A stretch of 54,866 nucleotides of DNA from a virus. Lineage: Duplodnaviria > Caudoviricetes. The stretch lies in the IMG/VR virus record IMGVR_UViG_3300043425_000164, positions 1-54,866 of that record. One strand, given 5' to 3'. Every line of letters begins with the position of its first letter. Positions within the stretch are counted from its first letter, which is position 1. The notes under the pieces are model-generated. The model did no database searches, had not been told where the DNA came from, and saw only the letters and a program-made list of their open reading frames with translations. This document shows, piece after piece, positions 1-54,866 of the stretch. The position numbers and the translations under genes were made by a program.

Positions 1-126
1 CAACGAATCTTTCGTAATCTTCAGTCTCGACCATTTCAAATCCAAACATTACACCTTTAATTAAATATAGATTAATAGACATAATTTGATCCTTTATAGG
101 GCTTCTACGGCTTCAAGGGCTACAAT
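1..126. repeat. Terminal overlap, copy 1 (circular assembly or terminal redundancy)
   Basis: Positions 1-126 are identical to 54737-54862. Confidence 0.95.
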
Positions 127-297
127 CTTAGCCCGTAACTTTTCAATCTCAGCATCACGCTCTTCTAGCTTTTTAATCAAGCTGGTATTCATATCTGCCC
201 ACATCTGCAGACCTTCCATACGCTCTTTGTGGTCTTCAAACATCACCTTAAACATACGTTCGGACGCTTTAACCTGCTGTTCGATAAAGTCAATCAT
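94..297 (-). CDS. Hypothetical coiled-coil protein
   Basis: SD GGAGAG upstream; heptad-like C-terminus; co-oriented with the late operon. Confidence 0.75.
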   Translation of the reverse strand: MIDFIEQQVKASERMFKVMFEDHKERMEGLQMWADMNTSLIKKLEERDAEIEKLRAKIVALEAVEAL

Positions 298-305
298 TTT
301 CTCTC

Positions 306-539
306 CTAACGGTATTTAGCAGTTTTAGCTGCAATTTTCTTTGGTTGAGCTACAAACTGTTTGCCCTTGGCTTTACCTTCTCTTTTTGCTTTTGTAGTTG
401 CAGCATATTCTGCTGAGGATAAAGCACCAATGGCTTTTTCAGGCAAATATCTTTCGCCTGTTTTAGATGATGGTTTACCTGATTTGGTACGCCACTTCTG
501 GTCTGTCCAGTCCTTCAATGATTTCTGAGGGGCTTTCAA
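306..539 (-). CDS. Small basic protein, DUF5872-like C-terminal half
   Basis: QKSLKDWTDQKWRTKSG...RYLPEKA motif; TTG start overlaps the upstream TGA. Confidence 0.7.
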   Translation of the reverse strand: MKAPQKSLKDWTDQKWRTKSGKPSSKTGERYLPEKAIGALSSAEYAATTKAKREGKAKGKQFVAQPKKIAAKTAKYR

Positions 540-724
540 TCTTTATACCCCCCACCAGCTTCTTTGTATTTCTTAGCCACTAACTGGGCTTTACGAGCCG
601 ACCACTGGCCTGCTTTTGTACCGTGCGTAGCCGATGCTTTTACTTGGGCTACGATTCTTTTGCGGAGTTCAGGCTTTGTATAGTTACCTGCTGCGTTTAC
701 AGTAGACTTCTTTTTGGTAGCCAT
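536..724 (-). CDS. Small basic protein, DUF5872-like N-terminal half
   Basis: YTKPELRKRI...GQWSARKAQLVAKKYKEAGGGY motif; start at MATKK is coupled to the upstream stop. Confidence 0.75.
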   Translation of the reverse strand: MATKKKSTVNAAGNYTKPELRKRIVAQVKASATHGTKAGQWSARKAQLVAKKYKEAGGGYKD

Positions 725-993
725 TAGCAATCCCACTTCTTCAAAGACAAGGCTTTACGAGTTGGACGACCCTTCTCGTCTTTCATTGGGCCTGGCATAC
801 CAGACATACGAGCACAGAATGACTTACGTCGTGCGGCTTTTGCAGGAGATTTAGCAGCTTCTTTAGCCGATACAGGCGGCTTGAGCCCAGGTTTGCCTGG
901 ATTTGCTGCGTTATAACTTGCACGCCCCTTTGCGTTTAAACCGCCTTCAGGATTCTTACCTTCTTTACGAGTCCATGCTGGTGTCTTTGCCAT
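724..993 (-). CDS. Conserved small basic phage protein (DUF6321-like)
   Basis: AWTRKEGKNPEGGLNAKGRASYN and RRKSFCARM...LKKWDC motifs. Confidence 0.75.
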   Translation of the reverse strand: MAKTPAWTRKEGKNPEGGLNAKGRASYNAANPGKPGLKPPVSAKEAAKSPAKAARRKSFCARMSGMPGPMKDEKGRPTRKALSLKKWDC

Positions 994-995
994 GA

Positions 996-1355
996 CTATT
1001 TCCTTTTGGTTGTCCGTTTTTTAGCCGCTACTGCGGTCCGAGTACTTGCTACGTTCTTCTTTGGCTTCGCCATTAAATACTTAATTAAGTCTGGATTATC
1101 ACCTAGAAGTGCATAAAGAGCGGTACCCATACCGTTTACTTGCTTCTCAGACATATTTAACTGCATGCAATAGTCAATAGCATGGATGGCTTCGTGCAAT
1201 AAGGTATCTCTTTCTAAGTCATGAGCCATACCGTGAGAAATTTTAATCTCTTGCTTGTTGTCGTCACACTGCCCACAGTCTTCTACCATAGGGACATCTG
1301 TTAACTTTATTGCGTAGTTCTTTCCTACAATCCGTAATACTTTTGGCAATGTCAT
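996..1355 (-). CDS. Zincin-like metallopeptidase (HExxH) with a basic tail
   Basis: TLLHEAIHAID motif; probable start MTLPK directly after the stop of the giant gene, with GGAG upstream. Confidence 0.7.
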   Translation of the reverse strand: MTLPKVLRIVGKNYAIKLTDVPMVEDCGQCDDNKQEIKISHGMAHDLERDTLLHEAIHAIDYCMQLNMSEKQVNGMGTALYALLGDNPDLIKYLMAKPKKNVASTRTAVAAKKRTTKRK

Positions 1356-1356
1356 G

Positions 1357-4300
1357 TCATAGCTCCGATGTTTGGCGAACAAAACCTTTATTGGCTCTGT
1401 TAGTTGTTACTCCGCCAACTACACCTCTTTCGCGTTTAGCCTGTTCTTGTGGAGCTTTTAGTAATGTTGATAATGGCTGTCTTGTGTAACCATTACGAAC
1501 ACGTGATTGCTGTAGTTTTTCCCAATCTTGTCTTGCTTCCGATAGGGCTGCTCCATCACCTTTTCTATACGCCCGTGCATACACACGTTTGATTTCGCTG
1601 GCCTTATCATTATAGAACTGATCGTACTCAAACTTGGCGCTTTGTAAAAATTGTTTATCAGTGAACTGCTTAGTTGGTAAGCCTAAGCCAACCATAAAGG
1701 CCTCTAAAGTACTGACTTCATCTGGGCTGATAAGTACATCGTCTGTACGTGATGTAACGCCCTCAGTGGCGAACCTATAGCCTTTCATGACTTGGGCTAG
1801 TCCGGTGGGCATCAGCTGCTCAATACCTTTGTAGTAGCTTCCCTGACCCATGAGAGATAGGCCGTCGGCTGCTTTTAAGGTTAGGCCACCAAATGGGCCG
1901 GTCATTAGGGCATACCCTGCCTGAGCCACACCTGCTTTGCTAAAGTCAATGTCTGTATATGGCAGGATTGAAAGCATTTGACCCATACCGATCTTACCCG
2001 ACACATCCACACCCATAGCCGCAGGTACACCCTTAACCAGCAAATCAGCTAAGAAATCATCACCAATCGCCCGGCGCATAGCAAGTTCTGGATTATCTGG
2101 CTCATCTTCGTCACCAAAGACTAGACCATATAGGAAAGATAGGGCCGCAAACCCAGGTAATCCCATTACACCGCCCATAGCTGCGGTATGTCCAATTGTG
2201 AACATCAGGGCGCGGCGCCCGATTTGACGAGTCTGCTCATCTTGTCCGGCAAACGCATCATTAAATAGACGGGCCATTAGGCTTAACTGAATTAGCTGAA
2301 ACTTACGGAACTGAGTAGCTAAACGACCTAAACCCTTACGGCTAATACGAGGAGCATTACCTACGCTATAGTCACCGTGGGTGGTGTAAATAACCTTGTC
2401 AGCATAATCAATAGCATTGTTCTTATTAACCCGAGCCTCTAAACGGTACGCTGCTACAGCGGTTGCCACACGGTTAATGGATTCAATGTCTTGTGCAATA
2501 CCACGCAAATACTCTGTAGCACGGCCAAACTTAGCTAGCTTGGAATCCTCAGTAGACCTCCAACGACCTAAGTCCTGCTCAAGGCTAATGTCGATTCTTC
2601 CGCGATTAACGAGCTCCTCAACAACATCTCTAACATCGGCGGGTAGTTTGTTATAGCTATTCTCATCAAGACCATGCTTACGAATAACGCTAGCAATATC
2701 CGAGTACGCATTAGTAAACTCCTTCCAGGCTTTATCGTAGCCATGCTTAGCGCCAATTACAGGCAACGACATCATGAATGGCTGAGTCATATTCTGTAAG
2801 TAGTAAGCAGGATTGGTCAAAAGCATCCAGACAGAGGTTGTATTCAGTGCTTTATCAATAAACGGCGATGGCTCATAATCCAAGCTCATTACATGCCGCT
2901 TCATAAACTCGTTGTAATACCGGCGACGCTCAGCGCGACCTGGGGTACGGGCATCGGCTTCTGCTTTCATCTGACGCAGACTATCGTAAATCTCATCAGA
3001 GTTTTCCAATGAGGAAATAAAGTGTGCCGTGGCTCGACCCTGAGTAGCAAACGCCCGCATCATATCTTTTTCAGCACCAGCAATCTTACGACGGCGACGC
3101 TCAGACTGGCGAGCAGACTGCTCAGACAGCATTGTTAAATGAAGATCGGATAATAAGCGGTTAATCGCTCGTTGAGATTTGTCAGCAGTATTATCGTCCT
3201 GGGTCTCTTCGACCATATTACGTAGGCGATAGAAAAGTCCCTGTACATCTGCTCCGCCGTAGAGGGCGGTACGGGCTGTGTCTTTTTCAAACGGTTCGAC
3301 GAGCGCATAGTTTGTCTCCTCATCACGAGCAATAGCCTTAGCTTCACCCATTGTTTCTGCAAACTGAACAAAGTAATGATCTTGGTTTTTCTCCATTTCA
3401 CGCAGCTTGCTATTTGCTTCGGCTACTTGGTCAGGAGTTGAGTTGGGGTTATCCCTAATATTTTCTTGGTCTAGATATGCCTGTGAACGACCAACCACTA
3501 CATAGTTACCAAAACGCTTCAGAGGCGCATATGGAGATTTGCTATTTACCCGCATCAAGGTGCGGTACTCAGTCAGCGAATTAGCCTTCTTTTTGGTTAG
3601 CTCTGCCACTTCTTGGGCATCACCAGCTTTTTGCGCTGCAGCAATTAATGCATCGTATTCAGTATTAATGTTACGGATAACTGCATCTTGCATTGCCTTT
3701 AATACCTGCTGACCGTGAGTAAAGACTTCTTTAATTAAATTCTGTGCTGCAGCTGGGAACGCATCAAAACGAGCCTTTAATTCAGGGTCAATCTTAGCGC
3801 CCTTGATATTTGGGTCATACGCCCACTCGCCCTTCATCGTCATATCTTTGAGGAACTGATTAACGCTATTCTCGCCAACACCCTTAACTTGGTCTGGCAG
3901 GGCATCGTATTTCTGCAAGATTTGATCTACCCGACGCTCAAAGCGGGTTTTAACAGCTTGCTGCTCTTTAATTAACTGGACATACTTCTTGGCAGAAGGA
4001 ATAAACTTAGCAGCTAGGTCAGCAAGATCTTCGGTAAATGCAAAATACGGTAAACCTTTCTTAGCGAAGTCGACAATGTTATCTGTGATCTGCTGTAATG
4101 GGCCACGAATTGGCTTGGGTAACTTGGCTACCTGTTGTGCAGTGGCCTCTCTAACTTTATTTAGATTAGCGGATTTACTAATATTTGTACGAATAGATGG
4201 GCTTACTTGTACTCGTAGAGCATCCGCTGCTGTTTTCATGCGACTAAGTACGTCAGCAGGCAAAGCCCCTTTAAACGACCCGACATCGACCCTTGCTACT

Positions 4301-7300
4301 CCGCTTGTATCCCCCATTTTGATGCCGGGCAGATATATCGTATTACCAAGTCTATTAGTGGCTTTATATAATGAATAGTCACCTTCTACCCATACCGGAG
4401 CACCATAATCCGCATTTAATGACCAGGTAGGCCATTTGGTAACATTAGTCTGTTTTCCAAAAGATTGAAAGCGTTTGTTAGCTTCTGCAATGTAAGGAGT
4501 TAGAGACTCTGTAAACATACCTTCTGAAATAGCCATTAAGTTGGCCAGAGCAGAATCAGATCTAACTGGTAGGTTTAGAGCACTAGAGATTAGTTTTACA
4601 AACTTGTCCCAGAAAGTAACTTTTGGTGATACTACAACGCTTGCTAAATATTCTTGGAAGTCTTTATTTGTTAAACCCCATGCCAGCAATTCGTCTGGGT
4701 CAGCTAAAGAATTATTTTCTCTTTGGAAGTACCGTTTTTCAAATTCATTTAGTGTACCGTCTGCGGCACGCTTGTTGTAATACGTTACTATTTCGTTAAA
4801 AAGCTCTCTTAACTGTTTGGCTGCTGAGCTGTCAGGAGCCATTTTTATTTGTCCTTGGGTTACAGCATGGATTAGCTCATGTACTAATGTTTCGTAATTA
4901 GTACCGGCTTTGTCCCCAGTATGGGCACCATTAAGGATAACGTCTATCTTTTGAGCCTGACCTAAACCGGCAGGAGTGTAAATAGATATTCCAGATGCGT
5001 TACCAGTTAGTTGTTTACCTGGATTTGTGAGGCTAAAACTAAATTCAACTCCTAAGCTAGCTAGCTCTTTTAAGCGAGCGTCTATTGCACGTAAAACCGT
5101 GCGCTCGTAGTCGTTTCTTGCTTTCGATAAAGCCCAGTTCATTGCCTCTTGAATTGTTTTACCACGGAGGGCTGCGTCTACTTCTTGAGACTGAGGGTCA
5201 ATTAGTGGATTATTTTCGCTAAAAGATCTTTGAACACTTTGAGCTGGAGTCATCATTTTAGCGAGCTTGACTAGCTCAGTTTGAACATCTTCAGGAGTCC
5301 AGTTTTCTTCGCCAAAACTAATCCAGTCGGCTTGCTGTTCTTCACTCAACTCTGAGAACTTTGGAGCATCAGGAAAATCTTTTATGCCTCTGTTCCATGC
5401 TTGCTCAGCTTGTTCTTCTAGCGTCCTCGCGCTGACTTCTTCATCGGCTTGTTCAGCTTCTGCGGCAGCTTCGTCCCTTTCGGTGTCTTCGCTTGGAACT
5501 CTTTGGCGAGCTTCGGCTTGTTTGCGTACAGATACCCTTTTTGTGCTTCGCTTTTGAACGGCATTATCTTCTCCTTTAGCAACACGAACTTCTTGACGAC
5601 GGTTGATTTCTTTAATAATAGCGTCTAGGTCAGAATCAACAATACGCTCATCAATAGCTAAGTTATTAAGTTCAAAGTCTTTTAGGGCTTCAATACCTTT
5701 TTTCTTAAACTTTTGATACGTTCTGTTGGCAGATGCAGCATCTTCTAATTCAGTAGCACCACTTACTTGTGGGTTAAATACTCGGAATCCAGATGCACCA
5801 CCACCTTCTTTTTCGCTAGTTTCTTCACGACCAAGAGTTTGGTCTTCTTTCTCAGCAACCATAGCTGCTTCTTCAGCCATGCTTGGGCCTGCTTCATCCG
5901 ATACGGCAGCTTCACGAGCCGCAACAGCTTCAAAGTCTAGGTCTTCTTCCGTTAATGCTTGCGCTTCGGTTTCAGTTTCTGCTTTGGCAGTAGACTTAAC
6001 CAATAGGTTATAAACATCGTCTTTCGTATAACCTAAGCGTTTAGCGGCTGCAAAGATTCGAGCGCCCCAAGTTTCTTGGGCTGTTGGTCCAGCGATTTGA
6101 GCAATACGAGCATCTGATACACCGTATTCTTTAGCAATTTCAACAGAAGTTTTTTCTCCTGTCAGATACTCCATAACGATACCGCCATCACGAGTACCAA
6201 AAGCGGAGTTAACAATAGTTCTAACCCGCTCTAATGCTTCAATACGATCATCAGGAATTACTTGCGCTTCTTGCCCAGTACTGGGAACGGCATTACTGAC
6301 CCGACCGGCACTGGGCTCAACCCGTGCTCGTACACTTCCTGGTCCGACATTTTGGACTGTACTCGGGAGTATAAGGTTGCTTCCTGTCCCGATGGGTCGA
6401 ACTTCGTTGGGTCGTACAGGCCCACTGACTCCAGGGCTTGCTTCTGCTGCTCTTCCTTGCTCTGATACTGTTCCCAGCCCGGCAGGACTCGGCACTCGCA
6501 GTTGTTGTCTTTCATTTGTTGCTCCTTTAGTTGTTTCGGATGCTAGTTGCTGAAGGGCTACAAAAGCTGGCGCATCCTTGCCAGTCAAAGCCTTATAAAA
6601 ACTATTAAGCTGGTCAGCCTCTTTTAGTGCTTTTGGACCTTCCAAACTTCCAATCAAAACATCTGCACGCTCGGCAGCATCTGCTTTATCCGCAGAACTA
6701 TCGATACCCCACTCAGATAAAAATTTAACTGCTGCGTTATTTACAGTTTTAGCATTTGACTTTAGGGGTACTTTTACAGCGCCAGAATTAAGAGCAGCGC
6801 CAATAATTGATTTTTGCTCAGGGGTCTTGTCTTGATTTAGAGCATCAAGATCAGCCAAAAACTTAGTAGCATCAGCTTGGGTAAATAAAGTCTTACCTGC
6901 AACGGTATAACGTCCTGCAACTTGAGTAGGTTGAACACCATAGGTAGAAGAGATTTCGTCAAACGCAGCTTGTTGCTCTGCTCGTTGTTGAGCAGCTTGT
7001 TGTTCTGCTTGTGTTTGAGCTACTCTTGCTGCCTCAATTTGAGACTCAATATTTTGTCTAGGATTTAAAACAGGGTTGCTATCAATCTGAGCTTGCACAG
7101 CGGCTACTTCTTGCTCAGTTCTAGTTCTCTGGGGTGGGCCTACTAAGATCTCAGAACTATTAGCATCAATGGCTTTATTGATGGCATTACCATCAGGGGT
7201 GGTCGCTTCGCCGGTGCTTAGGTTTGTAGAACCTGGCAATAAACTTCCGGGAGCAGTAACACGATTTAACGTACCAACAACGGCACCAGTACCACCACCT

Positions 7301-8184
7301 AATAAACCGCCTAATGTAGCCGAACCAATAACACCGGTCATAGGCTGAATACTTGGAGCCATTTCACCAGCGGCAAGATTTGCCGATAACTTGGTAGCAC
7401 CTTCTTCAATAAATTCTGAACCAGCCTCAACACCGGTTGTGCGTAAAATGCTCTTTGTACCAGCAGCAAATGCTTTATCAGCACCAACTAAACCAGAAGC
7501 GGCACCAATAACAAAAGGAAGTGGCGTAGCTTTTCTAGCAGCATCAGTCGCCATTTTTTCACGCTGTTCAATTGGTAAGTCCTGTAGTTCAGGAGCATTC
7601 ATTACCATTTGATACGCATCACCAGCAGCATCACCACCAGCTAGCACAGCACCAGCAGCAGAACCACCGGTTAAACCGGCACGGGCAACACCACGCTCGG
7701 TAAGACCGAGGGCACCACCTATCATCTTTCCGCCCTTAATTGCTGCACCAGGACCAACAAAGCTACCAATAGCTTGCGACGCAGCAAGCATAGGATTTTC
7801 TCTTACGTATTTAAAAGCTCCGCCAGCTTGTTCAGCTAGGCTCTCAGACTGCATAGAACGACCGAGTTGGAACTTAGCTTCGGCAGCTTCTAAAGATTGT
7901 TTCTTTTCACCTTCTTCAATAAAACGACCAATAGCAGCAGAAGCCTCTGTGCCGGGCTTTACTATATCTAGGGCTGCTTTAGGAAGGGATGCGACAGCGT
8001 TTGCAAACTCAATAGCGTAATCGTTTGCCGCACCAAATATGCCTCGTTTTTCAGTTACACCAAGATAGCCCGCTACTTCTTTCGGAGATAGACCAGTAAG
8101 TTCGACCCCTTTATCTAGGATCTCTCTATCACTTAGGTCTTTAGCCCACGGTGCTGCTTGGCGAATTTCGTCAAACAAAGACAT
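1357..8184 (-). CDS. Large internal virion/ejection protein (polyvalent: HTH, zincin HExxH and PLxRFG-type regions)
   Basis: 2275 aa; last of three ejection-like genes; Gly/Ala-rich N-terminus; TLVHELIHAVT; YAPLKRFGNY; SVEIAKEYGVSDARIAQI. Confidence 0.8.
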   Translation of the reverse strand: MSLFDEIRQAAPWAKDLSDREILDKGVELTGLSPKEVAGYLGVTEKRGIFGAANDYAIEFANAVASLPKAALDIVKPGTEASAAIGRFIEEGEKKQSLEAAEAKFQLGRSMQSESLAEQAGGAFKYVRENPMLAASQAIGSFVGPGAAIKGGKMIGGALGLTERGVARAGLTGGSAAGAVLAGGDAAGDAYQMVMNAPELQDLPIEQREKMATDAARKATPLPFVIGAASGLVGADKAFAAGTKSILRTTGVEAGSEFIEEGATKLSANLAAGEMAPSIQPMTGVIGSATLGGLLGGGTGAVVGTLNRVTAPGSLLPGSTNLSTGEATTPDGNAINKAIDANSSEILVGPPQRTRTEQEVAAVQAQIDSNPVLNPRQNIESQIEAARVAQTQAEQQAAQQRAEQQAAFDEISSTYGVQPTQVAGRYTVAGKTLFTQADATKFLADLDALNQDKTPEQKSIIGAALNSGAVKVPLKSNAKTVNNAAVKFLSEWGIDSSADKADAAERADVLIGSLEGPKALKEADQLNSFYKALTGKDAPAFVALQQLASETTKGATNERQQLRVPSPAGLGTVSEQGRAAEASPGVSGPVRPNEVRPIGTGSNLILPSTVQNVGPGSVRARVEPSAGRVSNAVPSTGQEAQVIPDDRIEALERVRTIVNSAFGTRDGGIVMEYLTGEKTSVEIAKEYGVSDARIAQIAGPTAQETWGARIFAAAKRLGYTKDDVYNLLVKSTAKAETETEAQALTEEDLDFEAVAAREAAVSDEAGPSMAEEAAMVAEKEDQTLGREETSEKEGGGASGFRVFNPQVSGATELEDAASANRTYQKFKKKGIEALKDFELNNLAIDERIVDSDLDAIIKEINRRQEVRVAKGEDNAVQKRSTKRVSVRKQAEARQRVPSEDTERDEAAAEAEQADEEVSARTLEEQAEQAWNRGIKDFPDAPKFSELSEEQQADWISFGEENWTPEDVQTELVKLAKMMTPAQSVQRSFSENNPLIDPQSQEVDAALRGKTIQEAMNWALSKARNDYERTVLRAIDARLKELASLGVEFSFSLTNPGKQLTGNASGISIYTPAGLGQAQKIDVILNGAHTGDKAGTNYETLVHELIHAVTQGQIKMAPDSSAAKQLRELFNEIVTYYNKRAADGTLNEFEKRYFQRENNSLADPDELLAWGLTNKDFQEYLASVVVSPKVTFWDKFVKLISSALNLPVRSDSALANLMAISEGMFTESLTPYIAEANKRFQSFGKQTNVTKWPTWSLNADYGAPVWVEGDYSLYKATNRLGNTIYLPGIKMGDTSGVARVDVGSFKGALPADVLSRMKTAADALRVQVSPSIRTNISKSANLNKVREATAQQVAKLPKPIRGPLQQITDNIVDFAKKGLPYFAFTEDLADLAAKFIPSAKKYVQLIKEQQAVKTRFERRVDQILQKYDALPDQVKGVGENSVNQFLKDMTMKGEWAYDPNIKGAKIDPELKARFDAFPAAAQNLIKEVFTHGQQVLKAMQDAVIRNINTEYDALIAAAQKAGDAQEVAELTKKKANSLTEYRTLMRVNSKSPYAPLKRFGNYVVVGRSQAYLDQENIRDNPNSTPDQVAEANSKLREMEKNQDHYFVQFAETMGEAKAIARDEETNYALVEPFEKDTARTALYGGADVQGLFYRLRNMVEETQDDNTADKSQRAINRLLSDLHLTMLSEQSARQSERRRRKIAGAEKDMMRAFATQGRATAHFISSLENSDEIYDSLRQMKAEADARTPGRAERRRYYNEFMKRHVMSLDYEPSPFIDKALNTTSVWMLLTNPAYYLQNMTQPFMMSLPVIGAKHGYDKAWKEFTNAYSDIASVIRKHGLDENSYNKLPADVRDVVEELVNRGRIDISLEQDLGRWRSTEDSKLAKFGRATEYLRGIAQDIESINRVATAVAAYRLEARVNKNNAIDYADKVIYTTHGDYSVGNAPRISRKGLGRLATQFRKFQLIQLSLMARLFNDAFAGQDEQTRQIGRRALMFTIGHTAAMGGVMGLPGFAALSFLYGLVFGDEDEPDNPELAMRRAIGDDFLADLLVKGVPAAMGVDVSGKIGMGQMLSILPYTDIDFSKAGVAQAGYALMTGPFGGLTLKAADGLSLMGQGSYYKGIEQLMPTGLAQVMKGYRFATEGVTSRTDDVLISPDEVSTLEAFMVGLGLPTKQFTDKQFLQSAKFEYDQFYNDKASEIKRVYARAYRKGDGAALSEARQDWEKLQQSRVRNGYTRQPLSTLLKAPQEQAKRERGVVGGVTTNRANKGFVRQTSEL
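5418..5564 (-). CDS. Nested 48-aa basic protein (MPFKSEAQKGYLYANKPKLAKEFQAKTPKG...) in the +1 frame of the giant gene
   Basis: SD AAAGGAG at 5571-5577, 6 nt before the ATG; translation resembles a recurrent small phage protein type (MPFKSxAQ...AKEF...TPKG). Confidence 0.7.
   Translation of the reverse strand: MPFKSEAQKGYLYANKPKLAKEFQAKTPKGTKLPQKLNKPMKKSARGR
6258..6515 (-). CDS. Nested 85-aa protein in the +1 frame of the giant gene
   Basis: Context AAAGGAGCAACAAATG gives a strong SD at normal spacing; same frame offset as 5418-5564. Confidence 0.55.
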   Translation of the reverse strand: MKDNNCECRVLPGWEQYQSKEEQQKQALESVGLYDPTKFDPSGQEATLYSRVQSKMSDQEVYEHGLSPVPVGSVMPFPVLGKKRK

Positions 8185-8198
8185 ATTGTATTAATCCT

Positions 8199-9518
8199 TT
8201 ACGGTGCTGCGATGGTTCCGATATTTCTATCTGTATCGTCTGGTATTGCCTTAGGTGGTAATTTTGCCCGAGTTTGTGGAGCTCCGCCAGGGGGATTACC
8301 GTTAAAGTTCCTAAATGCATCTACTACAGGGTTAGCCGCTCCACCGGGGAGTCCTGTTGCCGGTAAAAAATTACCTGGACGCTTTGGATCAGGGATAAAG
8401 ATCTGATTACCAATAGTTACCGATCCGTCTGGATTAACTGTAGGAGCTTTAGTATCAGGAGCTTTAAGAACTAGACCAATAGCTTGTTTTCTAGCCTCTG
8501 GTAGGGTATATGGCTTACCTGTTTTAGGATTATTTTCTCCGGACTCAACAAGTAATTCAGCGTATTCTTCGGCACGAGCTTTTGCACTATCAGCTTTTGT
8601 TCTGCCACCGCTGCGAAGATAAGCACCATAATCTTGATAATATTGGCCTTTATCTTCAGCTTCTTTTTCTTTAATCTTAAGTTGACGCTCACCTTGCATA
8701 TAAGCAATAACTTTATCAGGCGAACCTAGCAGGCTTACAGACTCATTCATAAAGCGGCCCATAGCAGCTTCGGATAATTTATCCACTGCCATATTTAAAT
8801 CGCTAATGGTTTCTAATACATCGCCCTTGGGGCCAAGAACTTGAATGCGGCTACCAATACCGTTCTTACCCTCTACGAACTTGATGTTTTTCATGCCGTT
8901 TTTAGAAGCGACATCGTAGACACCTTTTAGACCAAATGAATCGGCTGCTCCTCTAATAGAGGCTAAGTCATCGTTTAGTTTCTCTTGCTTCTTAAAGAAC
9001 TTGTCTTCGTTTTCTGATTGACGAACTAGCTGTTTTAGCTGAATAGCTTCTACTGTACCTTTACGGCTAATCTGACCGGCTGCTTTTACATAGTCTTCCA
9101 TGCCTTGAGCTTTAGTAAACTCAGTTGGTTTCATTTCAGGAAGGGCAGCTTTACTAGCAGGGATATCACCTTGGCGAACAGCGTTTTCACGCATAGCACC
9201 AGCAGCAGCTTCAGCAGATGCACGCTCAAAGGCTTGATCTTCGGCAGTATTCCCAGGTAAGGCACCTTGATTAGAAAGCATCTGAGCTTGTTGCGTACCA
9301 ATTTCACTACCTGTTTTAAGGGCTTGGGTATAGTCATCAGATTGTCCGACACGAGCTTGTGATTGACGCCATGCTTGATCAAGGGCTTCTTTTTCAGCAA
9401 TTTCTTTGCGTAACTGCTCACGCTGCATTGCACGAAGTTGTTCTTCGCCTAAACGCTCATATGTACTAATTCCGGTGTTTACTGCTGCGCCAAGGGCTGC
9501 ACCTAAGTTAATCGCCAT
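8199..9518 (-). CDS. Internal virion/ejection protein (middle of three)
   Basis: Helical and Ala/Gln-rich; GAALGAA N-terminus; lies between the pilot and giant proteins. Confidence 0.65.
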   Translation of the reverse strand: MAINLGAALGAAVNTGISTYERLGEEQLRAMQREQLRKEIAEKEALDQAWRQSQARVGQSDDYTQALKTGSEIGTQQAQMLSNQGALPGNTAEDQAFERASAEAAAGAMRENAVRQGDIPASKAALPEMKPTEFTKAQGMEDYVKAAGQISRKGTVEAIQLKQLVRQSENEDKFFKKQEKLNDDLASIRGAADSFGLKGVYDVASKNGMKNIKFVEGKNGIGSRIQVLGPKGDVLETISDLNMAVDKLSEAAMGRFMNESVSLLGSPDKVIAYMQGERQLKIKEKEAEDKGQYYQDYGAYLRSGGRTKADSAKARAEEYAELLVESGENNPKTGKPYTLPEARKQAIGLVLKAPDTKAPTVNPDGSVTIGNQIFIPDPKRPGNFLPATGLPGGAANPVVDAFRNFNGNPPGGAPQTRAKLPPKAIPDDTDRNIGTIAAP

Positions 9519-9533
9519 ATCTATTCCTTATTT

Positions 9534-10493
9534 TTAAGCTTTACCAGCTAAGGCAGTCGGGCCGCCAAGATAATACTTCAGACCAATACCAGCTAAACCG
9601 CCCACAGCAGAACCCCAGCCAGCGGAGCTTTGTGCATTTGCTTGTTGCTGAGCTGAGTATGCATTAACGTCAGCGTTATATTTCTGAACACCAAGCTGAC
9701 CAACCTGATTCCAGCCTTGCATTGCTCCACCATAAGTACTACCCATAGCGCCAGTCATAGCACCATAATTAGCCATGGGTACTTGACCGGACTGAAGAGC
9801 CTGATTGCCTGCACTTAGAGCTAAGCCAGTAGAAGTTGCTTGATTACCAAACTGACCTTGAGATAGAGCAATCGCATCCATCTTCTTAGCCCAGCCTAAC
9901 TGCTCAGCAGCAGTACGAGCACGAGTAGCAGCCGCAGAACCAACCGCAGCTTCCATAATTGCATTAGCATTTGCTGTAGAAGTCGCACGACCTGAAGTGG
10001 GGTCAATTCCAAAAGACTGTAAACGACGCTGCTCATCCGCTGCTTTAATACCAAACGCAGACTTTACATCACCCATAGCTTCAGCTGCAATACGCTCACG
10101 ATTAGCTTCGGTGTCATACTCTGCTGCTCGTTTATAAATATCTTGACGAAGAGGAGCGCCATACTGCTCAAACTCTTGCATGGTTTTCTTTGCAGATTCG
10201 ATCTGCATAGTTTGCAGTTCTCGGTCTAATGCAAATTGCTCATCAGCACGAATTTCTTGTTTTTCAGCCTGCTCCTTCATTTTAGGCCAAACTTCTGTTT
10301 TCCAAGATTCGAGATACTCTTTAGAAATAGCAGCTAATTCACGCTGAGCAATACCAATATTGGGGTCTGGTGCAGGAGCAGAACCACCGCCTCCGCTTTT
10401 ACCACCTTCTAGTGTCATACCACGGGCAAATGGCCCTTTACCCCTAGGCTGGAACGCCCGTTCGGGTAGCATGTCATCGTATCCAAGTCTCAT
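9534..10493 (-). CDS. DNA ejection/pilot protein (P22 gp7-like)
   Basis: Ala/Gln/Gly-rich; short leader followed by E-GGKSGGGG; hydrophobic Gly-rich C-terminus; start MRLGY overlaps the upstream stop. Confidence 0.65.
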   Translation of the reverse strand: MRLGYDDMLPERAFQPRGKGPFARGMTLEGGKSGGGGSAPAPDPNIGIAQRELAAISKEYLESWKTEVWPKMKEQAEKQEIRADEQFALDRELQTMQIESAKKTMQEFEQYGAPLRQDIYKRAAEYDTEANRERIAAEAMGDVKSAFGIKAADEQRRLQSFGIDPTSGRATSTANANAIMEAAVGSAAATRARTAAEQLGWAKKMDAIALSQGQFGNQATSTGLALSAGNQALQSGQVPMANYGAMTGAMGSTYGGAMQGWNQVGQLGVQKYNADVNAYSAQQQANAQSSAGWGSAVGGLAGIGLKYYLGGPTALAGKA

Positions 10494-10912
10494 CGTTTCA
10501 TCTCCAGCCAACGGCACTCTTCTTTAAGCATGCCATATAAAATTAAATTACTACCATCGTCTGCGCCACGTCTAATAAGTCCTTCTTTTTTAAACCCAAG
10601 GTGCTCATCAAAACGCTGTGCATCTAAATTGTCTTCCCTTACCAAACCACCTACACGGTGGCATTTCAATTGTATAAAAGGGTAAGCAAAACAACGATAT
10701 AGGTAATCTCGTGTCAACCATCTGCGCCCCGGTTCTGCCGCCACATGCATCATAATTGACGGGCCGGTATACAAATTAAACACAACACCTGCTATAAGCT
10801 CACCATCTTCTTCTAGCCCAATTGCCACAGCATCGCCAAATTCATCCTCATCGATTCTATAACCGACCCAAGGGATTACTCTATCTTCTTGGCCATAAAC
10901 GACTGTTTTCAT
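10490..10912 (-). CDS. GNAT-fold virion assembly protein
   Basis: N...RFDEHLGFKKEG GNAT motif; position just before the ejection genes is typical of podoviruses. Confidence 0.75.
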   Translation of the reverse strand: MKTVVYGQEDRVIPWVGYRIDEDEFGDAVAIGLEEDGELIAGVVFNLYTGPSIMMHVAAEPGRRWLTRDYLYRCFAYPFIQLKCHRVGGLVREDNLDAQRFDEHLGFKKEGLIRRGADDGSNLILYGMLKEECRWLEMKR

Positions 10913-10925
10913 TAGGTTAACTACC

Positions 10926-10954
10926 TATATACCACATATGCATCCTATTGTAAA
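10926..10954 (-). promoter_or_regulatory. sigma70-like promoter for the GNAT/ejection operon
   Basis: TTTACA-N17-TATATA on the minus strand in the intergenic gap. Confidence 0.5.
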
Positions 10955-11167
10955 TCACTGTCCGGACGCATTCAATCTAACAATTATTTCATTTATTTTT
11001 GCAACTACTTCCGTCAGTGTCGCCGCTGGATCTAGGGTACTAATTTCGCCAATACCAATACGAGCGCCATTGATTGTTTCTATGTTTTCCTTAATAGCAG
11101 CAATTGCCTGATTTAGAGTTCTATCAGGTGTGTTAACCGCAGGAATACCTGGTTTTCTAAAAGCCAT
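10955..11167 (-). CDS. Small virion-associated hypothetical protein
   Basis: Coupled to the nozzle gene stop; helical. Confidence 0.7.
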   Translation of the reverse strand: MAFRKPGIPAVNTPDRTLNQAIAAIKENIETINGARIGIGEISTLDPAATLTEVVAKINEIIVRLNASGQ

Positions 11168-12990
11168 TACGGAGCAACCTGTCTAAGTTCGCCAATTGAG
11201 CTAGCAATAGCTACCATACGGGTAGGGGTGTTTCCGGAAATAAGGATCTCATATACATACCCTTTTTGTAACGCTGGCAATCTTAATGGCTCCTGATTAA
11301 GTATGTCTCCCTGCCAGATTTGAACTCCATCAGCATACAAAATTACGTTTATATACCTCGTTGTACCGAGCGTAGGAATGTCTAATAAAAGGCTACCGTT
11401 AAAAGAAAACTGATTTATATAACCAGTATTAAACATACCTTCAACATTACCAGCATTTCCTATAAACAGCGCAGCATTTATGGCTTCTACATAAGCTACA
11501 TATGCGTTATAAGCATCTAAGTCATCCATAAATCCAAAGTCTGCTTGGACTTTAATTGCCGCAAAATTAGTAGGGTTTGGCATTACAAACTTTTTAGACA
11601 ACCACTCAAAAGTTGTAAAGTTAATATCAGAAGCATCTAGCTGATAAACGGTATTGTTTGTATTATCTACGGCAAAAATATCAGATGTGCTTCGATCTAC
11701 AAATACAGAACGAGCAGGAAAATCCAGATTAACAAGTGGAGGAATATCCCCCCTAGACAACACTAAGCCCGTACGCTTAATACCATCAGGCGAGTAAAAA
11801 CCCATGTACATATTGTTGTATATCATCCCAACCATTGTTTCGGGCTGGAGAGCTTGCCATTCGTCTCGGGTATAAAGAGGTACAGTAACAACGTCTTGGC
11901 TGCCAGAACCTAGGGAAACTAAGCCATTAGGAGATGCGTAAAGAACACCGTACTGGTCTGAAGCAATTGACTTTTTGGATACGCAAGGCTGTGGAATTGG
12001 CAGCTTCTGCTGTGTCATAGACGATGGCGAAACACCAGAAACTAAATAAGGAAACTTAGTCGTCAGTACAACAAGCGTTGTTTCATAAACACCAAGGCCA
12101 ACAATAGGGTAATCAACGGTTAGCGCATAAATATCTGGCCATGCATGAGGGTAATATGGCTCTGAAAAATATATCTGATTACCTTCAAACGCAGCCAAAA
12201 TACCATTAGGCATTGCCACTAAACCTTTTAGCCCGGTGGGGGGAGGTGTCCAATATAAAGAAGGCAATTCAGACCCAAGCTGGGTAACAGAAAGGCTGTC
12301 CACATAACTTGTTGTTGCAATCGGAATCTCAGCTACAAAGCTGTACACGACATTAGTAGCACCGGTAATTGTTCTATAAATACGACGGTGAGTGATGTTA
12401 TAACCGGTTGTGGGTGCCGCAGTAAAACCAGAAACCGTAACCGTTGCGCCGCCTGATGTACTAACAGTTACAGTAGCGGCAGGGCTAGGAGCAGATTCTT
12501 CTTTGACAGTTCCAAAAGTACTAACGTATGTATATACGTAAGCTCTAGTTTCATTAGGGGCTGCACCACTAGATGCAGCAAGAGTAGCAGCTCCTGTAGG
12601 AGCAGGGACACCCATATACAACCATGCATCAGGGAAAGGCCTTACACCGGTTCCGCTAGTCGTTGCTAATGCATAATTAGTCTTTTTAGGAGCTCCGTCG
12701 CCAGTGTAGTAATACCGAAATTCATTAATATCAGCTACTGGGCCGGGAACCATATCAACATCGGTAGCCCACTCTAACCAATATTTTTGCCCGCTAGGGC
12801 TATCGATACGATAAATAGTCTGGACGTTTGGTGTAGTCGGAACATACTCTAAAACAGGATCAGCCCACGACCGTAATTCCCTAGATTGGAGCTTTACGTT
12901 AAGTGCAGTTTGAGCTTGATTAGCCTCAATTTGGGTAGGGCCTGTCCTAGGAACAATTCCTGAGAAATCTTCGACCTTAATATATGGCAT
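11167..12990 (-). CDS. Tail nozzle / DNA stabilisation protein
   Basis: 607 aa, beta-rich; FSEPYYPHAWP and CVSKKSI motifs; position upstream of the ejection genes. Confidence 0.7.
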   Translation of the reverse strand: MPYIKVEDFSGIVPRTGPTQIEANQAQTALNVKLQSRELRSWADPVLEYVPTTPNVQTIYRIDSPSGQKYWLEWATDVDMVPGPVADINEFRYYYTGDGAPKKTNYALATTSGTGVRPFPDAWLYMGVPAPTGAATLAASSGAAPNETRAYVYTYVSTFGTVKEESAPSPAATVTVSTSGGATVTVSGFTAAPTTGYNITHRRIYRTITGATNVVYSFVAEIPIATTSYVDSLSVTQLGSELPSLYWTPPPTGLKGLVAMPNGILAAFEGNQIYFSEPYYPHAWPDIYALTVDYPIVGLGVYETTLVVLTTKFPYLVSGVSPSSMTQQKLPIPQPCVSKKSIASDQYGVLYASPNGLVSLGSGSQDVVTVPLYTRDEWQALQPETMVGMIYNNMYMGFYSPDGIKRTGLVLSRGDIPPLVNLDFPARSVFVDRSTSDIFAVDNTNNTVYQLDASDINFTTFEWLSKKFVMPNPTNFAAIKVQADFGFMDDLDAYNAYVAYVEAINAALFIGNAGNVEGMFNTGYINQFSFNGSLLLDIPTLGTTRYINVILYADGVQIWQGDILNQEPLRLPALQKGYVYEILISGNTPTRMVAIASSIGELRQVAP

Positions 12991-13007
12991 ACCCTACCCT
13001 TGGTTTA

Positions 13008-13226
13008 TTACTCAGCTGCTTCTTCAGCCTTGTCTTTGGCTTTTTTAGCAGCTTTAGGTTTATCTAGTGCTTCAATCATAACTTTACCCTCGGGGGTGAT
13101 TTCAAAAACACCGTCTTCGTTTGTCTTACCAACAAACACTCGGTTTTCTAAAATCCCGCAAATCAGATTACCTGCCACAATTTCTGCACCTAATTTCTTC
13201 TGCACTTCGTCAAATGTATATGCCAT
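13008..13226 (-). CDS. Hypothetical protein
   Basis: Strong SD AAGGAGAG. Confidence 0.75.
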   Translation of the reverse strand: MAYTFDEVQKKLGAEIVAGNLICGILENRVFVGKTNEDGVFEITPEGKVMIEALDKPKAAKKAKDKAEEAAE

Positions 13227-13247
13227 GCTTCTCTCCTTTTGGTTGAA

Positions 13248-13700
13248 CTAACTAAACATTCTAGTGCCTTTTGAGTCAATAATCAAAGCACTTCTCCTTG
13301 GGCGACCGTCAGCAGAATTAGGTACAGAAATATGCACCCATCCGCCGGGTTTGCCTTCTTCGTAGAATTCTTGAATTAACTGATCAAATGGGATTCCGCT
13401 AGCAATAACTAACTTACATACATCTCTAGGGGTCATCCCTGTAACACGAAAATCTGCCGCACAACCAAGCCTATGCTGGGACGTATCCCGACTGCCTATA
13501 GCGTCATTAACTAATTTAGACCTAAAGCCGGAAGTAATAATAATTGGCTGAAGCACTACGTCCCTAACCATTTCAAGCAAATGCGCAAGACGAGTCAGGT
13601 TCTGAACTTCTGCTTCATTAGGAGTATTGTCCCAGCCGCGTCTAGCCGCAGTTTCGGAAGCAGTTAGCTCTTCAAGAGTGAAGTGTCTAGTTAAATTCAC
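13248..13700 (-). CDS. Endolysin, peptidase M15A family
   Basis: HFTLEELT, ITSGFRS, SQHRLGCAAD and WVHIS zinc-peptidase motifs. Confidence 0.9.
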   Translation of the reverse strand: MNLTRHFTLEELTASETAARRGWDNTPNEAEVQNLTRLAHLLEMVRDVVLQPIIITSGFRSKLVNDAIGSRDTSQHRLGCAADFRVTGMTPRDVCKLVIASGIPFDQLIQEFYEEGKPGGWVHISVPNSADGRPRRSALIIDSKGTRMFS

Positions 13701-14161
13701 TTTTTCTCCAGCATCTTGTCTATAGCAGAATTCTTAGCCGCGCTACCTTGGGAGCTACCAAAATAGTACGAAATAATTTGGGTGGCAATCGCTGACAAAA
13801 CCCCCAAGACATAAATAAGTATATCTTTGCGGGTAGAGTCAATACTGCCGTCGTCAAACAAAACTAAGCCAAACAGAATAAAAGTCATCAGCAGCACAGA
13901 CGCTGCCAACACAGGGGTAATGATCTTATTAATTAAAGGCGCAACATCGCTAGTTACAATCTCTGCTTCCCGCTTACGGGCTGAGTCTACGTCTGCAGCA
14001 TAAATTTTAGCTAGCTCGGTATCATTAGCCATCTTAGCTAACTCGCCGTCATTCTGCATTTTTAAAAGCTCGTATTGCGCTTTTGCTCTTTGCTCTGGAT
14101 CAGGTAAAAACCTGTCAATTAGTTTACTACCAATATCTAGGATTGCTCCGATGGGGAACAT
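13697..14161 (-). CDS. Holin-like membrane protein
   Basis: Two transmembrane segments and YYFGSS motif; adjacent to the endolysin. Confidence 0.75.
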   Translation of the reverse strand: MFPIGAILDIGSKLIDRFLPDPEQRAKAQYELLKMQNDGELAKMANDTELAKIYAADVDSARKREAEIVTSDVAPLINKIITPVLAASVLLMTFILFGLVLFDDGSIDSTRKDILIYVLGVLSAIATQIISYYFGSSQGSAAKNSAIDKMLEKK

Positions 14162-14162
14162 A

Positions 14163-14366
14163 TTAACCCCCTATTTTGATATGCCCTACACCTGCAAAAT
14201 ATGTTACAAGGCTAATAGCTCCTAGGCCAACTACCCAAAAGAACTTCTTCACAATGGATTCACCCACCGAGATGTATACATTCTGAATAACTCTTTCAGT
14301 CACTCTTTCAACTAGATGCTCTAGTTGCTCATCAGTCAGCGGTATTTGCGGTTTCTGGCTGGACAT
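14163..14366 (-). CDS. Small membrane protein of the lysis cassette
   Basis: Single C-terminal transmembrane segment. Confidence 0.65.
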   Translation of the reverse strand: MSSQKPQIPLTDEQLEHLVERVTERVIQNVYISVGESIVKKFFWVVGLGAISLVTYFAGVGHIKIGG

Positions 14367-14374
14367 ACATACAC

Positions 14375-14734
14375 CTATTTTAAGTTGCGCAGTTTATAAA
14401 TCGTAGACAGATAAGTTTCTACTGCAGTATCAATAAGATTCTGAATAGGTGTGTCTGTCTTCTCAACCGCAGTATATCTGATCTTTTCAAGCATTCCAAG
14501 GTGTTTTTCAAGGATGTCTGCAATATCACCAGTATCGGACTCAGCTAGCATAGGAATCTTGCCAATCAAACCGTGGCGGCCTTGGTAAGCTTCTGCAATT
14601 GCGTCCGCATTGTCTATGATTTCGTCATAAAACGAACCTAAAGCCATATGTTGTGCATATGACTTAGTATTTAGATGCTCACGATGAGCAACTTCTCTGC
14701 TTAAAAACATAATAGCTATTAAACGCGCAATCAT
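14375..14734 (-). CDS. Ferritin/Dps-like four-helix protein (DUF5856-like)
   Basis: HREHLNTKSYAQHMALGSFY...D..AEAYQG...YKL pattern. Confidence 0.7.
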   Translation of the reverse strand: MIARLIAIMFLSREVAHREHLNTKSYAQHMALGSFYDEIIDNADAIAEAYQGRHGLIGKIPMLAESDTGDIADILEKHLGMLEKIRYTAVEKTDTPIQNLIDTAVETYLSTIYKLRNLK

Positions 14735-14919
14735 ACTGTTTCCTTTTGTTTGACTTTAATTACTGAGATATTTGTCCATTTATTCAAGGGACATTCAACC
14801 TTAGGTAAATAAACTTTTGCCTTCATGAAGCAGCCGCATATGCGGCACTTTGCAGAGAATGCGACAAACTGATCACATTGCTTGCATACCGCATAGCGTT
14901 TTTCAGCCCACTCAAACAT
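14731..14919 (-). CDS. Small Cys-rich metal-binding protein
   Basis: CxxC...CxxCGC...CP..KW. Confidence 0.7.
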   Translation of the reverse strand: MFEWAEKRYAVCKQCDQFVAFSAKCRICGCFMKAKVYLPKVECPLNKWTNISVIKVKQKETV

Positions 14920-14934
14920 TAACCATCAATCTCC

Positions 14935-15090
14935 TTACGCTGCTTCGGTTTCTTTAACTTCGACTACTGGGACATCCTGCCACTTACTTGTGTAACCCTG
15001 AGTGATGTTCACATACCTCAGCTGGAGGGTCTGCTCGCCGTTTGGATATTTGAGTACACGAAACTCAGGGGTTGCGCCTGGATAGATCAT
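14935..15090 (-). CDS. Hypothetical 51-aa protein (below the ORF-track cutoff)
   Basis: MIYPGATPEFRVLKY...; GGAG SD; ATGA overlap with the upstream stop; fills the operon gap. Confidence 0.7.
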   Translation of the reverse strand: MIYPGATPEFRVLKYPNGEQTLQLRYVNITQGYTSKWQDVPVVEVKETEAA

Positions 15091-15530
15091 TGGCTACTCC
15101 ACACCTCATCGGGTCTTGTAGGCCAGGTAATAAATCCTTCTTGCGGGTCTACTGCAATTGCCCGCAATGCACTGCGATAAGCCAGGAAGTCTGCTTGATT
15201 GGTCAGGTATGGATTACTAATTTGCGGATCGGCAATAGATTCAGTTGCCGTCCAATCTGATTCTTGTAGCAATCGAACCGCTTTTTCTTTGTTTTGTTCA
15301 GCGCTTGGCGGCACGATGGGTGGAACTGGCTCTGGTTCAAATTCAGCAATTTCACCGTACTCGCCAGCAATGCCGTTAGTCCAAATCTCGTGGATATGAG
15401 CATATGGGTCGGTTGCGTTAGCACTAGTAGGCATCTCTTCATTAAATTCTTCGTATTTAACAACGCAGGAAAATGAAGTGTGCTCTGCGTTATCCCACTG
15501 TAACTCTTTAACGTATTGAATAGTAAACAT
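15087..15530 (-). CDS. Tail fibre assembly chaperone
   Basis: LLQESDWT...YRSALRAI...WPTRP motif. Confidence 0.8.
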   Translation of the reverse strand: MFTIQYVKELQWDNAEHTSFSCVVKYEEFNEEMPTSANATDPYAHIHEIWTNGIAGEYGEIAEFEPEPVPPIVPPSAEQNKEKAVRLLQESDWTATESIADPQISNPYLTNQADFLAYRSALRAIAVDPQEGFITWPTRPDEVWSSQ

Positions 15531-15541
15531 GATTTCCCCTA

Positions 15542-16174
15542 TTAAGACACTCGGACTGCAGAAACAAAAAAGGTATATGTATATGTTTCTGATTCTCCGT
15601 TATAGCAGGCATAACCACCCGGGGAATTATGTAAAATTCTATAAGTTCCTGATAATGCCGTTGTGCCACCCGGAGCTTGGTATCCTGTGCTTCCTGAAGT
15701 TGTTCTATATGTATATGCACCATACCCACCATTAATGCTAGTTCTTGGAGTTCCCGCACCGCCTTCAATTTGGAATCCACCACCATAATTACAGCCAACG
15801 GCAGTAAGATTGCTTACATATCTAAGGGTGCTACCACTTACTGTGCTTCCAGCCGCTATATTTGAAGTGCTTGCATAAAGATACATTCCCGACAGCCCAA
15901 TAGCATTAAGATCTGTTGTAGTAATTGCACCTGTTTGTCCGTTAAGGGAGGTGACACCGCCACCTGATGCGGAAATAGTAACCCCACCCGTCGAAGCTGA
16001 CACTGAAATACCAGAGCCCGCAGTTACGGAAGTAACCCCAGTGTTGGTAATAGTTGGTGTCTTACCACCAGCTACAGAAATACCTGTCCCCGCAGAAACA
16101 GAGGTAACTCCTGACGTAGTTTGTGTAGTGGCGTCGTTAAACGTTAGAGTTGTATTATTAATTGATACTGGCAT
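15542..16174 (-). CDS. Tail fibre / receptor-binding protein (short)
   Basis: GVTSVxAGxGISV repeats and VTSLNGQTG motif; followed by a chaperone gene. Confidence 0.7.
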   Translation of the reverse strand: MPVSINNTTLTFNDATTQTTSGVTSVSAGTGISVAGGKTPTITNTGVTSVTAGSGISVSASTGGVTISASGGGVTSLNGQTGAITTTDLNAIGLSGMYLYASTSNIAAGSTVSGSTLRYVSNLTAVGCNYGGGFQIEGGAGTPRTSINGGYGAYTYRTTSGSTGYQAPGGTTALSGTYRILHNSPGGYACYNGESETYTYTFFVSAVRVS

Positions 16175-16189
16175 GTATTTACTCCTAAA

Positions 16190-16699
16190 TTAAGGCGCGG
16201 CTGTAATTGTGCCGTCACTAGCAATTTGAGCTATGGTGACACTGTTGTACTGAAAAGCTAAATTTGAACCTACTTGGACTATTTTAAAATTCGCCCCTAC
16301 ATTATAAGTATTGCTACCTGTAAATGTGTTATTTCCACTGAAAGTATTGTTTCCACTGAAAGTATTGTTTCCACTGAAAGTATTGTTTGCATCTAACTGA
16401 GCAAAATTGTTAAATATAGCCGCCACCGGGCGCATTGCAAAACCAGAACCTGCATTAAATGGCAATGGATTAGTGCCGTCTTGGGCTCGAACTACAGTTA
16501 ATGTATCTGTAGCCCTAGCAGTAACTTTAACAATCTCATAGTTCCCTACGTTATCAAACAAAGTACCGTAGAAGTAATTACTGCCGGTGGGCAGTGGGAA
16601 AGTATTGCCTAAACCAGCGGCTAGAACAATCGTAGTATCAGTATTAGTGATACTAGCTGCTATAGTCGCTGTGGCATTATTTTTAAATAGTGCTGGCAT
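16190..16699 (-). CDS. Tail fibre-associated structural protein
   Basis: EIVKVTARATDTLTVVRAQDGT motif; NNTFSG repeats. Confidence 0.7.
   Translation of the reverse strand: MPALFKNNATATIAASITNTDTTIVLAAGLGNTFPLPTGSNYFYGTLFDNVGNYEIVKVTARATDTLTVVRAQDGTNPLPFNAGSGFAMRPVAAIFNNFAQLDANNTFSGNNTFSGNNTFSGNNTFTGSNTYNVGANFKIVQVGSNLAFQYNSVTIAQIASDGTITAAP
16324..16388. repeat. 18-bp tandem repeat (about 3.5 copies) encoding NNTFSG
   Basis: gtattgtttccactgaaa is repeated. Confidence 0.9.
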
Positions 16700-18699
16700 T
16701 ATTTACCTACCTTTGACTTTAGTTCTTCAACTTGGGCAGCCAAGTCTTTCATGCCTTCAACCAACAAACCGAGTAAGTTACCATAAGCAACCGATAAATC
16801 TCCGGTAGGAGCGACTACTACGGCTTCTGGTACGACTTTCTGTACATCTTGAGCACTTAAACCGGTACCGGCTAAGCCGGAGTCTTTCCATTTGTAGTTA
16901 ATACCACGGAGTTGCTTAATCTTAGCTAGGGCATCCGTAATAATTGTAATTTCGTCTTTTAGGCGTTCATCAGAAGTTGCCGAGAAAACTGTTGCACTAG
17001 CAGTTCCGGTTGAAGGATTATAAGTAAGCTTAGTGCTTGATGTATTTACAGCAGTTAATGTGCCGCTTGTTACATCATCAAACAGAATATAACGGGTTGC
17101 ATTAGTTGTGGTGTCATCTGTAATTGATGCACCAGTAACTGTGCTACTAATTGTTACTCCACCAGTACTAGCAGATACACTGATACCTGTTCCAGCAGTG
17201 ACAGAAGTTACACCAGCGTTATTAATAGTAATTGCGGCAGAACCGTTATAAGTTGTTCCAGCACTATAAGAAATACCTGTACCGGCTGTTAATGCATTAG
17301 CAACACTTCCTGCAGACCCTGTTGTGTTTTGATTTAAGGTTGGGACATCGGCTGCTTGGATAGCAGACATTACAACGTCCGTGCCATTACCACGTAGATA
17401 TTGACCTGAAGTAACTGCACCAGCCAAAGCGTCCATAGCATCTTGACGTGTTGTAGCCCCAGTTCCGCCGTTAGCAATAGCCACGGTGCCGGTTACGTTT
17501 GAGGCTGTGCCGGTAGTATTTTGATTAAGAGTTGGAATGTCTGCTGCGACAATAGCTCTAAATGTTGGTACCCCAGCTGACCCATTCGGAGCAGCCAAAA
17601 AGTTATTAGCCGTTTTACTTGCGTATGGGTTTTGTGTATCACCATATCCGGAAGCAAGGCTAATTGCAGGAGTTGCGCCACCGCTCGATGTCACAGGGCT
17701 TGTGCCAGTTACAGATGTAACACCAGTATTGGCAATAGTTACTGAACCTGCTCCATTAGTTACAGAGACGCCCGTTCCGGCAGTAATGCTTGCATTTTTC
17801 CATACACCAATTGGGCTTGTAGTGGCGTCATAAATTAATACATTACCGCTAATCGGGGTTGTAATTCGAACATCATGCAGTTCGTCTAATTCGTAGCCGT
17901 TGTCAATTTTTACGTAGATAGAACCTACGATATTATCTACCCGCTCGACCCAACCCAAAACTACTAGCTGTTGCGGAGCTTGGGGTTTGGTTGTAGTAAT
18001 CGCACCAGCAGTTGTGGGCGATAAATAAACAGTCGCACCGGCTACAAGGGCAGATGTATCTAACTTGTAAAGGGCGCCCGATACGATGATGAAGCCCTCT
18101 GCACCGTTAGCTATGGTTTCAGCAACCAATCCAATCGTGCCAAATGAAGTCGCTTCTACATCGGCTCTAGCCAATTTTACGGCTACTCGGTTACCTTGTG
18201 CGCCTGAAATATAAACTACTTGACCACGGGTAAGGGTTGTACCGCTATCATTAAACACCCGTGCCAACTCTTGCGTACCGACTTGCAAATTGACATTGCC
18301 GCCTTTAAGAGCAACGGTCGGCACTCCATCGCCATCATCCCAAGACATTGTGCCTACGGTTGTGGGTACGGTTGCAGGGGTAGTATCTAATCCAAGTGAA
18401 TTGGCGTTAATGATATTGCCATTATCGTCAAGAGTGACGGTAGAATTTTGAATTAATTTACCGGTCGTACCATCAAAACGGGTAATCGCGTTATCTGTAG
18501 ATGAAGTAGGGCCAGATACTACGGCTGGATTTACAGGGACACTTAGGTTTCTAGAATCTCCGGTACCAGTAATAGTAACCGAGGCATCTGTAGACGTAAG
18601 TGTCTCTATCTTAGCCGAGTTAAGATTTGTAAAGTTGGTATCGACCTCGTTATTAGTTAACGGCGATCCTTTACCAGCACGAGTAACAATGGTAGTCAA
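16699..18699 (-). CDS. Long tail fibre with C-terminal intramolecular chaperone (peptidase S74-like)
   Basis: Thr/Gly-rich repeats; TSDERLK cleavage motif followed by a coiled coil; TTG start. Confidence 0.85.
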   Translation of the reverse strand: MTTIVTRAGKGSPLTNNEVDTNFTNLNSAKIETLTSTDASVTITGTGDSRNLSVPVNPAVVSGPTSSTDNAITRFDGTTGKLIQNSTVTLDDNGNIINANSLGLDTTPATVPTTVGTMSWDDGDGVPTVALKGGNVNLQVGTQELARVFNDSGTTLTRGQVVYISGAQGNRVAVKLARADVEATSFGTIGLVAETIANGAEGFIIVSGALYKLDTSALVAGATVYLSPTTAGAITTTKPQAPQQLVVLGWVERVDNIVGSIYVKIDNGYELDELHDVRITTPISGNVLIYDATTSPIGVWKNASITAGTGVSVTNGAGSVTIANTGVTSVTGTSPVTSSGGATPAISLASGYGDTQNPYASKTANNFLAAPNGSAGVPTFRAIVAADIPTLNQNTTGTASNVTGTVAIANGGTGATTRQDAMDALAGAVTSGQYLRGNGTDVVMSAIQAADVPTLNQNTTGSAGSVANALTAGTGISYSAGTTYNGSAAITINNAGVTSVTAGTGISVSASTGGVTISSTVTGASITDDTTTNATRYILFDDVTSGTLTAVNTSSTKLTYNPSTGTASATVFSATSDERLKDEITIITDALAKIKQLRGINYKWKDSGLAGTGLSAQDVQKVVPEAVVVAPTGDLSVAYGNLLGLLVEGMKDLAAQVEELKSKVGK

Positions 18700-18725
18700 A
18701 ATCTACCCCTTTATCCGTTTGTTTC

Positions 18726-19169
18726 TTACGAAATTGTAACAGTCCAGGTGATGCTCATCGCATCATCAACACCTTTATTTACAACTGCAAATACTGTACG
18801 GCATAACATTGTTCCGGCTACGCCTGCGTTGAAAATACCTGCTTCAACAACAGCACCGGTACCTGTGCCTGCTGGGAAAGTAGCAGTATAAGTAACAACG
18901 TTAGTAGCAGCAGAAGCGCCAGCTAAAGCAACACGGCCTAGCTCAGAACCTAAAGCGGTATCGCCAGCTGCTGCTGGGGTGTTATTAGATCCGATAGCCA
19001 TGTGGCTCATAACGGCGGCAGAAGTGCCGACCATACGAGATGCGACAAAGTTCTTACCTACGGTAACAACTAGGTTTTTAAATTCACGTTCCTCTTTTAC
19101 CTTACCATCAGCACCGGTAACAACGACTCGCAAGGAGCCGGAGGCTTTTAAGTTTTCAGTTGCGTTCAT
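18726..19169 (-). CDS. Virion structural protein (tail-associated)
   Basis: NLVVTVG...TALGSEL...EAGIFN...L pattern. Confidence 0.65.
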   Translation of the reverse strand: MNATENLKASGSLRVVVTGADGKVKEEREFKNLVVTVGKNFVASRMVGTSAAVMSHMAIGSNNTPAAAGDTALGSELGRVALAGASAATNVVTYTATFPAGTGTGAVVEAGIFNAGVAGTMLCRTVFAVVNKGVDDAMSITWTVTIS

Positions 19170-19178
19170 TACAGCTCC

Positions 19179-20039
19179 TTATGTAAATGTGCGGGATACG
19201 CCCACATAGTCTTCTAAAAAATAGGTTATATCGCAGTAGTCTTGCATGGACAAGATCCCACTACTAGATAATACCGCATTATCTGACTTATTTGATGCAA
19301 AATCAACCGCTTGTGCGTCAGAAGCCACAAGTAGCTCACTTACTAGCTTAATAAAGACGTACTCAATGTCCCCGTCCATATTGTCTAATAGGTTTAATCC
19401 TTCGGAAAATGCTTTATCTACAGACAAAACATCTGTATCGACAGAAGATAGTACTTCGCTTTTACTCAATTGAGGCAATACATCAACATCATCTGAGGCC
19501 GAGCTACTATCCGCGAACGTGCGTATAAATATAAGCGTAGTAGTAACAAAGTCGCTAAAAGTGGTAGTTTCAGATAAACTTTTTTCTATTGCGTAAGCCA
19601 CTGAATCGACAGGGGTATTTACTATATCGGCTAGTTCTTTTACAAAAGATAACTGTTTTACGTCGGCCGGAGTTAGACTCTCAAACAAACCTTTTAAAAG
19701 CTGATAAGCGTCTGTATCGCTAATACCTTGGGTGTCAGCAAGTAACTTTTGCAAAAAGAAATCAATATCTATATCGTCAGTCATAGTGACTGAATCAGTA
19801 CTTGCTTTTACAAAACCCCTAATTGCTGTGTCTTGGAATCCTGAATAAGTATCCGAAAGAGCTTTTGTAGTAGTTAAAGCTACCAAATCGGTGGGAGTTA
19901 CCACATCCACTGACAATACATCAGGGAAAGTTACGGCTGCACAAATATTTATGTCTAAATAACTAACTGTAAAAGTAGGTTGTAGATAAGAAACCTCAAC
20001 TTTTACTGCTTGGTCAGGATTAAGACAGGTAAAAGCCAT
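19179..20039 (-). CDS. Acidic Ser/Thr/Asp-rich repetitive structural protein
   Basis: Repeated K.LSD/E-like units; lies in the structural operon. Confidence 0.6.
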   Translation of the reverse strand: MAFTCLNPDQAVKVEVSYLQPTFTVSYLDINICAAVTFPDVLSVDVVTPTDLVALTTTKALSDTYSGFQDTAIRGFVKASTDSVTMTDDIDIDFFLQKLLADTQGISDTDAYQLLKGLFESLTPADVKQLSFVKELADIVNTPVDSVAYAIEKSLSETTTFSDFVTTTLIFIRTFADSSSASDDVDVLPQLSKSEVLSSVDTDVLSVDKAFSEGLNLLDNMDGDIEYVFIKLVSELLVASDAQAVDFASNKSDNAVLSSSGILSMQDYCDITYFLEDYVGVSRTFT

Positions 20040-20365
20040 TAGAAATCAGCGCGTAAGGTAAAGTTAAGAAGGTCAAAGGCAGTCAAAATCTGACCATTGA
20101 AGCTAATCTCGATCTCACCCTGATACTGTCCGGCCGGCACATCTAATGTAGTACCAGGAAAGCCGAACCGAACAACTCCATTGGCTGGATCTACTTTTGA
20201 ACAAGCGAGCGTAGATAAAACTGTAGTACCGCCTAAAGCACGGAATTTAACAACTACCGTAGTTGTAGCTGCGGAAAGGTCGATAGGGTCGCCAGTATTA
20301 CGGTCGGTAAGAGTTAAAGTTACCTCTGGTAGATTGTCGTTTTGTACAATTTTTATAGTGCTCAT
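20039..20365 (-). CDS. BppU-like beta-sandwich structural protein
   Basis: I.Q.D.LP...PIDLS...G.YQGEIEI pattern. Confidence 0.6.
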   Translation of the reverse strand: MSTIKIVQNDNLPEVTLTLTDRNTGDPIDLSAATTTVVVKFRALGGTTVLSTLACSKVDPANGVVRFGFPGTTLDVPAGQYQGEIEISFNGQILTAFDLLNFTLRADF

Positions 20366-21024
20366 GCCCACCTCTGGAATTCAGTTCTTGTTGAGCCACG
20401 GGTTAATCCTTTGTTCATTTGGATTCTAGCTCTATTGATATGGTAGTTAAACATCTTAGCAGCCTCAATAGCCCCTGCTTTATCAGTGTAATCCTGCCTT
20501 GGCTGGGCCAATAAACGGGCTCTAGCACCCCAAGCAATTGCTTCGGCCCATTGTTCATAAATCTCAGAATCAACCTCTGTAGAGTCTTGGGTTGGGGCTA
20601 AAGCAGTTCTTACATATAATGAAGCGGGCTGAGTTACATAAGGAATAGGCACCAAAGTAACTTCTGGTTTGATGATTCTGGTGATGTATTGAGGCGATCC
20701 TTGCAGCTGATCCCACGCGCCCATACGATAAATGTCAGCTAACTCGTCAGGGCTCTTAGGAATAAGAAGCAAAGTATTAAAGTATGCCTGTACAGGCCCC
20801 ACAAACTTAGTATCTGCTGGGGTAGGAATTACGTATTGAGACTGCCCATTAACTACACCGATTGCTGGGGCTTCATACTGCCAAATATAGGTTCTTTCGC
20901 AGAACTCAATACAAGCCTGTTTGATAGCGTCAATAGCAATAAATTCAGATGCATCAGGTACATACTGCAGTACTCGAGGCAAAAACTGATCGTAAGAAAC
21001 GGAGAAACCGTATGCCTGGGTCAT
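20362..21024 (-). CDS. Head-tail adaptor-like protein 2
   Basis: ACIEFCERT and AIAWGARARLL motifs; synteny. Confidence 0.65.
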   Translation of the reverse strand: MTQAYGFSVSYDQFLPRVLQYVPDASEFIAIDAIKQACIEFCERTYIWQYEAPAIGVVNGQSQYVIPTPADTKFVGPVQAYFNTLLLIPKSPDELADIYRMGAWDQLQGSPQYITRIIKPEVTLVPIPYVTQPASLYVRTALAPTQDSTEVDSEIYEQWAEAIAWGARARLLAQPRQDYTDKAGAIEAAKMFNYHINRARIQMNKGLTRGSTRTEFQRWA

Positions 21025-21707
21025 GACTCAGATCCTGGTTTATTGGGGTCTTTCGGAGTGAAGTTTTGATTCGGGCTATTAGCCAGCTCAGAAGCCTGCT
21101 TAATTTGCATAGCAGCCATAAATGTCTGCAGATAACCGGATGCAAGCTGCAATCCTGGAGCGTATTCTGCGTCTTTACTACAAGCTCTATAGAGTATGTA
21201 GTCTAATAACGCCGGTTCAAAAGTATCACTAATAGAAATAGCCGTGCTTTCCGAAGTAATCATCGGTGGCACTGGGGAATAATTAAGTTGTACATAACCC
21301 TGCCCGTTATTGGGGGGATATACATAAAAAACAGTTTGATCTTGTTGATCAAAAACGTAATGCTTTGGAACTGCAGATTTTGTGTCTGCATGCCAATTAG
21401 GGTTAAAAGAATCAATAAGTTCTCTAGAAGTTACACGAATTGCACGTCCTGGTTTTGTACCATCCGTGCCCATATATCGAATAAGCTCTAATAAAGTCCA
21501 CCCGTCTGACGGGATGCTTTGTCTAGTACCTGCAACTAGCTGAACTACGCTAACCTTATTGGTTGCGCTAGGAGACATAACAACAATCTGCTTTTGTCCT
21601 TGATTAAGCCAGTCTAGCAACTCAGCCCGAGTCCAACGGGTATTCCCGATGTCAGTTAGCTGAATCGCTGCTTTATTAATTATGGATTGTGCAGTTATTG
21701 TTCCCAT
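21021..21707 (-). CDS. Head-tail adaptor-like protein 1 (DUF6682-like)
   Basis: RWTRAELLDWLN and ALLDYILYRA.SKDAEY motifs. Confidence 0.7.
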   Translation of the reverse strand: MGTITAQSIINKAAIQLTDIGNTRWTRAELLDWLNQGQKQIVVMSPSATNKVSVVQLVAGTRQSIPSDGWTLLELIRYMGTDGTKPGRAIRVTSRELIDSFNPNWHADTKSAVPKHYVFDQQDQTVFYVYPPNNGQGYVQLNYSPVPPMITSESTAISISDTFEPALLDYILYRACSKDAEYAPGLQLASGYLQTFMAAMQIKQASELANSPNQNFTPKDPNKPGSES

Positions 21708-21721
21708 ATCCCAATTATATT

Positions 21722-21741
21722 AGAAAGGGGCCGAAGCCCCT
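21722..21741 (-). terminator. Intrinsic terminator after the decoration gene
   Basis: AGGGGC-TTCG-GCCCCT followed by TTCT; cUUCGg loop. Confidence 0.65.
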
Positions 21742-21748
21742 CGGTTTA

Positions 21749-22267
21749 TTACGATGCAGTAACAGTTACTGTAGACGGAGAGCTATTAACAGTACCATCA
21801 TTTACTACTAGGCTAGCAACATATGTACCGGCCAAATCAGCAGTAAAGGTTGGGCTAACAGTCGTAGCACCAGTCAAGGTAGCTGTACTTAAAGCAGGCT
21901 TAGAAGTTAAAGTCCAAGCGTAAGTAAGCGGATTACCGTTTGAGTCAGTGCTTCCAGCGCCTGTCAAAGTGACTAAATCACCTGCGGTTACAGATTGGTT
22001 CGGACCAGCGTTAGCAACTGGAGCAGTATTAACTGCCAAAGCTGCAACAATTGCCGGAACTTGCGTACCAAACCACAAACCATCAACTACTAATTGGTTT
22101 GAAGTAATACTACCTGCGTTCAAAGCTGCAATATCTGTAGCTTGAGTAGAAGAAAAACCAGCCACTACTAAATCTACAGTAGTAGCAGTGCTTACGTTAA
22201 GTCCAACTACAGCTTCCGCTTGTGGGATGGAAAATCCGCTAGCAACTAAATCATCAATAACAGCCAT
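21749..22267 (-). CDS. Capsid decoration protein with PKD/Ig-like domain
   Basis: NTAPVANAGPNQ...LTYAWTL...GTYVASLVVNDG; start MAVIDD with AAGGAG SD. Confidence 0.8.
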   Translation of the reverse strand: MAVIDDLVASGFSIPQAEAVVGLNVSTATTVDLVVAGFSSTQATDIAALNAGSITSNQLVVDGLWFGTQVPAIVAALAVNTAPVANAGPNQSVTAGDLVTLTGAGSTDSNGNPLTYAWTLTSKPALSTATLTGATTVSPTFTADLAGTYVASLVVNDGTVNSSPSTVTVTAS

Positions 22268-22280
22268 TTGATACTCCTTA

Positions 22281-22314
22281 AAATCAAAGTGGGGGTGGGG
22301 ACATCCCCACCCAC
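22281..22314 (-). terminator. Intrinsic terminator after the major capsid gene
   Basis: GC-rich GTGGGG/CCCCAC hairpin followed by TTTGATTT on the minus strand. Confidence 0.6.
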
Positions 22315-22327
22315 CTATCATCAGCTA

Positions 22328-23332
22328 TTAACCTGCTGCTTGCAAGAGTGCCAAACCATCGGCTTGAACAACTTTGTAGCCGTAGACATTTAAGCCACGG
22401 ATCAAAGTGCCGAAGTCGTTGGGGTTCTGTAAGCTCTCAACCTTAGCGATCTGAGATGCAAAGGTGATTGCAGACTTGTGACCAGCCATGATTGCGTGAC
22501 GCTTCAACGCGCCAACTTGTGCACCGCCGCTATAGTTCTGACCAGCAGCCGCACGTGGGAGCAAGTTAGAAACATAAACAGTGAAACGATCAATCATACC
22601 GATCTTACCGTTACGGAGGATCGAAGATGGGTCACCCATGAACTGAGCTTGAGCCAAGTTAGACTGCATGAGGATCTGACGCTCTGTTGGGCTGATAACT
22701 AACCAACGGTCGGTCTCAGGAACGTTTGCCTCGTCCAAAACGCTCGACAAAGCGGTGATGCTCTGAAGAATGTTAAGAGCTGACAAAGTTACAGGAGCAG
22801 CGTCAGTACCTAGGTTGAAAGATGCAGAGATCTTACCAGCGGTTGCACCTTGGTTATAAGCAGCGCCTTGATTGAAGGTGCCAGCTAATACGTCGGTATC
22901 AACAGCGATCTTCATCTGCATAGCAGCGTCGTTGGTGAATACATCCATCAATTTTGGCTTAGCTTGCAACTCGAGAACGTTGTTAACGTTAACACCGAAA
23001 TACTTACCTTTGTTGATTGTCAAGGTAATGGTGCTTGGAGCTGGAATCTCATAAGCAAGATTCTGACCAATGCTGTAGTTGTTGATGGTGATCGTTGGGA
23101 TGGTGTTGATAATTACTGAGTCACCCATACCAGTGATGTCGCCTTGCCAATCGGTGTTAGCAATTTCACCAAAAACGGTAGCGGCATAGAATTTCTGTGC
23201 CAATTTGCCCGACCAGAGGGTGGGGATGAAAGTACCAGAATAAGCGGTACCTGCGTAAGCGGTAGCGCCGTTTGGTGCGTTAAAACCACCCGCATTAATG
23301 GGGTAGGCTGCTGCTGGGGTTACTGTAGACAT
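22328..23332 (-). CDS. Major capsid protein
   Basis: FIPTLWSGKL, GDSVII, LDEANVP..RW.V and GLNVYGYKVV motifs; follows the scaffold gene. Confidence 0.9.
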   Translation of the reverse strand: MSTVTPAAAYPINAGGFNAPNGATAYAGTAYSGTFIPTLWSGKLAQKFYAATVFGEIANTDWQGDITGMGDSVIINTIPTITINNYSIGQNLAYEIPAPSTITLTINKGKYFGVNVNNVLELQAKPKLMDVFTNDAAMQMKIAVDTDVLAGTFNQGAAYNQGATAGKISASFNLGTDAAPVTLSALNILQSITALSSVLDEANVPETDRWLVISPTERQILMQSNLAQAQFMGDPSSILRNGKIGMIDRFTVYVSNLLPRAAAGQNYSGGAQVGALKRHAIMAGHKSAITFASQIAKVESLQNPNDFGTLIRGLNVYGYKVVQADGLALLQAAG

Positions 23333-23388
23333 TTAAATTTCCTTTCTAGTGTCTATTTAAATTCCGCTTTCACCCCAGGGTTTACTTC

Positions 23389-24393
23389 TTATCGAATTCG
23401 CCCCTCGGCGATTGCGGTGTGAATTTGTTTTTCCATATCTGCCGCTTCCTGTTCATCGTAGAAGCCTCTACGCCAATCTGAGTAAAACTGTTCAATATCC
23501 TTATTAGTGAATATTCTGTCGTTTACTCCATCAGCAGGCGTCGTCGTCGAACGAGTACGGGTCGGCGCAACTTGACGTTGAAGCTCTTGTTTTGCCTTAC
23601 TTGGAGCAGGAGTCTGCGGTAATGTTTGCTTATAAGCCTTAAAGATATTAGCCACGCGGATAACATCTAGAGCCTCATAAGCATTCGATAACGCAGCTTG
23701 GCGCGGTACTCCGTACACTGGATCTACTTGCTGGAGCCACCCCAAGAAACCTTGATCAACGTTCAAAGTCTCCCAGTCTGGAACCTGCTGTCCTAGACCC
23801 ATCAAGAATCTGTCTTTATCAGACATAACCTGACGTTCGGTTACATTACCAAGTTGTCCTTTTAGCTCTTTAATCTCGCTAATTAATTCGCTTTCTTTAG
23901 CACGTAGGTTCGCTACTTTTGCTTCAGTCGCACGCTCAATTAGGTCAATCAAGTCAGGGCCAAATGCTTCTCTATCTTGTTCAGTGATCAAAGACTCCAC
24001 TGTCTGAGCTGGCGCTTGTTGTACTGTCTTTGCCGCAGCTTCAGCAGCTGCTTTATCAGCAACTAACTGTTGAACTTGCGCTTTCATCTCGCGCAAATCG
24101 CTGTACAAACGTGGTACTTCAGCGTCGTACATTCCTTTAAGAGTATGGTACTTTTGGGCCCATGTTTCTTCAGGAACTTCAGATTGTCTAGTCTCTTTTG
24201 AAACAGTATTGTCAGGCGGCGGATCGTTTGCTGGCGGATCTTTAGGCGCGTCTTGTAAGACTTGCTTCAAATCTGGTTGTTCATTTGGCGGGTCAGTCTC
24301 CGGAGGGTTTCCTTCGGTCTTATCTCCGTTTATGTCAGCCACAATACGGTCTGCTTCTTCAATTTGTTGTTGAACTGCCTTTGGCAATGCCAT
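23389..24393 (-). CDS. Capsid scaffolding protein
   Basis: Acidic, Pro-rich, coiled-coil; KYHTLKGMY; ends AIAEGRIR; lies just upstream of the major capsid gene. Confidence 0.8.
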   Translation of the reverse strand: MALPKAVQQQIEEADRIVADINGDKTEGNPPETDPPNEQPDLKQVLQDAPKDPPANDPPPDNTVSKETRQSEVPEETWAQKYHTLKGMYDAEVPRLYSDLREMKAQVQQLVADKAAAEAAAKTVQQAPAQTVESLITEQDREAFGPDLIDLIERATEAKVANLRAKESELISEIKELKGQLGNVTERQVMSDKDRFLMGLGQQVPDWETLNVDQGFLGWLQQVDPVYGVPRQAALSNAYEALDVIRVANIFKAYKQTLPQTPAPSKAKQELQRQVAPTRTRSTTTPADGVNDRIFTNKDIEQFYSDWRRGFYDEQEAADMEKQIHTAIAEGRIR

Positions 24394-24405
24394 TTCAATC
24401 TCCTT

Positions 24406-24468
24406 TAGCTCCGACTCTCGCGTACGCTCCGCCTAAACGGTCTGCGCAAACTCGATAACGGTCTGCTA
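24406..24468 (-). promoter_or_regulatory. Structured RNA hairpin with two identical internal loops abutting the scaffold SD
   Basis: Nested GCAGACCG...CGGAGC pairs, present twice. Confidence 0.65.
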
Positions 24469-24482
24469 CTACGGTTGTAAAA

Positions 24483-24725
24483 CTAACCTTTACGGTTAGC
24501 GGTCAATTTGGTGATCAACTCATTAGAGTTTTTGACATGGGCGAGTAAGTCCGCCAATATCCCGGCTTCACCTTGTAGCCGATAAATATGTTCTTGTTGT
24601 ATGGCTCCTGCTAATTGCTCGAGGGTTCCGTTTCGGCTCTCCCTTAACCAGTCAACTAGCGGCCTAAATTCTTCTGCCTGTAACCGTTGAAAACAACGAG
24701 CTACACGCTCATCAAGTCTTTGCAT
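24483..24725 (-). CDS. Conserved protein between portal and scaffold
   Basis: IYRLQGEA motif; synteny. Confidence 0.75.
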   Translation of the reverse strand: MQRLDERVARCFQRLQAEEFRPLVDWLRESRNGTLEQLAGAIQQEHIYRLQGEAGILADLLAHVKNSNELITKLTANRKG

Positions 24726-24728
24726 TAC

Positions 24729-24920
24729 TTACTTGCAGAGACCTTCAGTTTTTGCGGATTCTTGAGCGTACTCTTTACCGCCGCGCATGCCGAGAGCGTC
24801 GTTGTTACCGTCAGCGCCACCAGCGCCTTGAGTAGCAGCACCTTTGCTCATGCCATCGGTCTTTGCAGACTCTTGTGCATATTCAGCACCACGCTTTTCC
24901 ATTGGGGAAATAGCTTTCAT
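24729..24920 (-). CDS. Small hypothetical protein with an internal repeat (EYAQESAKT twice)
   Basis: AAGGAG SD; follows a promoter. Confidence 0.75.
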   Translation of the reverse strand: MKAISPMEKRGAEYAQESAKTDGMSKGAATQGAGGADGNNDALGMRGGKEYAQESAKTEGLCK

Positions 24921-24963
24921 AAAAACTCCTTTTTGTCATCAGACAACTGTCTGATTTAGTTAC

Positions 24964-24992
24964 TATTTACAACGTATATACAAACTTGTCAA
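24964..24992 (-). promoter_or_regulatory. sigma70-like promoter for the scaffold/capsid operon
   Basis: TTGACA-N17-TAAATA. Confidence 0.55.
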
Positions 24993-24996
24993 GCCT

Positions 24997-27114
24997 TTAC
25001 TGCGAAAATCTATTTACTACTGGTGAACCATCCATCAAGTTCTGACCTCCTGGTGCTGCTGGAGGTGTTCCGCCTGCTTGAGCTTGGCCGTTTTGCTGCG
25101 CCATCTCTTGAGACATTGCTTGTTGTTGCATCGCTGTAGCTTCTGCTGCCTTAGCTTTCATGGTCTCTACAGAAGGAACAATCTTGTCGACGTTCATATC
25201 TAAAGTCATAGCTGTCTGACGTAGAAGTTCTGCGATACCTTCCATACCAACAACCTGTTGAGCAACTGGGCTATTAAGCGCCAGACCCAAGAATTCATTG
25301 CGACGCTGCTGGGCAGACTCTTTCTCAAGGATCGATGCTGCACCACGAGCTACGATGTCTACGTCACCCTTGAGATCTGGATCATCCGAGTAACGCATAT
25401 TGTAGTAATACAAGCGGTCAATACATGGCTTAATAACGTGCTCGTCAATATTTGCGATGACTTGTTTAATGGATTTACCAGCATTAGTCATCAACATCGA
25501 CATACCGGAAGCAGTTCTTCCTGCTCCACCGGCTGGCGTACCGCCTGTCATATAACGTGGAATACCGGTGTACTCATCAGCAAGAGTTGCAAACTTCTCA
25601 TAAACCGCCATCAATTCATTAGCTTGTGAGCTTGGTTGATAGAAAGTTACAGGAGTCTGGTTTGCACCTAATGGGTCAGAGGTAACCTGCCAAACTTTCC
25701 AGGGGTACAACTGAGTAATGTTTTCACCCTCAGGTAGGCGATCGATGTTGTAAACAACCTGTGGGCCAGAAGCCAAGCTCATGTTATTTACGAGGCTGCG
25801 GGCTGCAGCGTTACAGACATCTTGTACGTCACGGCATAGATCTGCTACAGAGTTGCCCCAGAACGCGCCTGGAACTTCTTCGTAGGAGGTTTTGTAATAA
25901 GGTTTACGACCGAGTGGATCTGGGTTAATAACCGCTTTGATGATCCATGTACCGATGAGCCATGCTTCGATAGGATACTCAGCCATTGGGTCAGGTACTT
26001 CTTCTGGAGACATGCCCCAGTCAATCAACAAACGACCTTGTACAGAACCCCAGAACTGCAATGCGTCAATTAACTCCGAAGGGTTTTGACCAGCAGCAGT
26101 AGTGGATTTACCTTCAGCTGTTGCTCTAGTAAGGTCAACATAGATCCATTCGCGTAGGCCGCCCTTTCCATAAGCTTCCAAAACTTGACGTATGGCTCCA
26201 TCGCTATAACCATCAACTCCGATAAGCTCGTGTAGATCAGCCCTTGATAACTTGTGTCTTTCAATTAGGTATCCGTCGTTAATAGTAGAAGCATCAGGAG
26301 CAGGGTACATATTGAATGGGCTTACACGCTCCCACTCTAACGCTAAAGTTTTCTGAACCTGCAAGTCGTATTGACCGTTTGGTAACTTCACCCACTTTAA
26401 CTCTGGGCGGTTACGAACAACAGGGCCTTTTAAAATCGCTGCAGGGAATGTAACGAGGTCATCAATAAACTGAGCAAAAGCAGTAGTCCACTGGCCTTCG
26501 ATCATCTGCTGATGCATTTTCTTTTCCATGCGCTTAGCAGTTTCTTCTGCAATCTCACCTAACTGGCGATACGCTGCATCTTTGAGGTCAAGCAACATCT
26601 GACGTACTTCGACATCAGTTGGGTTAATGCCTGACATCAACATCTGCTCAAGCTGCTGCTGAGCACGCATCATTAGGTCTTGCAGAATGTCCGGCTCCAT
26701 ATCTGGAATTGGACTTGGGCGCAAGCTCCATGGTTTTTCTTCAGGAGTCGACATAACAACATCACGTAACCAGCTTGAAGCGGCACGGCACTTGTTAGAA
26801 GTCAACATCATGTAAATCGTTGAGCTGCCCTGCTCACGTAACTGTGCGAGTTTGTCAGGATCATACTGACCGCGTCGTTGACGCACACACTTAAGCATCT
26901 GTTGCTCGATCGTATACTCTTTTGCCATACGAGCGTACATCCACTTCTGTTTGATATACGCAGCAAGATTCTGTACTACTGGACTAGAATTTGCAGTGAC
27001 GGCTGCAGCACGCTCCTCTTCTTGGAGCTGTTTAATCGATTTGATTGGCACGATACCGCCCACGGTCGTATAACCGGGAGCAGACGCGTTTGTAATATTC
27101 AACGCAGCATCCAT
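24997..27114 (-). CDS. Portal protein
   Basis: 705 aa following TerL; DEYTGIPRY and GRTASGMSML motifs; Gln-rich tail. Confidence 0.85.
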   Translation of the reverse strand: MDAALNITNASAPGYTTVGGIVPIKSIKQLQEEERAAAVTANSSPVVQNLAAYIKQKWMYARMAKEYTIEQQMLKCVRQRRGQYDPDKLAQLREQGSSTIYMMLTSNKCRAASSWLRDVVMSTPEEKPWSLRPSPIPDMEPDILQDLMMRAQQQLEQMLMSGINPTDVEVRQMLLDLKDAAYRQLGEIAEETAKRMEKKMHQQMIEGQWTTAFAQFIDDLVTFPAAILKGPVVRNRPELKWVKLPNGQYDLQVQKTLALEWERVSPFNMYPAPDASTINDGYLIERHKLSRADLHELIGVDGYSDGAIRQVLEAYGKGGLREWIYVDLTRATAEGKSTTAAGQNPSELIDALQFWGSVQGRLLIDWGMSPEEVPDPMAEYPIEAWLIGTWIIKAVINPDPLGRKPYYKTSYEEVPGAFWGNSVADLCRDVQDVCNAAARSLVNNMSLASGPQVVYNIDRLPEGENITQLYPWKVWQVTSDPLGANQTPVTFYQPSSQANELMAVYEKFATLADEYTGIPRYMTGGTPAGGAGRTASGMSMLMTNAGKSIKQVIANIDEHVIKPCIDRLYYYNMRYSDDPDLKGDVDIVARGAASILEKESAQQRRNEFLGLALNSPVAQQVVGMEGIAELLRQTAMTLDMNVDKIVPSVETMKAKAAEATAMQQQAMSQEMAQQNGQAQAGGTPPAAPGGQNLMDGSPVVNRFSQ

Positions 27115-27141
27115 AGACTATTTCGAAATGTCAATACCTGC

Positions 27142-27171
27142 TTTATAAGCTATAAACCATTGATCTGTCAA
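27142..27171 (-). promoter_or_regulatory. sigma70-like promoter upstream of the portal gene
   Basis: TTGACA-N18-TATAAA; GGCTTGACA context shared with the promoter at 24987. Confidence 0.45.
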
Positions 27172-27174
27172 GCC

Positions 27175-28575
27175 CTAGTCCCAAACAAAAGTTGTTTTTT
27201 CTACGGGTCTAGCTTTCCGGGTTAACACATCCCCTGTAATGTTGCCATCTGCATGCAAACACGCGTACTGAAATGCGTCCGCAATGTGAGAGTAACTGTT
27301 TTTCTCGGGTTTGTCATCTGTATCCCCGTTATTTTTAATTTTATACCGATACCCACCGCGTAGTGCATTTATGAGCTCTCGGCAGTCTGGATCGATCAAC
27401 ATCGCTGCTCTACCATCCACGATACGCGTCAAAAGCGCATCAACCGCAGATAACCGAGCAACGATACTGTTTGATTTTGCTGGAATTACTCTAAAACCTT
27501 CCGCTTTCAAAATATCAAACACTGACCGCTCATCTGTCTGAGCTCTCTGCTGTCCTGCCGGGTCACCAATAATCAGGCAAGGCATACCCGGAAATTTATT
27601 CGCAAGCACCGGTTTAAGCTTCTCTCTTACAAATCTTAACGTTCCCATACCCTCAGACGTTAGACAGGCATATGTCAAAAATCGCCCCTGAGGATCGACC
27701 TGACTAATCGTAGCAGCTGGTGTCAAACCAAAATCCATCCCAATAATCAACGGGTTAGTCGACAGTTTGATGTAATTCAGTGACTTTTCAGCCACATGTA
27801 AGTCCCGATCGAAAGCCCTAAAAACAGGCTGACCTGATAACGATTTACCAAATTTTGCGTTGATATAAACATCAACCCAGTCTTCAGACTTGCCCTCTGC
27901 CAAATTCTCATAGTACCCTTCCGGTAAAAACTCAAGCCAATCAGCCTCTTGGGACAATCCGCTAGGCTGAAAGTAACACTCTGCGTTATCCGGTGGATCC
28001 GATAAGTACTGCTCCCAGAACGTATCCATGTCTGGTGGGTTGGTCATCCCCCAGATGTGAGCATTAGACTTACCAGAATCATCGACGCAACCCATGCCAT
28101 TGTCCAGCTTAGAAGGGAAACGACCAAGACGCCCCTGAAGAGCGTTAAAGATGTCTGGGTTAATTTCTCGAAATTCGTCCAAGATACCAAAGCTAGCTTG
28201 TAAAGACAGCAAGCGCCGAACGTCATTAGAATCATCGAGGCCACGAAATAAAATTTCACATTCAACATCGTCGAACCTTAAAATAAATTTATATTCGGAC
28301 TTGAGATACGTCCCCGCTTGGCCGTCCGGATACCAGCGTAGTACGTCAGGGATGGATGTATCTCGCAGCTGCTCTCGCGTATTACGCACCCATATGGCTC
28401 GACTTCGACGTATGCCATCTTTACATTTCGCCATCTTCTTGGCGTGGTAGGCAATTTTCATTATGCCCGCCGTGGTTTTGGTACTACCCACTGGCCCCAC
28501 GATCAACGAAATAAACGCATCGGAAGTCAAAAATCCTTTTACGGACTCGGGTGGTGTGTACTGTAAATTACTCAT
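27175..28575 (-). CDS. terL: Terminase large subunit
   Basis: Walker A GPVGSTKT, Walker B ILDE, TNPP coupling motif, nuclease motifs GMDFG and HIADAFQY. Confidence 0.92.
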   Translation of the reverse strand: MSNLQYTPPESVKGFLTSDAFISLIVGPVGSTKTTAGIMKIAYHAKKMAKCKDGIRRSRAIWVRNTREQLRDTSIPDVLRWYPDGQAGTYLKSEYKFILRFDDVECEILFRGLDDSNDVRRLLSLQASFGILDEFREINPDIFNALQGRLGRFPSKLDNGMGCVDDSGKSNAHIWGMTNPPDMDTFWEQYLSDPPDNAECYFQPSGLSQEADWLEFLPEGYYENLAEGKSEDWVDVYINAKFGKSLSGQPVFRAFDRDLHVAEKSLNYIKLSTNPLIIGMDFGLTPAATISQVDPQGRFLTYACLTSEGMGTLRFVREKLKPVLANKFPGMPCLIIGDPAGQQRAQTDERSVFDILKAEGFRVIPAKSNSIVARLSAVDALLTRIVDGRAAMLIDPDCRELINALRGGYRYKIKNNGDTDDKPEKNSYSHIADAFQYACLHADGNITGDVLTRKARPVEKTTFVWD

Positions 28576-29080
28576 CAGCCTCTAGTGGTTTCGTTTTTAT
28601 TTCAAGCTTCGGAGGTTCAAACTCAATAACATCCGGGTCTGGCATGTCGATGGTCTGGGACTTTTTGGGGGTGTCTGCCAAATTTATGGTAATACTGAAC
28701 CCTGGGCCACTAGCGACTTGAGCACTAGCCTTCGGCTCCATGTCTCCAAGTTTAGCACCAAGTTTAATAAATTCCAGCTTCTGCAGTAACGTCGCATCAT
28801 TTGACCGAGCGATTTTATACGCATCCTCAAATACATCCTCTGTCAGCGCCTTGGCTTTTATGCGAAATGTAATGCCGTTCTGCTCAAGCTCCGCCTTCTG
28901 TTTGGCAACAGCATCAAGAAACGGCTTCCACACCGATAGAGATTTCCAGCGAATTCCCTCAAACCCATAGCGAGACGCTATCTCGGATGGCTCTTCCATC
29001 CCTATGGCTATGGCCAGGATCATCTCCTGGGGCACATCAAGCGCTGGCGGTGGTGTTGTCGGTAGTAGTTCTTCGTCCAT
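28568..29080 (-). CDS. Probable terminase small subunit
   Basis: HTH-like N-terminus; FSITINL C-terminal strand; overlaps the TerL start. Confidence 0.6.
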   Translation of the reverse strand: MDEELLPTTPPPALDVPQEMILAIAIGMEEPSEIASRYGFEGIRWKSLSVWKPFLDAVAKQKAELEQNGITFRIKAKALTEDVFEDAYKIARSNDATLLQKLEFIKLGAKLGDMEPKASAQVASGPGFSITINLADTPKKSQTIDMPDPDVIEFEPPKLEIKTKPLEADE

Positions 29081-29198
29081 CGAGGTAGTCAACTAGTGCT
29101 TGGCGGATAAGTTCAGAAACGGTGGTATGGCGCTTTTCAGCTAGAACTTTAAGCTCAACCATAACCTGCTCAGGTAAGAAAAAGTTATGCCGCTTCAT
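29037..29198 (-). CDS. Ribbon-helix-helix (CopG/Arc-like) DNA-binding protein, 53 aa (not in the ORF track)
   Basis: MKRHNFFLPEQVMVELKVLAEKRHTTVSELIRQALVDYL fits the RHH pattern; ATGA coupling with the upstream gene. Confidence 0.8.
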   Translation of the reverse strand: MKRHNFFLPEQVMVELKVLAEKRHTTVSELIRQALVDYLDGRRTTTDNTTASA

Positions 29199-29347
29199 TT
29201 TTTAACTGCCTTCTTAGTCGTTTTCTTAGCCGCTGGTTTCGCAGTACGCACCTGTTTTTTGGCTGGTGTGGATTTAACTTCTGCTTTGGGTAGGGGCTTT
29301 CGGGGACGGAAATAATCTAAAAGTTTTTGCATTGCTGCCGTTATCAT
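29195..29347 (-). CDS. 50-aa Lys/Ala-rich basic protein (not in the ORF track)
   Basis: SD AAGGAGAG; PAKK/AAKK repeats. Confidence 0.7.
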   Translation of the reverse strand: MITAAMQKLLDYFRPRKPLPKAEVKSTPAKKQVRTAKPAAKKTTKKAVKK

Positions 29348-29363
29348 GGTTCTCTCCTTTTGA

Positions 29364-29436
29364 TGGGGCTACTCGCTGCACTGGAACTCCCGGTAAGGAG
29401 TCTGTTTGGCCAAACCCAGCATTTGCTTTCGCCGTA
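29364..29436 (-). ncRNA. Putative structured 5' leader RNA with a loop-E motif
   Basis: GGC-GAAA-GC...GC-GAGUA-GCC closes a junction containing two hairpins; begins at the predicted transcription start. Confidence 0.6.
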
Positions 29437-29442
29437 GTGTGG

Positions 29443-29470
29443 ATAATACATCATGTGTGTCTAATGTCAA
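29443..29470 (-). promoter_or_regulatory. sigma70 promoter of the packaging operon
   Basis: TTGACA-N16-TATTAT. Confidence 0.65.
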
Positions 29471-29846
29471 CACTATTTTTTGAGCGCTTCTTTGATTTGG
29501 GTTTACTGGCTCTATGCTCAGCGTAGTGATGCTTTCTGTGGCAGTTGGCGCATAGTACGATGCACTTCTCTCGGATCTCTTTGATTGCTTGTCCAATCAT
29601 GCCATCGTGAACGAGTTTAAAGACCTTACGGTTTGATGGATCTCTAACTACGTGGTGGAAGTCTAAGGCTGCTGGATGATTCTCCCCACAATTGCTGCAC
29701 TGCAGCGTTTTCTTAAATTCATGCCACTCTTTGCGCAGACGTCTTCGCCTTGCTGCCACTGCGTCTTTAACCTTCTGCTTATGGTTCTCGTAGTGGCGCC
29801 GTTGGGCTTCTAGCTTTCTCGGATCGTTCGGATCTTTGTAGGGCAT
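29451..29846 (-). CDS. HNH endonuclease-like protein
   Basis: CSNCGENHPAALDFHH...CIVLCANCHRKHH; probable start MPYKDP. Confidence 0.85.
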   Translation of the reverse strand: MPYKDPNDPRKLEAQRRHYENHKQKVKDAVAARRRRLRKEWHEFKKTLQCSNCGENHPAALDFHHVVRDPSNRKVFKLVHDGMIGQAIKEIREKCIVLCANCHRKHHYAEHRASKPKSKKRSKNSVDIRHT

Positions 29847-29852
29847 TGCGTG

Positions 29853-29881
29853 AATGTAATGTTTTGTATACACATTGTCAA
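29853..29881 (-). promoter_or_regulatory. sigma70 promoter, probably giving a leaderless HNH mRNA
   Basis: TTGACA-N17-TACATT; the ATG begins 7 nt after the -10 box. Confidence 0.6.
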
Positions 29882-29900
29882 CATGGGATAAACCCTAGGT

Positions 29901-29993
29901 GTGGGCGCGGATTTGATGAGCTACTAGCTGTAGGTATGAAGGCAGAAAAAATCCCTACTTGTCATATCCTCCGATGTCTGCCTGACCGCCCAC
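29901..29993. ncRNA. Putative compact pseudoknotted RNA
   Basis: Complementary pairs GTGGGCG/CGCCCAC, AGGCAGA/TCTGCCT, GGATTT/AAATCC and GTAG/CTAC. Confidence 0.55.
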
Positions 29994-30189
29994 TGGGAGT
30001 GTACTTCAGTGTTGTAAAAAAGTGACAGTAAAGCTACATAAACGTTGCCTTAAGTGGGTTAATGCTTCTTTTATGAATCATTATCTATACAACGTGTGTA
30101 TAGTCATATTTTTACCGGGCGCATTACGGCTAATACGTAAGCATGGCCCCCCACCCCCACCCCCTCTGGTCAGGGGGGTATCCCCTTAG

Positions 30190-30630
30190 CCCTCTGCCTA
30201 TGGTGTAGGTCGAGGCATTTAGTCCTCTGCCTATATCGCAGAGCACCGCTACGGGTTGATCTCTACCTGAGTATCCTTGAGATTATGGCGAGTAGGTTGT
30301 CCGTGCTGAATGTTGAGTCATTCTGATACTTAGTAGGCACAATGGATTTGCTGAAACCATGCGGGATAGTATCCGTGTAAAAGTGAGCAGAATACCGCTT
30401 ACACACCTGAGCGAACCGCACTTGACCTAGATGTCAAGATTTGGGTAGATTACCTGAACCGCAGTGTTCGAGTAATAGCGTATCTCCCCAAAGTGTCGAA
30501 AACAATGGCAGACACAGGCACAGGGTTATGAGAATTCCTACCCTTGAGTGCAAAGGTATTAGGTCAAACCTCGATACCCCATAACACTCAAGGGGTTTTT
30601 ATCAAGTGCATTAGCAATAGTGTGCTTGAT
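30190..30630 (+). ncRNA. Putative long, hairpin-dense non-coding RNA or early leader
   Basis: About 10 consecutive stem-loops; no ORF of 60 aa or more; terminator-like stem at 30541-30600. Confidence 0.5.
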
Positions 30631-30659
30631 TCTGACTAACTTACTTAACAGGAAAAATC

Positions 30660-31172
30660 ATGGCTCTATTAAATGCTAAAGACCTCGAATCAAAAATTGC
30701 ACAAATTGGCAAAACCGCTGGTGAGTTGCAGTCTGAGATTCAAATCGCCGCAGTAAATGCAATTGGTTATTCAATCGAGCATGGTGATATTCGCTACGGG
30801 CAGAAGTTGTTTGATGTATTGCCTAGCGGTGTTCGTCGTGCTAGTTTGGTAGCTTTCCTCGAAAAGCATGGCAATTTTGCCTACCTCAAAGAGGACAAGA
30901 AGTTTGCGTTTTACAAGGCTCAGGATTCCTTTGACGAAGTCGCTTTATTGGCTACATCATGGGCTTCCGCTAAGACTGAGAACATCACATCTGAGTATGA
31001 TGTGCAGAAGATGTTTGACAGCCTCATGAAACGCATCGAGTCCGCTATCAAGAAGTCTGGTGATGGCTCGGTTAAGGTTCTCAATACACCCCTGTATGAC
31101 TACCTTCAAGAAGCACAAGACCGCTTCAATGCCGAGCGTGAGTTCGTGCAACCCGAAGTCAAAGTAGCGTAA
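30660..31172 (+). CDS. First early protein, hypothetical
   Basis: AGGA SD; HGD...L...LPSGVRR..L..F pattern recalled from early genes of other podoviruses. Confidence 0.8.
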   Translation: MALLNAKDLESKIAQIGKTAGELQSEIQIAAVNAIGYSIEHGDIRYGQKLFDVLPSGVRRASLVAFLEKHGNFAYLKEDKKFAFYKAQDSFDEVALLATSWASAKTENITSEYDVQKMFDSLMKRIESAIKKSGDGSVKVLNTPLYDYLQEAQDRFNAEREFVQPEVKVA

Positions 31173-31183
31173 TCTCGCACCCT

Positions 31184-31203
31184 GCACCGCCTACGGGCGG
31201 TGC
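31184..31203 (+). other. GC-rich hairpin with cUACGg loop (RNA stability or processing element)
   Basis: GCACCGC-CTACGG-GCGGTGC with no U-tract. Confidence 0.55.
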
Positions 31204-31238
31204 TACATTAAATCCACAACACTCATTGGAGTTATCTT

Positions 31239-31412
31239 ATGGGCTATTCTCTGCAATGTTTGAAGTTTGCTAATCCTGTAATCCCCAAGGGTGCGTATGC
31301 ATCCAAGACTTATGCCAACAAACGGGACAACCGCAAACCATCTGCCGTAGAAATTTATAAACCAAACGCATCAGGTGCATTAGAACTTGTAGTGCGTGTA
31401 TCAATTAAATGA
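31239..31412 (+). CDS. Hypothetical 57-aa protein (not in the ORF track)
   Basis: GGAG SD; MGYSLQCLKFANP... Confidence 0.6.
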   Translation: MGYSLQCLKFANPVIPKGAYASKTYANKRDNRKPSAVEIYKPNASGALELVVRVSIK

Positions 31413-31443
31413 ATTATGTGTGTCCGATGTATCCACAAGTGGG

Positions 31444-31731
31444 GTAATTATCCAATTTGAGGGTGTTAAAAAACGGATAATTACAACGGATAATTACAAA
31501 CCCTTATAAATCAATACTTTGGAAGGGTATTTATCTAATTATCCAATTATCCAATAAAAATATATATATCGAAAAGTATTTGGATTGCTTGGACACTATG
31601 TGTGCGTGTATGAATATATCTCTCGTATATGGATTATATAGGGGGGCATTTTCCGAAAATCAGCAAAACGGATAATTACATGCAACCCATTGAATTCATT
31701 ACACTTTGTATTTATCCATTCTAATTATCCG
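31444..31731. repeat. Iteron-like GGATAATTAC repeats in both orientations within an AT-rich non-coding region
   Basis: About 7 copies; ACGGATAATTACA occurs three times. Confidence 0.8.
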
Positions 31732-31800
31732 CTTTCTATCCCACCCAAAAACTACATAAAATCCATTCAATCCATCACATTTTTTAGAGGAATCCCGATC

Positions 31801-31959
31801 ATGCAAAACTTCGACGCATACGAAAAAGACCGTAAAAAATTCATCGAATCCACAAAACCCCCGATTGAGGAGCGGTATGGAAATCTGCTTTTAGGGTTCA
31901 CGATCCTCTATTTCGGAGGTCATCTCATATATCAGTTATACCTACATTGGGGAGGGTAA
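31801..31959 (+). CDS. Small membrane protein
   Basis: GAGG SD before MQNFD; C-terminal transmembrane segment. Confidence 0.65.
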   Translation: MQNFDAYEKDRKKFIESTKPPIEERYGNLLLGFTILYFGGHLIYQLYLHWGG

Positions 31960-31963
31960 TCAA

Positions 31964-32191
31964 ATGAATTATTTGTGCGTAGCTTGTTACGGAGGTCATG
32001 TCAATCCAGAACGGGCAAAAGCCCTAACTAAAAACAATCAACCCATCACATGCATCGAATGTGGTGATGCACTAGCCAAACAAAAGGCGAAGATGTATAC
32101 AGTTGCACCGATGCACAAATCTAACTATGTTCTTGTAACTAATCGGGATGACCTGAAAGGTTTGAACAATAAGGGAGGGCTGATTAAATGA
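31964..32191 (+). CDS. Zinc-finger protein (DksA/TraR-like C4)
   Basis: CVAC...ERAKAL...CIEC. Confidence 0.7.
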   Translation: MNYLCVACYGGHVNPERAKALTKNNQPITCIECGDALAKQKAKMYTVAPMHKSNYVLVTNRDDLKGLNNKGGLIK

Positions 32192-32784
32192 CCGCTCGAA
32201 TAGATTTGACAGGAAAGCAGTTCAATAGGCTAACAGTCCTAGGGTATTCACATACAGATACACGTGGTCAAGCAAAGTGGCTTTGTCGGTGTGAGTGCGG
32301 GACAGAGAAGACCTATTTCGGAAGTTCTCTTAAAAAGAAAAATACCCAATCTTGCGGGTGTTTGCATAGGGACATCATAAGCGGTATGAATAATTACCAA
32401 GCGAAACGAGCATTAGAAAAGCATGGGGATTACATACGAGCAGATGACCCATGGTATGAGAGGGCGGGTGCACTCATGAGAAATGCGAAACGAAACAACG
32501 TGCATGTTGAATTTGAATCAATCGCTGAGTTTGCTCTCTATGTGAAGTCCATCGCACCCGAAAAATGCCCTGTATTTGGGGTGAAGTTCGCTGAGACAGG
32601 TAATGGATATAGTCCTTGGAGTCCGAGCATAGACAAAATTATTCCTGAAAAGGGGTATGCGAGGGGCAACATACAGATTATTAGTTATATGGCTAATGCC
32701 ATGAAGCGAGACGCCTCAATCAAACAACTTATACAGTTTGCGTATTGGATATTAAAAACTTTTGTTAAGGCAAAACATGCCTAA
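32188..32784 (+). CDS. Homing-endonuclease-like HNH protein
   Basis: IDLTGKQFNRLTVL...WLCRCECG N-terminal domain; SIDKIIPEKGYARGNIQIIS..AN..K nuclease motif. Confidence 0.8.
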   Translation: MTARIDLTGKQFNRLTVLGYSHTDTRGQAKWLCRCECGTEKTYFGSSLKKKNTQSCGCLHRDIISGMNNYQAKRALEKHGDYIRADDPWYERAGALMRNAKRNNVHVEFESIAEFALYVKSIAPEKCPVFGVKFAETGNGYSPWSPSIDKIIPEKGYARGNIQIISYMANAMKRDASIKQLIQFAYWILKTFVKAKHA

Positions 32785-32965
32785 ATACATAGCACTCATC
32801 ATATCCATAGTATCCCTAGCTTTTCTTATTGGGTATTTGCTACATATAATTAGTGAAGACATGAAAGGGAATCCCAATGGCGACACATTACAAAGGAAAA
32901 CCGATCGAGGAAATACTCGACGAACTACGAACGGCAAAAGACGTATTCGATCAGGTAGACCCTGA
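32777..32965 (+). CDS. Small membrane protein
   Basis: N-terminal transmembrane segment; overlaps its neighbours. Confidence 0.5.
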   Translation: MPKYIALIISIVSLAFLIGYLLHIISEDMKGNPNGDTLQRKTDRGNTRRTTNGKRRIRSGRP

Positions 32966-33071
32966 CTCATTAGACCATTCCATGTTTGCCAAGGTGTGTA
33001 GAGGTTATGCATATATCGCTATCGCCAAGGCAAAACTAACCGCATTACAACGGGAGGACATTAAACCATGA
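32877..33071 (+). CDS. Hypothetical protein
   Basis: ORF in a tightly packed operon. Confidence 0.65.
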   Translation: MATHYKGKPIEEILDELRTAKDVFDQVDPDSLDHSMFAKVCRGYAYIAIAKAKLTALQREDIKP

Positions 33072-33337
33072 CAACATTTACCACAGAGGACAGAGTAATG
33101 GCAGAAGTAATTAAACCCGTGGAGCTGCCAGCGGGCAACGACTTACGACCCAAGCTACAAATTGTTGTGCAACTTAAAACCAACTACGGACAACAGACAA
33201 TCTATCCGATCTGCGACAAGGCTAAGAAGTTCGCATACCTTTTGAATCAAACGACTCTCACCCCGCACAACATTCGGGTAATAAAAGACCTAGGCTATGA
33301 AGTCGTGGTCAAACCATCGGAACCGAGGACACTATGA
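33068..33337 (+). CDS. Hypothetical protein
   Basis: GGAGG SD; NYG...YP.C..AK.FA.L...TLT motif. Confidence 0.75.
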   Translation: MTTFTTEDRVMAEVIKPVELPAGNDLRPKLQIVVQLKTNYGQQTIYPICDKAKKFAYLLNQTTLTPHNIRVIKDLGYEVVVKPSEPRTL

Positions 33338-33678
33338 AACGTATTTATGCAGTAGATGATGCAGTAGAACAAATAGAAAACCTCACCGAATTCCAACTCA
33401 AACGACCTGACCAAACACCCATATTCTCAGTAAATCGGGAAAAGACTTATACGGTTTATTCATATGGAGAACATTACCCAATGTATGTATACGATAGGAC
33501 TGTTGATCGTTGGTATGGTAATGCAGACAAATACTCTCGCACGACATCGAAGCACATGAATAAGTTACGACCTGAGTGTGGGGTGTATCAGTATGTAAAT
33601 ACAGCTAGGCTTAAAGTAATAGCATACAATGGCATACTTCAAACTGTTACTAACCGAATGGAAGAGAGTTATGCCTAG
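33334..33678 (+). CDS. Hypothetical protein
   Basis: YTVYSYG...KYSRTTSKH motif. Confidence 0.75.
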   Translation: MKRIYAVDDAVEQIENLTEFQLKRPDQTPIFSVNREKTYTVYSYGEHYPMYVYDRTVDRWYGNADKYSRTTSKHMNKLRPECGVYQYVNTARLKVIAYNGILQTVTNRMEESYA

Positions 33679-33883
33679 ATCGTATATCCCCAAATCATTT
33701 GGGGCAATAGAAAGACCTGACCGCACCGCACCAACTCAGAGGGCTATGACGCTCGAAGAGATCGCTGATGTATTTGGCACAAGTCGGGAACGGATCAGGC
33801 AGATAGAGCAAATGGCACTCCGTAAGATACGGGGTAGGCTACGAGCAAGAGGAATAGATATTAAAGATTACTTACCTGACTAG
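33671..33883 (+). CDS. Stand-alone sigma70 region 4 protein, copy 1
   Basis: MTLEEIADVFGTSRERIRQIEQMALRKIR closely matches RpoD region 4.2. Confidence 0.85.
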   Translation: MPRSYIPKSFGAIERPDRTAPTQRAMTLEEIADVFGTSRERIRQIEQMALRKIRGRLRARGIDIKDYLPD

Positions 33884-33890
33884 GACTAAC

Positions 33891-34079
33891 ATGCCATCTA
33901 AAAAACCAAAGACTAAACCGTTTGACGGAATTCCCCGAGCCATGACGCTTGAGGAAGTAAGCACAGTCCTTGGCTTGAGTAGGGAAAGTATTAGCCGTAT
34001 CGAAAAGCGAGCGATGTATAAGATCGAATCGTATCTACGAGCAAGGCGAACAAAGAAGGAAGACTTACTTCCTGATTAG
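33891..34079 (+). CDS. Stand-alone sigma70 region 4 protein, copy 2
   Basis: MTLEEVSTVLGLSRESISRIEKRAMYKI; shares RAMTLEE, LRAR and D.LPD with copy 1. Confidence 0.8.
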   Translation: MPSKKPKTKPFDGIPRAMTLEEVSTVLGLSRESISRIEKRAMYKIESYLRARRTKKEDLLPD

Positions 34080-34122
34080 GGTAACTCCTACCTAGGGTTT
34101 TCCCTAGGTGTGAAGTGCAGTG

Positions 34123-34150
34123 GGGCAGACCTTAGGGTTCTGCCTTTTTT
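34123..34150 (+). terminator. Intrinsic terminator
   Basis: GGCAGA...TCTGCC followed by TTTTTT. Confidence 0.75.
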
Positions 34151-34174
34151 ATTATTAACTTACTGAAAGGCAAT

Positions 34175-35158
34175 ATGAAATTCTCTGACATAAAACAATC
34201 CATAGTGGCTCAGTTCAACACCACTAACGCAGTTGTGCCATACATTGAGGGTGCGCCAGGCGGCGGCAAGTCTGCACTTGCAAAACTTATTGGTAAGGAA
34301 CTTGGCTTTGAACGAGTCGAGATGTTCTTTGCATCCTTGCGTGACCCAGTCGATTTGCTCGGCACACCGAACAACAACGGCGAAGTAACGACATGGAAAC
34401 CACCTGAGGAATTCCACTCACTTCAAACTGGTCGCAATCTTTTAATTCTTGACGAACTCTCTGACGCTGTAACGCCGATGCAGAATGCATTGTGCGGTCT
34501 GATTCTTGAGCGGAGAAGCGGTCGGGTTCACCTATCACCGCAGACCTACATCATCGCCACGGGCAACCGAACCAAAGACAAGTCGGGTGCAAACCGAATC
34601 GTGTCTAAATTGCGTGGTCGTGTTCGCACATTTGAATACACCGAGAACATCGACGATTGGGCTGAGTGGGCTTTGATGAACGACATCGATCCTGTATTGA
34701 TTCAGTTCTTGCGTTTTAGACCTGACTTACTCTCAGCGTTTGACCCTGACAAAATCTGCCCGACACCTCGTAATTGGGAGCGTGTGAATCAGATTCCTAC
34801 TGAACTACCCACAGAAATCTATTTTGGTAATGTGGCTGGCGATGTGGGCGAGGGTGCGGCGGCTGAGTATACAGGCTTTCGTCGTATCTACGAGAACCTA
34901 CCGAATATCGATGGGATTCTCATGAACCCAAGCAAAGCGGAAGTTCCCAAAGACCCCGCAGTTCTTTATGCATTGACGGGTGCATTGGCACATAAGACAT
35001 CGAAGGATAACTTTGACAGAGTCGCAGAATATGTGGACAAACTTTCTCCCGAGTTCCAAGTGATGTGCGTGTCCGATGCCATGAAGTTGAAGCCTGAAAT
35101 CAAAACAACTAAAGCATTTGTCAATTGGGCGGTTAAGAACTCTAACGTAATGATCTAA
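34175..35158 (+). CDS. MoxR-like AAA+ ATPase
   Basis: Walker A GAPGGGKS, Walker B LILDE, ATGN sensor motif, PTPRNW. Confidence 0.88.
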   Translation: MKFSDIKQSIVAQFNTTNAVVPYIEGAPGGGKSALAKLIGKELGFERVEMFFASLRDPVDLLGTPNNNGEVTTWKPPEEFHSLQTGRNLLILDELSDAVTPMQNALCGLILERRSGRVHLSPQTYIIATGNRTKDKSGANRIVSKLRGRVRTFEYTENIDDWAEWALMNDIDPVLIQFLRFRPDLLSAFDPDKICPTPRNWERVNQIPTELPTEIYFGNVAGDVGEGAAAEYTGFRRIYENLPNIDGILMNPSKAEVPKDPAVLYALTGALAHKTSKDNFDRVAEYVDKLSPEFQVMCVSDAMKLKPEIKTTKAFVNWAVKNSNVMI

Positions 35159-35167
35159 GGAGGTCAT

Positions 35168-35431
35168 ATGTATTGGAATCATAGACTAGTAAATGTAGCC
35201 AAGGACAACGATGGCGAGGATTACTTCCAAGTCTCCGAAGTCTTTTACAACGATGCGGGACAACCCGTGGGGTATACAAGTGCTGACGTAAGTGGCGAGA
35301 CCATGGAGGAAGTATTACTTACCTTGCAGAGATTTGCCGAGGCAGTCAAACATCCAATCCTCAACGCTGAGACAGACTTTATAGGCGAGTTTGAGGAAGA
35401 CGATGACGAACCTACGGGAGATTTGCACTAA
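35168..35431 (+). CDS. Hypothetical acidic protein
   Basis: WNHR...EVFY motif; GGAGG SD. Confidence 0.75.
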   Translation: MYWNHRLVNVAKDNDGEDYFQVSEVFYNDAGQPVGYTSADVSGETMEEVLLTLQRFAEAVKHPILNAETDFIGEFEEDDDEPTGDLH

Positions 35432-35940
35432 TGGGATGCGACATTCACATGATGATCGAGGCGAAAGCCAAGACACAAAAGCATGGCGATGTATGGGTCA
35501 CAGTCAATTCATTAAATGCAGTTTACCCCGATGGTTTAGTCCGAGCAGATAGATTGGAAGACTCACCGTATGGGTATCACTACCGTATTGAGATGCGTAA
35601 CTACCACTTCTTTGCAGACATAGCGTGTGTGAGGGGTGAGGGTGAGTATCAAGATAGGGGTTTACCCGATGATGTATCAGCACTAGCACTAGCGTATTCA
35701 GAAAGCTGGGGCTATGACGGACATTCCCATTCATACCTGTATGCCGACGAGATGATACCGCTTTATATCAAACACCATCTAAGCGACGAGGAGAAAGCAA
35801 AGCTGGTGTCTGACCGTATGTCAGGGGGATTAAGTGACATACAAGTATTCCATTTAATTATGGAGAGGCATTTCAACATAGCAACACGAGAAGAGGACAA
35901 CCCACAAGATTATCGTTTTGTGTTTTTCTTTGATAACTAA
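35431..35940 (+). CDS. Conserved phage protein (MGCDIH...FFFDN type)
   Basis: RNY.FF, RGLPDD, DGHSHS and RFVFFFDN motifs. Confidence 0.75.
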   Translation: MGCDIHMMIEAKAKTQKHGDVWVTVNSLNAVYPDGLVRADRLEDSPYGYHYRIEMRNYHFFADIACVRGEGEYQDRGLPDDVSALALAYSESWGYDGHSHSYLYADEMIPLYIKHHLSDEEKAKLVSDRMSGGLSDIQVFHLIMERHFNIATREEDNPQDYRFVFFFDN

Positions 35941-35958
35941 CTTACTAACGGAGGACTT

Positions 35959-36519
35959 ATGGCTAACCTAGAGCCAAAACGTATTAACTATAAGTATGAC
36001 CTGATGCACTTAAACACCCCGTCGTTTGCATCGACGACAGTCACATGGGATACAAGCAAACTAACCAAGATCACCAAGAACAGAGTATTAAACGCATTAA
36101 AAACGGGATACATAAAGTTTAGTAGAGGTGATGCGGCAAATATGTATCGAGAAGTTCGTCAGCGGTTTGAGATCCCTGAGTTCATTGTAAATAAACCCAC
36201 AAAGAAGAAAGACTATGTTCAAAGTGGTTATCTCCATTGGGAATTTAAGACTGAAAAACTTAATGAACTAATCAATCTAATTTATCAGACAGAGCGAGTG
36301 GCACGGCGACTCGAGGGCAAGTATTTGCCTTGGTATATGGAACATGACAAACTATCTGACAGTCAAAACTATATGTATCTTGAGCAAGAGCATGACTTGA
36401 GCGAGATAGAAGCAGAGATTGCACGTATTACAAGTGCTGATGAAATTAGAGACAAACGTGAGCAAGCCATAAGATTTGTCGAACAGGGCGGTAAATTAAC
36501 TTTCACATGGAGGGAATAA
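35959..36519 (+). CDS. Hypothetical protein
   Basis: GGAGG SD. Confidence 0.7.
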   Translation: MANLEPKRINYKYDLMHLNTPSFASTTVTWDTSKLTKITKNRVLNALKTGYIKFSRGDAANMYREVRQRFEIPEFIVNKPTKKKDYVQSGYLHWEFKTEKLNELINLIYQTERVARRLEGKYLPWYMEHDKLSDSQNYMYLEQEHDLSEIEAEIARITSADEIRDKREQAIRFVEQGGKLTFTWRE

Positions 36520-37397
36520 TGCAGATAACTAAACTATCTGAGAAGGCAATGTTGGTAAAACTGACCATGCGTCGGGCTAACCTGACAAAGCGTGACACAT
36601 ATGCTGAGAACTTAATACAGCAACAGCTAGACGATACGAGTTTGATCGTGAACTCTAAGTTGTTTAGGGACAAGGCAAACCCGATCAATAAGATTATGTC
36701 GGCGGCGAATGAGGTTTACTCTGAGCATAAGCGACGGACTCTTAGTTGGGCTGACAAGGGACCTAGGGTTTTACCTAATAGTCAATACATGGAATACACA
36801 CAGATAATGAGGGGTAAGATTTCCCAAGTGGATTCAATGATGCAGACTTACTTACCTAACTACGACACCTTTGTGCAACAGGATATTTCATACAGAAGTA
36901 AGAGTCCTAACACACGGGCTAAGATCGAAGACTACCCAACGGTGAGTGAGTTCCAAGCCAAGATGGGGTTCGATCTAAAGTTTATGCCCATGCCTGACAA
37001 ACGGCATTTCTTGTTTGACTTATCGGAAGACGATGAGAAAGCATTCGATGAGTTAATGAATGATGTTCAGGTAGCCACTCGTAACGAGACTATTGAGAAG
37101 ATGCTTGATCCATTGGCTAAGTTGGTAGAGAAGTTAAATACACCAATCGGTTCTGACGGTTCGATATTCCGAGATAGTGCGGTCGAGAACATCATCGAGG
37201 GTATTGATCTTGCTAAGAAGCTAACTCTTGACGAGAGCCCTGAGGTTAAGAGATTGACCGACGAGTTGAATAAAGAAGTAAGCAAGTATGCCGAGCATAT
37301 GAATTGGTTGCGTGAAAGCCCAATCGTTCGTGAGCAAGCGGCTAAGAAGTTAAGCGATATTGCGTCGCAGATGAGTGCATTCATGGGAGGTGCATAG
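36519..37397 (+). CDS. DUF3150-like helical protein associated with the AAA/vWA module
   Basis: TLSW.D.G.R.LP, DYPT and FRDS motifs; lies between the AAA and vWA genes. Confidence 0.6.
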   Translation: MQITKLSEKAMLVKLTMRRANLTKRDTYAENLIQQQLDDTSLIVNSKLFRDKANPINKIMSAANEVYSEHKRRTLSWADKGPRVLPNSQYMEYTQIMRGKISQVDSMMQTYLPNYDTFVQQDISYRSKSPNTRAKIEDYPTVSEFQAKMGFDLKFMPMPDKRHFLFDLSEDDEKAFDELMNDVQVATRNETIEKMLDPLAKLVEKLNTPIGSDGSIFRDSAVENIIEGIDLAKKLTLDESPEVKRLTDELNKEVSKYAEHMNWLRESPIVREQAAKKLSDIASQMSAFMGGA

Positions 37398-37627
37398 TGG
37401 AATTTACTACGATGGAAACGGTGTTGGCGGTATACAGTGTTGCGATGACTTGCTTTACTGTGCATTACTTTTTGAAGTTTAAGCAAGCCGTATTTGTAGG
37501 ACTCATGATGACTCGCTCACTCATGGGGGTAGCAGTAGGTAAAGTAGAAGTAAGTATCAACGACGAAGGACTCCTAAAAATTACTGACTTAGAGGATGAA
37601 AATGGCAAACCAAGTAAGCAAGATTGA
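37397..37627 (+). CDS. Small membrane protein
   Basis: GTG start with GGAGG SD; hydrophobic segment. Confidence 0.65.
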   Translation: MEFTTMETVLAVYSVAMTCFTVHYFLKFKQAVFVGLMMTRSLMGVAVGKVEVSINDEGLLKITDLEDENGKPSKQD

Positions 37628-38756
37628 CAAAGCAAAAGCGCAGATCGTATTAGATCATCCGTTCTTTGCAAGTATTCTGCTCAAGAAACAGCTTAAAGCA
37701 GACAACAGTATCCCGACATTGTGCGTTGATGCGCGGGGCAATATCTCATACAACGAGAAGTTTATTGACAGCTTGACCGTGCCACAGATCGTGTGGGGTC
37801 TATGCCATGAGGTCGGTCACGTTATCGGTCAGCATGCGATGCGTCGTAAACATCGAGACGCATTCAAGTGGAACTATGCAGGTGATGCATGGATCAACGA
37901 CATGCTTGATGATGCGGGTGTTGGGCAACGTATTGACGGCACAGTCGATATGCAAGGCTCGAAAGATAAAACCACCGAGACTATCTACGATGAATTGCCC
38001 GAAGGCGGTAAAGGTAAGGGTAAGGGTAAAGGCTCAGGTCAAGGCGGTGGCGACGGCGACGGACAAGACTGGGACAACGGATTGGGTAACGATATTAAAG
38101 ACGAGAACCTAACCGAGTCTGAGGTCAAAGAAATCGAGGCGATGAACAAAGTCGATATTGCACAAGCGGCTCAGGCAGCGAAAGCTCGGGGCAAGTTGAG
38201 CGGTAAGTTGGCTGAGATTGTGGCAGATATTATCAACGTCAAAACACCGTGGTATGACATCCTCGAGCGATACATGAACAGTAAGACTCGTCAGGACTAC
38301 ACATGGACTAGACCTAACCGCAGATATGTAGGCATGGATTTGTATCTGCCAAGTATGGCGACTGAGCCTTGCATGGGTGAGGTAGTCTTGCAGATCGACG
38401 TATCGGGTTCAATCTCCCGCAAGGAATTGGATTACTACAACGGACATATTAGTCGCATCATGAAGTCATGCAATCCTGAGAAAGTCCATGTGATCTACAC
38501 CGATACCGAAGTTAAGAAGCATGACGTGTTTGACCAAGGACAAGACGTTAAGTTGGAGTTCTATTCAGGCGGTGGCACACATATGCCTGCGGGTTTTGAT
38601 TACTGCGTTGAGCAGGGTATCGAGCCTGATGTATTCGTATGCTTGACTGACGGTTATACAGACTTTGGTGAAGCACCTGGCTTTCCAGTTGTGTGGTGTA
38701 TCAGTTCAGATGTGCAAGCACCGCACGGTGAGAATATCCACTTTGAGTTGGAGTAA
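37602..38756 (+). CDS. Metallopeptidase-vWA protein (DUF2201-like)
   Basis: HEVGH zincin motif; Gly-rich linker; MIDAS residues DVSGS, GGGT and TDGY. Confidence 0.85.
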   Translation: MANQVSKIDKAKAQIVLDHPFFASILLKKQLKADNSIPTLCVDARGNISYNEKFIDSLTVPQIVWGLCHEVGHVIGQHAMRRKHRDAFKWNYAGDAWINDMLDDAGVGQRIDGTVDMQGSKDKTTETIYDELPEGGKGKGKGKGSGQGGGDGDGQDWDNGLGNDIKDENLTESEVKEIEAMNKVDIAQAAQAAKARGKLSGKLAEIVADIINVKTPWYDILERYMNSKTRQDYTWTRPNRRYVGMDLYLPSMATEPCMGEVVLQIDVSGSISRKELDYYNGHISRIMKSCNPEKVHVIYTDTEVKKHDVFDQGQDVKLEFYSGGGTHMPAGFDYCVEQGIEPDVFVCLTDGYTDFGEAPGFPVVWCISSDVQAPHGENIHFELE

Positions 38757-38758
38757 AA

Positions 38759-38968
38759 ATGGACAACAAACCAGTAGATATTTGGACTTCTTGCCTTGAT
38801 TGTGGTCAACGAGTAACTGGCGATTCCATTCATACTTGTTCACCACAAATAAAAGAGTTAAGTGATGAGGAAATAAGAGTATTTATGGCTGAAATGCCAC
38901 ATTTGACTGAAAGAAAAGATTTGCTGATGTTTGCTAGAGCAATACTAAAGAAAGCGAGTGAGAAATGA
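38759..38968 (+). CDS. Hypothetical protein
   Basis: LSDEEI...FARAIL motif. Confidence 0.7.
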   Translation: MDNKPVDIWTSCLDCGQRVTGDSIHTCSPQIKELSDEEIRVFMAEMPHLTERKDLLMFARAILKKASEK

Positions 38969-39165
38969 AACCTGATTTATCACACCCCAAACCTGAGGTA
39001 ATTATTGAGCGGCTACACAGACGAATCGAGGGGCTCAGAAATGAACTAGAAATTCTGACCGCTAAATATTTGCAGTTGCAAGGCTGGATGCTGGACTGCG
39101 GACATGCCGCAGAGTATGACGCATGGAGAGTAGGTAAACGTATACAAGGGGAGGAAGTATGTTGA
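38965..39165 (+). CDS. Hypothetical protein
   Basis: ATGA coupling with the upstream gene. Confidence 0.65.
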   Translation: MKPDLSHPKPEVIIERLHRRIEGLRNELEILTAKYLQLQGWMLDCGHAAEYDAWRVGKRIQGEEVC

Positions 39166-39275
39166 GTTTATTAACTGCGTTCTTTTTAGCCCACGGAGAC
39201 GCAAGCTGGTATTGGTGGGTATTTTGGGTGGTGTTTGCTTTTATGGAGTTCTTAAAATTCGTAGAGGAGAATTGA
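39159..39275 (+). CDS. 38-aa Trp-rich membrane peptide (not in the ORF track)
   Basis: GGAGG SD; MLSLLTAFFLAHGDASWYWWVFWVVFAF... Confidence 0.6.
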   Translation: MLSLLTAFFLAHGDASWYWWVFWVVFAFMEFLKFVEEN

Positions 39276-39276
39276 T

Positions 39277-39459
39277 ATGGAAGAAGGTATCCCATTTGCA
39301 GGCTGGGTAGATGTAGATAAAGAAGATACAGAAGAGATGTTGCGACATCAAATGCATATCATTTATGCGGAGTTGCAAAAACTTAGAGAAGAAAACATGA
39401 GACTCATTTCATTAGTCCACGATCTTGAGTCTAGGTTATACGGCGGGTCGGTCTTATGA
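39277..39459 (+). CDS. Hypothetical coiled-coil protein
   Basis: GAGGAG SD. Confidence 0.7.
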   Translation: MEEGIPFAGWVDVDKEDTEEMLRHQMHIIYAELQKLREENMRLISLVHDLESRLYGGSVL

Positions 39460-39551
39460 TGTTCGAACCTGTAAAAGTTATATTTCTTGCGGTGGCGATT
39501 AGTGTTGTGCTGATCGCTTTTATTTTACATATAACGGATAAATTCAAATGA
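39456..39551 (+). CDS. 31-aa membrane peptide (not in the ORF track)
   Basis: ATGA overlaps at both ends; single transmembrane segment. Confidence 0.55.
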   Translation: MMFEPVKVIFLAVAISVVLIAFILHITDKFK

Positions 39552-39853
39552 AGAACTTACTTATTGCATTACTTATAGTATCAAGCCCGTTGCAAGCCGC
39601 ATCTATTGCATCCATGAATAACCAAGGTGGGGGCAAGATCGTTCTGACTGATGAGCGATGCAGACTAGCAAAAGGTAAGTTCCCCGATCTTTACCATGCT
39701 TACTTCTATACGGCAGAGGGCATTACGGGAGATGGGTGCTACACAGTTCAAGACGATACGGTTGTCGTCGTGTGGGATATAGATGGGAGCGGCGAGACGA
39801 GGCGGTATCCGATTCGTAACTTTACCTTAACTAAACCAAAGTCTAACTTATGA
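39548..39853 (+). CDS. Exported protein with signal peptide
   Basis: MKNLLIALLIVSSPLQA signal peptide; two cysteines. Confidence 0.7.
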   Translation: MKNLLIALLIVSSPLQAASIASMNNQGGGKIVLTDERCRLAKGKFPDLYHAYFYTAEGITGDGCYTVQDDTVVVVWDIDGSGETRRYPIRNFTLTKPKSNL

Positions 39854-40122
39854 AAAAACTATTACTAATCATAGCGTTGCCAACAACTGTATTGGCTCAG
39901 CAGTCTACATACTTTACAGATAGGAACGGACTACCCGCAGGGCAAGCATGGAGTTATGGCAACCAAACATTCTTGAGTGACCCCGTTGGTAGACCGTTGG
40001 GCAGTGCATCAAACCTAACACCACCAGCACCGCCTGCGGCAGTGATACCACCACCTATGATGGAACTGCCACGCATTGAGCCCATTAGACCATTAGAACT
40101 ACCGCCATTGAGGATTCAATGA
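39850..40122 (+). CDS. Exported Pro-rich protein with signal peptide
   Basis: MKKLLLIIALPTTVLA signal peptide. Confidence 0.7.
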   Translation: MKKLLLIIALPTTVLAQQSTYFTDRNGLPAGQAWSYGNQTFLSDPVGRPLGSASNLTPPAPPAAVIPPPMMELPRIEPIRPLELPPLRIQ

Positions 40123-40376
40123 GAAACCTATACGGGACTAAGTTAGCTGACGAAAATCCTTTTCCCGATCAACCCCTAGGCATTCATTGGTATTCAAGAA
40201 AATACGGAGACGAATTATGGGATGAGGGTCATGCAGTTGGTAGCATTAAGCCAGCTTTTGGTGGTGGCTGGTGGGTTAGCCCATATTGGAGAGAAGATAA
40301 TACCGACGCATTTGATACAGAGGAAGAAGCAAAAGCATACTTAGTAACTATTTACAGATTGGAATCAACAACTTAG
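40119..40376 (+). CDS. Hypothetical protein
   Basis: FDTEEEAK motif. Confidence 0.7.
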   Translation: MRNLYGTKLADENPFPDQPLGIHWYSRKYGDELWDEGHAVGSIKPAFGGGWWVSPYWREDNTDAFDTEEEAKAYLVTIYRLESTT

Positions 40377-40384
40377 GAGAGTGT

Positions 40385-40954
40385 ATGGAACTTACTGACG
40401 AACACAAAGCACTAATAGAAAAACATAGAGAAATAAACCTAAGCTACGAATGGTGGGATGATGTCTACGAAATGTGGGCTGAGAAGTTAATTGAGAAAGG
40501 TATCGAGCCGAAAGACTTTGTATTCAGCGGCTTTTGGTCGCAAGGCGACGGGGCATCATTTACAGGTAGCCTTAACTTATTGCAGTTCTTACGAGCCCAT
40601 CACCTAGATCAAGAGTTTCCTGCGGCGACATTCTTTGCTGATGAGACTTTAACAGCCTCGCTAGTTAGAAGGTCAAGTCGTTATTCCCATGAGCATACAG
40701 TAAATATATGGCTTGATCATAACTACTACAACGACTACGACGAAGATGATTTAAGGGCTAGCGTTTATGACACCATGAACGAAGAACTTAATGATGAGTG
40801 GGCAAGATTAGAGGAAACCCTAATTGACATCTGCCGTGGGTATATGAGAGCCTTGTATTCCGACTTACAAAAAGAGTATGAGTATCTCACTAGCGACGAA
40901 GCAGTATACGAAACATTAGAAGCAAACGATTTATTAACCGAAGTAACTTACTAA
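40385..40954 (+). CDS. Conserved acidic hypothetical protein
   Basis: FSGFWSQGDGASF and YSDLQKEYEYLTSDEAV motifs. Confidence 0.75.
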   Translation: MELTDEHKALIEKHREINLSYEWWDDVYEMWAEKLIEKGIEPKDFVFSGFWSQGDGASFTGSLNLLQFLRAHHLDQEFPAATFFADETLTASLVRRSSRYSHEHTVNIWLDHNYYNDYDEDDLRASVYDTMNEELNDEWARLEETLIDICRGYMRALYSDLQKEYEYLTSDEAVYETLEANDLLTEVTY

Positions 40955-40969
40955 CTAAAGGAGAGCATT

Positions 40970-41617
40970 ATGGCATTTGTAGGTATATCAAAACATTTCG
41001 TAGAGCGTGTCGAAGATAAGATTAATAAGATGCGTGAGGCTGAACTCAAGAGCATAGGGGAGGCTCCTACTATTTCAATCACAGATTCAGAGCCGTGGGT
41101 ACTTAGAACATTGTGGGGTGAGCACCTTCACTTACTTGAGCAGATGCCACAAGAATGGCTTACCAAAGTAGAAAACGTTCGGTTCCAAGTAAAGGTTAAT
41201 CAGCCTGATCTTAAAGAAGACGACCAGTGGTTTAGCTTTAGTACCAAAGCACCTAAGCATGTATATGTTCCTCCGAATACAGATTGGTATATGACACATA
41301 AAGTAGATTCGTCTATTCCCGAGATTGCTCCAGTCTTTGAGTATGCGACCAAGCACAAAGAAATTCATGCCCGTTGGCATAAGGTTAAACAGCAAGTCAC
41401 GGACTTCCTATATTCTTGCAAGTCAGCTAACGAAGCAGTCAAACTATGGCCCGACGTTAAGATGTATTTTGATAAGTCAGACATCGACCGCCTAGATGCT
41501 AAGACTGTGCGTAGTGGTACATCAGAGTCCGAAGCCGCCAAGAAGTTGGCAGAACTTGATACGACTAGCCTGACAAGTGCGGCAGTTATTGCTCGTATGA
41601 GTGGCGCTCAGGTATGA
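40970..41617 (+). CDS. Hypothetical protein (Nmad5-like C-terminus)
   Basis: FL.SCKS.NEAVKLWP motif. Confidence 0.6.
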   Translation: MAFVGISKHFVERVEDKINKMREAELKSIGEAPTISITDSEPWVLRTLWGEHLHLLEQMPQEWLTKVENVRFQVKVNQPDLKEDDQWFSFSTKAPKHVYVPPNTDWYMTHKVDSSIPEIAPVFEYATKHKEIHARWHKVKQQVTDFLYSCKSANEAVKLWPDVKMYFDKSDIDRLDAKTVRSGTSESEAAKKLAELDTTSLTSAAVIARMSGAQV

Positions 41618-41874
41618 GCGTAGCGTTCAAAGTTGCGAGTTCAGGAAGAAGACAAATGGGAACACATCCAACAAGCAGCACAAGTCCTGCGAAGTTAAAG
41701 CCCATCATCTATATCGCAGGCATGTGGCCTTTCTATCAGACAACGTTGTACTGCCTAGTTAAAGGTGAACAACGCATTCAACACTTTGGGAAAAGAGCTT
41801 TGACTGCTTATTTGGTAGAAAGAAGAATGGAAGAAGAGCATGTAATCAAAGACGAAAGGAAGCTCTGGAAATAA
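41614..41874 (+). CDS. Hypothetical protein
   Basis: ATGA coupling with the upstream gene. Confidence 0.6.
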   Translation: MSVAFKVASSGRRQMGTHPTSSTSPAKLKPIIYIAGMWPFYQTTLYCLVKGEQRIQHFGKRALTAYLVERRMEEEHVIKDERKLWK

Positions 41875-42042
41875 ATGCAATACAAATATTTAATTTACGA
41901 CGAGGAAGGTAGCCCGATGAGGTGGGTCTGCACCAAAGCCGAAGCGGAAGAAGTAGTTTCCATTCGGGAGGGGTGGAGCTTCACCTATCATCAGCCTCCT
42001 TCTGCCAAGCAACAATTTACTTTTGAGGAAGCACCATTTTGA
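41875..42042 (+). CDS. 55-aa protein ending in EEAPF (not in the ORF track)
   Basis: MQYKYLIYDEEGSPMRWV...TFEEAPF; abuts both neighbouring genes. Confidence 0.7.
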   Translation: MQYKYLIYDEEGSPMRWVCTKAEAEEVVSIREGWSFTYHQPPSAKQQFTFEEAPF

Positions 42043-42248
42043 AAGACGACGTACAAACCCGACTAACCCGCATAGAATCACGCCTTGTTCAAATCATGCT
42101 ACACCTTGGCATGGATCCTTATAGAAAGATGTATGACGCAAATGCTAGTGAATCACATAATCCAGACCCAGCAAGTTTTAGCCTTAATACACAAAGCGGA
42201 AGCAATAAACAAGAGGATAAACAGTACATCCCTAGGTGGATTGATTAA
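42039..42248 (+). CDS. Hypothetical protein
   Basis: TTG start overlapping the upstream stop; RLTRIESRLVQ motif. Confidence 0.55.
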   Translation: MKDDVQTRLTRIESRLVQIMLHLGMDPYRKMYDANASESHNPDPASFSLNTQSGSNKQEDKQYIPRWID

Positions 42249-42393
42249 CTCGTGCATCTCAATACTGGTCTTATACCTAAGGCAGCCCTCACCACGAGTG
42301 ACTTTACAACAGTTAAAGATCATAAATGAGTTGCGTTTATTTGTGGAAGCTGATAACATACACACCCCACAGGAGGAATTAAATGGCAAATAA
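42142..42393 (+). CDS. Hypothetical protein
   Basis: Fills the gap to the next gene; start position uncertain. Confidence 0.45.
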   Translation: MLVNHIIQTQQVLALIHKAEAINKRINSTSLGGLINSCISILVLYLRQPSPRVTLQQLKIINELRLFVEADNIHTPQEELNGK

Positions 42394-42691
42394 AATGTAC
42401 CACTATGTTTTAGGCAGTCCCTTTATTGCCCAAGATGGCACACAGCATCAGGTAGTTAATTTTTCAAACTTGAATTCTTTTCAAACTGAGGCTGTGAATA
42501 ACATTAATAACCTAATTGACCACGTTAATGCATTGCATACAAAGACACAGCGTTTTGAAAAAGCAATTGCATTTGCTGACTGGGTTGCCGAGGTTTATCC
42601 CGAGATCATTGATAACTACAAGACCTCCGAACGTGTAGCCAAACGTATGGATGATGGCATTCCACAAGAAGTCTGCGAGTCAGCATCATGA
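42383..42691 (+). CDS. Hypothetical protein
   Basis: AGGAGG SD. Confidence 0.75.
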   Translation: MANKMYHYVLGSPFIAQDGTQHQVVNFSNLNSFQTEAVNNINNLIDHVNALHTKTQRFEKAIAFADWVAEVYPEIIDNYKTSERVAKRMDDGIPQEVCESAS

Positions 42692-43038
42692 GCATCGGTG
42701 ACGTAAATAGTAATGAGAAAGGCTCAGGCGCTCGTTATAACGACGACAAACCTGACTTTAGCCTTATCCCGTTATGGACTTTAGAAGACGAAGCCCGTGT
42801 ATGGGGCTACGGAGCAAAGAAATATAAAGCATGGAACTGGGCTAAGGGTATGCCTTGGAGTGTGCCTTTTGCTTGTGCAATGCGTCATTTATCGGCATGG
42901 CAACGAGGTGAGGATATTGACCCCGAATCGGGTCAGCCTCATTTAGCCCACGTCATGTGCAATATACGGATGCTTACGCTTTATGCAAAAACTTATCCCG
43001 AAGGGGATGATCGACCACCACAGGAGTTAATGAAATGA
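42688..43038 (+). CDS. dATP/dGTP diphosphohydrolase-domain protein (DUF5664-like)
   Basis: KPDFSLIP...GAKKY..WNW.KG...RH...GED.DPESG.PHLAH. Confidence 0.8.
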   Translation: MSIGDVNSNEKGSGARYNDDKPDFSLIPLWTLEDEARVWGYGAKKYKAWNWAKGMPWSVPFACAMRHLSAWQRGEDIDPESGQPHLAHVMCNIRMLTLYAKTYPEGDDRPPQELMK

Positions 43039-43271
43039 GCGATATGTTTACACACATCAATAACATAGAAACATTTATTTATAGGGTCTCAGGAGCCGCT
43101 GACGTTCTTGAAGTAATGGCATCAGAATGTTCGGAAGACCCGACATCAGGAGCGTTGTGGTATTTGCGAGATACATTAAAAACACTTGTTGAGCAAGCCG
43201 AACTAAATATTGAAGAGATATATTCCATTAGCAGACAGATGCAAGAGAAACCAAAGAAAGGTAAGAAATGA
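43035..43271 (+). CDS. Hypothetical protein
   Basis: Translationally coupled ORF. Confidence 0.7.
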   Translation: MSDMFTHINNIETFIYRVSGAADVLEVMASECSEDPTSGALWYLRDTLKTLVEQAELNIEEIYSISRQMQEKPKKGKK

Positions 43272-43480
43272 TTTCAATTAGAAAATGCAAAGAACATCCT
43301 GACGGATCAGCAACTTGCGAATTTACATTTGGTAAAGAAGACCATCAAGTAATTCTTCGCCATGGTTTAGTAGCTTTGCTGACATTAGGAGCAGATATGT
43401 ACAAGCCAGTTCTTGATAAACCTGCAAAGAAAGTAGCCAAAAAGGTTGTAAAGAAAGTGGCTAAGAAGAAAACGAAGTGA
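43268..43480 (+). CDS. Hypothetical protein with Lys-rich tail
   Basis: EHPDGSAT motif. Confidence 0.7.
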   Translation: MISIRKCKEHPDGSATCEFTFGKEDHQVILRHGLVALLTLGADMYKPVLDKPAKKVAKKVVKKVAKKKTK

Positions 43481-43722
43481 GACAGACCAAGTGGGGCTCG
43501 TTCATCGAAGCCTGTATCAATGTGTTAATTGGCTTTGTAATCAACTACATAGCTAACTTAATCATATTGCCACTATTCGGGTTACATGTAACGTTACTTG
43601 AGAACTTGTATATAGGTCTGCTATATACGGTGATTTCAGTAGCACGTAGTTACATTGTGCGTCGGTGGTTTGATGAACGAATCCACAAAGCTGCGTTAAA
43701 ATTAGCGAAAGAAACAAAGTGA
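43477..43722 (+). CDS. Membrane protein
   Basis: QTK.GSFIEA..N; S.ARSY.VRRWF; two transmembrane segments. Confidence 0.75.
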   Translation: MRQTKWGSFIEACINVLIGFVINYIANLIILPLFGLHVTLLENLYIGLLYTVISVARSYIVRRWFDERIHKAALKLAKETK

Positions 43723-43934
43723 ACTACATCAAATGGTCAGGAACGATTCTTTGTTTGGCAGGCATTGGGCTTACGAGCTTCAATATTTACCCGATAAACA
43801 TTTTCCTCAGTTTGATTGGTAGTGCTTTATGGACTTACGCAGGCTATAAGCAAGACGATATTCCTTTGTTCTTAGTGGAACTGGTAGCAGTTCTTTTTTA
43901 TTTGGCAGGCGCATTTACTTGGGTATATAAATGA
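43719..43934 (+). CDS. Membrane protein (three transmembrane segments)
   Basis: Hydrophobic; KW.GT...NIYP.N motif. Confidence 0.7.
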   Translation: MNYIKWSGTILCLAGIGLTSFNIYPINIFLSLIGSALWTYAGYKQDDIPLFLVELVAVLFYLAGAFTWVYK

Positions 43935-44134
43935 AGGATTACGCAGAACACGCATTAGCAATCAAAAGATTAGAAAAAGAAATTCATAATTTAGTATTAA
44001 GACGTAAATATAAAGAAGCAGAAGCGCTGGCAGGCGAGTTATTAGTAGATGCAAGACAACTGTGGATTTGGTTAATCCACGCACAGGAGAATGACCATGA
44101 GTTTAACAACATCAACGGCAATAGGAACGGGTAA
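43931..44134 (+). CDS. Hypothetical protein
   Basis: DYAE motif; coupled to the upstream gene. Confidence 0.65.
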   Translation: MKDYAEHALAIKRLEKEIHNLVLRRKYKEAEALAGELLVDARQLWIWLIHAQENDHEFNNINGNRNG

Positions 44135-44348
44135 CGTAGTTCTTGGGACACCCCTTACAAGTGCGACATTACACTATCCCCAAACAGAAAACTATTACGG
44201 GCACAGACGCAATCACAGTTTTAACTGTAATCAAGTAGAGAACGGTTGGGTTCTTACTTATAACGACAAGCATTATGTGTTCGAAAACGCATCAGATATG
44301 GTTGCGAGGATGAACGCTTTGCTCGTAGAAAGTGCATTATCCAAATGA
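44091..44348 (+). CDS. Hypothetical protein
   Basis: VENGWVL motif. Confidence 0.65.
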   Translation: MTMSLTTSTAIGTGNVVLGTPLTSATLHYPQTENYYGHRRNHSFNCNQVENGWVLTYNDKHYVFENASDMVARMNALLVESALSK

Positions 44349-44743
44349 AAAAAGATTACACTTTTTGGGCTACTAATGATTGGTTTGGAGAGTATTACTA
44401 CGGATTTTGCCCCAGCGTAAAAGCATGGCAAAGAACTTTTAAGAACATCCAGCAAGGCAATAGCGGCATTCCGCCATACCCGTCAAATCAAGCCTGTACT
44501 TATAGCTTTGATAGTCGTAATTACAACGTAAAAGGGCCTTGTTCCTTAGTTACCATTACTGGTGATGAGAATCGTAGCCCCACACAAGTAGCAGGTTTGT
44601 TAGTTCACGAGGCAGTTCACATTAAACAGTTAATCCTTCGAGATGCTGGGGAAGACAATGTCGGGGATGAGACTGAAGCATATCTAGTACAACGGATTGC
44701 TCAGGATTTAATGGTTTGGTACACACAGTCGAGGGTAGTATGA
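44345..44743 (+). CDS. HExxH-containing hypothetical protein
   Basis: LLVHEAVH...ETEAYLVQ. Confidence 0.7.
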   Translation: MKKDYTFWATNDWFGEYYYGFCPSVKAWQRTFKNIQQGNSGIPPYPSNQACTYSFDSRNYNVKGPCSLVTITGDENRSPTQVAGLLVHEAVHIKQLILRDAGEDNVGDETEAYLVQRIAQDLMVWYTQSRVV

Positions 44744-46650
44744 GCAGAATAGTTACGTTGGATATGGAAACTTACTACGACAAAGACTATAGCCTCAAGA
44801 AATTAACCACCGAGTCTTATATAAGAGATGAGCGGTTTGAGGTTATCGGTGTCGCAGTTAAGGTAGATGATTACCCCGTGGACTGGTTTAGCGGATCCAT
44901 GGAAGAGACTAAACAATGGCTAAGCGCCTTATCTTGGCAGGACTATTACCTGCTATGTCATAACACGGCATTTGACGGGGCGATTCTTAACTGGCACTTC
45001 GGAATCAAACCCAAGTTCTACTTAGACACCTTATCCATGTCTCGCCCAATTACAGGACTATCAGTCGGTGGCTCCCTGGCAGCGCTAGCTGAGTTCTACA
45101 ACATCGGCAAAAAAGGTAAGGAAGTTATTAATGCACTTGGTAAGAGGCGCGTTGACTTCACGAGTGTTGACTTAGAGCAGTACGGTAACTACTGTAAAAA
45201 TGATACACAGCTTACTTATCAGCTATTTAATATCCTCAAGAACGACATCCCTAAAAAAGAGTTATATATCATTGACTTAATGGTTCGGATGTTTACTGAC
45301 CCCGTATTAGAACTGGATGAAGGTAAGTTAGAAACTCATCTAATTAACGTACAAAAGAAAAAAGAACTCCTTATGGATCGGTTGTTTAGTGCTAATCAAG
45401 ATATTGCTGTGGACATGATTGAGCAACGACTAGAAGGAGCAACTAAAGAAGAGATTGTTCGAAAAATGCTCATGAGCAATCCACAATTTGCAGAAGTATT
45501 AAAGAAACTAAATGTAGAACCACCGACAAAGATTAGTGCACGCACAGGAAAGGAAGCATATGCGTTTGGAAAGACGGATCAAGCATTCAAAGCGTTACTC
45601 GATCATGAAGATGAACGAGTACAAGCCGTCGTGTCAGCTAGGCTTGGAATCAAGAGCACTTTGGAAGAAACTAGAACGGCTTCGTTTATTGGAATCTCGC
45701 AAAGGGGGCCACTTCCCATCATGCTTAATTACTATGGGGCGCACACGGGTCGTGCATCAGGGGGAGATAAAATCAATTTACAAAATCTCCCACGGGGAGG
45801 TGAACTACGTAAAAGTATTAAATCACCCAAGGGGCACTTACTTGTGGCATCAGATTCGGCGCAAATCGAAGCCCGAGTGGTTGCTTGGCTGGCGGGAGAA
45901 ACGTCGCTTGTCGAAGACTTTAGAAAGAACGTAGATATTTATTCTAAATTTGCATCGGAGGTATATGGTTACTCTGTTCAAAAGGAAACGCATCCGACAG
46001 AACGCTTCGTCGGTAAAACCTGCATTTTGGGTCTCGGCTATGGCATGGGTGCGGAAAAATTTAAGGGCACTCTCAAAATAGGTGTTGCTGGTATATCGGT
46101 AGACTTACCGCTTTCAGAAGCCCAGCGAGTTGTAAAACTCTATCGGGACTCATACCCCTACATTGCTAAGCTATGGAAACAAGGTCAAGAAGCACTTGAG
46201 TCCATGATCGCAGGGCATGAGTATGAATTGGGAGAGGCTATAAAACTTAAATGTACGGGTAATAAGATATGGCTACCCAACGGTATGTTTATTAACTACC
46301 CGAATCTCCGTAAGTCAGGCAATGAATTCTTATATGATTCCCGTTATGGCCCAAACAAAATCTATGGTGGTAAGGTAATTGAGAATGTCGTGCAGGCTTT
46401 GGCTCGTATCGTGGTGTTCGATCAAATGGCTAAAATTGACCAAGAGTTTAGGAAACTTGACACCCCTACAAAACGACATAAAGTTTGCTTAACTGTGCAT
46501 GACGAGATTGTTGCAGTCGTACCCAAAAACTATGTAGAAGAAGCGGTACATTTCATGGGTAAGATTATGTTGCAGACACCATCGTGGTGTAGTGATTTGC
46601 CTGTATCGTTTGAAGCTGATTCGGGTGAGAGCTATGGGGATTGCAAATAA
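44740..46650 (+). CDS. polA: Family A DNA polymerase with 3'-5' exonuclease domain
   Basis: Exonuclease motifs DMET and HNTAFD; motif A DSAQIEAR; motif B KTCILGLGYG; motif C VHDE. Confidence 0.93.
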   Translation: MSRIVTLDMETYYDKDYSLKKLTTESYIRDERFEVIGVAVKVDDYPVDWFSGSMEETKQWLSALSWQDYYLLCHNTAFDGAILNWHFGIKPKFYLDTLSMSRPITGLSVGGSLAALAEFYNIGKKGKEVINALGKRRVDFTSVDLEQYGNYCKNDTQLTYQLFNILKNDIPKKELYIIDLMVRMFTDPVLELDEGKLETHLINVQKKKELLMDRLFSANQDIAVDMIEQRLEGATKEEIVRKMLMSNPQFAEVLKKLNVEPPTKISARTGKEAYAFGKTDQAFKALLDHEDERVQAVVSARLGIKSTLEETRTASFIGISQRGPLPIMLNYYGAHTGRASGGDKINLQNLPRGGELRKSIKSPKGHLLVASDSAQIEARVVAWLAGETSLVEDFRKNVDIYSKFASEVYGYSVQKETHPTERFVGKTCILGLGYGMGAEKFKGTLKIGVAGISVDLPLSEAQRVVKLYRDSYPYIAKLWKQGQEALESMIAGHEYELGEAIKLKCTGNKIWLPNGMFINYPNLRKSGNEFLYDSRYGPNKIYGGKVIENVVQALARIVVFDQMAKIDQEFRKLDTPTKRHKVCLTVHDEIVAVVPKNYVEEAVHFMGKIMLQTPSWCSDLPVSFEADSGESYGDCK

Positions 46651-46715
46651 TGAAAATAGGAGTAATATAGACACACCACGAAATGCAGTTTGTGGTGATA
46701 CTCATTGGAGAAAAT

Positions 46716-47369
46716 ATGGCACTTCCATCAGCATGGACATTCTCAGGCTTAGAAAAGTTTGAGACTTGCCCTAGACAGTTCTACCATGTCAGGGTTAAAC
46801 GAGATATAAAAGAGCCCCCTACCGAAGCAACAAAATGGGGTGAACGAGTGCATCAGGCACTAGAACTTAGAGTTACGCAAGGGTTTAAGTTACCTGAAGG
46901 CATGGAGCAGTGGGAAGGTTTAGCGGCTAAGTTAGCTGAAGTACCCGGCAAGAAGTTAGCTGAGTACAAGCTAGCCGTGAATGACAGTTTTGAAGCCTGC
47001 GAGTGGACTGAGGCATGGAGCCGTGGTATCGCAGACTTGATAATTGTTGCAGGTAAAAAAGCAATTAACTTAGATTACAAAACAGGAAAACGTAAACCAA
47101 CCGAGCAGTTAGCGTTGTATGCAGGTTATACGTTTGCTCATTTTCCTGAAGTAGAAGAAGTTGAGACGGGGTTTGTTTGGCTCAAGGACAAAAAGATTGA
47201 CAAAGAAAAGTTCACACGAGAAGACATACCCAAGATATGGCAGGAGTTTTTACCACGGGTGATTAAATTAGAGTCAGCATATGAGCGGGATTCTTGGCCT
47301 TGCAAACCGTCAGGTTTATGTAAAGGCTGGTGTCCTGTAAAGACTTGCGATTATTACAAAGACAAGTGA
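46716..47369 (+). CDS. PD-(D/E)XK (Cas4/RecB-like) exonuclease
   Basis: CPRQFY, GIADL, DYKTGK, QLALY and C..C...C motifs. Confidence 0.85.
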   Translation: MALPSAWTFSGLEKFETCPRQFYHVRVKRDIKEPPTEATKWGERVHQALELRVTQGFKLPEGMEQWEGLAAKLAEVPGKKLAEYKLAVNDSFEACEWTEAWSRGIADLIIVAGKKAINLDYKTGKRKPTEQLALYAGYTFAHFPEVEEVETGFVWLKDKKIDKEKFTREDIPKIWQEFLPRVIKLESAYERDSWPCKPSGLCKGWCPVKTCDYYKDK

Positions 47370-47373
47370 TACT

Positions 47374-47709
47374 ATGGCACAGACCCCTGAAGGTAAAGTA
47401 AAAGACGCAATTAAGAAGGTCTTAGATACACACGGGTTTTGGCGGGCTGGAACTAAAAAGCCTGACCAAGTAGAAGGATGGTATTACATGCCAGTATCCA
47501 ACGGCATGGGAGTTCATGGAATTCCTGATTTTGTATGTTGTTGGAAAGGTAAGTTCTTCTGCATTGAGGCAAAGGCTTCGGGAGGCACAACAACGGCAAA
47601 TCAAGACGCAAGGCATGATGAAATTCGTGCGGCTAAAGGATGGGTGTTAGTTGTTAATAATAAAGAAGTATTAGAGGAGTTTTTAGAAAATGCCCGACAT
47701 AGTAGATAA
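47374..47709 (+). CDS. VRR-NUC nuclease (Holliday junction resolvase-like)
   Basis: TPEGKVK, GIPDF, IEAK and T..Q motifs. Confidence 0.85.
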   Translation: MAQTPEGKVKDAIKKVLDTHGFWRAGTKKPDQVEGWYYMPVSNGMGVHGIPDFVCCWKGKFFCIEAKASGGTTTANQDARHDEIRAAKGWVLVVNNKEVLEEFLENARHSR

Positions 47710-47887
47710 GGCAAACGATTTAGTATCGCTAAGTGAAGAACTTGCTTTGCGAGAAATTCGTTCCATGAAACCCGAAGCCGTGTACACAGGCGAATGCTTG
47801 TTATGCGGTGAGGAACTTGAGCCACCAAAAAGATGGTGCGATGCGGATCATCGTGACCGTTGGGAACTTGAAAGGAAACGCAAATGA
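47690..47887 (+). CDS. DksA/TraR-like zinc-finger protein
   Basis: D..D.AN...CLLCGE...RWCD..H. Confidence 0.65.
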   Translation: MPDIVDKANDLVSLSEELALREIRSMKPEAVYTGECLLCGEELEPPKRWCDADHRDRWELERKRK

Positions 47888-48147
47888 ACAAAGGCGGACC
47901 GACAAAAGCAGCTTACGATAAAGCGTATAATGCAAAACCCGATCAGCTAAAGAAAAGAGCAGCACGTAATGCCGCACGTCGTGAACTTATGGCGGATGGC
48001 AAAGTAAGTAAAGGTGACGGAAAAGATGTAGATCACAAGAAGCCACTCAAAAACGGAGGCACAAACGCTAAAAGTAACTTAAAAGTTACTAGCCAAACTG
48101 CGAACCGTGGATGGAGAAAAGGCAAAAGTGGCTACTCGGTTGATTAG
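47884..48147 (+). CDS. Small HNH endonuclease
   Basis: KGDGKDVDHKKPL..GG.N..SNL......NR. Confidence 0.85.
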   Translation: MNKGGPTKAAYDKAYNAKPDQLKKRAARNAARRELMADGKVSKGDGKDVDHKKPLKNGGTNAKSNLKVTSQTANRGWRKGKSGYSVD

Positions 48148-48379
48148 AAGAATAAACACAACATACTTAGCAAGAATATTAGGTGTTGATTGTGTAGAAG
48201 AGACGTACTATCCGTGTGAGGATGAAGTGCGGTATGTGTGTCTCACCGAAGGCAACGAAGTATGTAGTATGAGATTTACTGACGATACACCATTAGAAGA
48301 CCGCATAGCGGCGATGTTGGTGTCAATAAGGATAGAACATGGCAACGATAGTGAAGGAAAAGGAGGCTGTACTCCTTAG
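48128..48379 (+). CDS. Hypothetical protein
   Basis: Fills the operon gap; GTG start. Confidence 0.55.
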   Translation: MATRLIRRINTTYLARILGVDCVEETYYPCEDEVRYVCLTEGNEVCSMRFTDDTPLEDRIAAMLVSIRIEHGNDSEGKGGCTP

Positions 48380-49904
48380 GCTACGCAACCCCGCAAGGGT
48401 TACAACGGTCATCCCGACCGCCAAGAAGATAATGCATAAAGGTGTGGAATTAGTAGCTGTTCCACATCGACCTGATGAAGCTCGCATTCTCAAACAGTTA
48501 GGTTACGAAACACCTGACCCAATGAAGTTGCACTACGAATGGCCAAAAGCAGGGGGTCGATTTCTACCTTTTGCCGCCCAGGTTGAGACCGCTAACTTTG
48601 TAACCATGCACAACAGATGTTTCATACTTAATAGTATGGGCACAGGCAAGACCGTAAGTTCGTTGTGGGCTTATGACTATATGCGTAGCCGTAAACAGGT
48701 AAACAAAGCCCTTATCGTATGCCCACTTAGCACCATGGAACGCACATGGGCTGACGAAGTATTCAAGACATTTCCCCATCTCGATGCTCAGGTATTGTAT
48801 GGGACTCGTGAACGTCGGCGCAAACTGCTAAAAGAAGACTCTCATTTGTACATCATCAATACAGATGGACTAAAAACTATTGAAGACGACTTAAAGAATA
48901 GAACTGACATTGACCTACTAATCATTGATGAAGTAGCCATGTTCAGAAACGGTAGCACCAATCGTTGGAAGACCATGAACGCTATTGCAAACAAGCAGTG
49001 TTCTCGTCGTATATGGGCTTTGACCGGTATGCCAACACCAAATGCACCTACCGACTCATGGGCACAATGCAAACTTGTCAATCCAAATAATACGGTTGTC
49101 CCTAGTTACTTTACCAAGGCTAGGGATGCGCTCATGCGGCAAGTCAGTCCATTCAAGTGGGTTCCACGAGACAACGCTAATGATGTAGTCAAAGAGTGGA
49201 TGCAACCCGCCATTCGATTTAGCCTAGACGATTGCACAGATTTGCCCGAGCAGATTCATATGTCCCGACAAGTTGAGATGTCAGACGAGCAGAAAAAAGC
49301 CTACAAAGAAATGTTCGGTAAGCTAAAGACTGAGTTTGAAGGCGGTGAGATCTTAGCGGTCAACGAAGCAGTTAAAGCCAACAAGCTTGTACAGATTGCC
49401 TGCGGTGTGGCTTATGGGTCAGGTGGCGAACCAATTATTCTGCCTTCGGCTCAACGACTAGACGTACTGCAGGAAGTCATAGAAGAATCTGAGGGCAAAG
49501 TTATTGTGTTTGTCCCGCTAACCGCTGTGCTTGAGCATGTGGCTGAGCATCTGAGTAAAACCTGGGAAGTTGCAATTGTCCATGGAGAAACATCGAAGTC
49601 AGACCGAGACGAGATATTTAGGGCATTTCAGCACTCCCCAAATCCACATGTGTTGGTGGCTAATCCAGGAACTATGAGCCACGGGTTAACCCTAACCCAA
49701 GCTACAACCATAGTCTGGTACGCACCAGTCCATTCGAACGACACTTATGAGCAGGCTTGTGCAAGGGTTCGCAGACCTGGTCAAACAAGAACAACAGTGA
49801 TTGTGCATATCTCTGGTTCTGAAATCGAGCGTAGGATTTACGAGCGGTTGAAGACGAAACAAAAAATGCAAGGTTTGCTCTTAGACATGATGAAGGAACT
49901 ATAG
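48339..49904 (+). CDS. SNF2-like (superfamily 2) helicase
   Basis: MGTGKT, IIDE, LTGMP, HGLTL and QA.AR..RPGQ motifs. Confidence 0.9.
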   Translation: MATIVKEKEAVLLRLRNPARVTTVIPTAKKIMHKGVELVAVPHRPDEARILKQLGYETPDPMKLHYEWPKAGGRFLPFAAQVETANFVTMHNRCFILNSMGTGKTVSSLWAYDYMRSRKQVNKALIVCPLSTMERTWADEVFKTFPHLDAQVLYGTRERRRKLLKEDSHLYIINTDGLKTIEDDLKNRTDIDLLIIDEVAMFRNGSTNRWKTMNAIANKQCSRRIWALTGMPTPNAPTDSWAQCKLVNPNNTVVPSYFTKARDALMRQVSPFKWVPRDNANDVVKEWMQPAIRFSLDDCTDLPEQIHMSRQVEMSDEQKKAYKEMFGKLKTEFEGGEILAVNEAVKANKLVQIACGVAYGSGGEPIILPSAQRLDVLQEVIEESEGKVIVFVPLTAVLEHVAEHLSKTWEVAIVHGETSKSDRDEIFRAFQHSPNPHVLVANPGTMSHGLTLTQATTIVWYAPVHSNDTYEQACARVRRPGQTRTTVIVHISGSEIERRIYERLKTKQKMQGLLLDMMKEL

Positions 49905-49916
49905 GGAAAACCCCTA

Positions 49917-49945
49917 TGTAACATACACACGTTTGAGAGTATAGT
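49917..49945 (+). promoter_or_regulatory. Putative promoter for the SSB/primase operon
   Basis: TATAGT -10 box with a weak -35; flanked by a TAGGGAAAACCCCTA palindrome and an ATACACACGTT motif. Confidence 0.4.
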
Positions 49946-49964
49946 TGTAAACACAGGAGGTAAT

Positions 49965-50345
49965 ATGAAACTTAGTGACTTAGTATCAAAGTACATCGAG
50001 CTTCGAGATAAGAAGTACGAACTCAAGCATCAGTACGAATTTAAAGCAGGAAAAATAGACGAAGTATTAGACAAGATAGAAGCAAAGCTTTTGGAAACAT
50101 TCGATACCGCAGGTATGGACTCATGTAAGACCGAGTTTGGAACTGCATATGCTTCCACAAGAAGTACTGCTAGCGTGGCTGATCCCGAGGCTTTTATGAA
50201 GCACGTGATTGAAAACGAAGAGTGGTCGTTGCTTGAAAAGCGCGTAGCTAAAGGCGCAGTAGAGCAATATAAAGAAGCAAATGGCGATATTCCCCCCGGT
50301 ATAAATTATCGTGAGGAACGTGTTGTCAATATTCGCAGATCGTAG
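49965..50345 (+). CDS. Conserved replication-module protein
   Basis: GGAGG SD; KTEFGT and IPPGIN motifs. Confidence 0.75.
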   Translation: MKLSDLVSKYIELRDKKYELKHQYEFKAGKIDEVLDKIEAKLLETFDTAGMDSCKTEFGTAYASTRSTASVADPEAFMKHVIENEEWSLLEKRVAKGAVEQYKEANGDIPPGINYREERVVNIRRS

Positions 50346-50377
50346 TAACCTAGTAACCCAACAGGAGAGTATTAAAA

Positions 50378-51286
50378 ATGACTAATATAGTCCCATTTGA
50401 GTCGGGTAATTTACCCGCTTACATTAAAGCATCAAACGTTTCTGAATTAAATCAAGACCTTACATCACATGCAAGTAGTGGCTTCCCCATTATGAGCATC
50501 AAAGGTAAATTATTTACCGTGGTTCGTGGCGATGATCGCAAGGTATTACCAAATCCAAAAGATCCCGATAGTCCTGCGACTGCCATTGACGTGATTATTG
50601 TTAAAGCAAACAAAGGTACATCAAAAGTATTCTACGCAAGCGGTTATTCCGAAGGCGGCGAAGCTAAGAAGCCTGACTGCTTTTCAAATCATGGTGATAA
50701 ACCTGATCCAAGTTCTAAGTCGCCTCAAGCCAAGTCTTGTGCAGTATGCCCACACAATCAGTGGGGTAGCAAGATCGGCGATAACGGCGGTAAGGGTAAG
50801 GCATGCCAAGATTCAGTCCGTATTGCAATTGCATCTCCGACATTAATTAATGACCCGATGTTATTGCGTGTTCCACCTGCGTCGATTCGTGCACTTGGCG
50901 AACTAGGTCAAGCGTGTGCTAAGCGTGGTGTGTCATACAATATGGTCGTTACAAAAATTGCGTTCGAGTTAGAGTCACCAACACCGAAGCTAACATTCAA
51001 ACCAGTTGGTCTTCTATCGGAAGAAGCGTTTGAGCAAGTTGCTCAGGTTGCAAACAGCGATGTTGTTAAGAACATCTTAGGCCCTGGATTTACCACGGAG
51101 CCTGCCGAACCAGCTGAGAAAGCAATTGCGCAAGCAAAAGAAAGTAGTAAGGAAGCATATCCAGCAATTAAACCAAAAGCAGAGCAAGCGGCTCCAGTAG
51201 AGGAGAAACCTGCAAAAGCAAAGGCTAAAGTTGCTGAGGTTGATATTAGTGGTCTAAACTTAGACGACTTAAATTTCGACGATTAA
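50378..51286 (+). CDS. Probable ssDNA-binding or annealing protein
   Basis: PDCFS, CAVCPHNQWGS and KGKAC motifs; acidic tail ending LNFDD. Confidence 0.7.
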   Translation: MTNIVPFESGNLPAYIKASNVSELNQDLTSHASSGFPIMSIKGKLFTVVRGDDRKVLPNPKDPDSPATAIDVIIVKANKGTSKVFYASGYSEGGEAKKPDCFSNHGDKPDPSSKSPQAKSCAVCPHNQWGSKIGDNGGKGKACQDSVRIAIASPTLINDPMLLRVPPASIRALGELGQACAKRGVSYNMVVTKIAFELESPTPKLTFKPVGLLSEEAFEQVAQVANSDVVKNILGPGFTTEPAEPAEKAIAQAKESSKEAYPAIKPKAEQAAPVEEKPAKAKAKVAEVDISGLNLDDLNFDD

Positions 51287-51299
51287 CATAGCAACCTAT

Positions 51300-51408
51300 A
51301 GCAGATGGGTGGGGCGCAGCAGCCCCTTTTGTCCTCCATCCTTCACGGGATACTAGCCTTAACGTCAAAGGTAATCTGCTGAAGACGTGACATTCGGGAG
51401 AGACCGAA
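51300..51408 (+). ncRNA. Putative multi-stem pseudoknotted RNA
   Basis: AGCAGAT/ATCTGCT closes three hairpins; loop ACGTC pairs with downstream GACGT; TTCGG-GAGAGA-CCGAA hairpin follows. Confidence 0.65.
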
Positions 51409-51426
51409 ACTAACTAGGAGCTATAA

Positions 51427-51681
51427 ATGAATGTACCCATAGAACAAAGAAAAGTAGCTGGCGTAGTTATTGAAGCCAGCCGTATATTGGCAGATAAAGG
51501 ATTTAACAGAGGTGAGATTATCCTAGGATTATCAGAATTAATTGGCAGATTAATTGTTGATTCAGTTGAGAACACAATTCAAGCAGAAGAATTAACAAAA
51601 ATCGTAGGCGGACACATCGCTAAAACAATTGAAATCGGAGTCCAAGCAACCCAAAAGCGTATTGTAACTCCAGGAGGTTAA
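51427..51681 (+). CDS. Hypothetical protein
   Basis: AGGAG SD. Confidence 0.75.
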   Translation: MNVPIEQRKVAGVVIEASRILADKGFNRGEIILGLSELIGRLIVDSVENTIQAEELTKIVGGHIAKTIEIGVQATQKRIVTPGG

Positions 51682-54615
51682 ATGAATACCCTTGAGTTTT
51701 TCAAGGCGATATTGCCCGCCGAGGGGGTTTACTTCCTTGCAATATTTAAGCCAAATTCAAAGGCACCTACCCACAAGGCTTACGAAAGTCTTGAGGATAT
51801 GGCTCATGCCGTGGCTGACATTGAGCAGAAGAACCCCACTTGGACTATCTACCATGCTTGCAGTTCCTATAAGCAGGCTAGTGTAGAAGTAGATGGTAAG
51901 AAGAAATATCGTGTAAAAGAAAACTGGGATTCTGCTAAAGCATTTTGGTGCGACATTGATTGCGGTGAAGATAAAGCCGAAGAAGGTAAAGGCTATGCAA
52001 CCAAAAGACTAGCGGCAGAAGCATTAGTTAAGTTTTGTAAAGACACAGGTTTTCCAACCCCGATGTTTATTGACTCGGGTAACGGAGTTCATTGCTATTG
52101 GCCTTTGGCTAAACCTATTCCTGCATCAGCATGGCAGGCTATGGCTAGCGAGATCAAGGCTATCTTTGACGCACATGGACTTTTAGTAGACCCATCAAGA
52201 ACAGCAGACTTTGCATCGATTCTTAGACCAGTCGGTTCTTTCCACAAGAAAGGCGATCCTAAAGAAGTTATATGTAAAAAGACTGTAGCGGATATTAAAC
52301 CGAGTGATTTGCTTGCCAAAATCAAAGAGTTATCTGTAACTCCAAAGAAAGAACCTGTTTATCAGGCGGCGGATAACGACGACTTAATTAGTCATGCCCC
52401 AGTAAACCTACCGTCTAGTGCTATTGAGATTGCAAACAAATGTAATCAAGTTGCGCAGATGCGGGATACAAAAGGCAATGTAGATTATGAGCATTGGAGG
52501 GGTGTAATCGGTATTATCAAGCACTGTACCGAGGGTGCTTATTTGGCTCACGAGTGGAGTTCAGGTCACCCACAATATAGTTACGATGATACACAGACTA
52601 AGTTTGATACTTGGAATACACCACCTACACTATGCAAACGCTTTAGCGAAGTAAACCCAAAGGGCTGTGAAGGCTGTCCACACAGCGGCAAGATTAGCAC
52701 TCCAATGGTTTTAGGACGTGTTGTCGAGCAACAGAAGGATTTAGTTGTTGAAGCCACTGTCGACGGTAAGACGATGGAGTTCCAAATACCTGAGTTCCCT
52801 GAGAACTTTAAGTATGAGAATGGTCAGATGGTTCGCTACATGCAGGATAAAGACGAAATCTGGCATGCCTTTCCGTTTGCACCTAACTTGTTTTACCCAA
52901 TCCACCGTATTAAAAAGGAAGACGGGACATTTAGTCTTGGCATTCGTTTGCACTTACCTGATAACAGAACTCGGGAATTTGCAATTGACACCAAGTTGCT
53001 AGCGTCTTCTCAAAAGCTACTTGACGGTTTGGGTGACTACGAGCTTTTTGCATTAACCACAAAAGACGCATCAAACCATATGACTGCTTATCTACGACAC
53101 TACTTAGAAAAGTTAATGGCTGAAGCTGAAGAGCTAAACACCATGACTTCGTTTGGCTGGCGTGAGGACTTACAGTCTTTCTTAATCGGTGATCGTTTGT
53201 ATCATCGTGACGGAACGATTCGTAAGGTACTTACCGGTGGCTACGCTAAAGACAAGGAATCTTCGTTTCCGCCTCCAAGGGGTACAACCCAGGGTTATGC
53301 CAAGGCATTGAACTTTTTATATAACAGATCGGGTTTAGAGTATCGCCAGTATGCGATTGCTTCGGGCTTCGGTTCTATCCTGACACCATTCGGGGATTCT
53401 TTATATAAAGGTTTGCTGTTTGCCATTACTGGTGCAGGTACATCAAGAGGTAAGACCACTTTATGCCGAGCCGCTTTGTATGCGTTTGGTGATGCGGACA
53501 AGATGACAATTAAGACCGAGAAAGGTGCTACATTAAATGCACGTAATGCTCGGATGGGAACATACAACAATATCCCGTTCTTATTTGACGAGTTGACCCA
53601 CATTGATGCAGAAGAGTTTTCCCAGCTTGCCTATACCGTATCGTTAGGTGAAGAGAAGGATCGCTTGACTGTAACCCGTGGCAATAGCGGAACCCGTATG
53701 GCGGCATCAAGTACATGGGCTATGAGTCCTTACGTTACTGCAAATACTGATCTGCATTCGATTCTTGCAAGCCGAGGCGACAGCCAAGCGGAAGCGGTGC
53801 GTCTAATTCAGATTCGTATCGACCAGTATCAAATGAGCGACCTAAAAGGTAGCGAAGTCACCGCAGCCATGAAACAGATGGAACTGAATATGGGTGCAGC
53901 GGGCGAGGAGTACATTAAATACGTCGTGACTCATATTGAGGAAGTTCTTGAACTCATGGCAAAGTGGGGCAAGCGTATTGAAAAAGACATCCCTGACCTG
54001 AAGTATCGCTTCTATCGTGCTCATGCAGTATGTTCAATGGCTGCGATGGAGATTACTAATCAACTTCATATCACCGAGTTTGATTTAGAAAAGCTCTATA
54101 CATTTGCCGTCGAACTGTTCCACGAGCTAGCCGAGGTTGTTACCGAGAAAAATACCATCAGTCCTGAAGAAGCTCTCAACCGTATGGTCACGGATTTATC
54201 TCCACGGGTTATTACGACTGTGGAATACCGAGATGCGCGTGACGGTCGGGGTCCTGAGGATGTAAGGTACAACAGTAACCATGCACCAGTTGGGCGTTAT
54301 ATTACTGGTAGTGCAAACAGCAAAGACAATCCATTAGCAGGTAAGTTGTTCTTGTGCCGCAAGGATGTACTTGAGTGGTGTGACAAACAGCGTGTTGATT
54401 CTAAGAACATGCTAGCTTATGCGCATCAGGCAGGTTTACTGATTGAGTGGAAAGACAAATTCACTATCGGAAAAGGAACTAAGATAACTACAGGAAACAC
54501 ACGTTGTATAGTTCTTGACTACGATAAGATGCAATCCGTAAGCGCAGAAGCTCCAAAACTTACTGTACACACATTAAAGCCAGTACAGTCTGGTAACACA
54601 GCTGTAAATAATTAG
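51682..54615 (+). CDS. Primase-helicase (RepB/AEP-like primase plus DUF927 helicase)
   Basis: WCDID and SGNGVHCYW primase motifs; C...CxxCPH; Walker A GTSRGKTT; FDELT. Confidence 0.85.
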   Translation: MNTLEFFKAILPAEGVYFLAIFKPNSKAPTHKAYESLEDMAHAVADIEQKNPTWTIYHACSSYKQASVEVDGKKKYRVKENWDSAKAFWCDIDCGEDKAEEGKGYATKRLAAEALVKFCKDTGFPTPMFIDSGNGVHCYWPLAKPIPASAWQAMASEIKAIFDAHGLLVDPSRTADFASILRPVGSFHKKGDPKEVICKKTVADIKPSDLLAKIKELSVTPKKEPVYQAADNDDLISHAPVNLPSSAIEIANKCNQVAQMRDTKGNVDYEHWRGVIGIIKHCTEGAYLAHEWSSGHPQYSYDDTQTKFDTWNTPPTLCKRFSEVNPKGCEGCPHSGKISTPMVLGRVVEQQKDLVVEATVDGKTMEFQIPEFPENFKYENGQMVRYMQDKDEIWHAFPFAPNLFYPIHRIKKEDGTFSLGIRLHLPDNRTREFAIDTKLLASSQKLLDGLGDYELFALTTKDASNHMTAYLRHYLEKLMAEAEELNTMTSFGWREDLQSFLIGDRLYHRDGTIRKVLTGGYAKDKESSFPPPRGTTQGYAKALNFLYNRSGLEYRQYAIASGFGSILTPFGDSLYKGLLFAITGAGTSRGKTTLCRAALYAFGDADKMTIKTEKGATLNARNARMGTYNNIPFLFDELTHIDAEEFSQLAYTVSLGEEKDRLTVTRGNSGTRMAASSTWAMSPYVTANTDLHSILASRGDSQAEAVRLIQIRIDQYQMSDLKGSEVTAAMKQMELNMGAAGEEYIKYVVTHIEEVLELMAKWGKRIEKDIPDLKYRFYRAHAVCSMAAMEITNQLHITEFDLEKLYTFAVELFHELAEVVTEKNTISPEEALNRMVTDLSPRVITTVEYRDARDGRGPEDVRYNSNHAPVGRYITGSANSKDNPLAGKLFLCRKDVLEWCDKQRVDSKNMLAYAHQAGLLIEWKDKFTIGKGTKITTGNTRCIVLDYDKMQSVSAEAPKLTVHTLKPVQSGNTAVNN

Positions 54616-54668
54616 GGTACTATATGGGTGCTGACACTGCCATGTTAGCTCTCCTGTGGTAAAAACTA

Positions 54669-54695
54669 ACCCCCGCTTCGGCGGGGGTCTTTTAT
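54669..54695. terminator. Bidirectional intrinsic terminator between the converging arms
   Basis: ACCCCCGC-TTCG-GCGGGGGT with a T-run downstream and an A-run upstream. Confidence 0.85.
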
Positions 54696-54818
54696 TTAAT
54701 ATTCGATGTATATTCGAAGTATTCCTAGGTCAAACACAACGAATCTTTCGTAATCTTCAGTCTCGACCATTTCAAATCCAAACATTACACCTTTAATTAA
54801 ATATAGATTAATAGACAT
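54696..54818 (-). CDS. 40-aa hypothetical protein, last late gene
   Basis: MSINLYLIKGVMFGFEMVE...LGILRIYIEY; AAGGA SD; ends at the terminator. Confidence 0.65.
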   Translation of the reverse strand: MSINLYLIKGVMFGFEMVETEDYERFVVFDLGILRIYIEY

Positions 54819-54862
54819 AATTTGATCCTTTATAGGGCTTCTACGGCTTCAAGGGCTACAAT
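54737..54862. repeat. Terminal overlap, copy 2
   Basis: Identical to positions 1-126. Confidence 0.95.
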
Positions 54863-54866
54863 TATG

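Follow-up and report, generated by a model that had tools for sequence, protein, structure and literature searches.

A giant late gene and two open reading frames within it

The window analysed here is the whole stretch of 54,866 nucleotides of IMG/VR virus record IMGVR_UViG_3300043425_000164 (Duplodnaviria; Caudoviricetes). On its minus strand lies a 2,275-codon gene, inside which we recognised two short open reading frames, here called ORF1 and ORF2, each preceded by its own Shine-Dalgarno (SD) sequence:

1357..8184, minus strand: host gene, encoding a giant virion protein of 2,275 codons (ORF list and translation)
6522..6528, minus strand: SD sequence AAAGGAG of ORF1, 6 nt before the ATG (sequence)
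6258..6515, minus strand: nested ORF1, 85 codons, +1 frame, ATG at 6515-6513 to TAA at 6260-6258 (sequence, comparison)
5571..5577, minus strand: SD sequence AAAGGAG of ORF2, 6 nt before the ATG (sequence)
5418..5564, minus strand: nested ORF2, 48 codons, +1 frame, ATG at 5564-5562 to TAG at 5420-5418 (sequence, phrog_1375, comparison)

The giant gene is located within the late structural module, where an internal virion protein gene adjoins it. Holin and endolysin are encoded away from it, at 13248-14161. The proximity of structural genes and of the internal virion protein gene suggests that the giant protein is packaged in the virion and ejected into the host. Its translation contains zero cysteines. 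Residues 51-408 match phrog_18222, and residues 1365-2256 match phrog_10089 (E 7.5e-56), the latter covering only the C-terminal part of the PHROG profile. In tblastn, residues ~1430-2260 matched 165 phage records, many of them annotated as PLxRFG or DarB-like. Both phrog_10089 and tblastn assign the ~900 C-terminal residues to the PLxRFG / DarB-like type. Pfam detected no methylase or helicase domain like those of P1 DarB in the 2,275-residue protein. An HExxH motif (HELIH) is present near residue 1102.

ORF1 and ORF2 start at nucleotides 1669 and 2620 of the giant gene, both with remainder 1 modulo 3 and thus in the +1 frame. The 85-codon ORF of the original prediction, with its AAAGGAG and ATG and the same frame offset as the ORF at 5418-5564, can be read directly from the DNA. 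In the host frame the same bases encode host residues 557-642 (ORF1) and 874-922 (ORF2). The ORF1 segment has a G+C content of 55-60% and the ORF2 segment one of 52-55%, compared to 40-45% in the surroundings. As read from the sequence, neither ORF encodes a hydrophobic N-terminal segment, a signal peptide or a lipobox.

Conservation and selection in two reading frames

ORF1 was found inside a long same-strand ORF with identical frame offset in 32/32 viral loci and in 29 of 30 metagenome loci (the remaining one is cut by the locus end), counts that overstate the number of independent lineages, as many loci are near-duplicates. It was also present in three of five further records with the C-terminal domain of the giant gene. 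When the ORF1 start was chosen by hand as the ATG aligned with the family N-terminus, all 32 viral loci had an ATG, with 17 distinct 19-mers. In 27 of these loci the start is preceded by the SD sequence AGGAG at a spacing of 6 nt, and in the other 5 by AAGGA at 7 nt. ORF2 accompanies ORF1 in 29 of the 32 viral loci. It lies in the +1 frame of a stop-free host frame in all 23 distinct loci checked, where it starts with ATG in 22 and with GTG in one; purine-rich GGAG- or GAAGG-type motifs are located 5' of the start in its relatives. Near-duplicates (e.g. L014, L020, L021, L028, L031-L033, L038) were left out of the host-identity, 23-locus and ORF2-start comparisons.

In distant relatives the nested proteins are 40-63% identical, whereas identity of the host protein is down to 22-41%. 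Despite this divergence both ORFs have retained their protein sequence and frame along with the SD and ATG, and in this sense the giant gene behaves as the hidden operon that had been proposed. The nested genes are nevertheless dispensable to some genes of this giant type: in the full-length relative L012 ORF2 is undetectable, and a related giant gene of 2,171 codons (G003) carries neither ORF1 nor ORF2. A weak in-frame ORF2-like match in G003 (E 0.007) was judged spurious on reading.

The frame under selection was determined with four close sequences. Host third positions are variable at 7 of 133 sites in the nested segments, compared to 407 of 662 outside (Fisher p 7e-37). For ORF1, the ratio of synonymous to nonsynonymous codon differences went from 9/70 when read in the host frame to 57/30 when read in the +1 frame, and for ORF2 from 4/25 to 20/9. 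For the control segments the host frame gave 186/105 and 320/123, the +1 frame 40/256 and 49/407. Among the well-aligned parts of the gene, the reversal is confined to the ORF1 and ORF2 segments. Across 23 diverse loci, the nested frame had a mean amino-acid identity of 0.575, compared to 0.401 for the host frame. The entropy at the three nested codon positions was 0.90, 0.61 and 1.04 bits; the second of these positions coincides with the third position of a host codon.

Openness of the host frame was assessed by keeping the nested protein fixed and drawing codons from the phage's own usage in 3000 resamplings. For ORF1, resampled separately at 24 loci, the host frame was open by chance in 0-0.13% of cases per locus; the value for ORF2 was 0.03%. 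It is nevertheless open over the nested segments in every locus examined. Observed G+C was 0.52-0.60, against 0.43-0.46 expected from codon resampling; codon choice that keeps the host frame free of stops thus raises the local G+C. Since the synonymous pattern is reversed in the +1 frame and the host frame is seldom open by chance, these comparisons establish that both frames are under selection, the nested frames under purifying selection at the protein level. Both ORFs lie wholly inside the host gene, possess their own conserved SD and start, and are selected together with an open host frame, as embedded same-strand genes are. In our reading, ORF1 and ORF2 are most probably (about 0.85) two real small genes that the giant virion-protein gene contains in its +1 frame.

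AF2 modelling of host residues 431-781 gave a pLDDT of 31-41 and no secondary structure for residues 552-643, against helical flanks with a pLDDT of 74-86. In the host frame the ORF1 bases thus encode a predicted disordered linker, rich in V, G, P, S and R, between two folded helical domains, in agreement with the linker originally assigned to this part of the host protein.

Relatives and possible roles of the nested products

ORF2 belongs to the MPFKS.AQ family, phrog_1375, which was its sole family match (profile E 7e-5, again 1.4e-4) and which comprises a small phage protein without assigned function. A profile of the ORF2 family matched at least 956 small phage proteins at E<=0.001. Of the best 80 viral loci of the family, 46 hold a free-standing member and 21 a nested one, 12 of the latter without ORF1; in the remaining 13 the module makes up the N-terminus of a longer protein. 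The hosts of nested members include other giant genes as well as scaffold-position genes. A general system in polyvalent ejection proteins had been suggested as a possibility; nesting of the ORF2 family beyond ORF1-bearing genes is in line with it, whereas G003 is a giant gene outside such a system.

In two of the loci (L130 and L143), the ORF2-family host is an acidic gene of ~390 codons between the genes for portal and virion structural protein. Free-standing relatives were detected by tblastn in unannotated gaps between small genes of P-RSP2, C75C1 and S-CBS2. The longer proteins beginning with the ORF2 module belong to no informative family, no useful PHROG was obtained for the host ORFs of the other nested loci, and ORF2 had no match in PDB. 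In the cultured phage collection ORF2 had five weak matches, and a typical member of its family only seven, likewise weak, all to Streptomyces phages; neither the DNA nor the ORF1 protein gave a match there. Pfam DUF3008 (PF11450) matched neither ORF2 nor 12 family members at E<=10. An Atlas neighbour cluster (score 0.84), in which 15% of the members carry DUF3008, had provided this lead.

ORF1 was found only inside this kind of giant gene. It had no Pfam, PHROG or PDB match and nothing usable was obtained from Atlas; the best hit of the PDB sequence search was uS15 with a non-significant E of about 0.5. Its AF2 model is poor (pLDDT 62), and Foldseek found no match for it.

In other phages ORF2-family genes occur in head modules and inside scaffold-position genes, and ORF2 is strongly basic (pI 10.6). 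For these reasons we place both products, tentatively and with low confidence, in the head interior or in head assembly, as small proteins that would be produced alongside the giant internal protein. The proposal of stoichiometric core proteins for the nested products is a plausible one. The ORF2 family represents a large group of uncharacterised small proteins encoded in or beside head genes.

Alternatively, ORF1 and ORF2 might be dedicated partners, chaperones or inhibitors of the HTH-like and zincin-like domains that follow them. For ORF1, its confinement to this kind of giant gene would suit such a role, as would its poor folding alone, which is expected of a protein that folds on a partner, and the HTH-like helical domain that follows it in most relatives. 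The best Foldseek matches of this domain were sigma region 4 chains (E 1.5-3), and Pfam returned zero matches; the predicted HTH segment is thus weakly supported. In L015, L018 and L037, however, ORF1 is followed by a sequence unlike the common HTH-like segment. For ORF2 the proposal is not supported, as the zincin-like module of the window has a counterpart in none of the 31 relatives compared and ORF2 is kept regardless, and as most members of the ORF2 family stand alone or lie within unrelated genes. Taken together, dedicated partnership appears unlikely.

Translation from one transcript and origin of the arrangement

No sigma-70-like promoter was found in 5300-8400, and terminator-like sites occur at chance rate. 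RNA structure around the two nested starts was non-significant (z -0.93 and +0.89). Because a promoter-like site is absent inside the gene, ribosomes would start independently at the internal SD/ATG sites of the same late mRNA, and one transcript would give rise to the giant protein and two small proteins. Elongating ribosomes may partly occlude an internal SD within a heavily translated ORF.

An internal SD-like sequence can also stimulate frameshifting, as in prfB. Programmed +1 frameshifting at the SD-like motif would produce truncated giant proteins with ORF-encoded tails, and the conserved nested frames are compatible with it. However, frameshifting would not need the ATG, which all 32 loci have retained at a constant distance of 6-7 nt behind the SD. 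In addition, the N-terminus of ORF2, MPFKS, is that of free-standing family members, and no slippery motif was noticed when the sequence was read by eye, which makes this explanation very improbable. The giant ORF might instead represent three or more separate genes with small genes between them, the open host frame being incidental. The host frame of the nested segments is indeed nearly without amino-acid constraint and is predicted to be disordered, but a chance openness of at most 0.13% per locus is hard to reconcile with a frame that is open in every locus examined. Moreover, just after the ORF1 stop no host-frame ATG, GTG or TTG with an SD was seen by eye. This possibility is therefore just as remote as frameshifting.

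As a null for chance ORFs, 2000 synonymous-codon shuffles of the giant gene were generated. A +1 ATG ORF of at least 85 codons was present in 18.9% of the shuffles (p=0.19), so that length alone is non-significant. By contrast, +1 ORFs of at least 40 codons with a strong SD and ATG had a mean of 0.055 per shuffle and occurred twice or more in 0.05%, and three were observed. The suspicion that two such ORFs exceed chance was thus confirmed against the codon-shuffled null for the combination of SD and ATG, as well as by their conservation in relatives. The third ORF of this kind, at 2568-2711 (47 codons), was rejected as chance: its product is noise-like, host third positions vary normally across it (0.43-0.63) and it failed the comparative test. 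Another +1 ORF, at 3135-3401, was judged a recombination junction; its translation is noise-like despite locally reduced synonymous variation, and it coincides with the start of homology to one relative. That ORF1 and ORF2 are themselves frame noise, their SD-like motif being host Lys-Gly codons, would agree with the shuffles for length and with the noise ORF at 2568-2711, but it is contradicted by all comparative results, above all the frame-specific substitution pattern, and its probability is negligible.

For two embedded small genes, the question of which layer came first arises. The small gene ORF2 would be the older layer, and its alternative reading would serve as a linker in the giant protein. 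Because most ORF2-family genes elsewhere stand alone, the giant gene gives the impression of an operon whose genes were welded together in one frame. It is tempting to speculate, with somewhat less than even confidence, that giant virion-protein genes are in general such welded operons. Older small head genes (e.g. MPFKS) would persist in them as independently translated +1 genes, and the alternative reading of these genes would supply flexible linkers between formerly separate proteins, which would thereby be joined in a single packaged polyprotein. The present case reverses the usual logic of overprinting, with the small gene as the constrained layer and the linker of the giant protein as the passenger, and it suggests concretely how operons may have given rise to multi-domain polyvalent virion proteins. 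Should the reading hold for giant and scaffold-type genes in general, numerous conserved small proteins of phages would have escaped annotation, and nested small genes would indicate the seams along which polyvalent proteins were put together. ORFs nested in longer ORFs are discarded by gene callers, and both proteins are accordingly missing from phage annotation.

A small same-strand gene wholly inside a larger one, in the +1 frame and with its own start, is known from the lambda spanins, where Rz1 lies in Rz; in other phages the Rz/Rz1 pair is found in embedded, overlapped and separate forms. The ORF2 family is likewise either embedded or separate. In contrast to Rz/Rz1, the host is here a 2,275-codon virion protein gene and not a lysis gene, the two nested genes are unrelated, and the nested frame is the more constrained one, with the host reading merely a linker. 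An identity of ORF1 and ORF2 as a spanin pair was rejected, as both are without a hydrophobic N-terminal segment and the host encodes a virion protein outside the lysis genes. Overlapping genes are also a feature of phiX174-type phages (B in A, E in D, and K).

Same-strand dual coding is common to the present genes and to viral overprinting, which has been detected through lost host-frame synonymous variation (PMC8227390, PMC6195259, PMC7531306), and this variation is lost here as well. In classical overprinting, however, the embedded gene is a novelty in an older gene, whereas ORF2 belongs to a widespread older family and it is the host-frame stretch that looks novel. Polyvalent proteins of phages and conjugative elements are giant multi-domain proteins with variable effector modules (Iyer et al., 2017, PMC5512222). 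A term search of that paper gave no description of out-of-frame genes inside polyvalent genes; nesting is mentioned there for a hairpin fold only. A literature search, with supplementary files outside its scope, likewise found none for polyvalent or PLxRFG genes. The host gene itself fits the description of polyvalent proteins given in that paper, with its variable effector modules and its DarB-like / PLxRFG-type C-terminal region (PMC5512222).

A giant virion gene with two nested reading frames

The uncultured phage record (54,866 bp) is nearly complete, with an estimated completeness of 95% (CheckV). The features considered here are as follows (window positions).

Late structural module, minus strand: terminase, portal, major head protein, tail fibres, holin, endolysin, a 607-aa internal virion protein, acetyltransferase and two structural proteins
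1357-8184, minus strand: giant gene of 2,275 codons, last ORF of this module
6528-6522, minus strand: SD AAAGGAG of ORF1, followed by a 6-nt spacer and ATG
6515 (ATG) to 6258 (TAA), minus strand: ORF1, 85 codons, +1 frame of the giant gene
5564 (ATG) to 5418 (end), minus strand: ORF2, 48 codons, +1 frame, with AAAGGAG and 6-nt spacer identical to those of ORF1

The C-terminal ~900 residues of the giant protein match phrog_10089 ('DarB-like antirestriction', E 7.5e-56) and gave tblastn matches in 165 cultured-phage records, including regions annotated 'PLxRFG domain-containing protein' or 'DarB-like'. No Pfam domains were found in the giant protein, and its 2,275 residues include no cysteine, despite 17 Trp. 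A zincin-like module (window ~4200-5400, minus strand; giant residues ~990-1320) carries HELIH near residue 1102 and weakly matches phrog_2206 'virion RNA polymerase'. Among the 31 relatives compared this module is particular to the present phage and only its edges align; the giant gene has a swappable cassette in its middle.

The original prediction placed two +1 ORFs with identical SD sequences inside the giant gene, and its coordinates and description were correct on direct reading of the sequence. It also argued that such a pair is unlikely to be chance. In 2000 shuffles permuting the synonymous codons of the giant gene, the longest +1 ATG ORF had a mean of 68 codons and reached at least 85 codons in 18.9%; thus, the length of ORF1 alone is uninformative. 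ORFs in the +1 frame with a strong SD, ATG and a minimum length of 40 codons occurred at a mean of 0.055 per shuffle, with at least one in 5.45% and at least two in 0.05% of the shuffles. The real gene has three, and the only strong-SD+ATG site in the host frame (the frame of the giant gene) is the gene's own start. The third such ORF (2568-2711), used as a negative control within the gene itself, is noise, since host third-position variability is normal there (0.43-0.63). The ~40 nt directly upstream of the ORF1 SD (6536-6574, minus strand) hardly vary among the four close relatives (3 variable columns), but distant relatives do not conserve this stretch, and no significant RNA fold was found.

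Conservation of and selection on the nested frames

The ORF1 protein profile detected 32 loci on viral contigs with 42-88% identity to ORF1. In 32/32 a long ORF on the same strand encloses ORF1 at an unchanged frame offset; these enclosing ORFs span 757 to 2,441 codons, most of them running past the locus end. A metagenome scan gave 30 loci, several on the same contigs as the viral loci so that the sets overlap, and the arrangement recurred in 29, the remaining locus ending within ORF1. ORF1 is also present in 3/5 additional records with the shared C-terminal domain, and a free-standing copy was never found. Against 1.84 billion representative proteins, the ORF1 HMM returned just 13 matches at E<=0.001, 12 of 55-142 aa and a weak one of 938 aa (E 3.8e-4). 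One matched protein, P0005 (142 aa, on a 940-nt contig), joins an ORF1-type C-terminal half to an unrelated 88-residue N-terminal part, the result either of recombination or of chimeric assembly.

The initiation signals are conserved as well. With starts in relatives picked by hand as the ATG aligning with the family N-terminus, ORF1 begins with ATG in 32/32 sequences (window and 31 loci), preceded in 27/32 by AGGAG at 6-nt spacing and in 5/32 by AAGGA at 7 nt, among 17 distinct 19-mers. ORF2 was detected in 29/32 viral loci carrying ORF1; its absence from L012 is a genuine miss, and L024 and L038 are uninformative, ending a few hundred bases past ORF1. In 23/23 distinct loci checked ORF2 lies in the +1 frame with the host frame stop-free, starting with ATG in 22 and GTG in 1.

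Selection was analyzed in the window and three close relatives, whose host proteins are 70-81% identical, by the standard method for overlapping genes (PMC7531306, PMC4376164). Of the host third positions, 196/333, 86/133 and 125/196 were variable across three control stretches versus 4/84 for ORF1 and 3/49 for ORF2; pooling gives 407/662 versus 7/133 (Fisher p 7e-37). Host first positions, equivalent to third positions of the nested codons, were more variable in the nested segments (43/133) than elsewhere (140/664). Codon differences from the window (synonymous/nonsynonymous) were 9/70 in the host frame and 57/30 in the +1 frame for ORF1, and 4/25 and 20/9 for ORF2. Control segments showed the opposite pattern (host frame 186/105 and 320/123; +1 frame 40/256 and 49/407), and sliding windows confined the reversal to the ORF1 and ORF2 segments among the well-aligned parts of the giant gene. 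Pairwise identity over ORF1 in 23 diverse loci averaged 0.575 in the nested and 0.401 in the host frame, with entropies of 0.90, 0.61 and 1.04 bits at nested codon positions 1, 2 and 3. The window's ORF1 protein shares 40-63% identity with its counterparts in relatives whose giant protein is only 22-41% identical. These sequence comparisons show stronger constraint on the nested frames than on the host frame.

A separate spot at ~3130-3250 (minus strand), where host third-position variability falls to 0.20-0.28 among close relatives, overlaps a +1 ORF (3135-3401) with a noise-like translation. Homology to the relative L046 begins at this spot (query residue 62), which is probably a recombination junction and not a third nested gene.

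The host frame across the nested genes

With the ORF1 protein held fixed and codons drawn from the usage of 14 large window ORFs (3000 resamplings per locus), the host frame was stop-free in 0 to 0.13% of resamplings per locus (24 loci); the value for the window's ORF2 was 0.03%. The real host frame is open in every locus examined, and the remaining frame is interrupted by stops in 22/23 loci. The host frame across the nested genes is thus selected, but just for staying open. G+C content reaches 55-60% over ORF1 and 52-55% over ORF2, compared to 40-45% in the surroundings; as the observed values (0.52-0.60) exceed those expected from the resampled sequences (0.43-0.46), this island is a footprint of dual coding.

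In an AlphaFold2 model of host residues 431-781 built with 19 aligned relatives, residues 552-643 lack secondary structure (pLDDT 31-41) and are flanked by helical domains (pLDDT 74-86). ORF1 overlaps codons 557-642, and its host-frame reading is therefore predicted to be a disordered linker. The best Foldseek matches of the domain downstream were sigma-factor region 4 chains, and because these reach just E 1.5-3, the proposed 'HTH' label is no more than plausible. Each nested segment has two conserved coding frames and conserved initiation signals, alongside the disordered host reading predicted at ORF1.

Products, origin and possible role

No promoter-like site was found in 5300-8400 and no significant RNA structure around either nested start. 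ORF1 and ORF2 would be translated by internal initiation on the late mRNA of the giant gene. The ORF1 product (85 aa, pI 5.8; conserved LPGWEQYQSK and PSGQE motifs) has no recognisable relative or fold in Pfam, PHROG, PDB, Atlas or by an AF2 model with Foldseek. Its family profile resembles the N-terminal helices of ribosomal protein uS15 at a non-significant E of about 0.5, and a weak Pfam match to Ribosomal_S16 has E 0.07; both are probably noise.

The ORF2 product (48 aa, pI 10.6, 14 Lys+Arg) matches phrog_1375 (function not known; E 7e-5). Its family profile, searched among proteins of 24-100 aa, collected 956 small proteins at E<=0.001, all unnamed or 'hypothetical', and tblastn placed relatives of ORF2 between small genes of phages P-RSP2, C75C1 and S-CBS2, in stretches with no annotation. 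Contexts were assigned in the best 80 of 434 confirmed viral loci, a gene counting as nested when the ORF covering it had 300 codons or more. The gene is free-standing in 46 (40-58 codons), forms the exact N-terminus of a longer protein (114-1,047 aa) in 13, and is nested +1 in a same-strand ORF of 393-2,044 codons in 21. Since only 9 of the 80 also carry ORF1, 12 of the nested cases involve other host genes. The longer proteins (L074, L099, L100, L106, L108, L114, L119, L123, L131-L133, L142, L144) have no family assignment, and their initial module, with the MPFKS N-terminus typical of the ORF2 family, may be a portable N-terminal tag. In another phage lineage (L130, L143, also L134, L145, L150), the ORF2-family gene is +1-nested near the N-terminus of an acidic gene of ~390-440 codons, placed in two of these loci as follows.

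L130, 2931-4103: acidic host gene of ~390 codons, flanked by the portal gene (phrog_6547) and the gene of a virion structural protein
L143, 2886-4082: the same gene in the same setting

In these two loci the acidic gene occupies the usual place of a scaffolding gene.

ORF2 may be a small gene older than the overlap, through which the giant gene reads, a direction opposite to classical overprinting; the giant gene would then represent an operon fused into one frame. The original prediction's reading as a 'hidden operon' is strongly supported by the comparative evidence, and the observation behind it is real. Its specific functional guesses are not supported. The zincin-like module has no counterpart in the 31 relatives, where ORF2 is kept, which contradicts ORF2 as a dedicated partner of the adjacent effector domain. 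From the locations of ORF2-family genes and the basic charge of ORF2, the preferred role, held with low confidence, is that of small proteins inside the head or in its assembly, co-produced with the giant internal protein; function is the weakest step of the explanation.

Embedded +1 genes are known from other phages, as in lambda Rz1 within Rz and the phiX174 overlaps, and the present finding belongs with these. ORF1 and ORF2 are not spanins, since their products lack both signal peptide and lipobox and this phage has its lysis genes elsewhere. In the literature searched, no description was found of genes in another frame within polyvalent, DarB-like or PLxRFG genes, and the reference paper on polyvalent proteins (PMC5512222) contains no use of 'overlapping', 'frameshift', 'linker' or 'internal start'. 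It is unusual that a single giant virion gene holds two unrelated nested genes, that the nested frames are more constrained than the host frame, and that one nested family recurs in different head-related host genes. A related giant ORF of 2,171 codons (record G003, locus L156) shares the C-terminal domain at 48% identity and lacks both ORF1 and ORF2, and thereby offers a natural comparison for the contribution of the nested genes.

Follow-up and report, generated by a model that had tools for sequence, protein, structure and literature searches.

Does a giant gene of a tailed phage conceal a second, complete gene in one of its linkers? Genes embedded out of frame within another gene are known from textbooks as rarities of tailed phages, Rz/Rz1 being the classic example, and commonly used gene callers pass over them. 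The window analyzed here is the whole 54,866-nt stretch of IMG/VR record IMGVR_UViG_3300043425_000164 (Caudoviricetes). A sequence-only reading of it had proposed that a real small gene was absorbed into, or overprinted on, a linker of a 2275-codon gene, and this proposal is supported by homology, by recurrence of the arrangement and by constraint on both frames. We consider the small gene (P0001) to be a genuine embedded +1 gene that would be expressed by internal initiation while the host frame reads a linker, and we put the probability of this reading, which draws on sequence comparison, at about 85%.

A complete small gene in the +1 frame of a giant gene

The host gene (P0002; 1357..8184, minus strand; 2275 codons) is the final large gene of the virion module and comes after the internal-virion-protein genes. 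The C-terminal ~900 residues of its product match phrog_10089 'DarB-like' (E 7.5e-56) and phrog_11358 (E 3.7e-54), the N-terminal domain corresponds to phrog_18222, and an HExxH motif lies at residue 1102. The names 'ejection protein' and 'polyvalent protein' may suit it, as its position and PHROG matches suggest. With the giant phage and plasmid proteins of phrog_10089 and phrog_11358 it shares the C-terminal domain alone, and no DarB-type helicase or methylase domains were detected in it.

P0001 occupies 5418..5564 on the minus strand. Read along that strand, the Shine-Dalgarno (SD) sequence AAAGGAG (5577..5571) is followed by the 6-nt spacer AAGATA (5570..5565), the ATG (5564..5562) and, after 48 codons, a TAG (5420..5418), exactly as the sequence-only reading had described, including the quoted peptide. 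The absence of a start signal at 5564 was one of three observations named there as speaking against the gene; AAAGGAG-N6-ATG is present, and none of the three was made. The frame arithmetic, (8184-5564) mod 3 = 1, agrees with the claimed +1 relation to the 2275-aa ORF. In the host frame, the SD sequence reads Lys-Gly-Glu and the overlap (5419..5565, minus strand) encodes giant-protein residues 874-922, a hydrophilic stretch as quoted for the claimed low-complexity linker and probably, from its sequence, a disordered one. The P0001 product is strongly basic (pI 10.6; 14 K+R, 2 D+E), contains no Cys and has no hydrophobic N-terminus, signal sequence or lipobox. A scan of 5200-6800 revealed no promoter-like sites, and terminator-like sites at chance level.

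Gene callers had been expected to miss such a gene, and indeed the public protein collection holds the giant protein of this record without the exact 48-aa product; the exact 85-aa product of a second embedded ORF described below is likewise absent. The length of P0001 alone is within chance: the giant gene contains six same-strand ATG ORFs of at least 40 codons in alternative frames. What lifts P0001 above chance is its homology, its recurrent nested position and its substitution pattern.

P0001 belongs to a large family of small basic proteins

A search of 5.8 billion proteins confirmed 67 of 69 candidate homologues of P0001 at E<=0.01. The matches ranged from E 4.5e-21 to 4.9e-5, the best with 96% identity, and were 39-68 aa long; homologues are plentiful, in nested and free-standing copies alike. 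A profile of this family, referred to here as MPFKS, retrieved 3632 cluster representatives at E<=1e-3, of which 584 also passed E<=1e-10. Alignment of 23 members including P0001 showed 13 invariant columns, among them M1, P2, F3, K4, S5 and Q8, and a core of Y13, P17, A20-K21, T27 and L33-P34 followed by a Lys/Arg-rich tail, which P0001 fits; the MPFKSxAQ...AKEF..KTPKG-type pattern given in the sequence-only reading was therefore correct. The small proteins have a total length of ~37-60 aa, a range that includes P0001, and of the best 150 representatives, 124 carry the module from residue 1-3 onward. Longer proteins of 120-2000 aa, at least 248 of them, also contain it, mostly at residue 1. 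These alignments place P0001 in a large family of small, basic phage proteins that as yet has no name. That its relatives would be free-standing late genes held only in part, the genes beside the free-standing copies being heterogeneous (tail fibre, portal, ribonucleotide reductase, RusA and terminase).

No annotated homologue points to a function. Pfam and NCBIfam gave nothing for P0001 (no Pfam family at E<=1) or for the second embedded ORF, and other MPFKS members matched no Pfam family at E<=0.01; Ribosomal_S16 matches (E 0.04-0.07) lay far below the cut-off and were set aside. A resemblance of P0001 to Pfam DUF3008 was considered and rejected, the model not being matched at E<=1. The sole library model matching P0001 was phrog_1375, weakly (E 1.4e-4, 23.2 bits, no curated cut-off), with P0001 residues 3-45 aligned to profile positions 17-58 of 70; other members score similarly weakly against this profile, which is longer than P0001 and represents a PHROGs family with no function attached. 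PDB sequence matches were to designed repeat proteins only, at ~3 bits per repeat, and were regarded as spurious. When the 48-aa model was compared with the folds in BFVD, the only matches were relatives by sequence that are themselves uncharacterised, none of them reaching E<=0.001. Against GenBank phages, blastn of window positions 4800-6200 at a distant setting found no match, and tblastn of P0001 found two partial weak matches only, in Phage C75C1 and Prochlorococcus phage P-RSP2, both falling in unannotated gaps of those phages. A literature search among openly accessible articles found nothing on the MPFKS family or its nesting.

The nested arrangement recurs in diverged phages

We examined the loci of the best 80 of 386 confirmed viral relatives, a sample that may over-represent kin of the window. 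In 17 of these 80 loci an ORF of 2004-3807 aa encloses the homologue in its +1 frame, at 19-44% of host length; the relation in these recurrent giant-gene nestings is always +1. Adding a further set of loci gave 39 unique nested cases from independent samples, although the loci are related to one another and the counts are not of independent events. Among the other hosts of nested copies, five have phrog_11358 in common, three instead resemble phrog_32588 in their N-terminal part and another three gave no match.

In three further loci the homologue is again nested +1, this time in a gene for an acidic protein of ~400 aa that occupies the scaffold position, with the portal gene on one side and a phrog_13704 structural gene on the other; a BLASTP comparison of these three hosts with every long ORF in the loci gave no link to the giant genes. 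Elsewhere the homologue is free-standing. In one locus (L072) it directly follows a 1608-aa ORF at a TAATG junction, and that ORF likewise showed no giant-gene link when compared by BLASTP with the same set of long ORFs. In one case the MPFKS module is fused to a Mu-F head-morphogenesis domain. A tree of the small proteins (40 columns) was poorly resolved and did not settle the number and direction of captures.

The start signals are retained in the relatives, where their conservation had been proposed as a check. The start codon is ATG in 38 of 39 nested homologues and GTG in the remaining one; a 4-mer SD core is found at -17..-4 in 33 of the 39 (background 0.144) and a 5-mer SD in 16 (background 0.032). 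At the six SD-less nested loci, just 1 of 39 other long ORFs is preceded by an SD, whereas at SD-bearing nested loci the corresponding figures run from 3/6 to 21/31. An SD is thus missing at the nested gene only where the genome's other genes are also without one. As a caveat, the SD bases of P0001 have a coding role in the host frame too, as Lys-Gly-Glu.

Both reading frames are under constraint

If both frames were used, host synonymous variation should be reduced over the overlap, and it was strongly lowered. Between the window and its nearest relative (L003), differences at host codon positions 1, 2 and 3 number 7, 2 and 2 in the overlap, compared with 112, 68 and 309 elsewhere in the N-terminal part (Fisher p=0.0035). 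Sliding windows of 49 codons (2126 over the giant gene) placed these values in context: the host third-position identity of 0.96 in the overlap (gene mean 0.56) is reached by 40 of the 2126 windows, and its nucleotide identity of 0.925 by only 3. In this comparison, the substitution periodicity in the overlap follows the codons of the small frame. Four of the six alternative-frame ORFs, used as negative controls, show the ordinary third-position-dominated pattern and look chance-like.

The host frame carries its own mark. Of 46 free-standing genes, only 2 are open when read in the would-be host frame, versus every nested one. At small-frame third positions of nested genes, T is found at 0 of 773 sites where it would make a host stop and at 42 of 1098 elsewhere (3.8%), while free-standing genes have T at 22.5% and 17.2% of the same two classes of sites; outside the overlap, T stands at 13.9% of host first positions, against the 3.8% at non-stop shared sites. 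A third-position entropy of 1.07 bits versus 1.58 was also counted as a sign of host-frame selection. Lys is encoded by AAG at 71 of 92 nested codons versus 168 of 312 free ones. Judged from these codon statistics, the choice of codons, with T avoided at the shared position, preserves an open and hydrophilic host frame. Both frames are constrained, and hence both apparently are in use.

A second embedded gene in the same host

A second ORF of 85 codons (P0190; 6258..6515, minus strand) likewise lies within the giant gene and is read in its +1 frame, with AAAGGAG at 6522..6528, 6 nt upstream of its ATG. It is located 700 nt upstream of P0001, with an SD and spacing identical to those of P0001, and the sequence-only reading does not mention it. 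The P0190 family is nested +1 in all 33 real related loci and a 5-mer SD precedes 26 of 28 members. Over its overlap, identity is 0.69 in the nested frame versus 0.46 in the host frame, and the differences from L003 at host codon positions 1, 2 and 3 number 21, 7 and 4. As P0190 obeys the same rules as P0001, in this reading the giant gene forms one unit that codes for three products. The family was seen only nested in those loci, without a free-standing homologue, so the absorption scenario was not extended to it. No match was obtained by tblastn of P0190 against GenBank phages, and its AlphaFold model is poor (pLDDT 57.7).

Alternative explanations

The best-surviving alternative, still improbable, is that P0001 is an untranslated relic: a free-standing gene swallowed during a large-gene fusion that persists, unexpressed, merely as a linker. 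Capture by fusion is made plausible by the free-standing homologues and by the TAATG junction after the 1608-aa ORF. A relic, however, should decay in the small frame, which instead retains 50-90% amino acid identity across barely alignable hosts, with variation concentrated at the small frame's own third codon positions. The near-invariant ATG and an SD that tracks genome-wide SD usage also argue against it.

Even less probable is a frameshift product, either a truncated N-terminal protein with a basic tail made by a +1 shift, or an internal start followed by a -1 shift that joins the MPFKS module onto the last 1350 aa of the giant protein. The longer proteins with the module at their start would parallel such a module-plus-large-domain product, and slippery A-runs are possible in the Lys-rich tails. 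The ORF in the window contains no X_XXY_YYZ heptamer, though; such heptamers occur in 13 of 38 nested ORFs at inconsistent positions, and in 25 of 46 free-standing genes. The conserved ATG and SD fit the needs of initiation rather than a +1 shift, and the free-standing 37-60-aa forms indicate that the short product functions alone.

We find it very unlikely that an RNA or DNA element, such as a structure or a binding site, accounts for the conservation with no second protein being made. This would agree with the nucleotide-level rank of the overlap among the three most conserved of the 2126 windows, and with the high third-position identity that begins ~30 codons upstream of the P0190 ATG. Against it stand the three-base periodicity of the variation, in register with the small frame, and the preservation of the amino acid sequence through many synonymous changes among the free-standing genes. 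Lastly, a chance ORF, or a giant ORF created in the assembly by frameshift errors that joined separate genes, could be entertained given the six alternative-frame ORFs and the metagenomic origin of the virus contig, but it is refuted, as far as sequence goes, by homology down to E 4.5e-21, by +1 nesting in 39 unique loci from independent samples and by a host frame that is open in all nested genes.

Expression, origin and possible role of the embedded gene

For a genuine embedded gene expressed by internal initiation, the following scheme can be drawn. On the late mRNA, ribosomes would start internally at the SD and ATG of P0001 and make the 48-aa protein, while those coming from the giant gene's own ATG would read the same bases as an acidic or hydrophilic linker between the N- and C-terminal modules. 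Judging from the breadth of the MPFKS family, the small gene would be the older partner and the linker the overprinted frame; the giant gene and, separately, the scaffold-position gene may have come to read through it.

With low confidence, the product could fold as a hairpin of two helices with a Lys-rich tail, and it could work within the capsid interior or near it, binding DNA or an acidic partner. It would be made alongside internal head proteins. The clues to a head-interior role are the position of the giant gene after the internal-virion-protein genes, the portal-adjacent acidic hosts and the Mu-F fusion; the heterogeneous neighbours of the free-standing copies weaken it. A broader reading, which we offer tentatively and think may well be wrong, is that a broad uncultured tailed-phage lineage carries a fixed 'three-in-one' unit, a giant gene for an internal virion protein with two +1 genes inside it. 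Its small products would serve the giant protein or the internal head proteins as obligate partners, such as cofactors of packaging or ejection with synthesis coupled to the host mRNA, and the overprinting would have run in reverse, the long gene being repeatedly extended through the small one in at least two unrelated hosts. In this reading it would do so because the frame one base upstream of an AAG-coded, Lys-rich peptide naturally gives a Glu-rich linker.

One giant gene would thus hide two embedded genes, in an arrangement conserved across dozens of diverged environmental phages, and a real, widespread class of phage protein would be missing from the annotations of exactly such genomes. 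The locus also offers an unusually clear natural system for dual-coding evolution, in which the same small gene can be compared nested and free-standing and the costs of dual coding are measurable as T lost at the shared position and Lys codons shifted to AAG. The MPFKS family, with thousands of members and no assigned function, is a target for experiment.

Comparison with known systems

In the Rz/Rz1 pair of phage lambda and its relatives, the smaller gene is fully contained, in the +1 frame, within a larger one on the same strand; it starts from an SD and ATG of its own and is translated, like the larger gene, from a single late mRNA. P0001 shares this design, being complete, with its own SD and ATG, and placed +1 inside a larger same-strand gene. 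Unlike Rz1, it has no Cys, signal sequence or lipobox, and unlike Rz, its host is a 2275-aa virion-module protein rather than an inner-membrane spanin. The lysis genes are found at 13248..14161, 7.7 kb from P0001, which also differs in having a very large free-standing family and in sharing its host with a different embedded gene. An Rz1-type o-spanin identity was rejected, there being no lipobox Cys and the host not being an i-spanin beside holin and endolysin.

Overprinting in Microviridae (phiX174 B in A, E in D, and K) is also same-strand and out-of-frame, and its short frame is regarded as having arisen de novo. The locus described here resembles it in same-strand out-of-frame dual coding with selection on both frames, but the short frame looks older and the long gene's linker younger. 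This comparison suggests that overlaps can arise by growth of a long gene through an older short one, besides de novo birth of a short frame. GndA, encoded inside gnd of E. coli, is likewise reported as a polypeptide of <50 residues read out of frame in a longer gene (PMC11230408); it is a single cellular case, whereas P0001 is conserved across diverged phage lineages and has free-standing homologues. The embedding of P0001 is Rz/Rz1-like, and it differs in its host and in its family.

An embedded gene and its protein family

The giant gene, at 1357..8184 (-), encodes a protein of 2275 residues. Within it, in the +1 frame of the same strand, lies a small ORF of 48 sense codons, which runs from an ATG at 5564..5562 (-) to a TAG at 5420..5418 (-) and is preceded, across a six-base spacer, by the Shine-Dalgarno (SD) sequence AAAGGAG at 5577..5571 (-). 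Re-translation reproduced exactly both the 48-residue peptide (P0001) and the host-frame translation given in the sequence-only reading. The length of the ORF, taken alone, proves nothing, because six ATG-started ORFs of 40 or more codons occur on the same strand of the giant gene in alternative frames. The public protein collection contains the giant protein of this record and lacks the products of both embedded ORFs, P0001 and P0190 (see below).

P0001 had no match in Pfam or NCBIfam and weakly matched a PHROG family of unknown function (phrog_1375, E 1.4e-4). Searched against 5.8 billion predicted proteins, it matched 67 of 69 candidates (39–68 aa) at E ≤ 0.01, the best at E 4.5e-21 with 96% identity. 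A 23-member alignment contained 13 invariant columns, including M1, P2, F3, K4, S5 and Q8; we refer to the family as MPFKS. At thresholds of E ≤ 1e-3 and E ≤ 1e-10 the family profile retrieved 3632 and 584, respectively, of 1.84 billion cluster representatives, and the module started at residue 1–3 in 124 of the 150 best matches listed. At least 248 longer proteins (120–2000 aa) carry the module, almost always N-terminally, fused to DUF5661, DUF6582, a Mu-F head-morphogenesis domain, an M48-like peptidase or many unannotated regions. Examples with the module as the N-terminal 40 residues are P0075, P0104, P0163, P0182 and P0101; P0075 has a second, diverged copy close to its C-terminus, and glycine zippers accompany the M48-like peptidase fusion. 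No member was named in the sources searched. In Phage C75C1 (OQ984151; 8001-8105 of locus L001) and Prochlorococcus phage P-RSP2 (HQ332139; about 6001-6114 of L002) a member falls in a gap between annotated genes; in both of these records, from cultured or named phages, it is therefore unannotated although free-standing.

Nesting recurs in different host genes

Relatives of P0001 were found at 386 IMG/VR loci, and the best 80, which are related to one another, were analysed. In 17 of these 80 the homologue lay inside a same-strand ORF of 2004–3807 aa, always in the +1 frame and at 19–44% of the host length. A shorter frame spanned it in 7 more. Four of these frames (L008, L020, L057 and L058) appear to be open by chance; the remaining three hosts are members of one family of ~400-aa Glu-rich proteins (41–47% mutual identity) with the MPFKS gene nested +1 near the 5' end (L075:4760-5932, L079:1678-2970 and L081:5002-5841). 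Their gene lies at the scaffold position, with the portal gene on one side and a phrog_13704 structural gene on the other, and is apparently a second kind of host, unrelated to the giant ones. The other 56 loci held free-standing copies or N-terminal fusions.

The giant hosts do not form a single tight family. A phrog_11358 C-terminal domain is common to the window's host and those of L014, L019, L037, L045 and L052; phrog_32588 is shared at the N-terminus by those of L022, L051 and L066; those of L056, L063 and L080 matched nothing. BLASTP detected recognisable similarity of the window's host only to the hosts in L003, L005, L006, L010, L021 and L053. In contrast, the embedded peptide was 50–92% identical across loci (tblastn best segment).

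Substitution patterns and codon choice in the two frames

Compared with L003, its nearest relative, the window differs in the overlap by 7, 2 and 2 bases at host codon positions 1, 2 and 3, versus 112, 68 and 309 in the remaining 778 aligned codons of the N-terminal part (Fisher test, p=0.0035). Since the third position of the small frame is the first of the host frame, the register of the periodicity is switched in the overlap. Host third-position identity, which averages 0.56 over the gene (sd 0.16), was 0.96 there, a value reached by 40 of 2126 sliding windows; the nucleotide identity of 0.925 was attained by only 3 of 2126. Apart from the two embedded ORFs, the remaining four alternative-frame ORFs showed ordinary, third-position-dominated substitutions. 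Short stretches of third-position identity ≥ 0.85 also occur at host residues 527-556, a little upstream of the ATG of the second embedded ORF, and at 1665-1696 and 2176-2207, which partially overlap the alternative-frame ORFs 3135..3323 and 1458..1610, both otherwise ordinary in substitution pattern.

The would-be host frame was open across the small gene in 2 of 46 free-standing genes versus every nested case, and codon choice keeps it open. T at the third position of the small frame occurred at none of 773 stop-creating sites in nested copies versus 22.5% in free-standing ones, and at 3.8% versus 17.2% of non-stop sites; outside the overlap, T occupied 13.9% of host first positions. Third-position entropy was 1.07 bits in nested and 1.58 in free-standing copies, and Lys was coded AAG in 71 of 92 versus 168 of 312 cases. 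Through this codon choice the bases of the Lys-rich peptide (22% K), when read from one base earlier, yield a segment rich in E, A, V, K, G and Q. These comparisons indicate that both frames are under selection. An RNA element might be held responsible for the conservation, but would leave the codon-register pattern of variation unexplained.

Initiation signals

The start codon is ATG in 38 of the 39 unique nested copies and GTG in the other. A 4-mer SD core was present at −17..−4 in 33 of 39 (background in the same giant genes, 0.144) and a 5-mer in 16 of 39 (0.032). The internal SD follows each genome's own mode of translation start, because the six SD-less copies sit in genomes where an SD precedes just 1 of the 39 other long ORFs; at SD-bearing loci the proportion ranged from 3/6 to 21/31. 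Our scan detected no promoter-like site near the embedded ORF, and terminator-like sites were at chance level.

Frameshifting, as an alternative to an independent gene, is not supported, as the window has no slippery site and none is conserved among nested copies. Small-frame periodicity and the retention of ATG and SD contradict the idea of an untranslated relic of a small gene. Homology and recurrent nesting exclude a chance ORF or assembly error.

A second embedded gene

In the sliding-window comparison with L003, third-position identity was also high over a second region, host residues ~527-648. This region coincides with an 85-codon +1 ORF at 6258..6515 (-), which encodes P0190 and has the SD AAAGGAG at 6522..6528 (-), again six bases from its ATG. 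Differences from L003 at host positions 1, 2 and 3 numbered 21, 7 and 4 (p=1.3e-8). Nine called proteins (70–142 aa) matched P0190 at 47–92% identity; no family match was found, and its fold prediction was poor. Among 35 IMG/VR loci matched, 33 were real, the other two being rejected as weak matches within unrelated long ORFs. The ORF was nested +1 in all 33, with no free-standing copy among them, in hosts of 757–3120 aa, some cut by contig ends. By a strict pattern, 25 of the 33 also carry the MPFKS ORF in the same frame, about 950–1700 nt downstream in the 24 with a whole match. Of 28 unique copies, 26 had a 5-mer SD ahead of them (background 0.018); in the other two the script had picked a downstream Met. 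Mean pairwise identity in this region was 0.69 for the nested frame versus 0.46 for the host frame.

Genomic setting and possible role

The window spans an entire IMG/VR virus record, which is linear and, by CheckV, 95% complete, with replication genes on its plus-strand half and a virion module on its minus-strand half. This module comprises terminase, portal, major head protein, tail fibres, holin/endolysin, an internal virion protein (phrog_511), an acetyltransferase and more structural proteins, followed by the giant gene. Among the internal-virion and structural genes that lie a short way upstream of the giant gene is one for an acyl-CoA N-acyltransferase (10490..10912 (-); phrog_4470, E 1.3e-49). 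By major head protein, the closest cultured relatives are Rhizobium phages (46% identity).

Gene position and PHROG matches suggest that the giant protein is an internal or ejected protein. It has an N-terminal phrog_18222 domain and a conserved C-terminal domain; residues 1094-1233, matching part of the 'virion RNA polymerase' PHROG phrog_2206, include an HExxH motif (HELIH, residue 1102; 4867..4881 (-)) and may form a zinc-peptidase-like module. Host residues 644-873 (5566..6255 (-)), between the two embedded genes, gave weak helix-turn-helix matches below Pfam cut-offs (HTH_28, E 0.0011; Sigma70_r4, E 0.019).

AlphaFold with the family alignment predicted two short helices in P0001 (6-15 and 17-26; pLDDT 77.9) and an unstructured basic tail. 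A fold search with this model returned uncharacterised relatives only; PDB sequence matches were spurious, and neighbours of free-standing copies were mixed. Action in the capsid interior is a tentative and rather unlikely role, to which three features point weakly: the host genes of both kinds appear to encode proteins of the head interior, a Mu-F domain is the partner in one fusion, and P0001 is strongly basic (pI 10.6).

Origin and comparison with known systems

The small family is far broader than its nested occurrence. Nested copies are scattered over several places of its poorly resolved tree, on which well-supported branches force at least 3 state changes and the most parsimonious reconstruction has 12–13, versus about 28 with shuffled labels. 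In L072 the small gene (9999-10174), the last on its strand, is free-standing, and its start overlaps the end of a 1608-aa ORF without a family match in the sequence TAATG; this may represent the unfused state of the giant-gene layout. The host frame shows no conservation beyond that forced by the overlap. This breadth, scatter, junction and unconserved host frame favour, short of proof, a history in which, on more than one occasion, a long gene grew through a short gene that was already present.

The texts available to our full-text literature search described neither the MPFKS family nor giant phage genes with others embedded in them. The window's nested arrangement shares its architecture with Rz/Rz1 but has none of the features that define spanins.

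Follow-up and report, generated by a model that had tools for sequence, protein, structure and literature searches.

Comparison with its relatives shows that the intergenic region upstream of the first early genes of an uncultivated phage encodes a structured plus-strand non-coding RNA of approximately 490 nt, at least 14 helices of which are kept by compensatory changes over ~40% divergence. The RNA is best read as a new family of structured non-coding RNA with no Rfam counterpart. In the genome it stands after the only visible (putative) early promoter and ahead of the first early genes, and it probably governs early-gene switching; its genomic position makes the function directly testable, as the invariant decamer, the proposed pseudoknot and the terminator described below can all be mutated and then tested in vitro.

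The phage record, analyzed in its full length of 54,866 bp and referred to here as the window, represents a whole uncultivated virus (~95% complete). Its genes lie on the minus strand from 1 to 29873 and on the plus strand from 30660 to 54615. Besides the large terminase, the minus-strand set includes an SU10-type portal, capsid, tail fibres, lysis genes and a 2275-aa virion protein, and the plus-strand set includes a family-A DNA polymerase, an SNF2 helicase, a DUF927 primase and many small ORFs. The RNA sits in the 786-nt divergent gap (29874-30659) between the packaging genes and the first early gene. The terminase of the nearest cultured phage is only 43% identical, blastn of 29850-30700 against 50,697 phage records gave no nucleotide match, and ARAGORN found no tRNA or tmRNA gene in the whole window. 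An HNH gene adjoins the terminase genes.

Relatives of the RNA

With the protein of the downstream gene as a query, 11 and then 18 IMG/VR loci were retrieved; two motif scans of IMG/VR yielded 13 and 12 loci, one motif scan of metagenomes yielded 22, and an exact pattern search through 185,579 genomes of bacteria and archaea had no match. After duplicate removal we obtained 32 distinct homologous upstream regions, all from uncultivated phage or metagenome contigs and stemming from lake phage sequences, with 60-94% identity to the window (60.6-93.7% for the 25 that reach the putative promoter). The metagenome loci were retrieved with the invariant motifs themselves and are thus no proof of motif invariance; the 18 protein-retrieved loci are a valid test of it. 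The RNA core is present in 18/18 of the loci that were retrieved via the downstream protein alone. All of the 32 pattern-retrieved regions have a TCATG start ~56-63 nt behind the terminator. Peripheral hairpins are swapped as modules between clades, and the helices keep their place.

Evidence for a conserved fold

The plus strand of 30190-30630 has a folding energy of -153.8 kcal/mol compared to -122.9 ± 6.0 kcal/mol for dinucleotide shuffles (z = -5.18), none of 100 shuffles being as stable; the minus strand has z = -2.89. For the whole predicted RNA, the plus-strand minimum free energy z-score is -4.4 in the window and ranges from -1.1 to -5.1 in ten relatives, the minus-strand z-score from -0.8 to -3.3 (25 shuffles each). 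Three of the ten show weak plus-strand scores (-1.1 to -1.9), thus in such relatives folding energy alone is weak evidence.

Base pairs were counted on plain, sequence-only MAFFT alignments fitted to no structure. Over all alignments, 41 of the 86 tested pairs show a double-sided change (253 cells), and in the three alignments 88-95% of cells are paired, versus 68-83% in shuffles and 28-51% with slid partners. In the 3' domain (alignment A4, 30490-30634, 27 rows) pairing is 94.8% (83.4% when shuffled) and 16/42 pairs change on both sides in 107 cells. The corresponding values are 88.1% (77.8%), 12/26 pairs and 71 cells for A5 (30358-30495, 27 rows), and 87.8% (67.9%), 13/18 pairs and 75 cells for A6 (30246-30362, 24 rows). 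For each of A4, A5 and A6, none of 500 shuffles reaches the observed paired cells, double-sided cells or covariation score, and sliding the 3' partners of A4 by 1-3 columns lowers the pairing to 33-51%. Two further measures in A5 are not above shuffles: the number of pairs with a double-sided change (91/500 shuffles as high) and that of further pair types (500/500 as high). As H8, P6, P7 and, in two rows, H3 are out of register between clades in the alignments, the covariation counts are lower bounds.

The 81 nested pairs comprise 1759 Watson-Crick, 144 G-U, 36 A-C and 155 other cells; the excess of G-U over A-C implies that the plus strand is the folding strand. Only short ORFs (31-52 aa) overlap the region, none of them conserved. 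ORFs of at least 25 aa vary in place and length among 25 relatives, with no conserved one, and the sole recurrent ORF, which starts inside the putative -10 and crosses the C-tracts, lacks amino-acid conservation.

An initial annotation of the window had taken this region for a structured plus-strand RNA of no known class ahead of the first early gene, free of ORFs. The energy comparison, the strong covariation, the G-U bias and the empty Rfam scans (see below) bear this out, and the short ORFs, not being conserved, leave it intact. The proposed extent, 30190-30630, has to be enlarged, as the conserved element starts ~80 nt further left. Of the two arguments given for the plus strand, the one from G-U pairs holds; that from a GNRA loop does not, the loop of H10 being GCAA or GUAA in 11/27 rows. 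The repeats and stems listed in the annotation are all present where it placed them, the direct repeat being a 16-nt pair. CTTGAC/GTCAAG, GTGTC/GACAC, the 13-bp hairpin with a GCAA loop at 30601-30630 and the stem CCCTTGAGTG/CACTCAAGGG (30541-30550/30585-30594, followed by GTTTTT) are backed by compensatory changes or by replacement of one helix with another. The relatives back TTTGGG/CCCAAA in part only, and CTCTGC/GCAGAG weakly: by eye, and with no tool count, its CUGC-N7-GCAG core reads CUGC-N7-GUAG in one distant relative. GAATG/CATTC is not conserved in relatives, and GTGTAA/TTACAC is superseded by the covarying GUGAGC/GCUUAC and GUG/CAC. The long-range pairing CTGAGTATC/GATACTTAG (77.9% paired, central pairs failing in 8-16 of 24 rows) is rejected because it has no double-sided change and clashes with P4c, a covarying helix of 2-3 bp.

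Organization of the RNA

Features of the RNA and its surroundings are collected in Table 1.

Table 1 Position of the structured RNA, its predicted elements and the neighbouring genes in the window.
Feature	Position	Strand	Description
Large terminase gene	27175-28575	minus	
Perfect palindrome TATACA-N5-TGTATA	30086-30102		Overlaps the putative -10; only exact copy in the window
Putative -10 hexamer TATAGT	30099-30104	plus	TATAAT, TATATT or TATATA in relatives; read from sequences
Structured non-coding RNA, ~490 nt	30110-30600	plus	Both ends predicted; conservation, covariation, z-score, no conserved ORF
Cluster of C5-6 tracts	30147-30185	plus	C6-A-C5-A-C5, then UCUGGUCA, G6, UAU, C4; unique in the window
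Two UUAG-N5-UGCCUAU copies	30186-30250	plus	Copies at 30186-30201 and 30219-30234; small hairpins around
Hairpin H3, GAUCUC/GAGAUU	30258-30284	plus	Conserved 15-nt loop UACCUGAGnAUCCUU
Domain closed by long-range helix P4, AUGG/CCAU	30285-30360	plus	Double-sided changes in 4/4 P4 pairs
Helix P4b	30304-30307/30336-30339	plus	Inside the P4 domain
Helix P4c	30312-30313/30328-30329	plus	Alignment columns 84-101 and 85-100 covary
Near-invariant loop UGAGUCAnUCUGAU	30314-30327	plus	Closed by P4c
Domain P5	30361-30419	plus	GCG/CGC around hairpin GGAU/AUCC, helix GUG/CAC, hairpin GUGAGC/GCUUAC
Hairpin P6, CUUGAC/GUCAAG	30421-30438	plus	Double-sided changes in 5/6 pairs
Long hairpin P7, UUUGGGUAGAU/AUCUCCCCAAA	30440-30492	plus	Variable cap
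Hairpin H8, GUGUC/GACAC	30493-30515	plus	Double-sided changes in 3/5 pairs
Invariant decamer AGGGUUAUGA	30522-30531	plus	27/27 rows, including all 18/18 protein-retrieved loci
Predicted intrinsic terminator	30541-30600	plus	10-bp stem CCCUUGAGUG/CACUCAAGGG at 30541-30550/30585-30594, then G and U5 (30596-30600)
Inner hairpin of the terminator	30555-30578	plus	Covaries; CAUAAC (30580-30585) lies in the terminator loop
Hairpin H10, 13 bp, three G-U pairs	30601-30630	plus	Within the 5' UTR of the first early gene
Invariant UUCUGACUAACU	30630-30641	plus	Stop codons in several frames; unique in the window
Shine-Dalgarno AGGA	30650-30653	plus	ATG at 30660
First early gene, 170 aa	30660-31172	plus	PHROG 1448 (function unknown); downstream of the RNA in every relative with a long enough contig

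The right half of the palindrome, GTGTGTATA, is found in 25/25 relatives that reach that far, and the palindrome may be an operator or a part of the promoter. The TATAGT box was recognized by reading and was not detected by a consensus promoter scan; no conserved -35 is visible before the TATAnT box in the window and the relatives. Judged by the position of this box, the RNA would start near 30108-30112.

The C-tract cluster is conserved in all clades, with one tract inverted to G6 in the clade of the window and a different tract inverted in relative L067. Pairing of the C-tracts with G-runs elsewhere in the RNA was dropped, being inconsistent between clades on inspection by eye. A cohesive-end site at the C-tracts was also abandoned: only two contigs end there, the other truncated contigs inspected end elsewhere in the region, and the reading is further weakened by the fact that homopolymers also break assemblies. 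One copy of the direct repeat is absent in four relatives, and the hairpin around the second UUAG shows an A-U to G-C change within the clade of the window. An N4-type hairpin promoter for a virion polymerase was discarded, since the palindrome occurs once only and the 2275-aa protein matches a virion-polymerase PHROG over just 140 residues, outside the polymerase core.

In the central part, H3 has double-sided changes in 5/6 pairs with 95.8% of cells paired, and both the GUG/CAC helix and the terminal hairpin of the P5 domain change on both sides. P7 is 82.4% paired, counted for the base of the helix only, its register differing between clades. The sole plus-strand match of the promoter scan inside the RNA (30422-30451) falls on P6, the sequence of which covaries and is not conserved. 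The loop of H8 starts with GAAA or GCAA in 27/27 sequences.

The 3' end of the RNA is predicted to be an intrinsic terminator. The terminator stem and the inner hairpin together contain 10 pairs with double-sided changes (helices 3-5 of the A4 count), the fold of the terminator region has a z-score of -4.34, and every row has GGGGUUUUUAU, the 18 loci retrieved via the protein among them. A simple terminator scanner missed this structure because of its 34-nt loop. In 5/27 relatives an extra GC hairpin with a U-run stands directly behind the terminator.

The invariant decamer may take part in two mutually overlapping pairings. Its GUUAUG (30525-30530), ~50 nt upstream of CAUAAC (30580-30585) in the terminator loop, can pair with the latter in an H-type pseudoknot geometry. 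The initial annotation had suggested that these two strands pair across stems; both are present, with 5-6 Watson-Crick pairs that never vary in 27/27 rows (13 of them retrieved with that motif), and since the strands are invariant, covariation cannot speak on the pseudoknot. Alternatively, AGGGU (30522-30526) can pair with ACCCU (30540-30544), in 92.6% of cells and with no double-sided change; this pairing shares nucleotides with the pseudoknot as well as with the foot of the terminator. The invariance of AGGG is not accounted for by the pseudoknot alone.

Behind the terminator, 98.9% of cells in H10 are paired; three pairs change on both sides, and one U-G pair never varies. H10 may be a processing or stabilizing hairpin. 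In T7, an RNase III site precedes gene 0.3, and by analogy with T7 only, H10 may have an RNase III role. The consensus promoter scan of 30600-30660 gave no site between the U-run and the ATG.

A proposed gate to the early genes and its alternatives

We propose, tentatively and with slightly less than even confidence, that the RNA is a leader that controls, as a gate, whether RNA polymerase enters the first early genes, and that it is in addition set free as a discrete RNA. Host RNA polymerase would start near 30110, from the TATAGT box, and the RNA would fold during its synthesis. Most polymerases would stop at 30596-30600, releasing the ~490-nt RNA. As no promoter was found in the stretch from the terminator to the ATG at 30660, transcription of the first early genes (30660-31412) would depend entirely on polymerases getting past the terminator; hence the reading of the element as a gate, along with the layout of the three invariant strands, which is that of an attenuator. 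The decision would be made by the invariant decamer. Pairing of AGGGU with ACCCU would keep the G+C-rich foot of the terminator from forming, and polymerase would read through; when GUUAUG is captured by CAUAAC in the pseudoknot, which would stack on the terminator stem, ACCCUUGAGUG would be free and the terminator would form. The large upstream fold might bias the choice by binding a host or phage factor. Read-through transcripts would carry H10 and UUCUGACUAACU as a leader, and the released RNA may do a job of its own. We infer the start, the end and the read-through of this transcript from the sequences. In phage LUZ7, more than 60% of the terminators are described as letting substantial transcription pass, and partial, time-dependent read-through of terminators as usual in phages (PMC9163698).

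Several observations speak against a gate. The antiterminator helix and the pseudoknot are both invariant, so covariation backs neither, and no conserved -35 precedes the TATAnT box. To our knowledge, cis-regulatory leaders are far smaller than ~490 nt; the size and the invariant loops suggest that the RNA binds something or has an activity of its own, and an RNA of this length with many invariant loops looks more like a ribonucleoprotein or ribozyme scaffold. A second, independent terminator, as in 5/27 relatives, is beyond the control of a simple alternative-folding switch, and the tandem terminators thus speak for processive antitermination or for release of the RNA. The gate is only slightly more likely than a purely trans-acting RNA, and neither the position nor the terminator discriminates between a gate acting in cis and an RNA that is released. 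Such a stand-alone RNA, which we consider possible if on balance unlikely, would be the bulk product at the start of infection and act as a scaffold or decoy in host take-over or counter-defence, or as a ribozyme, the leak of the terminator supplying early mRNA with no regulated switch. Its size, its many invariant single-stranded loops and its swappable peripheral hairpins resemble those of the large ornate RNAs. The GNRA-like loop start (27/27 sequences), the tandem terminators and the 5' C-tract cluster, which could be a binding platform, fit the same picture. No partner or target has been identified, however, and the RNA was always accompanied by the same downstream gene (18/18 loci, and 32/32 with TCATG), though synteny alone could explain this; moreover, the invariant decamer beside the terminator suggests that the 3' end does more than terminate.

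The order of promoter (putative), structured RNA, terminator(s) and genes matches that of the put sites of phage HK022, where the nascent RNA makes its own polymerase resistant to the terminators that follow. An RNA of this kind, extending the resistance to later terminators of the early region, would be unharmed by the tandem terminators in 5/27 relatives. It would also suit the scarcity of sigma-70-like promoters in 30600-50599 (21 versus 40 expected) and the good plus-strand terminator at 39494-39518. We regard this as improbable, as the RNA is seven times larger than put, has the terminator itself in the conserved fold and matches no Rfam antitermination RNA, and the iteron/operator cluster at 31445-31730 suggests a fresh regulatory region, perhaps with promoters, two genes downstream. 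The same cluster, with six exact GGATAATTA repeats (0.64 expected) and an AT-rich run, is a candidate origin or operator and the better origin candidate when compared to the RNA itself. That the latter is a replication primer or origin transcript, similar to RNA II of ColE1 and priming the family-A DNA polymerase, is very improbable. In its favour, gene orientation and cumulative GC skew both switch at this site, which has an A+T-rich stretch and a G+C-rich cluster immediately upstream of it, and a polymerase of PolA type is among the phage proteins. Against it, a persistent RNA-DNA hybrid would call for the reverse of a conserved intrinsic terminator, which is even doubled in some relatives, and the 5' part of the RNA is C-rich, not G-rich. 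Conservation might finally reflect no functional RNA, but DNA-level sites (packaging, origin, operator) or a small protein gene. The C-tract cluster is indifferent to strand like a DNA element, its tracts flipping from C to G, two contigs end at or beside it, and the palindrome and the HNH gene beside the terminase genes suggest nearby packaging or operator sites. These arguments cover 30086-30185 only, not 30250-30630, and DNA sites do not give 41 compensatory pairs or a 4:1 excess of G-U over A-C, nor does a protein gene agree with ORFs that differ in place and length between relatives. The covariation thus already largely refutes this reading for 30250-30630, and we give it scarcely any credence.

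Beyond the gate as such, we consider it a real, though less than even, possibility that the RNA represents an as yet undescribed class of large ornate phage RNA and is the first molecule made on infection. It might then reprogram polymerase by RNA only, as a larger relative of put with a different mechanism, or act as a ribonucleoprotein or ribozyme against the host, with the pseudoknotted terminator linking RNA release to early-gene opening. As far as we know, large RNAs of several hundred nucleotides with strong covariation are seldom found, and new biochemistry has come from every one discovered to date.

Comparison with known RNAs

A search of 29500-31200 with Rfam 15 (4227 models, including GOLLD, ROOL, OLE, HEARO, pRNA, 6S, riboswitches and ribozymes) at E up to 10 gave no family match. 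The four matches obtained are at chance level (13-21 bits compared to gathering scores of 51-100) and none has the strand and extent of the RNA; six relatives searched whole had nothing in the RNA. For a riboswitch aptamer there is likewise no Rfam match, and the context of the downstream gene implies no ligand.

The put RNAs of the lambdoid phage HK022 are cis-acting antitermination RNAs of ~70 nt with two stem-loops. Similarly to our RNA, put lies just downstream of an early promoter, before terminators and early genes, and as in the simplest model for our RNA, no separate gene product is needed. Compared by description and not by model, the present RNA differs by its ~490 nt, its at least 14 helices and the terminator within the conserved fold. 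It shares with attenuation leaders and riboswitches (T-box, metabolite) the location in a 5' leader, the terminator as the last helix and the possible competing pairing AGGGU/ACCCU; however, it is two to five times larger, has no Rfam match and is followed in some relatives by a second independent terminator. The large ornate RNAs (GOLLD, ROOL, OLE, HEARO/omega RNA and raiA) are comparable in their length of several hundred nucleotides, their many helices and invariant loops, their occurrence in lake phage DNA and their unknown role, yet none of their covariance models matches at E up to 10, and they adjoin tRNA genes or IscB, whereas here the RNA is fixed as the leader of one gene. In the lambda pR'-6S RNA-tR' unit, a promoter gives rise to a short terminated transcript and the downstream genes are reached only by polymerases that pass the terminator, which is the same promoter-transcript-terminator layout. 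Lambda 6S RNA is different: it has 194 nt and lacks an elaborate conserved fold, and the genes controlled are late ones, via protein Q; no Q-like gene was identified here.

A literature search found no description of this RNA. The csRNA catalogue of Fremin, Bhatt and Kyrpides (2023) results from screening IMG/VR intergenic regions for covarying structures (PMC10690425). Its motifs are described as 29-151 nt long, and none of those described is a 490-nt multi-domain RNA; single hairpins of our RNA may be among the entries, the two being set apart here by the catalogue's description only (PMC10690425).

The downstream gene and its homologs

Profile searches of the first early protein against Pfam, NCBIfam and PDB were all empty, and its AlphaFold model (pLDDT 48) was set aside. 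PHROG 1448 homologs with 24-33% identity occur in 285 phage records, mostly of Autographiviridae; in the records of this family that were inspected, the homolog is an early gene, one of the first, and lies near the left end. Similarly to our phage, the T7-like and phiKMV-like early leaders (T7 A1-R0.3, with the RNase III site) have, in the records inspected, a long untranslated stretch ahead of a homologous early gene; unlike it, they lack a terminator at this place. The covariance model R1, built on the domain 30246-30362, matches the window and five related virus records with E ≤ 1e-20 and matched none of three Autographiviridae leaders, in which Rfam had no match either. The idea that these leaders contain the same RNA was dropped on these grounds. 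As far as tested, the RNA would be specific to this group of uncultivated phages, within the searches made.

The long untranslated early leaders of many cultured T7-like phages, ahead of homologs of the same gene, deserve a structure search. In the records inspected, such stretches measure 573 nt in Yersinia phage phi80-18 and 1.6 kb in Ralstonia phage RSB3. TGACTAAC precedes the ribosome site in 2/7 contexts only, which we treat as a weak likeness to the Autographiviridae leaders, and in phi80-18 a hairpin stands directly 5' of the ribosome site.

Conserved elements around the putative early promoter

Within the region of the structured RNA, a cluster of C5-6 tracts (30147-30185) is kept in every clade and has no second copy in the genome. 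Single tracts of the cluster are inverted to G6, namely the fourth tract in the clade of the window and the first tract in the related locus L067; such C-to-G inversions fit a DNA site that is indifferent to strand no less than a role in the RNA. Two of the related contigs (L036 and L068) end at this cluster or 10 nt before it.

Upstream (left) of the putative promoter lies another conserved element (29901-29993), which is carried by distant clades (L049, L053 and L054) as well. Its outer helix is GTGGGCG/CGCCCAC in the window and GGGTGG/CCACCC in the relatives, its inner helix AGGCAGA/TCTGCCT and AAGCCGA/TCGGCTT, respectively. Its fold reaches z-scores of just +0.2 for the plus strand and -1.3 for the minus strand.

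Long untranslated stretches also precede the homologues of the first early gene in two cultured Autographiviridae-type phages, Yersinia phage phi80-18 (1284-1856) and Ralstonia phage RSB3 (1-1599). Both leaders have strong TTGACA-type promoters and, directly ahead of the ribosome site, TGACTAAC-like words, a position where phi80-18 has a 7-bp hairpin, too.

Repeats, hairpins and promoter density in the early region

At 31445-31730, GGATAATTA occurs six times without a mismatch, distributed over both strands (expectation for the whole window, 0.64). The copies lie in the 278-nt gap behind the second early gene and adjoin an AT-rich run. The cluster is an iteron or operator array, a candidate for a replication origin or for a control region of middle promoters.

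Directly past the stop codon of the first early gene, a G+C hairpin of 8 bp (GCACCGCC-UACG-GGCGGUGC, 31184-31203) folds with a z-score of -5.1; no U-run follows it. An 11-bp stem followed by TTTATTTT on the plus strand (39494-39518, in the gap 39456-39548) is the sole strong plus-strand candidate for an intrinsic terminator within the early/replication gene block. Sigma-70-like promoters are scarcer than chance between 30600 and 50599 (21 versus 40 in shuffled sequences).

Packaging and virion genes, and genes with a possible link to the stringent response

Genes discussed in the text, with their positions in the window
Gene	Position	Strand	Remark
Virion protein, 2275 aa	1360-8184	minus	C-terminal part DarB-like
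Starvation-inducible regulator look-alike	14378-14734		
HNH endonuclease	29454-29873	minus	immediately upstream of presumed small and large terminase genes
MazG-type nucleotide pyrophosphohydrolase look-alike	42688-43035		
DksA-like zinc finger look-alike	47690-47884		

The phage carries look-alikes of a starvation-inducible regulator, of a MazG-type enzyme and of a DksA-like zinc finger; their joint occurrence suggests that it interferes with the stringent response of its host. An HNH gene next to terminase genes is a gene order familiar from HK97-like cos-packaging phages. The match of the large virion protein to the PHROG of the N4 virion RNA polymerase is short (140 residues) and falls outside the polymerase core.
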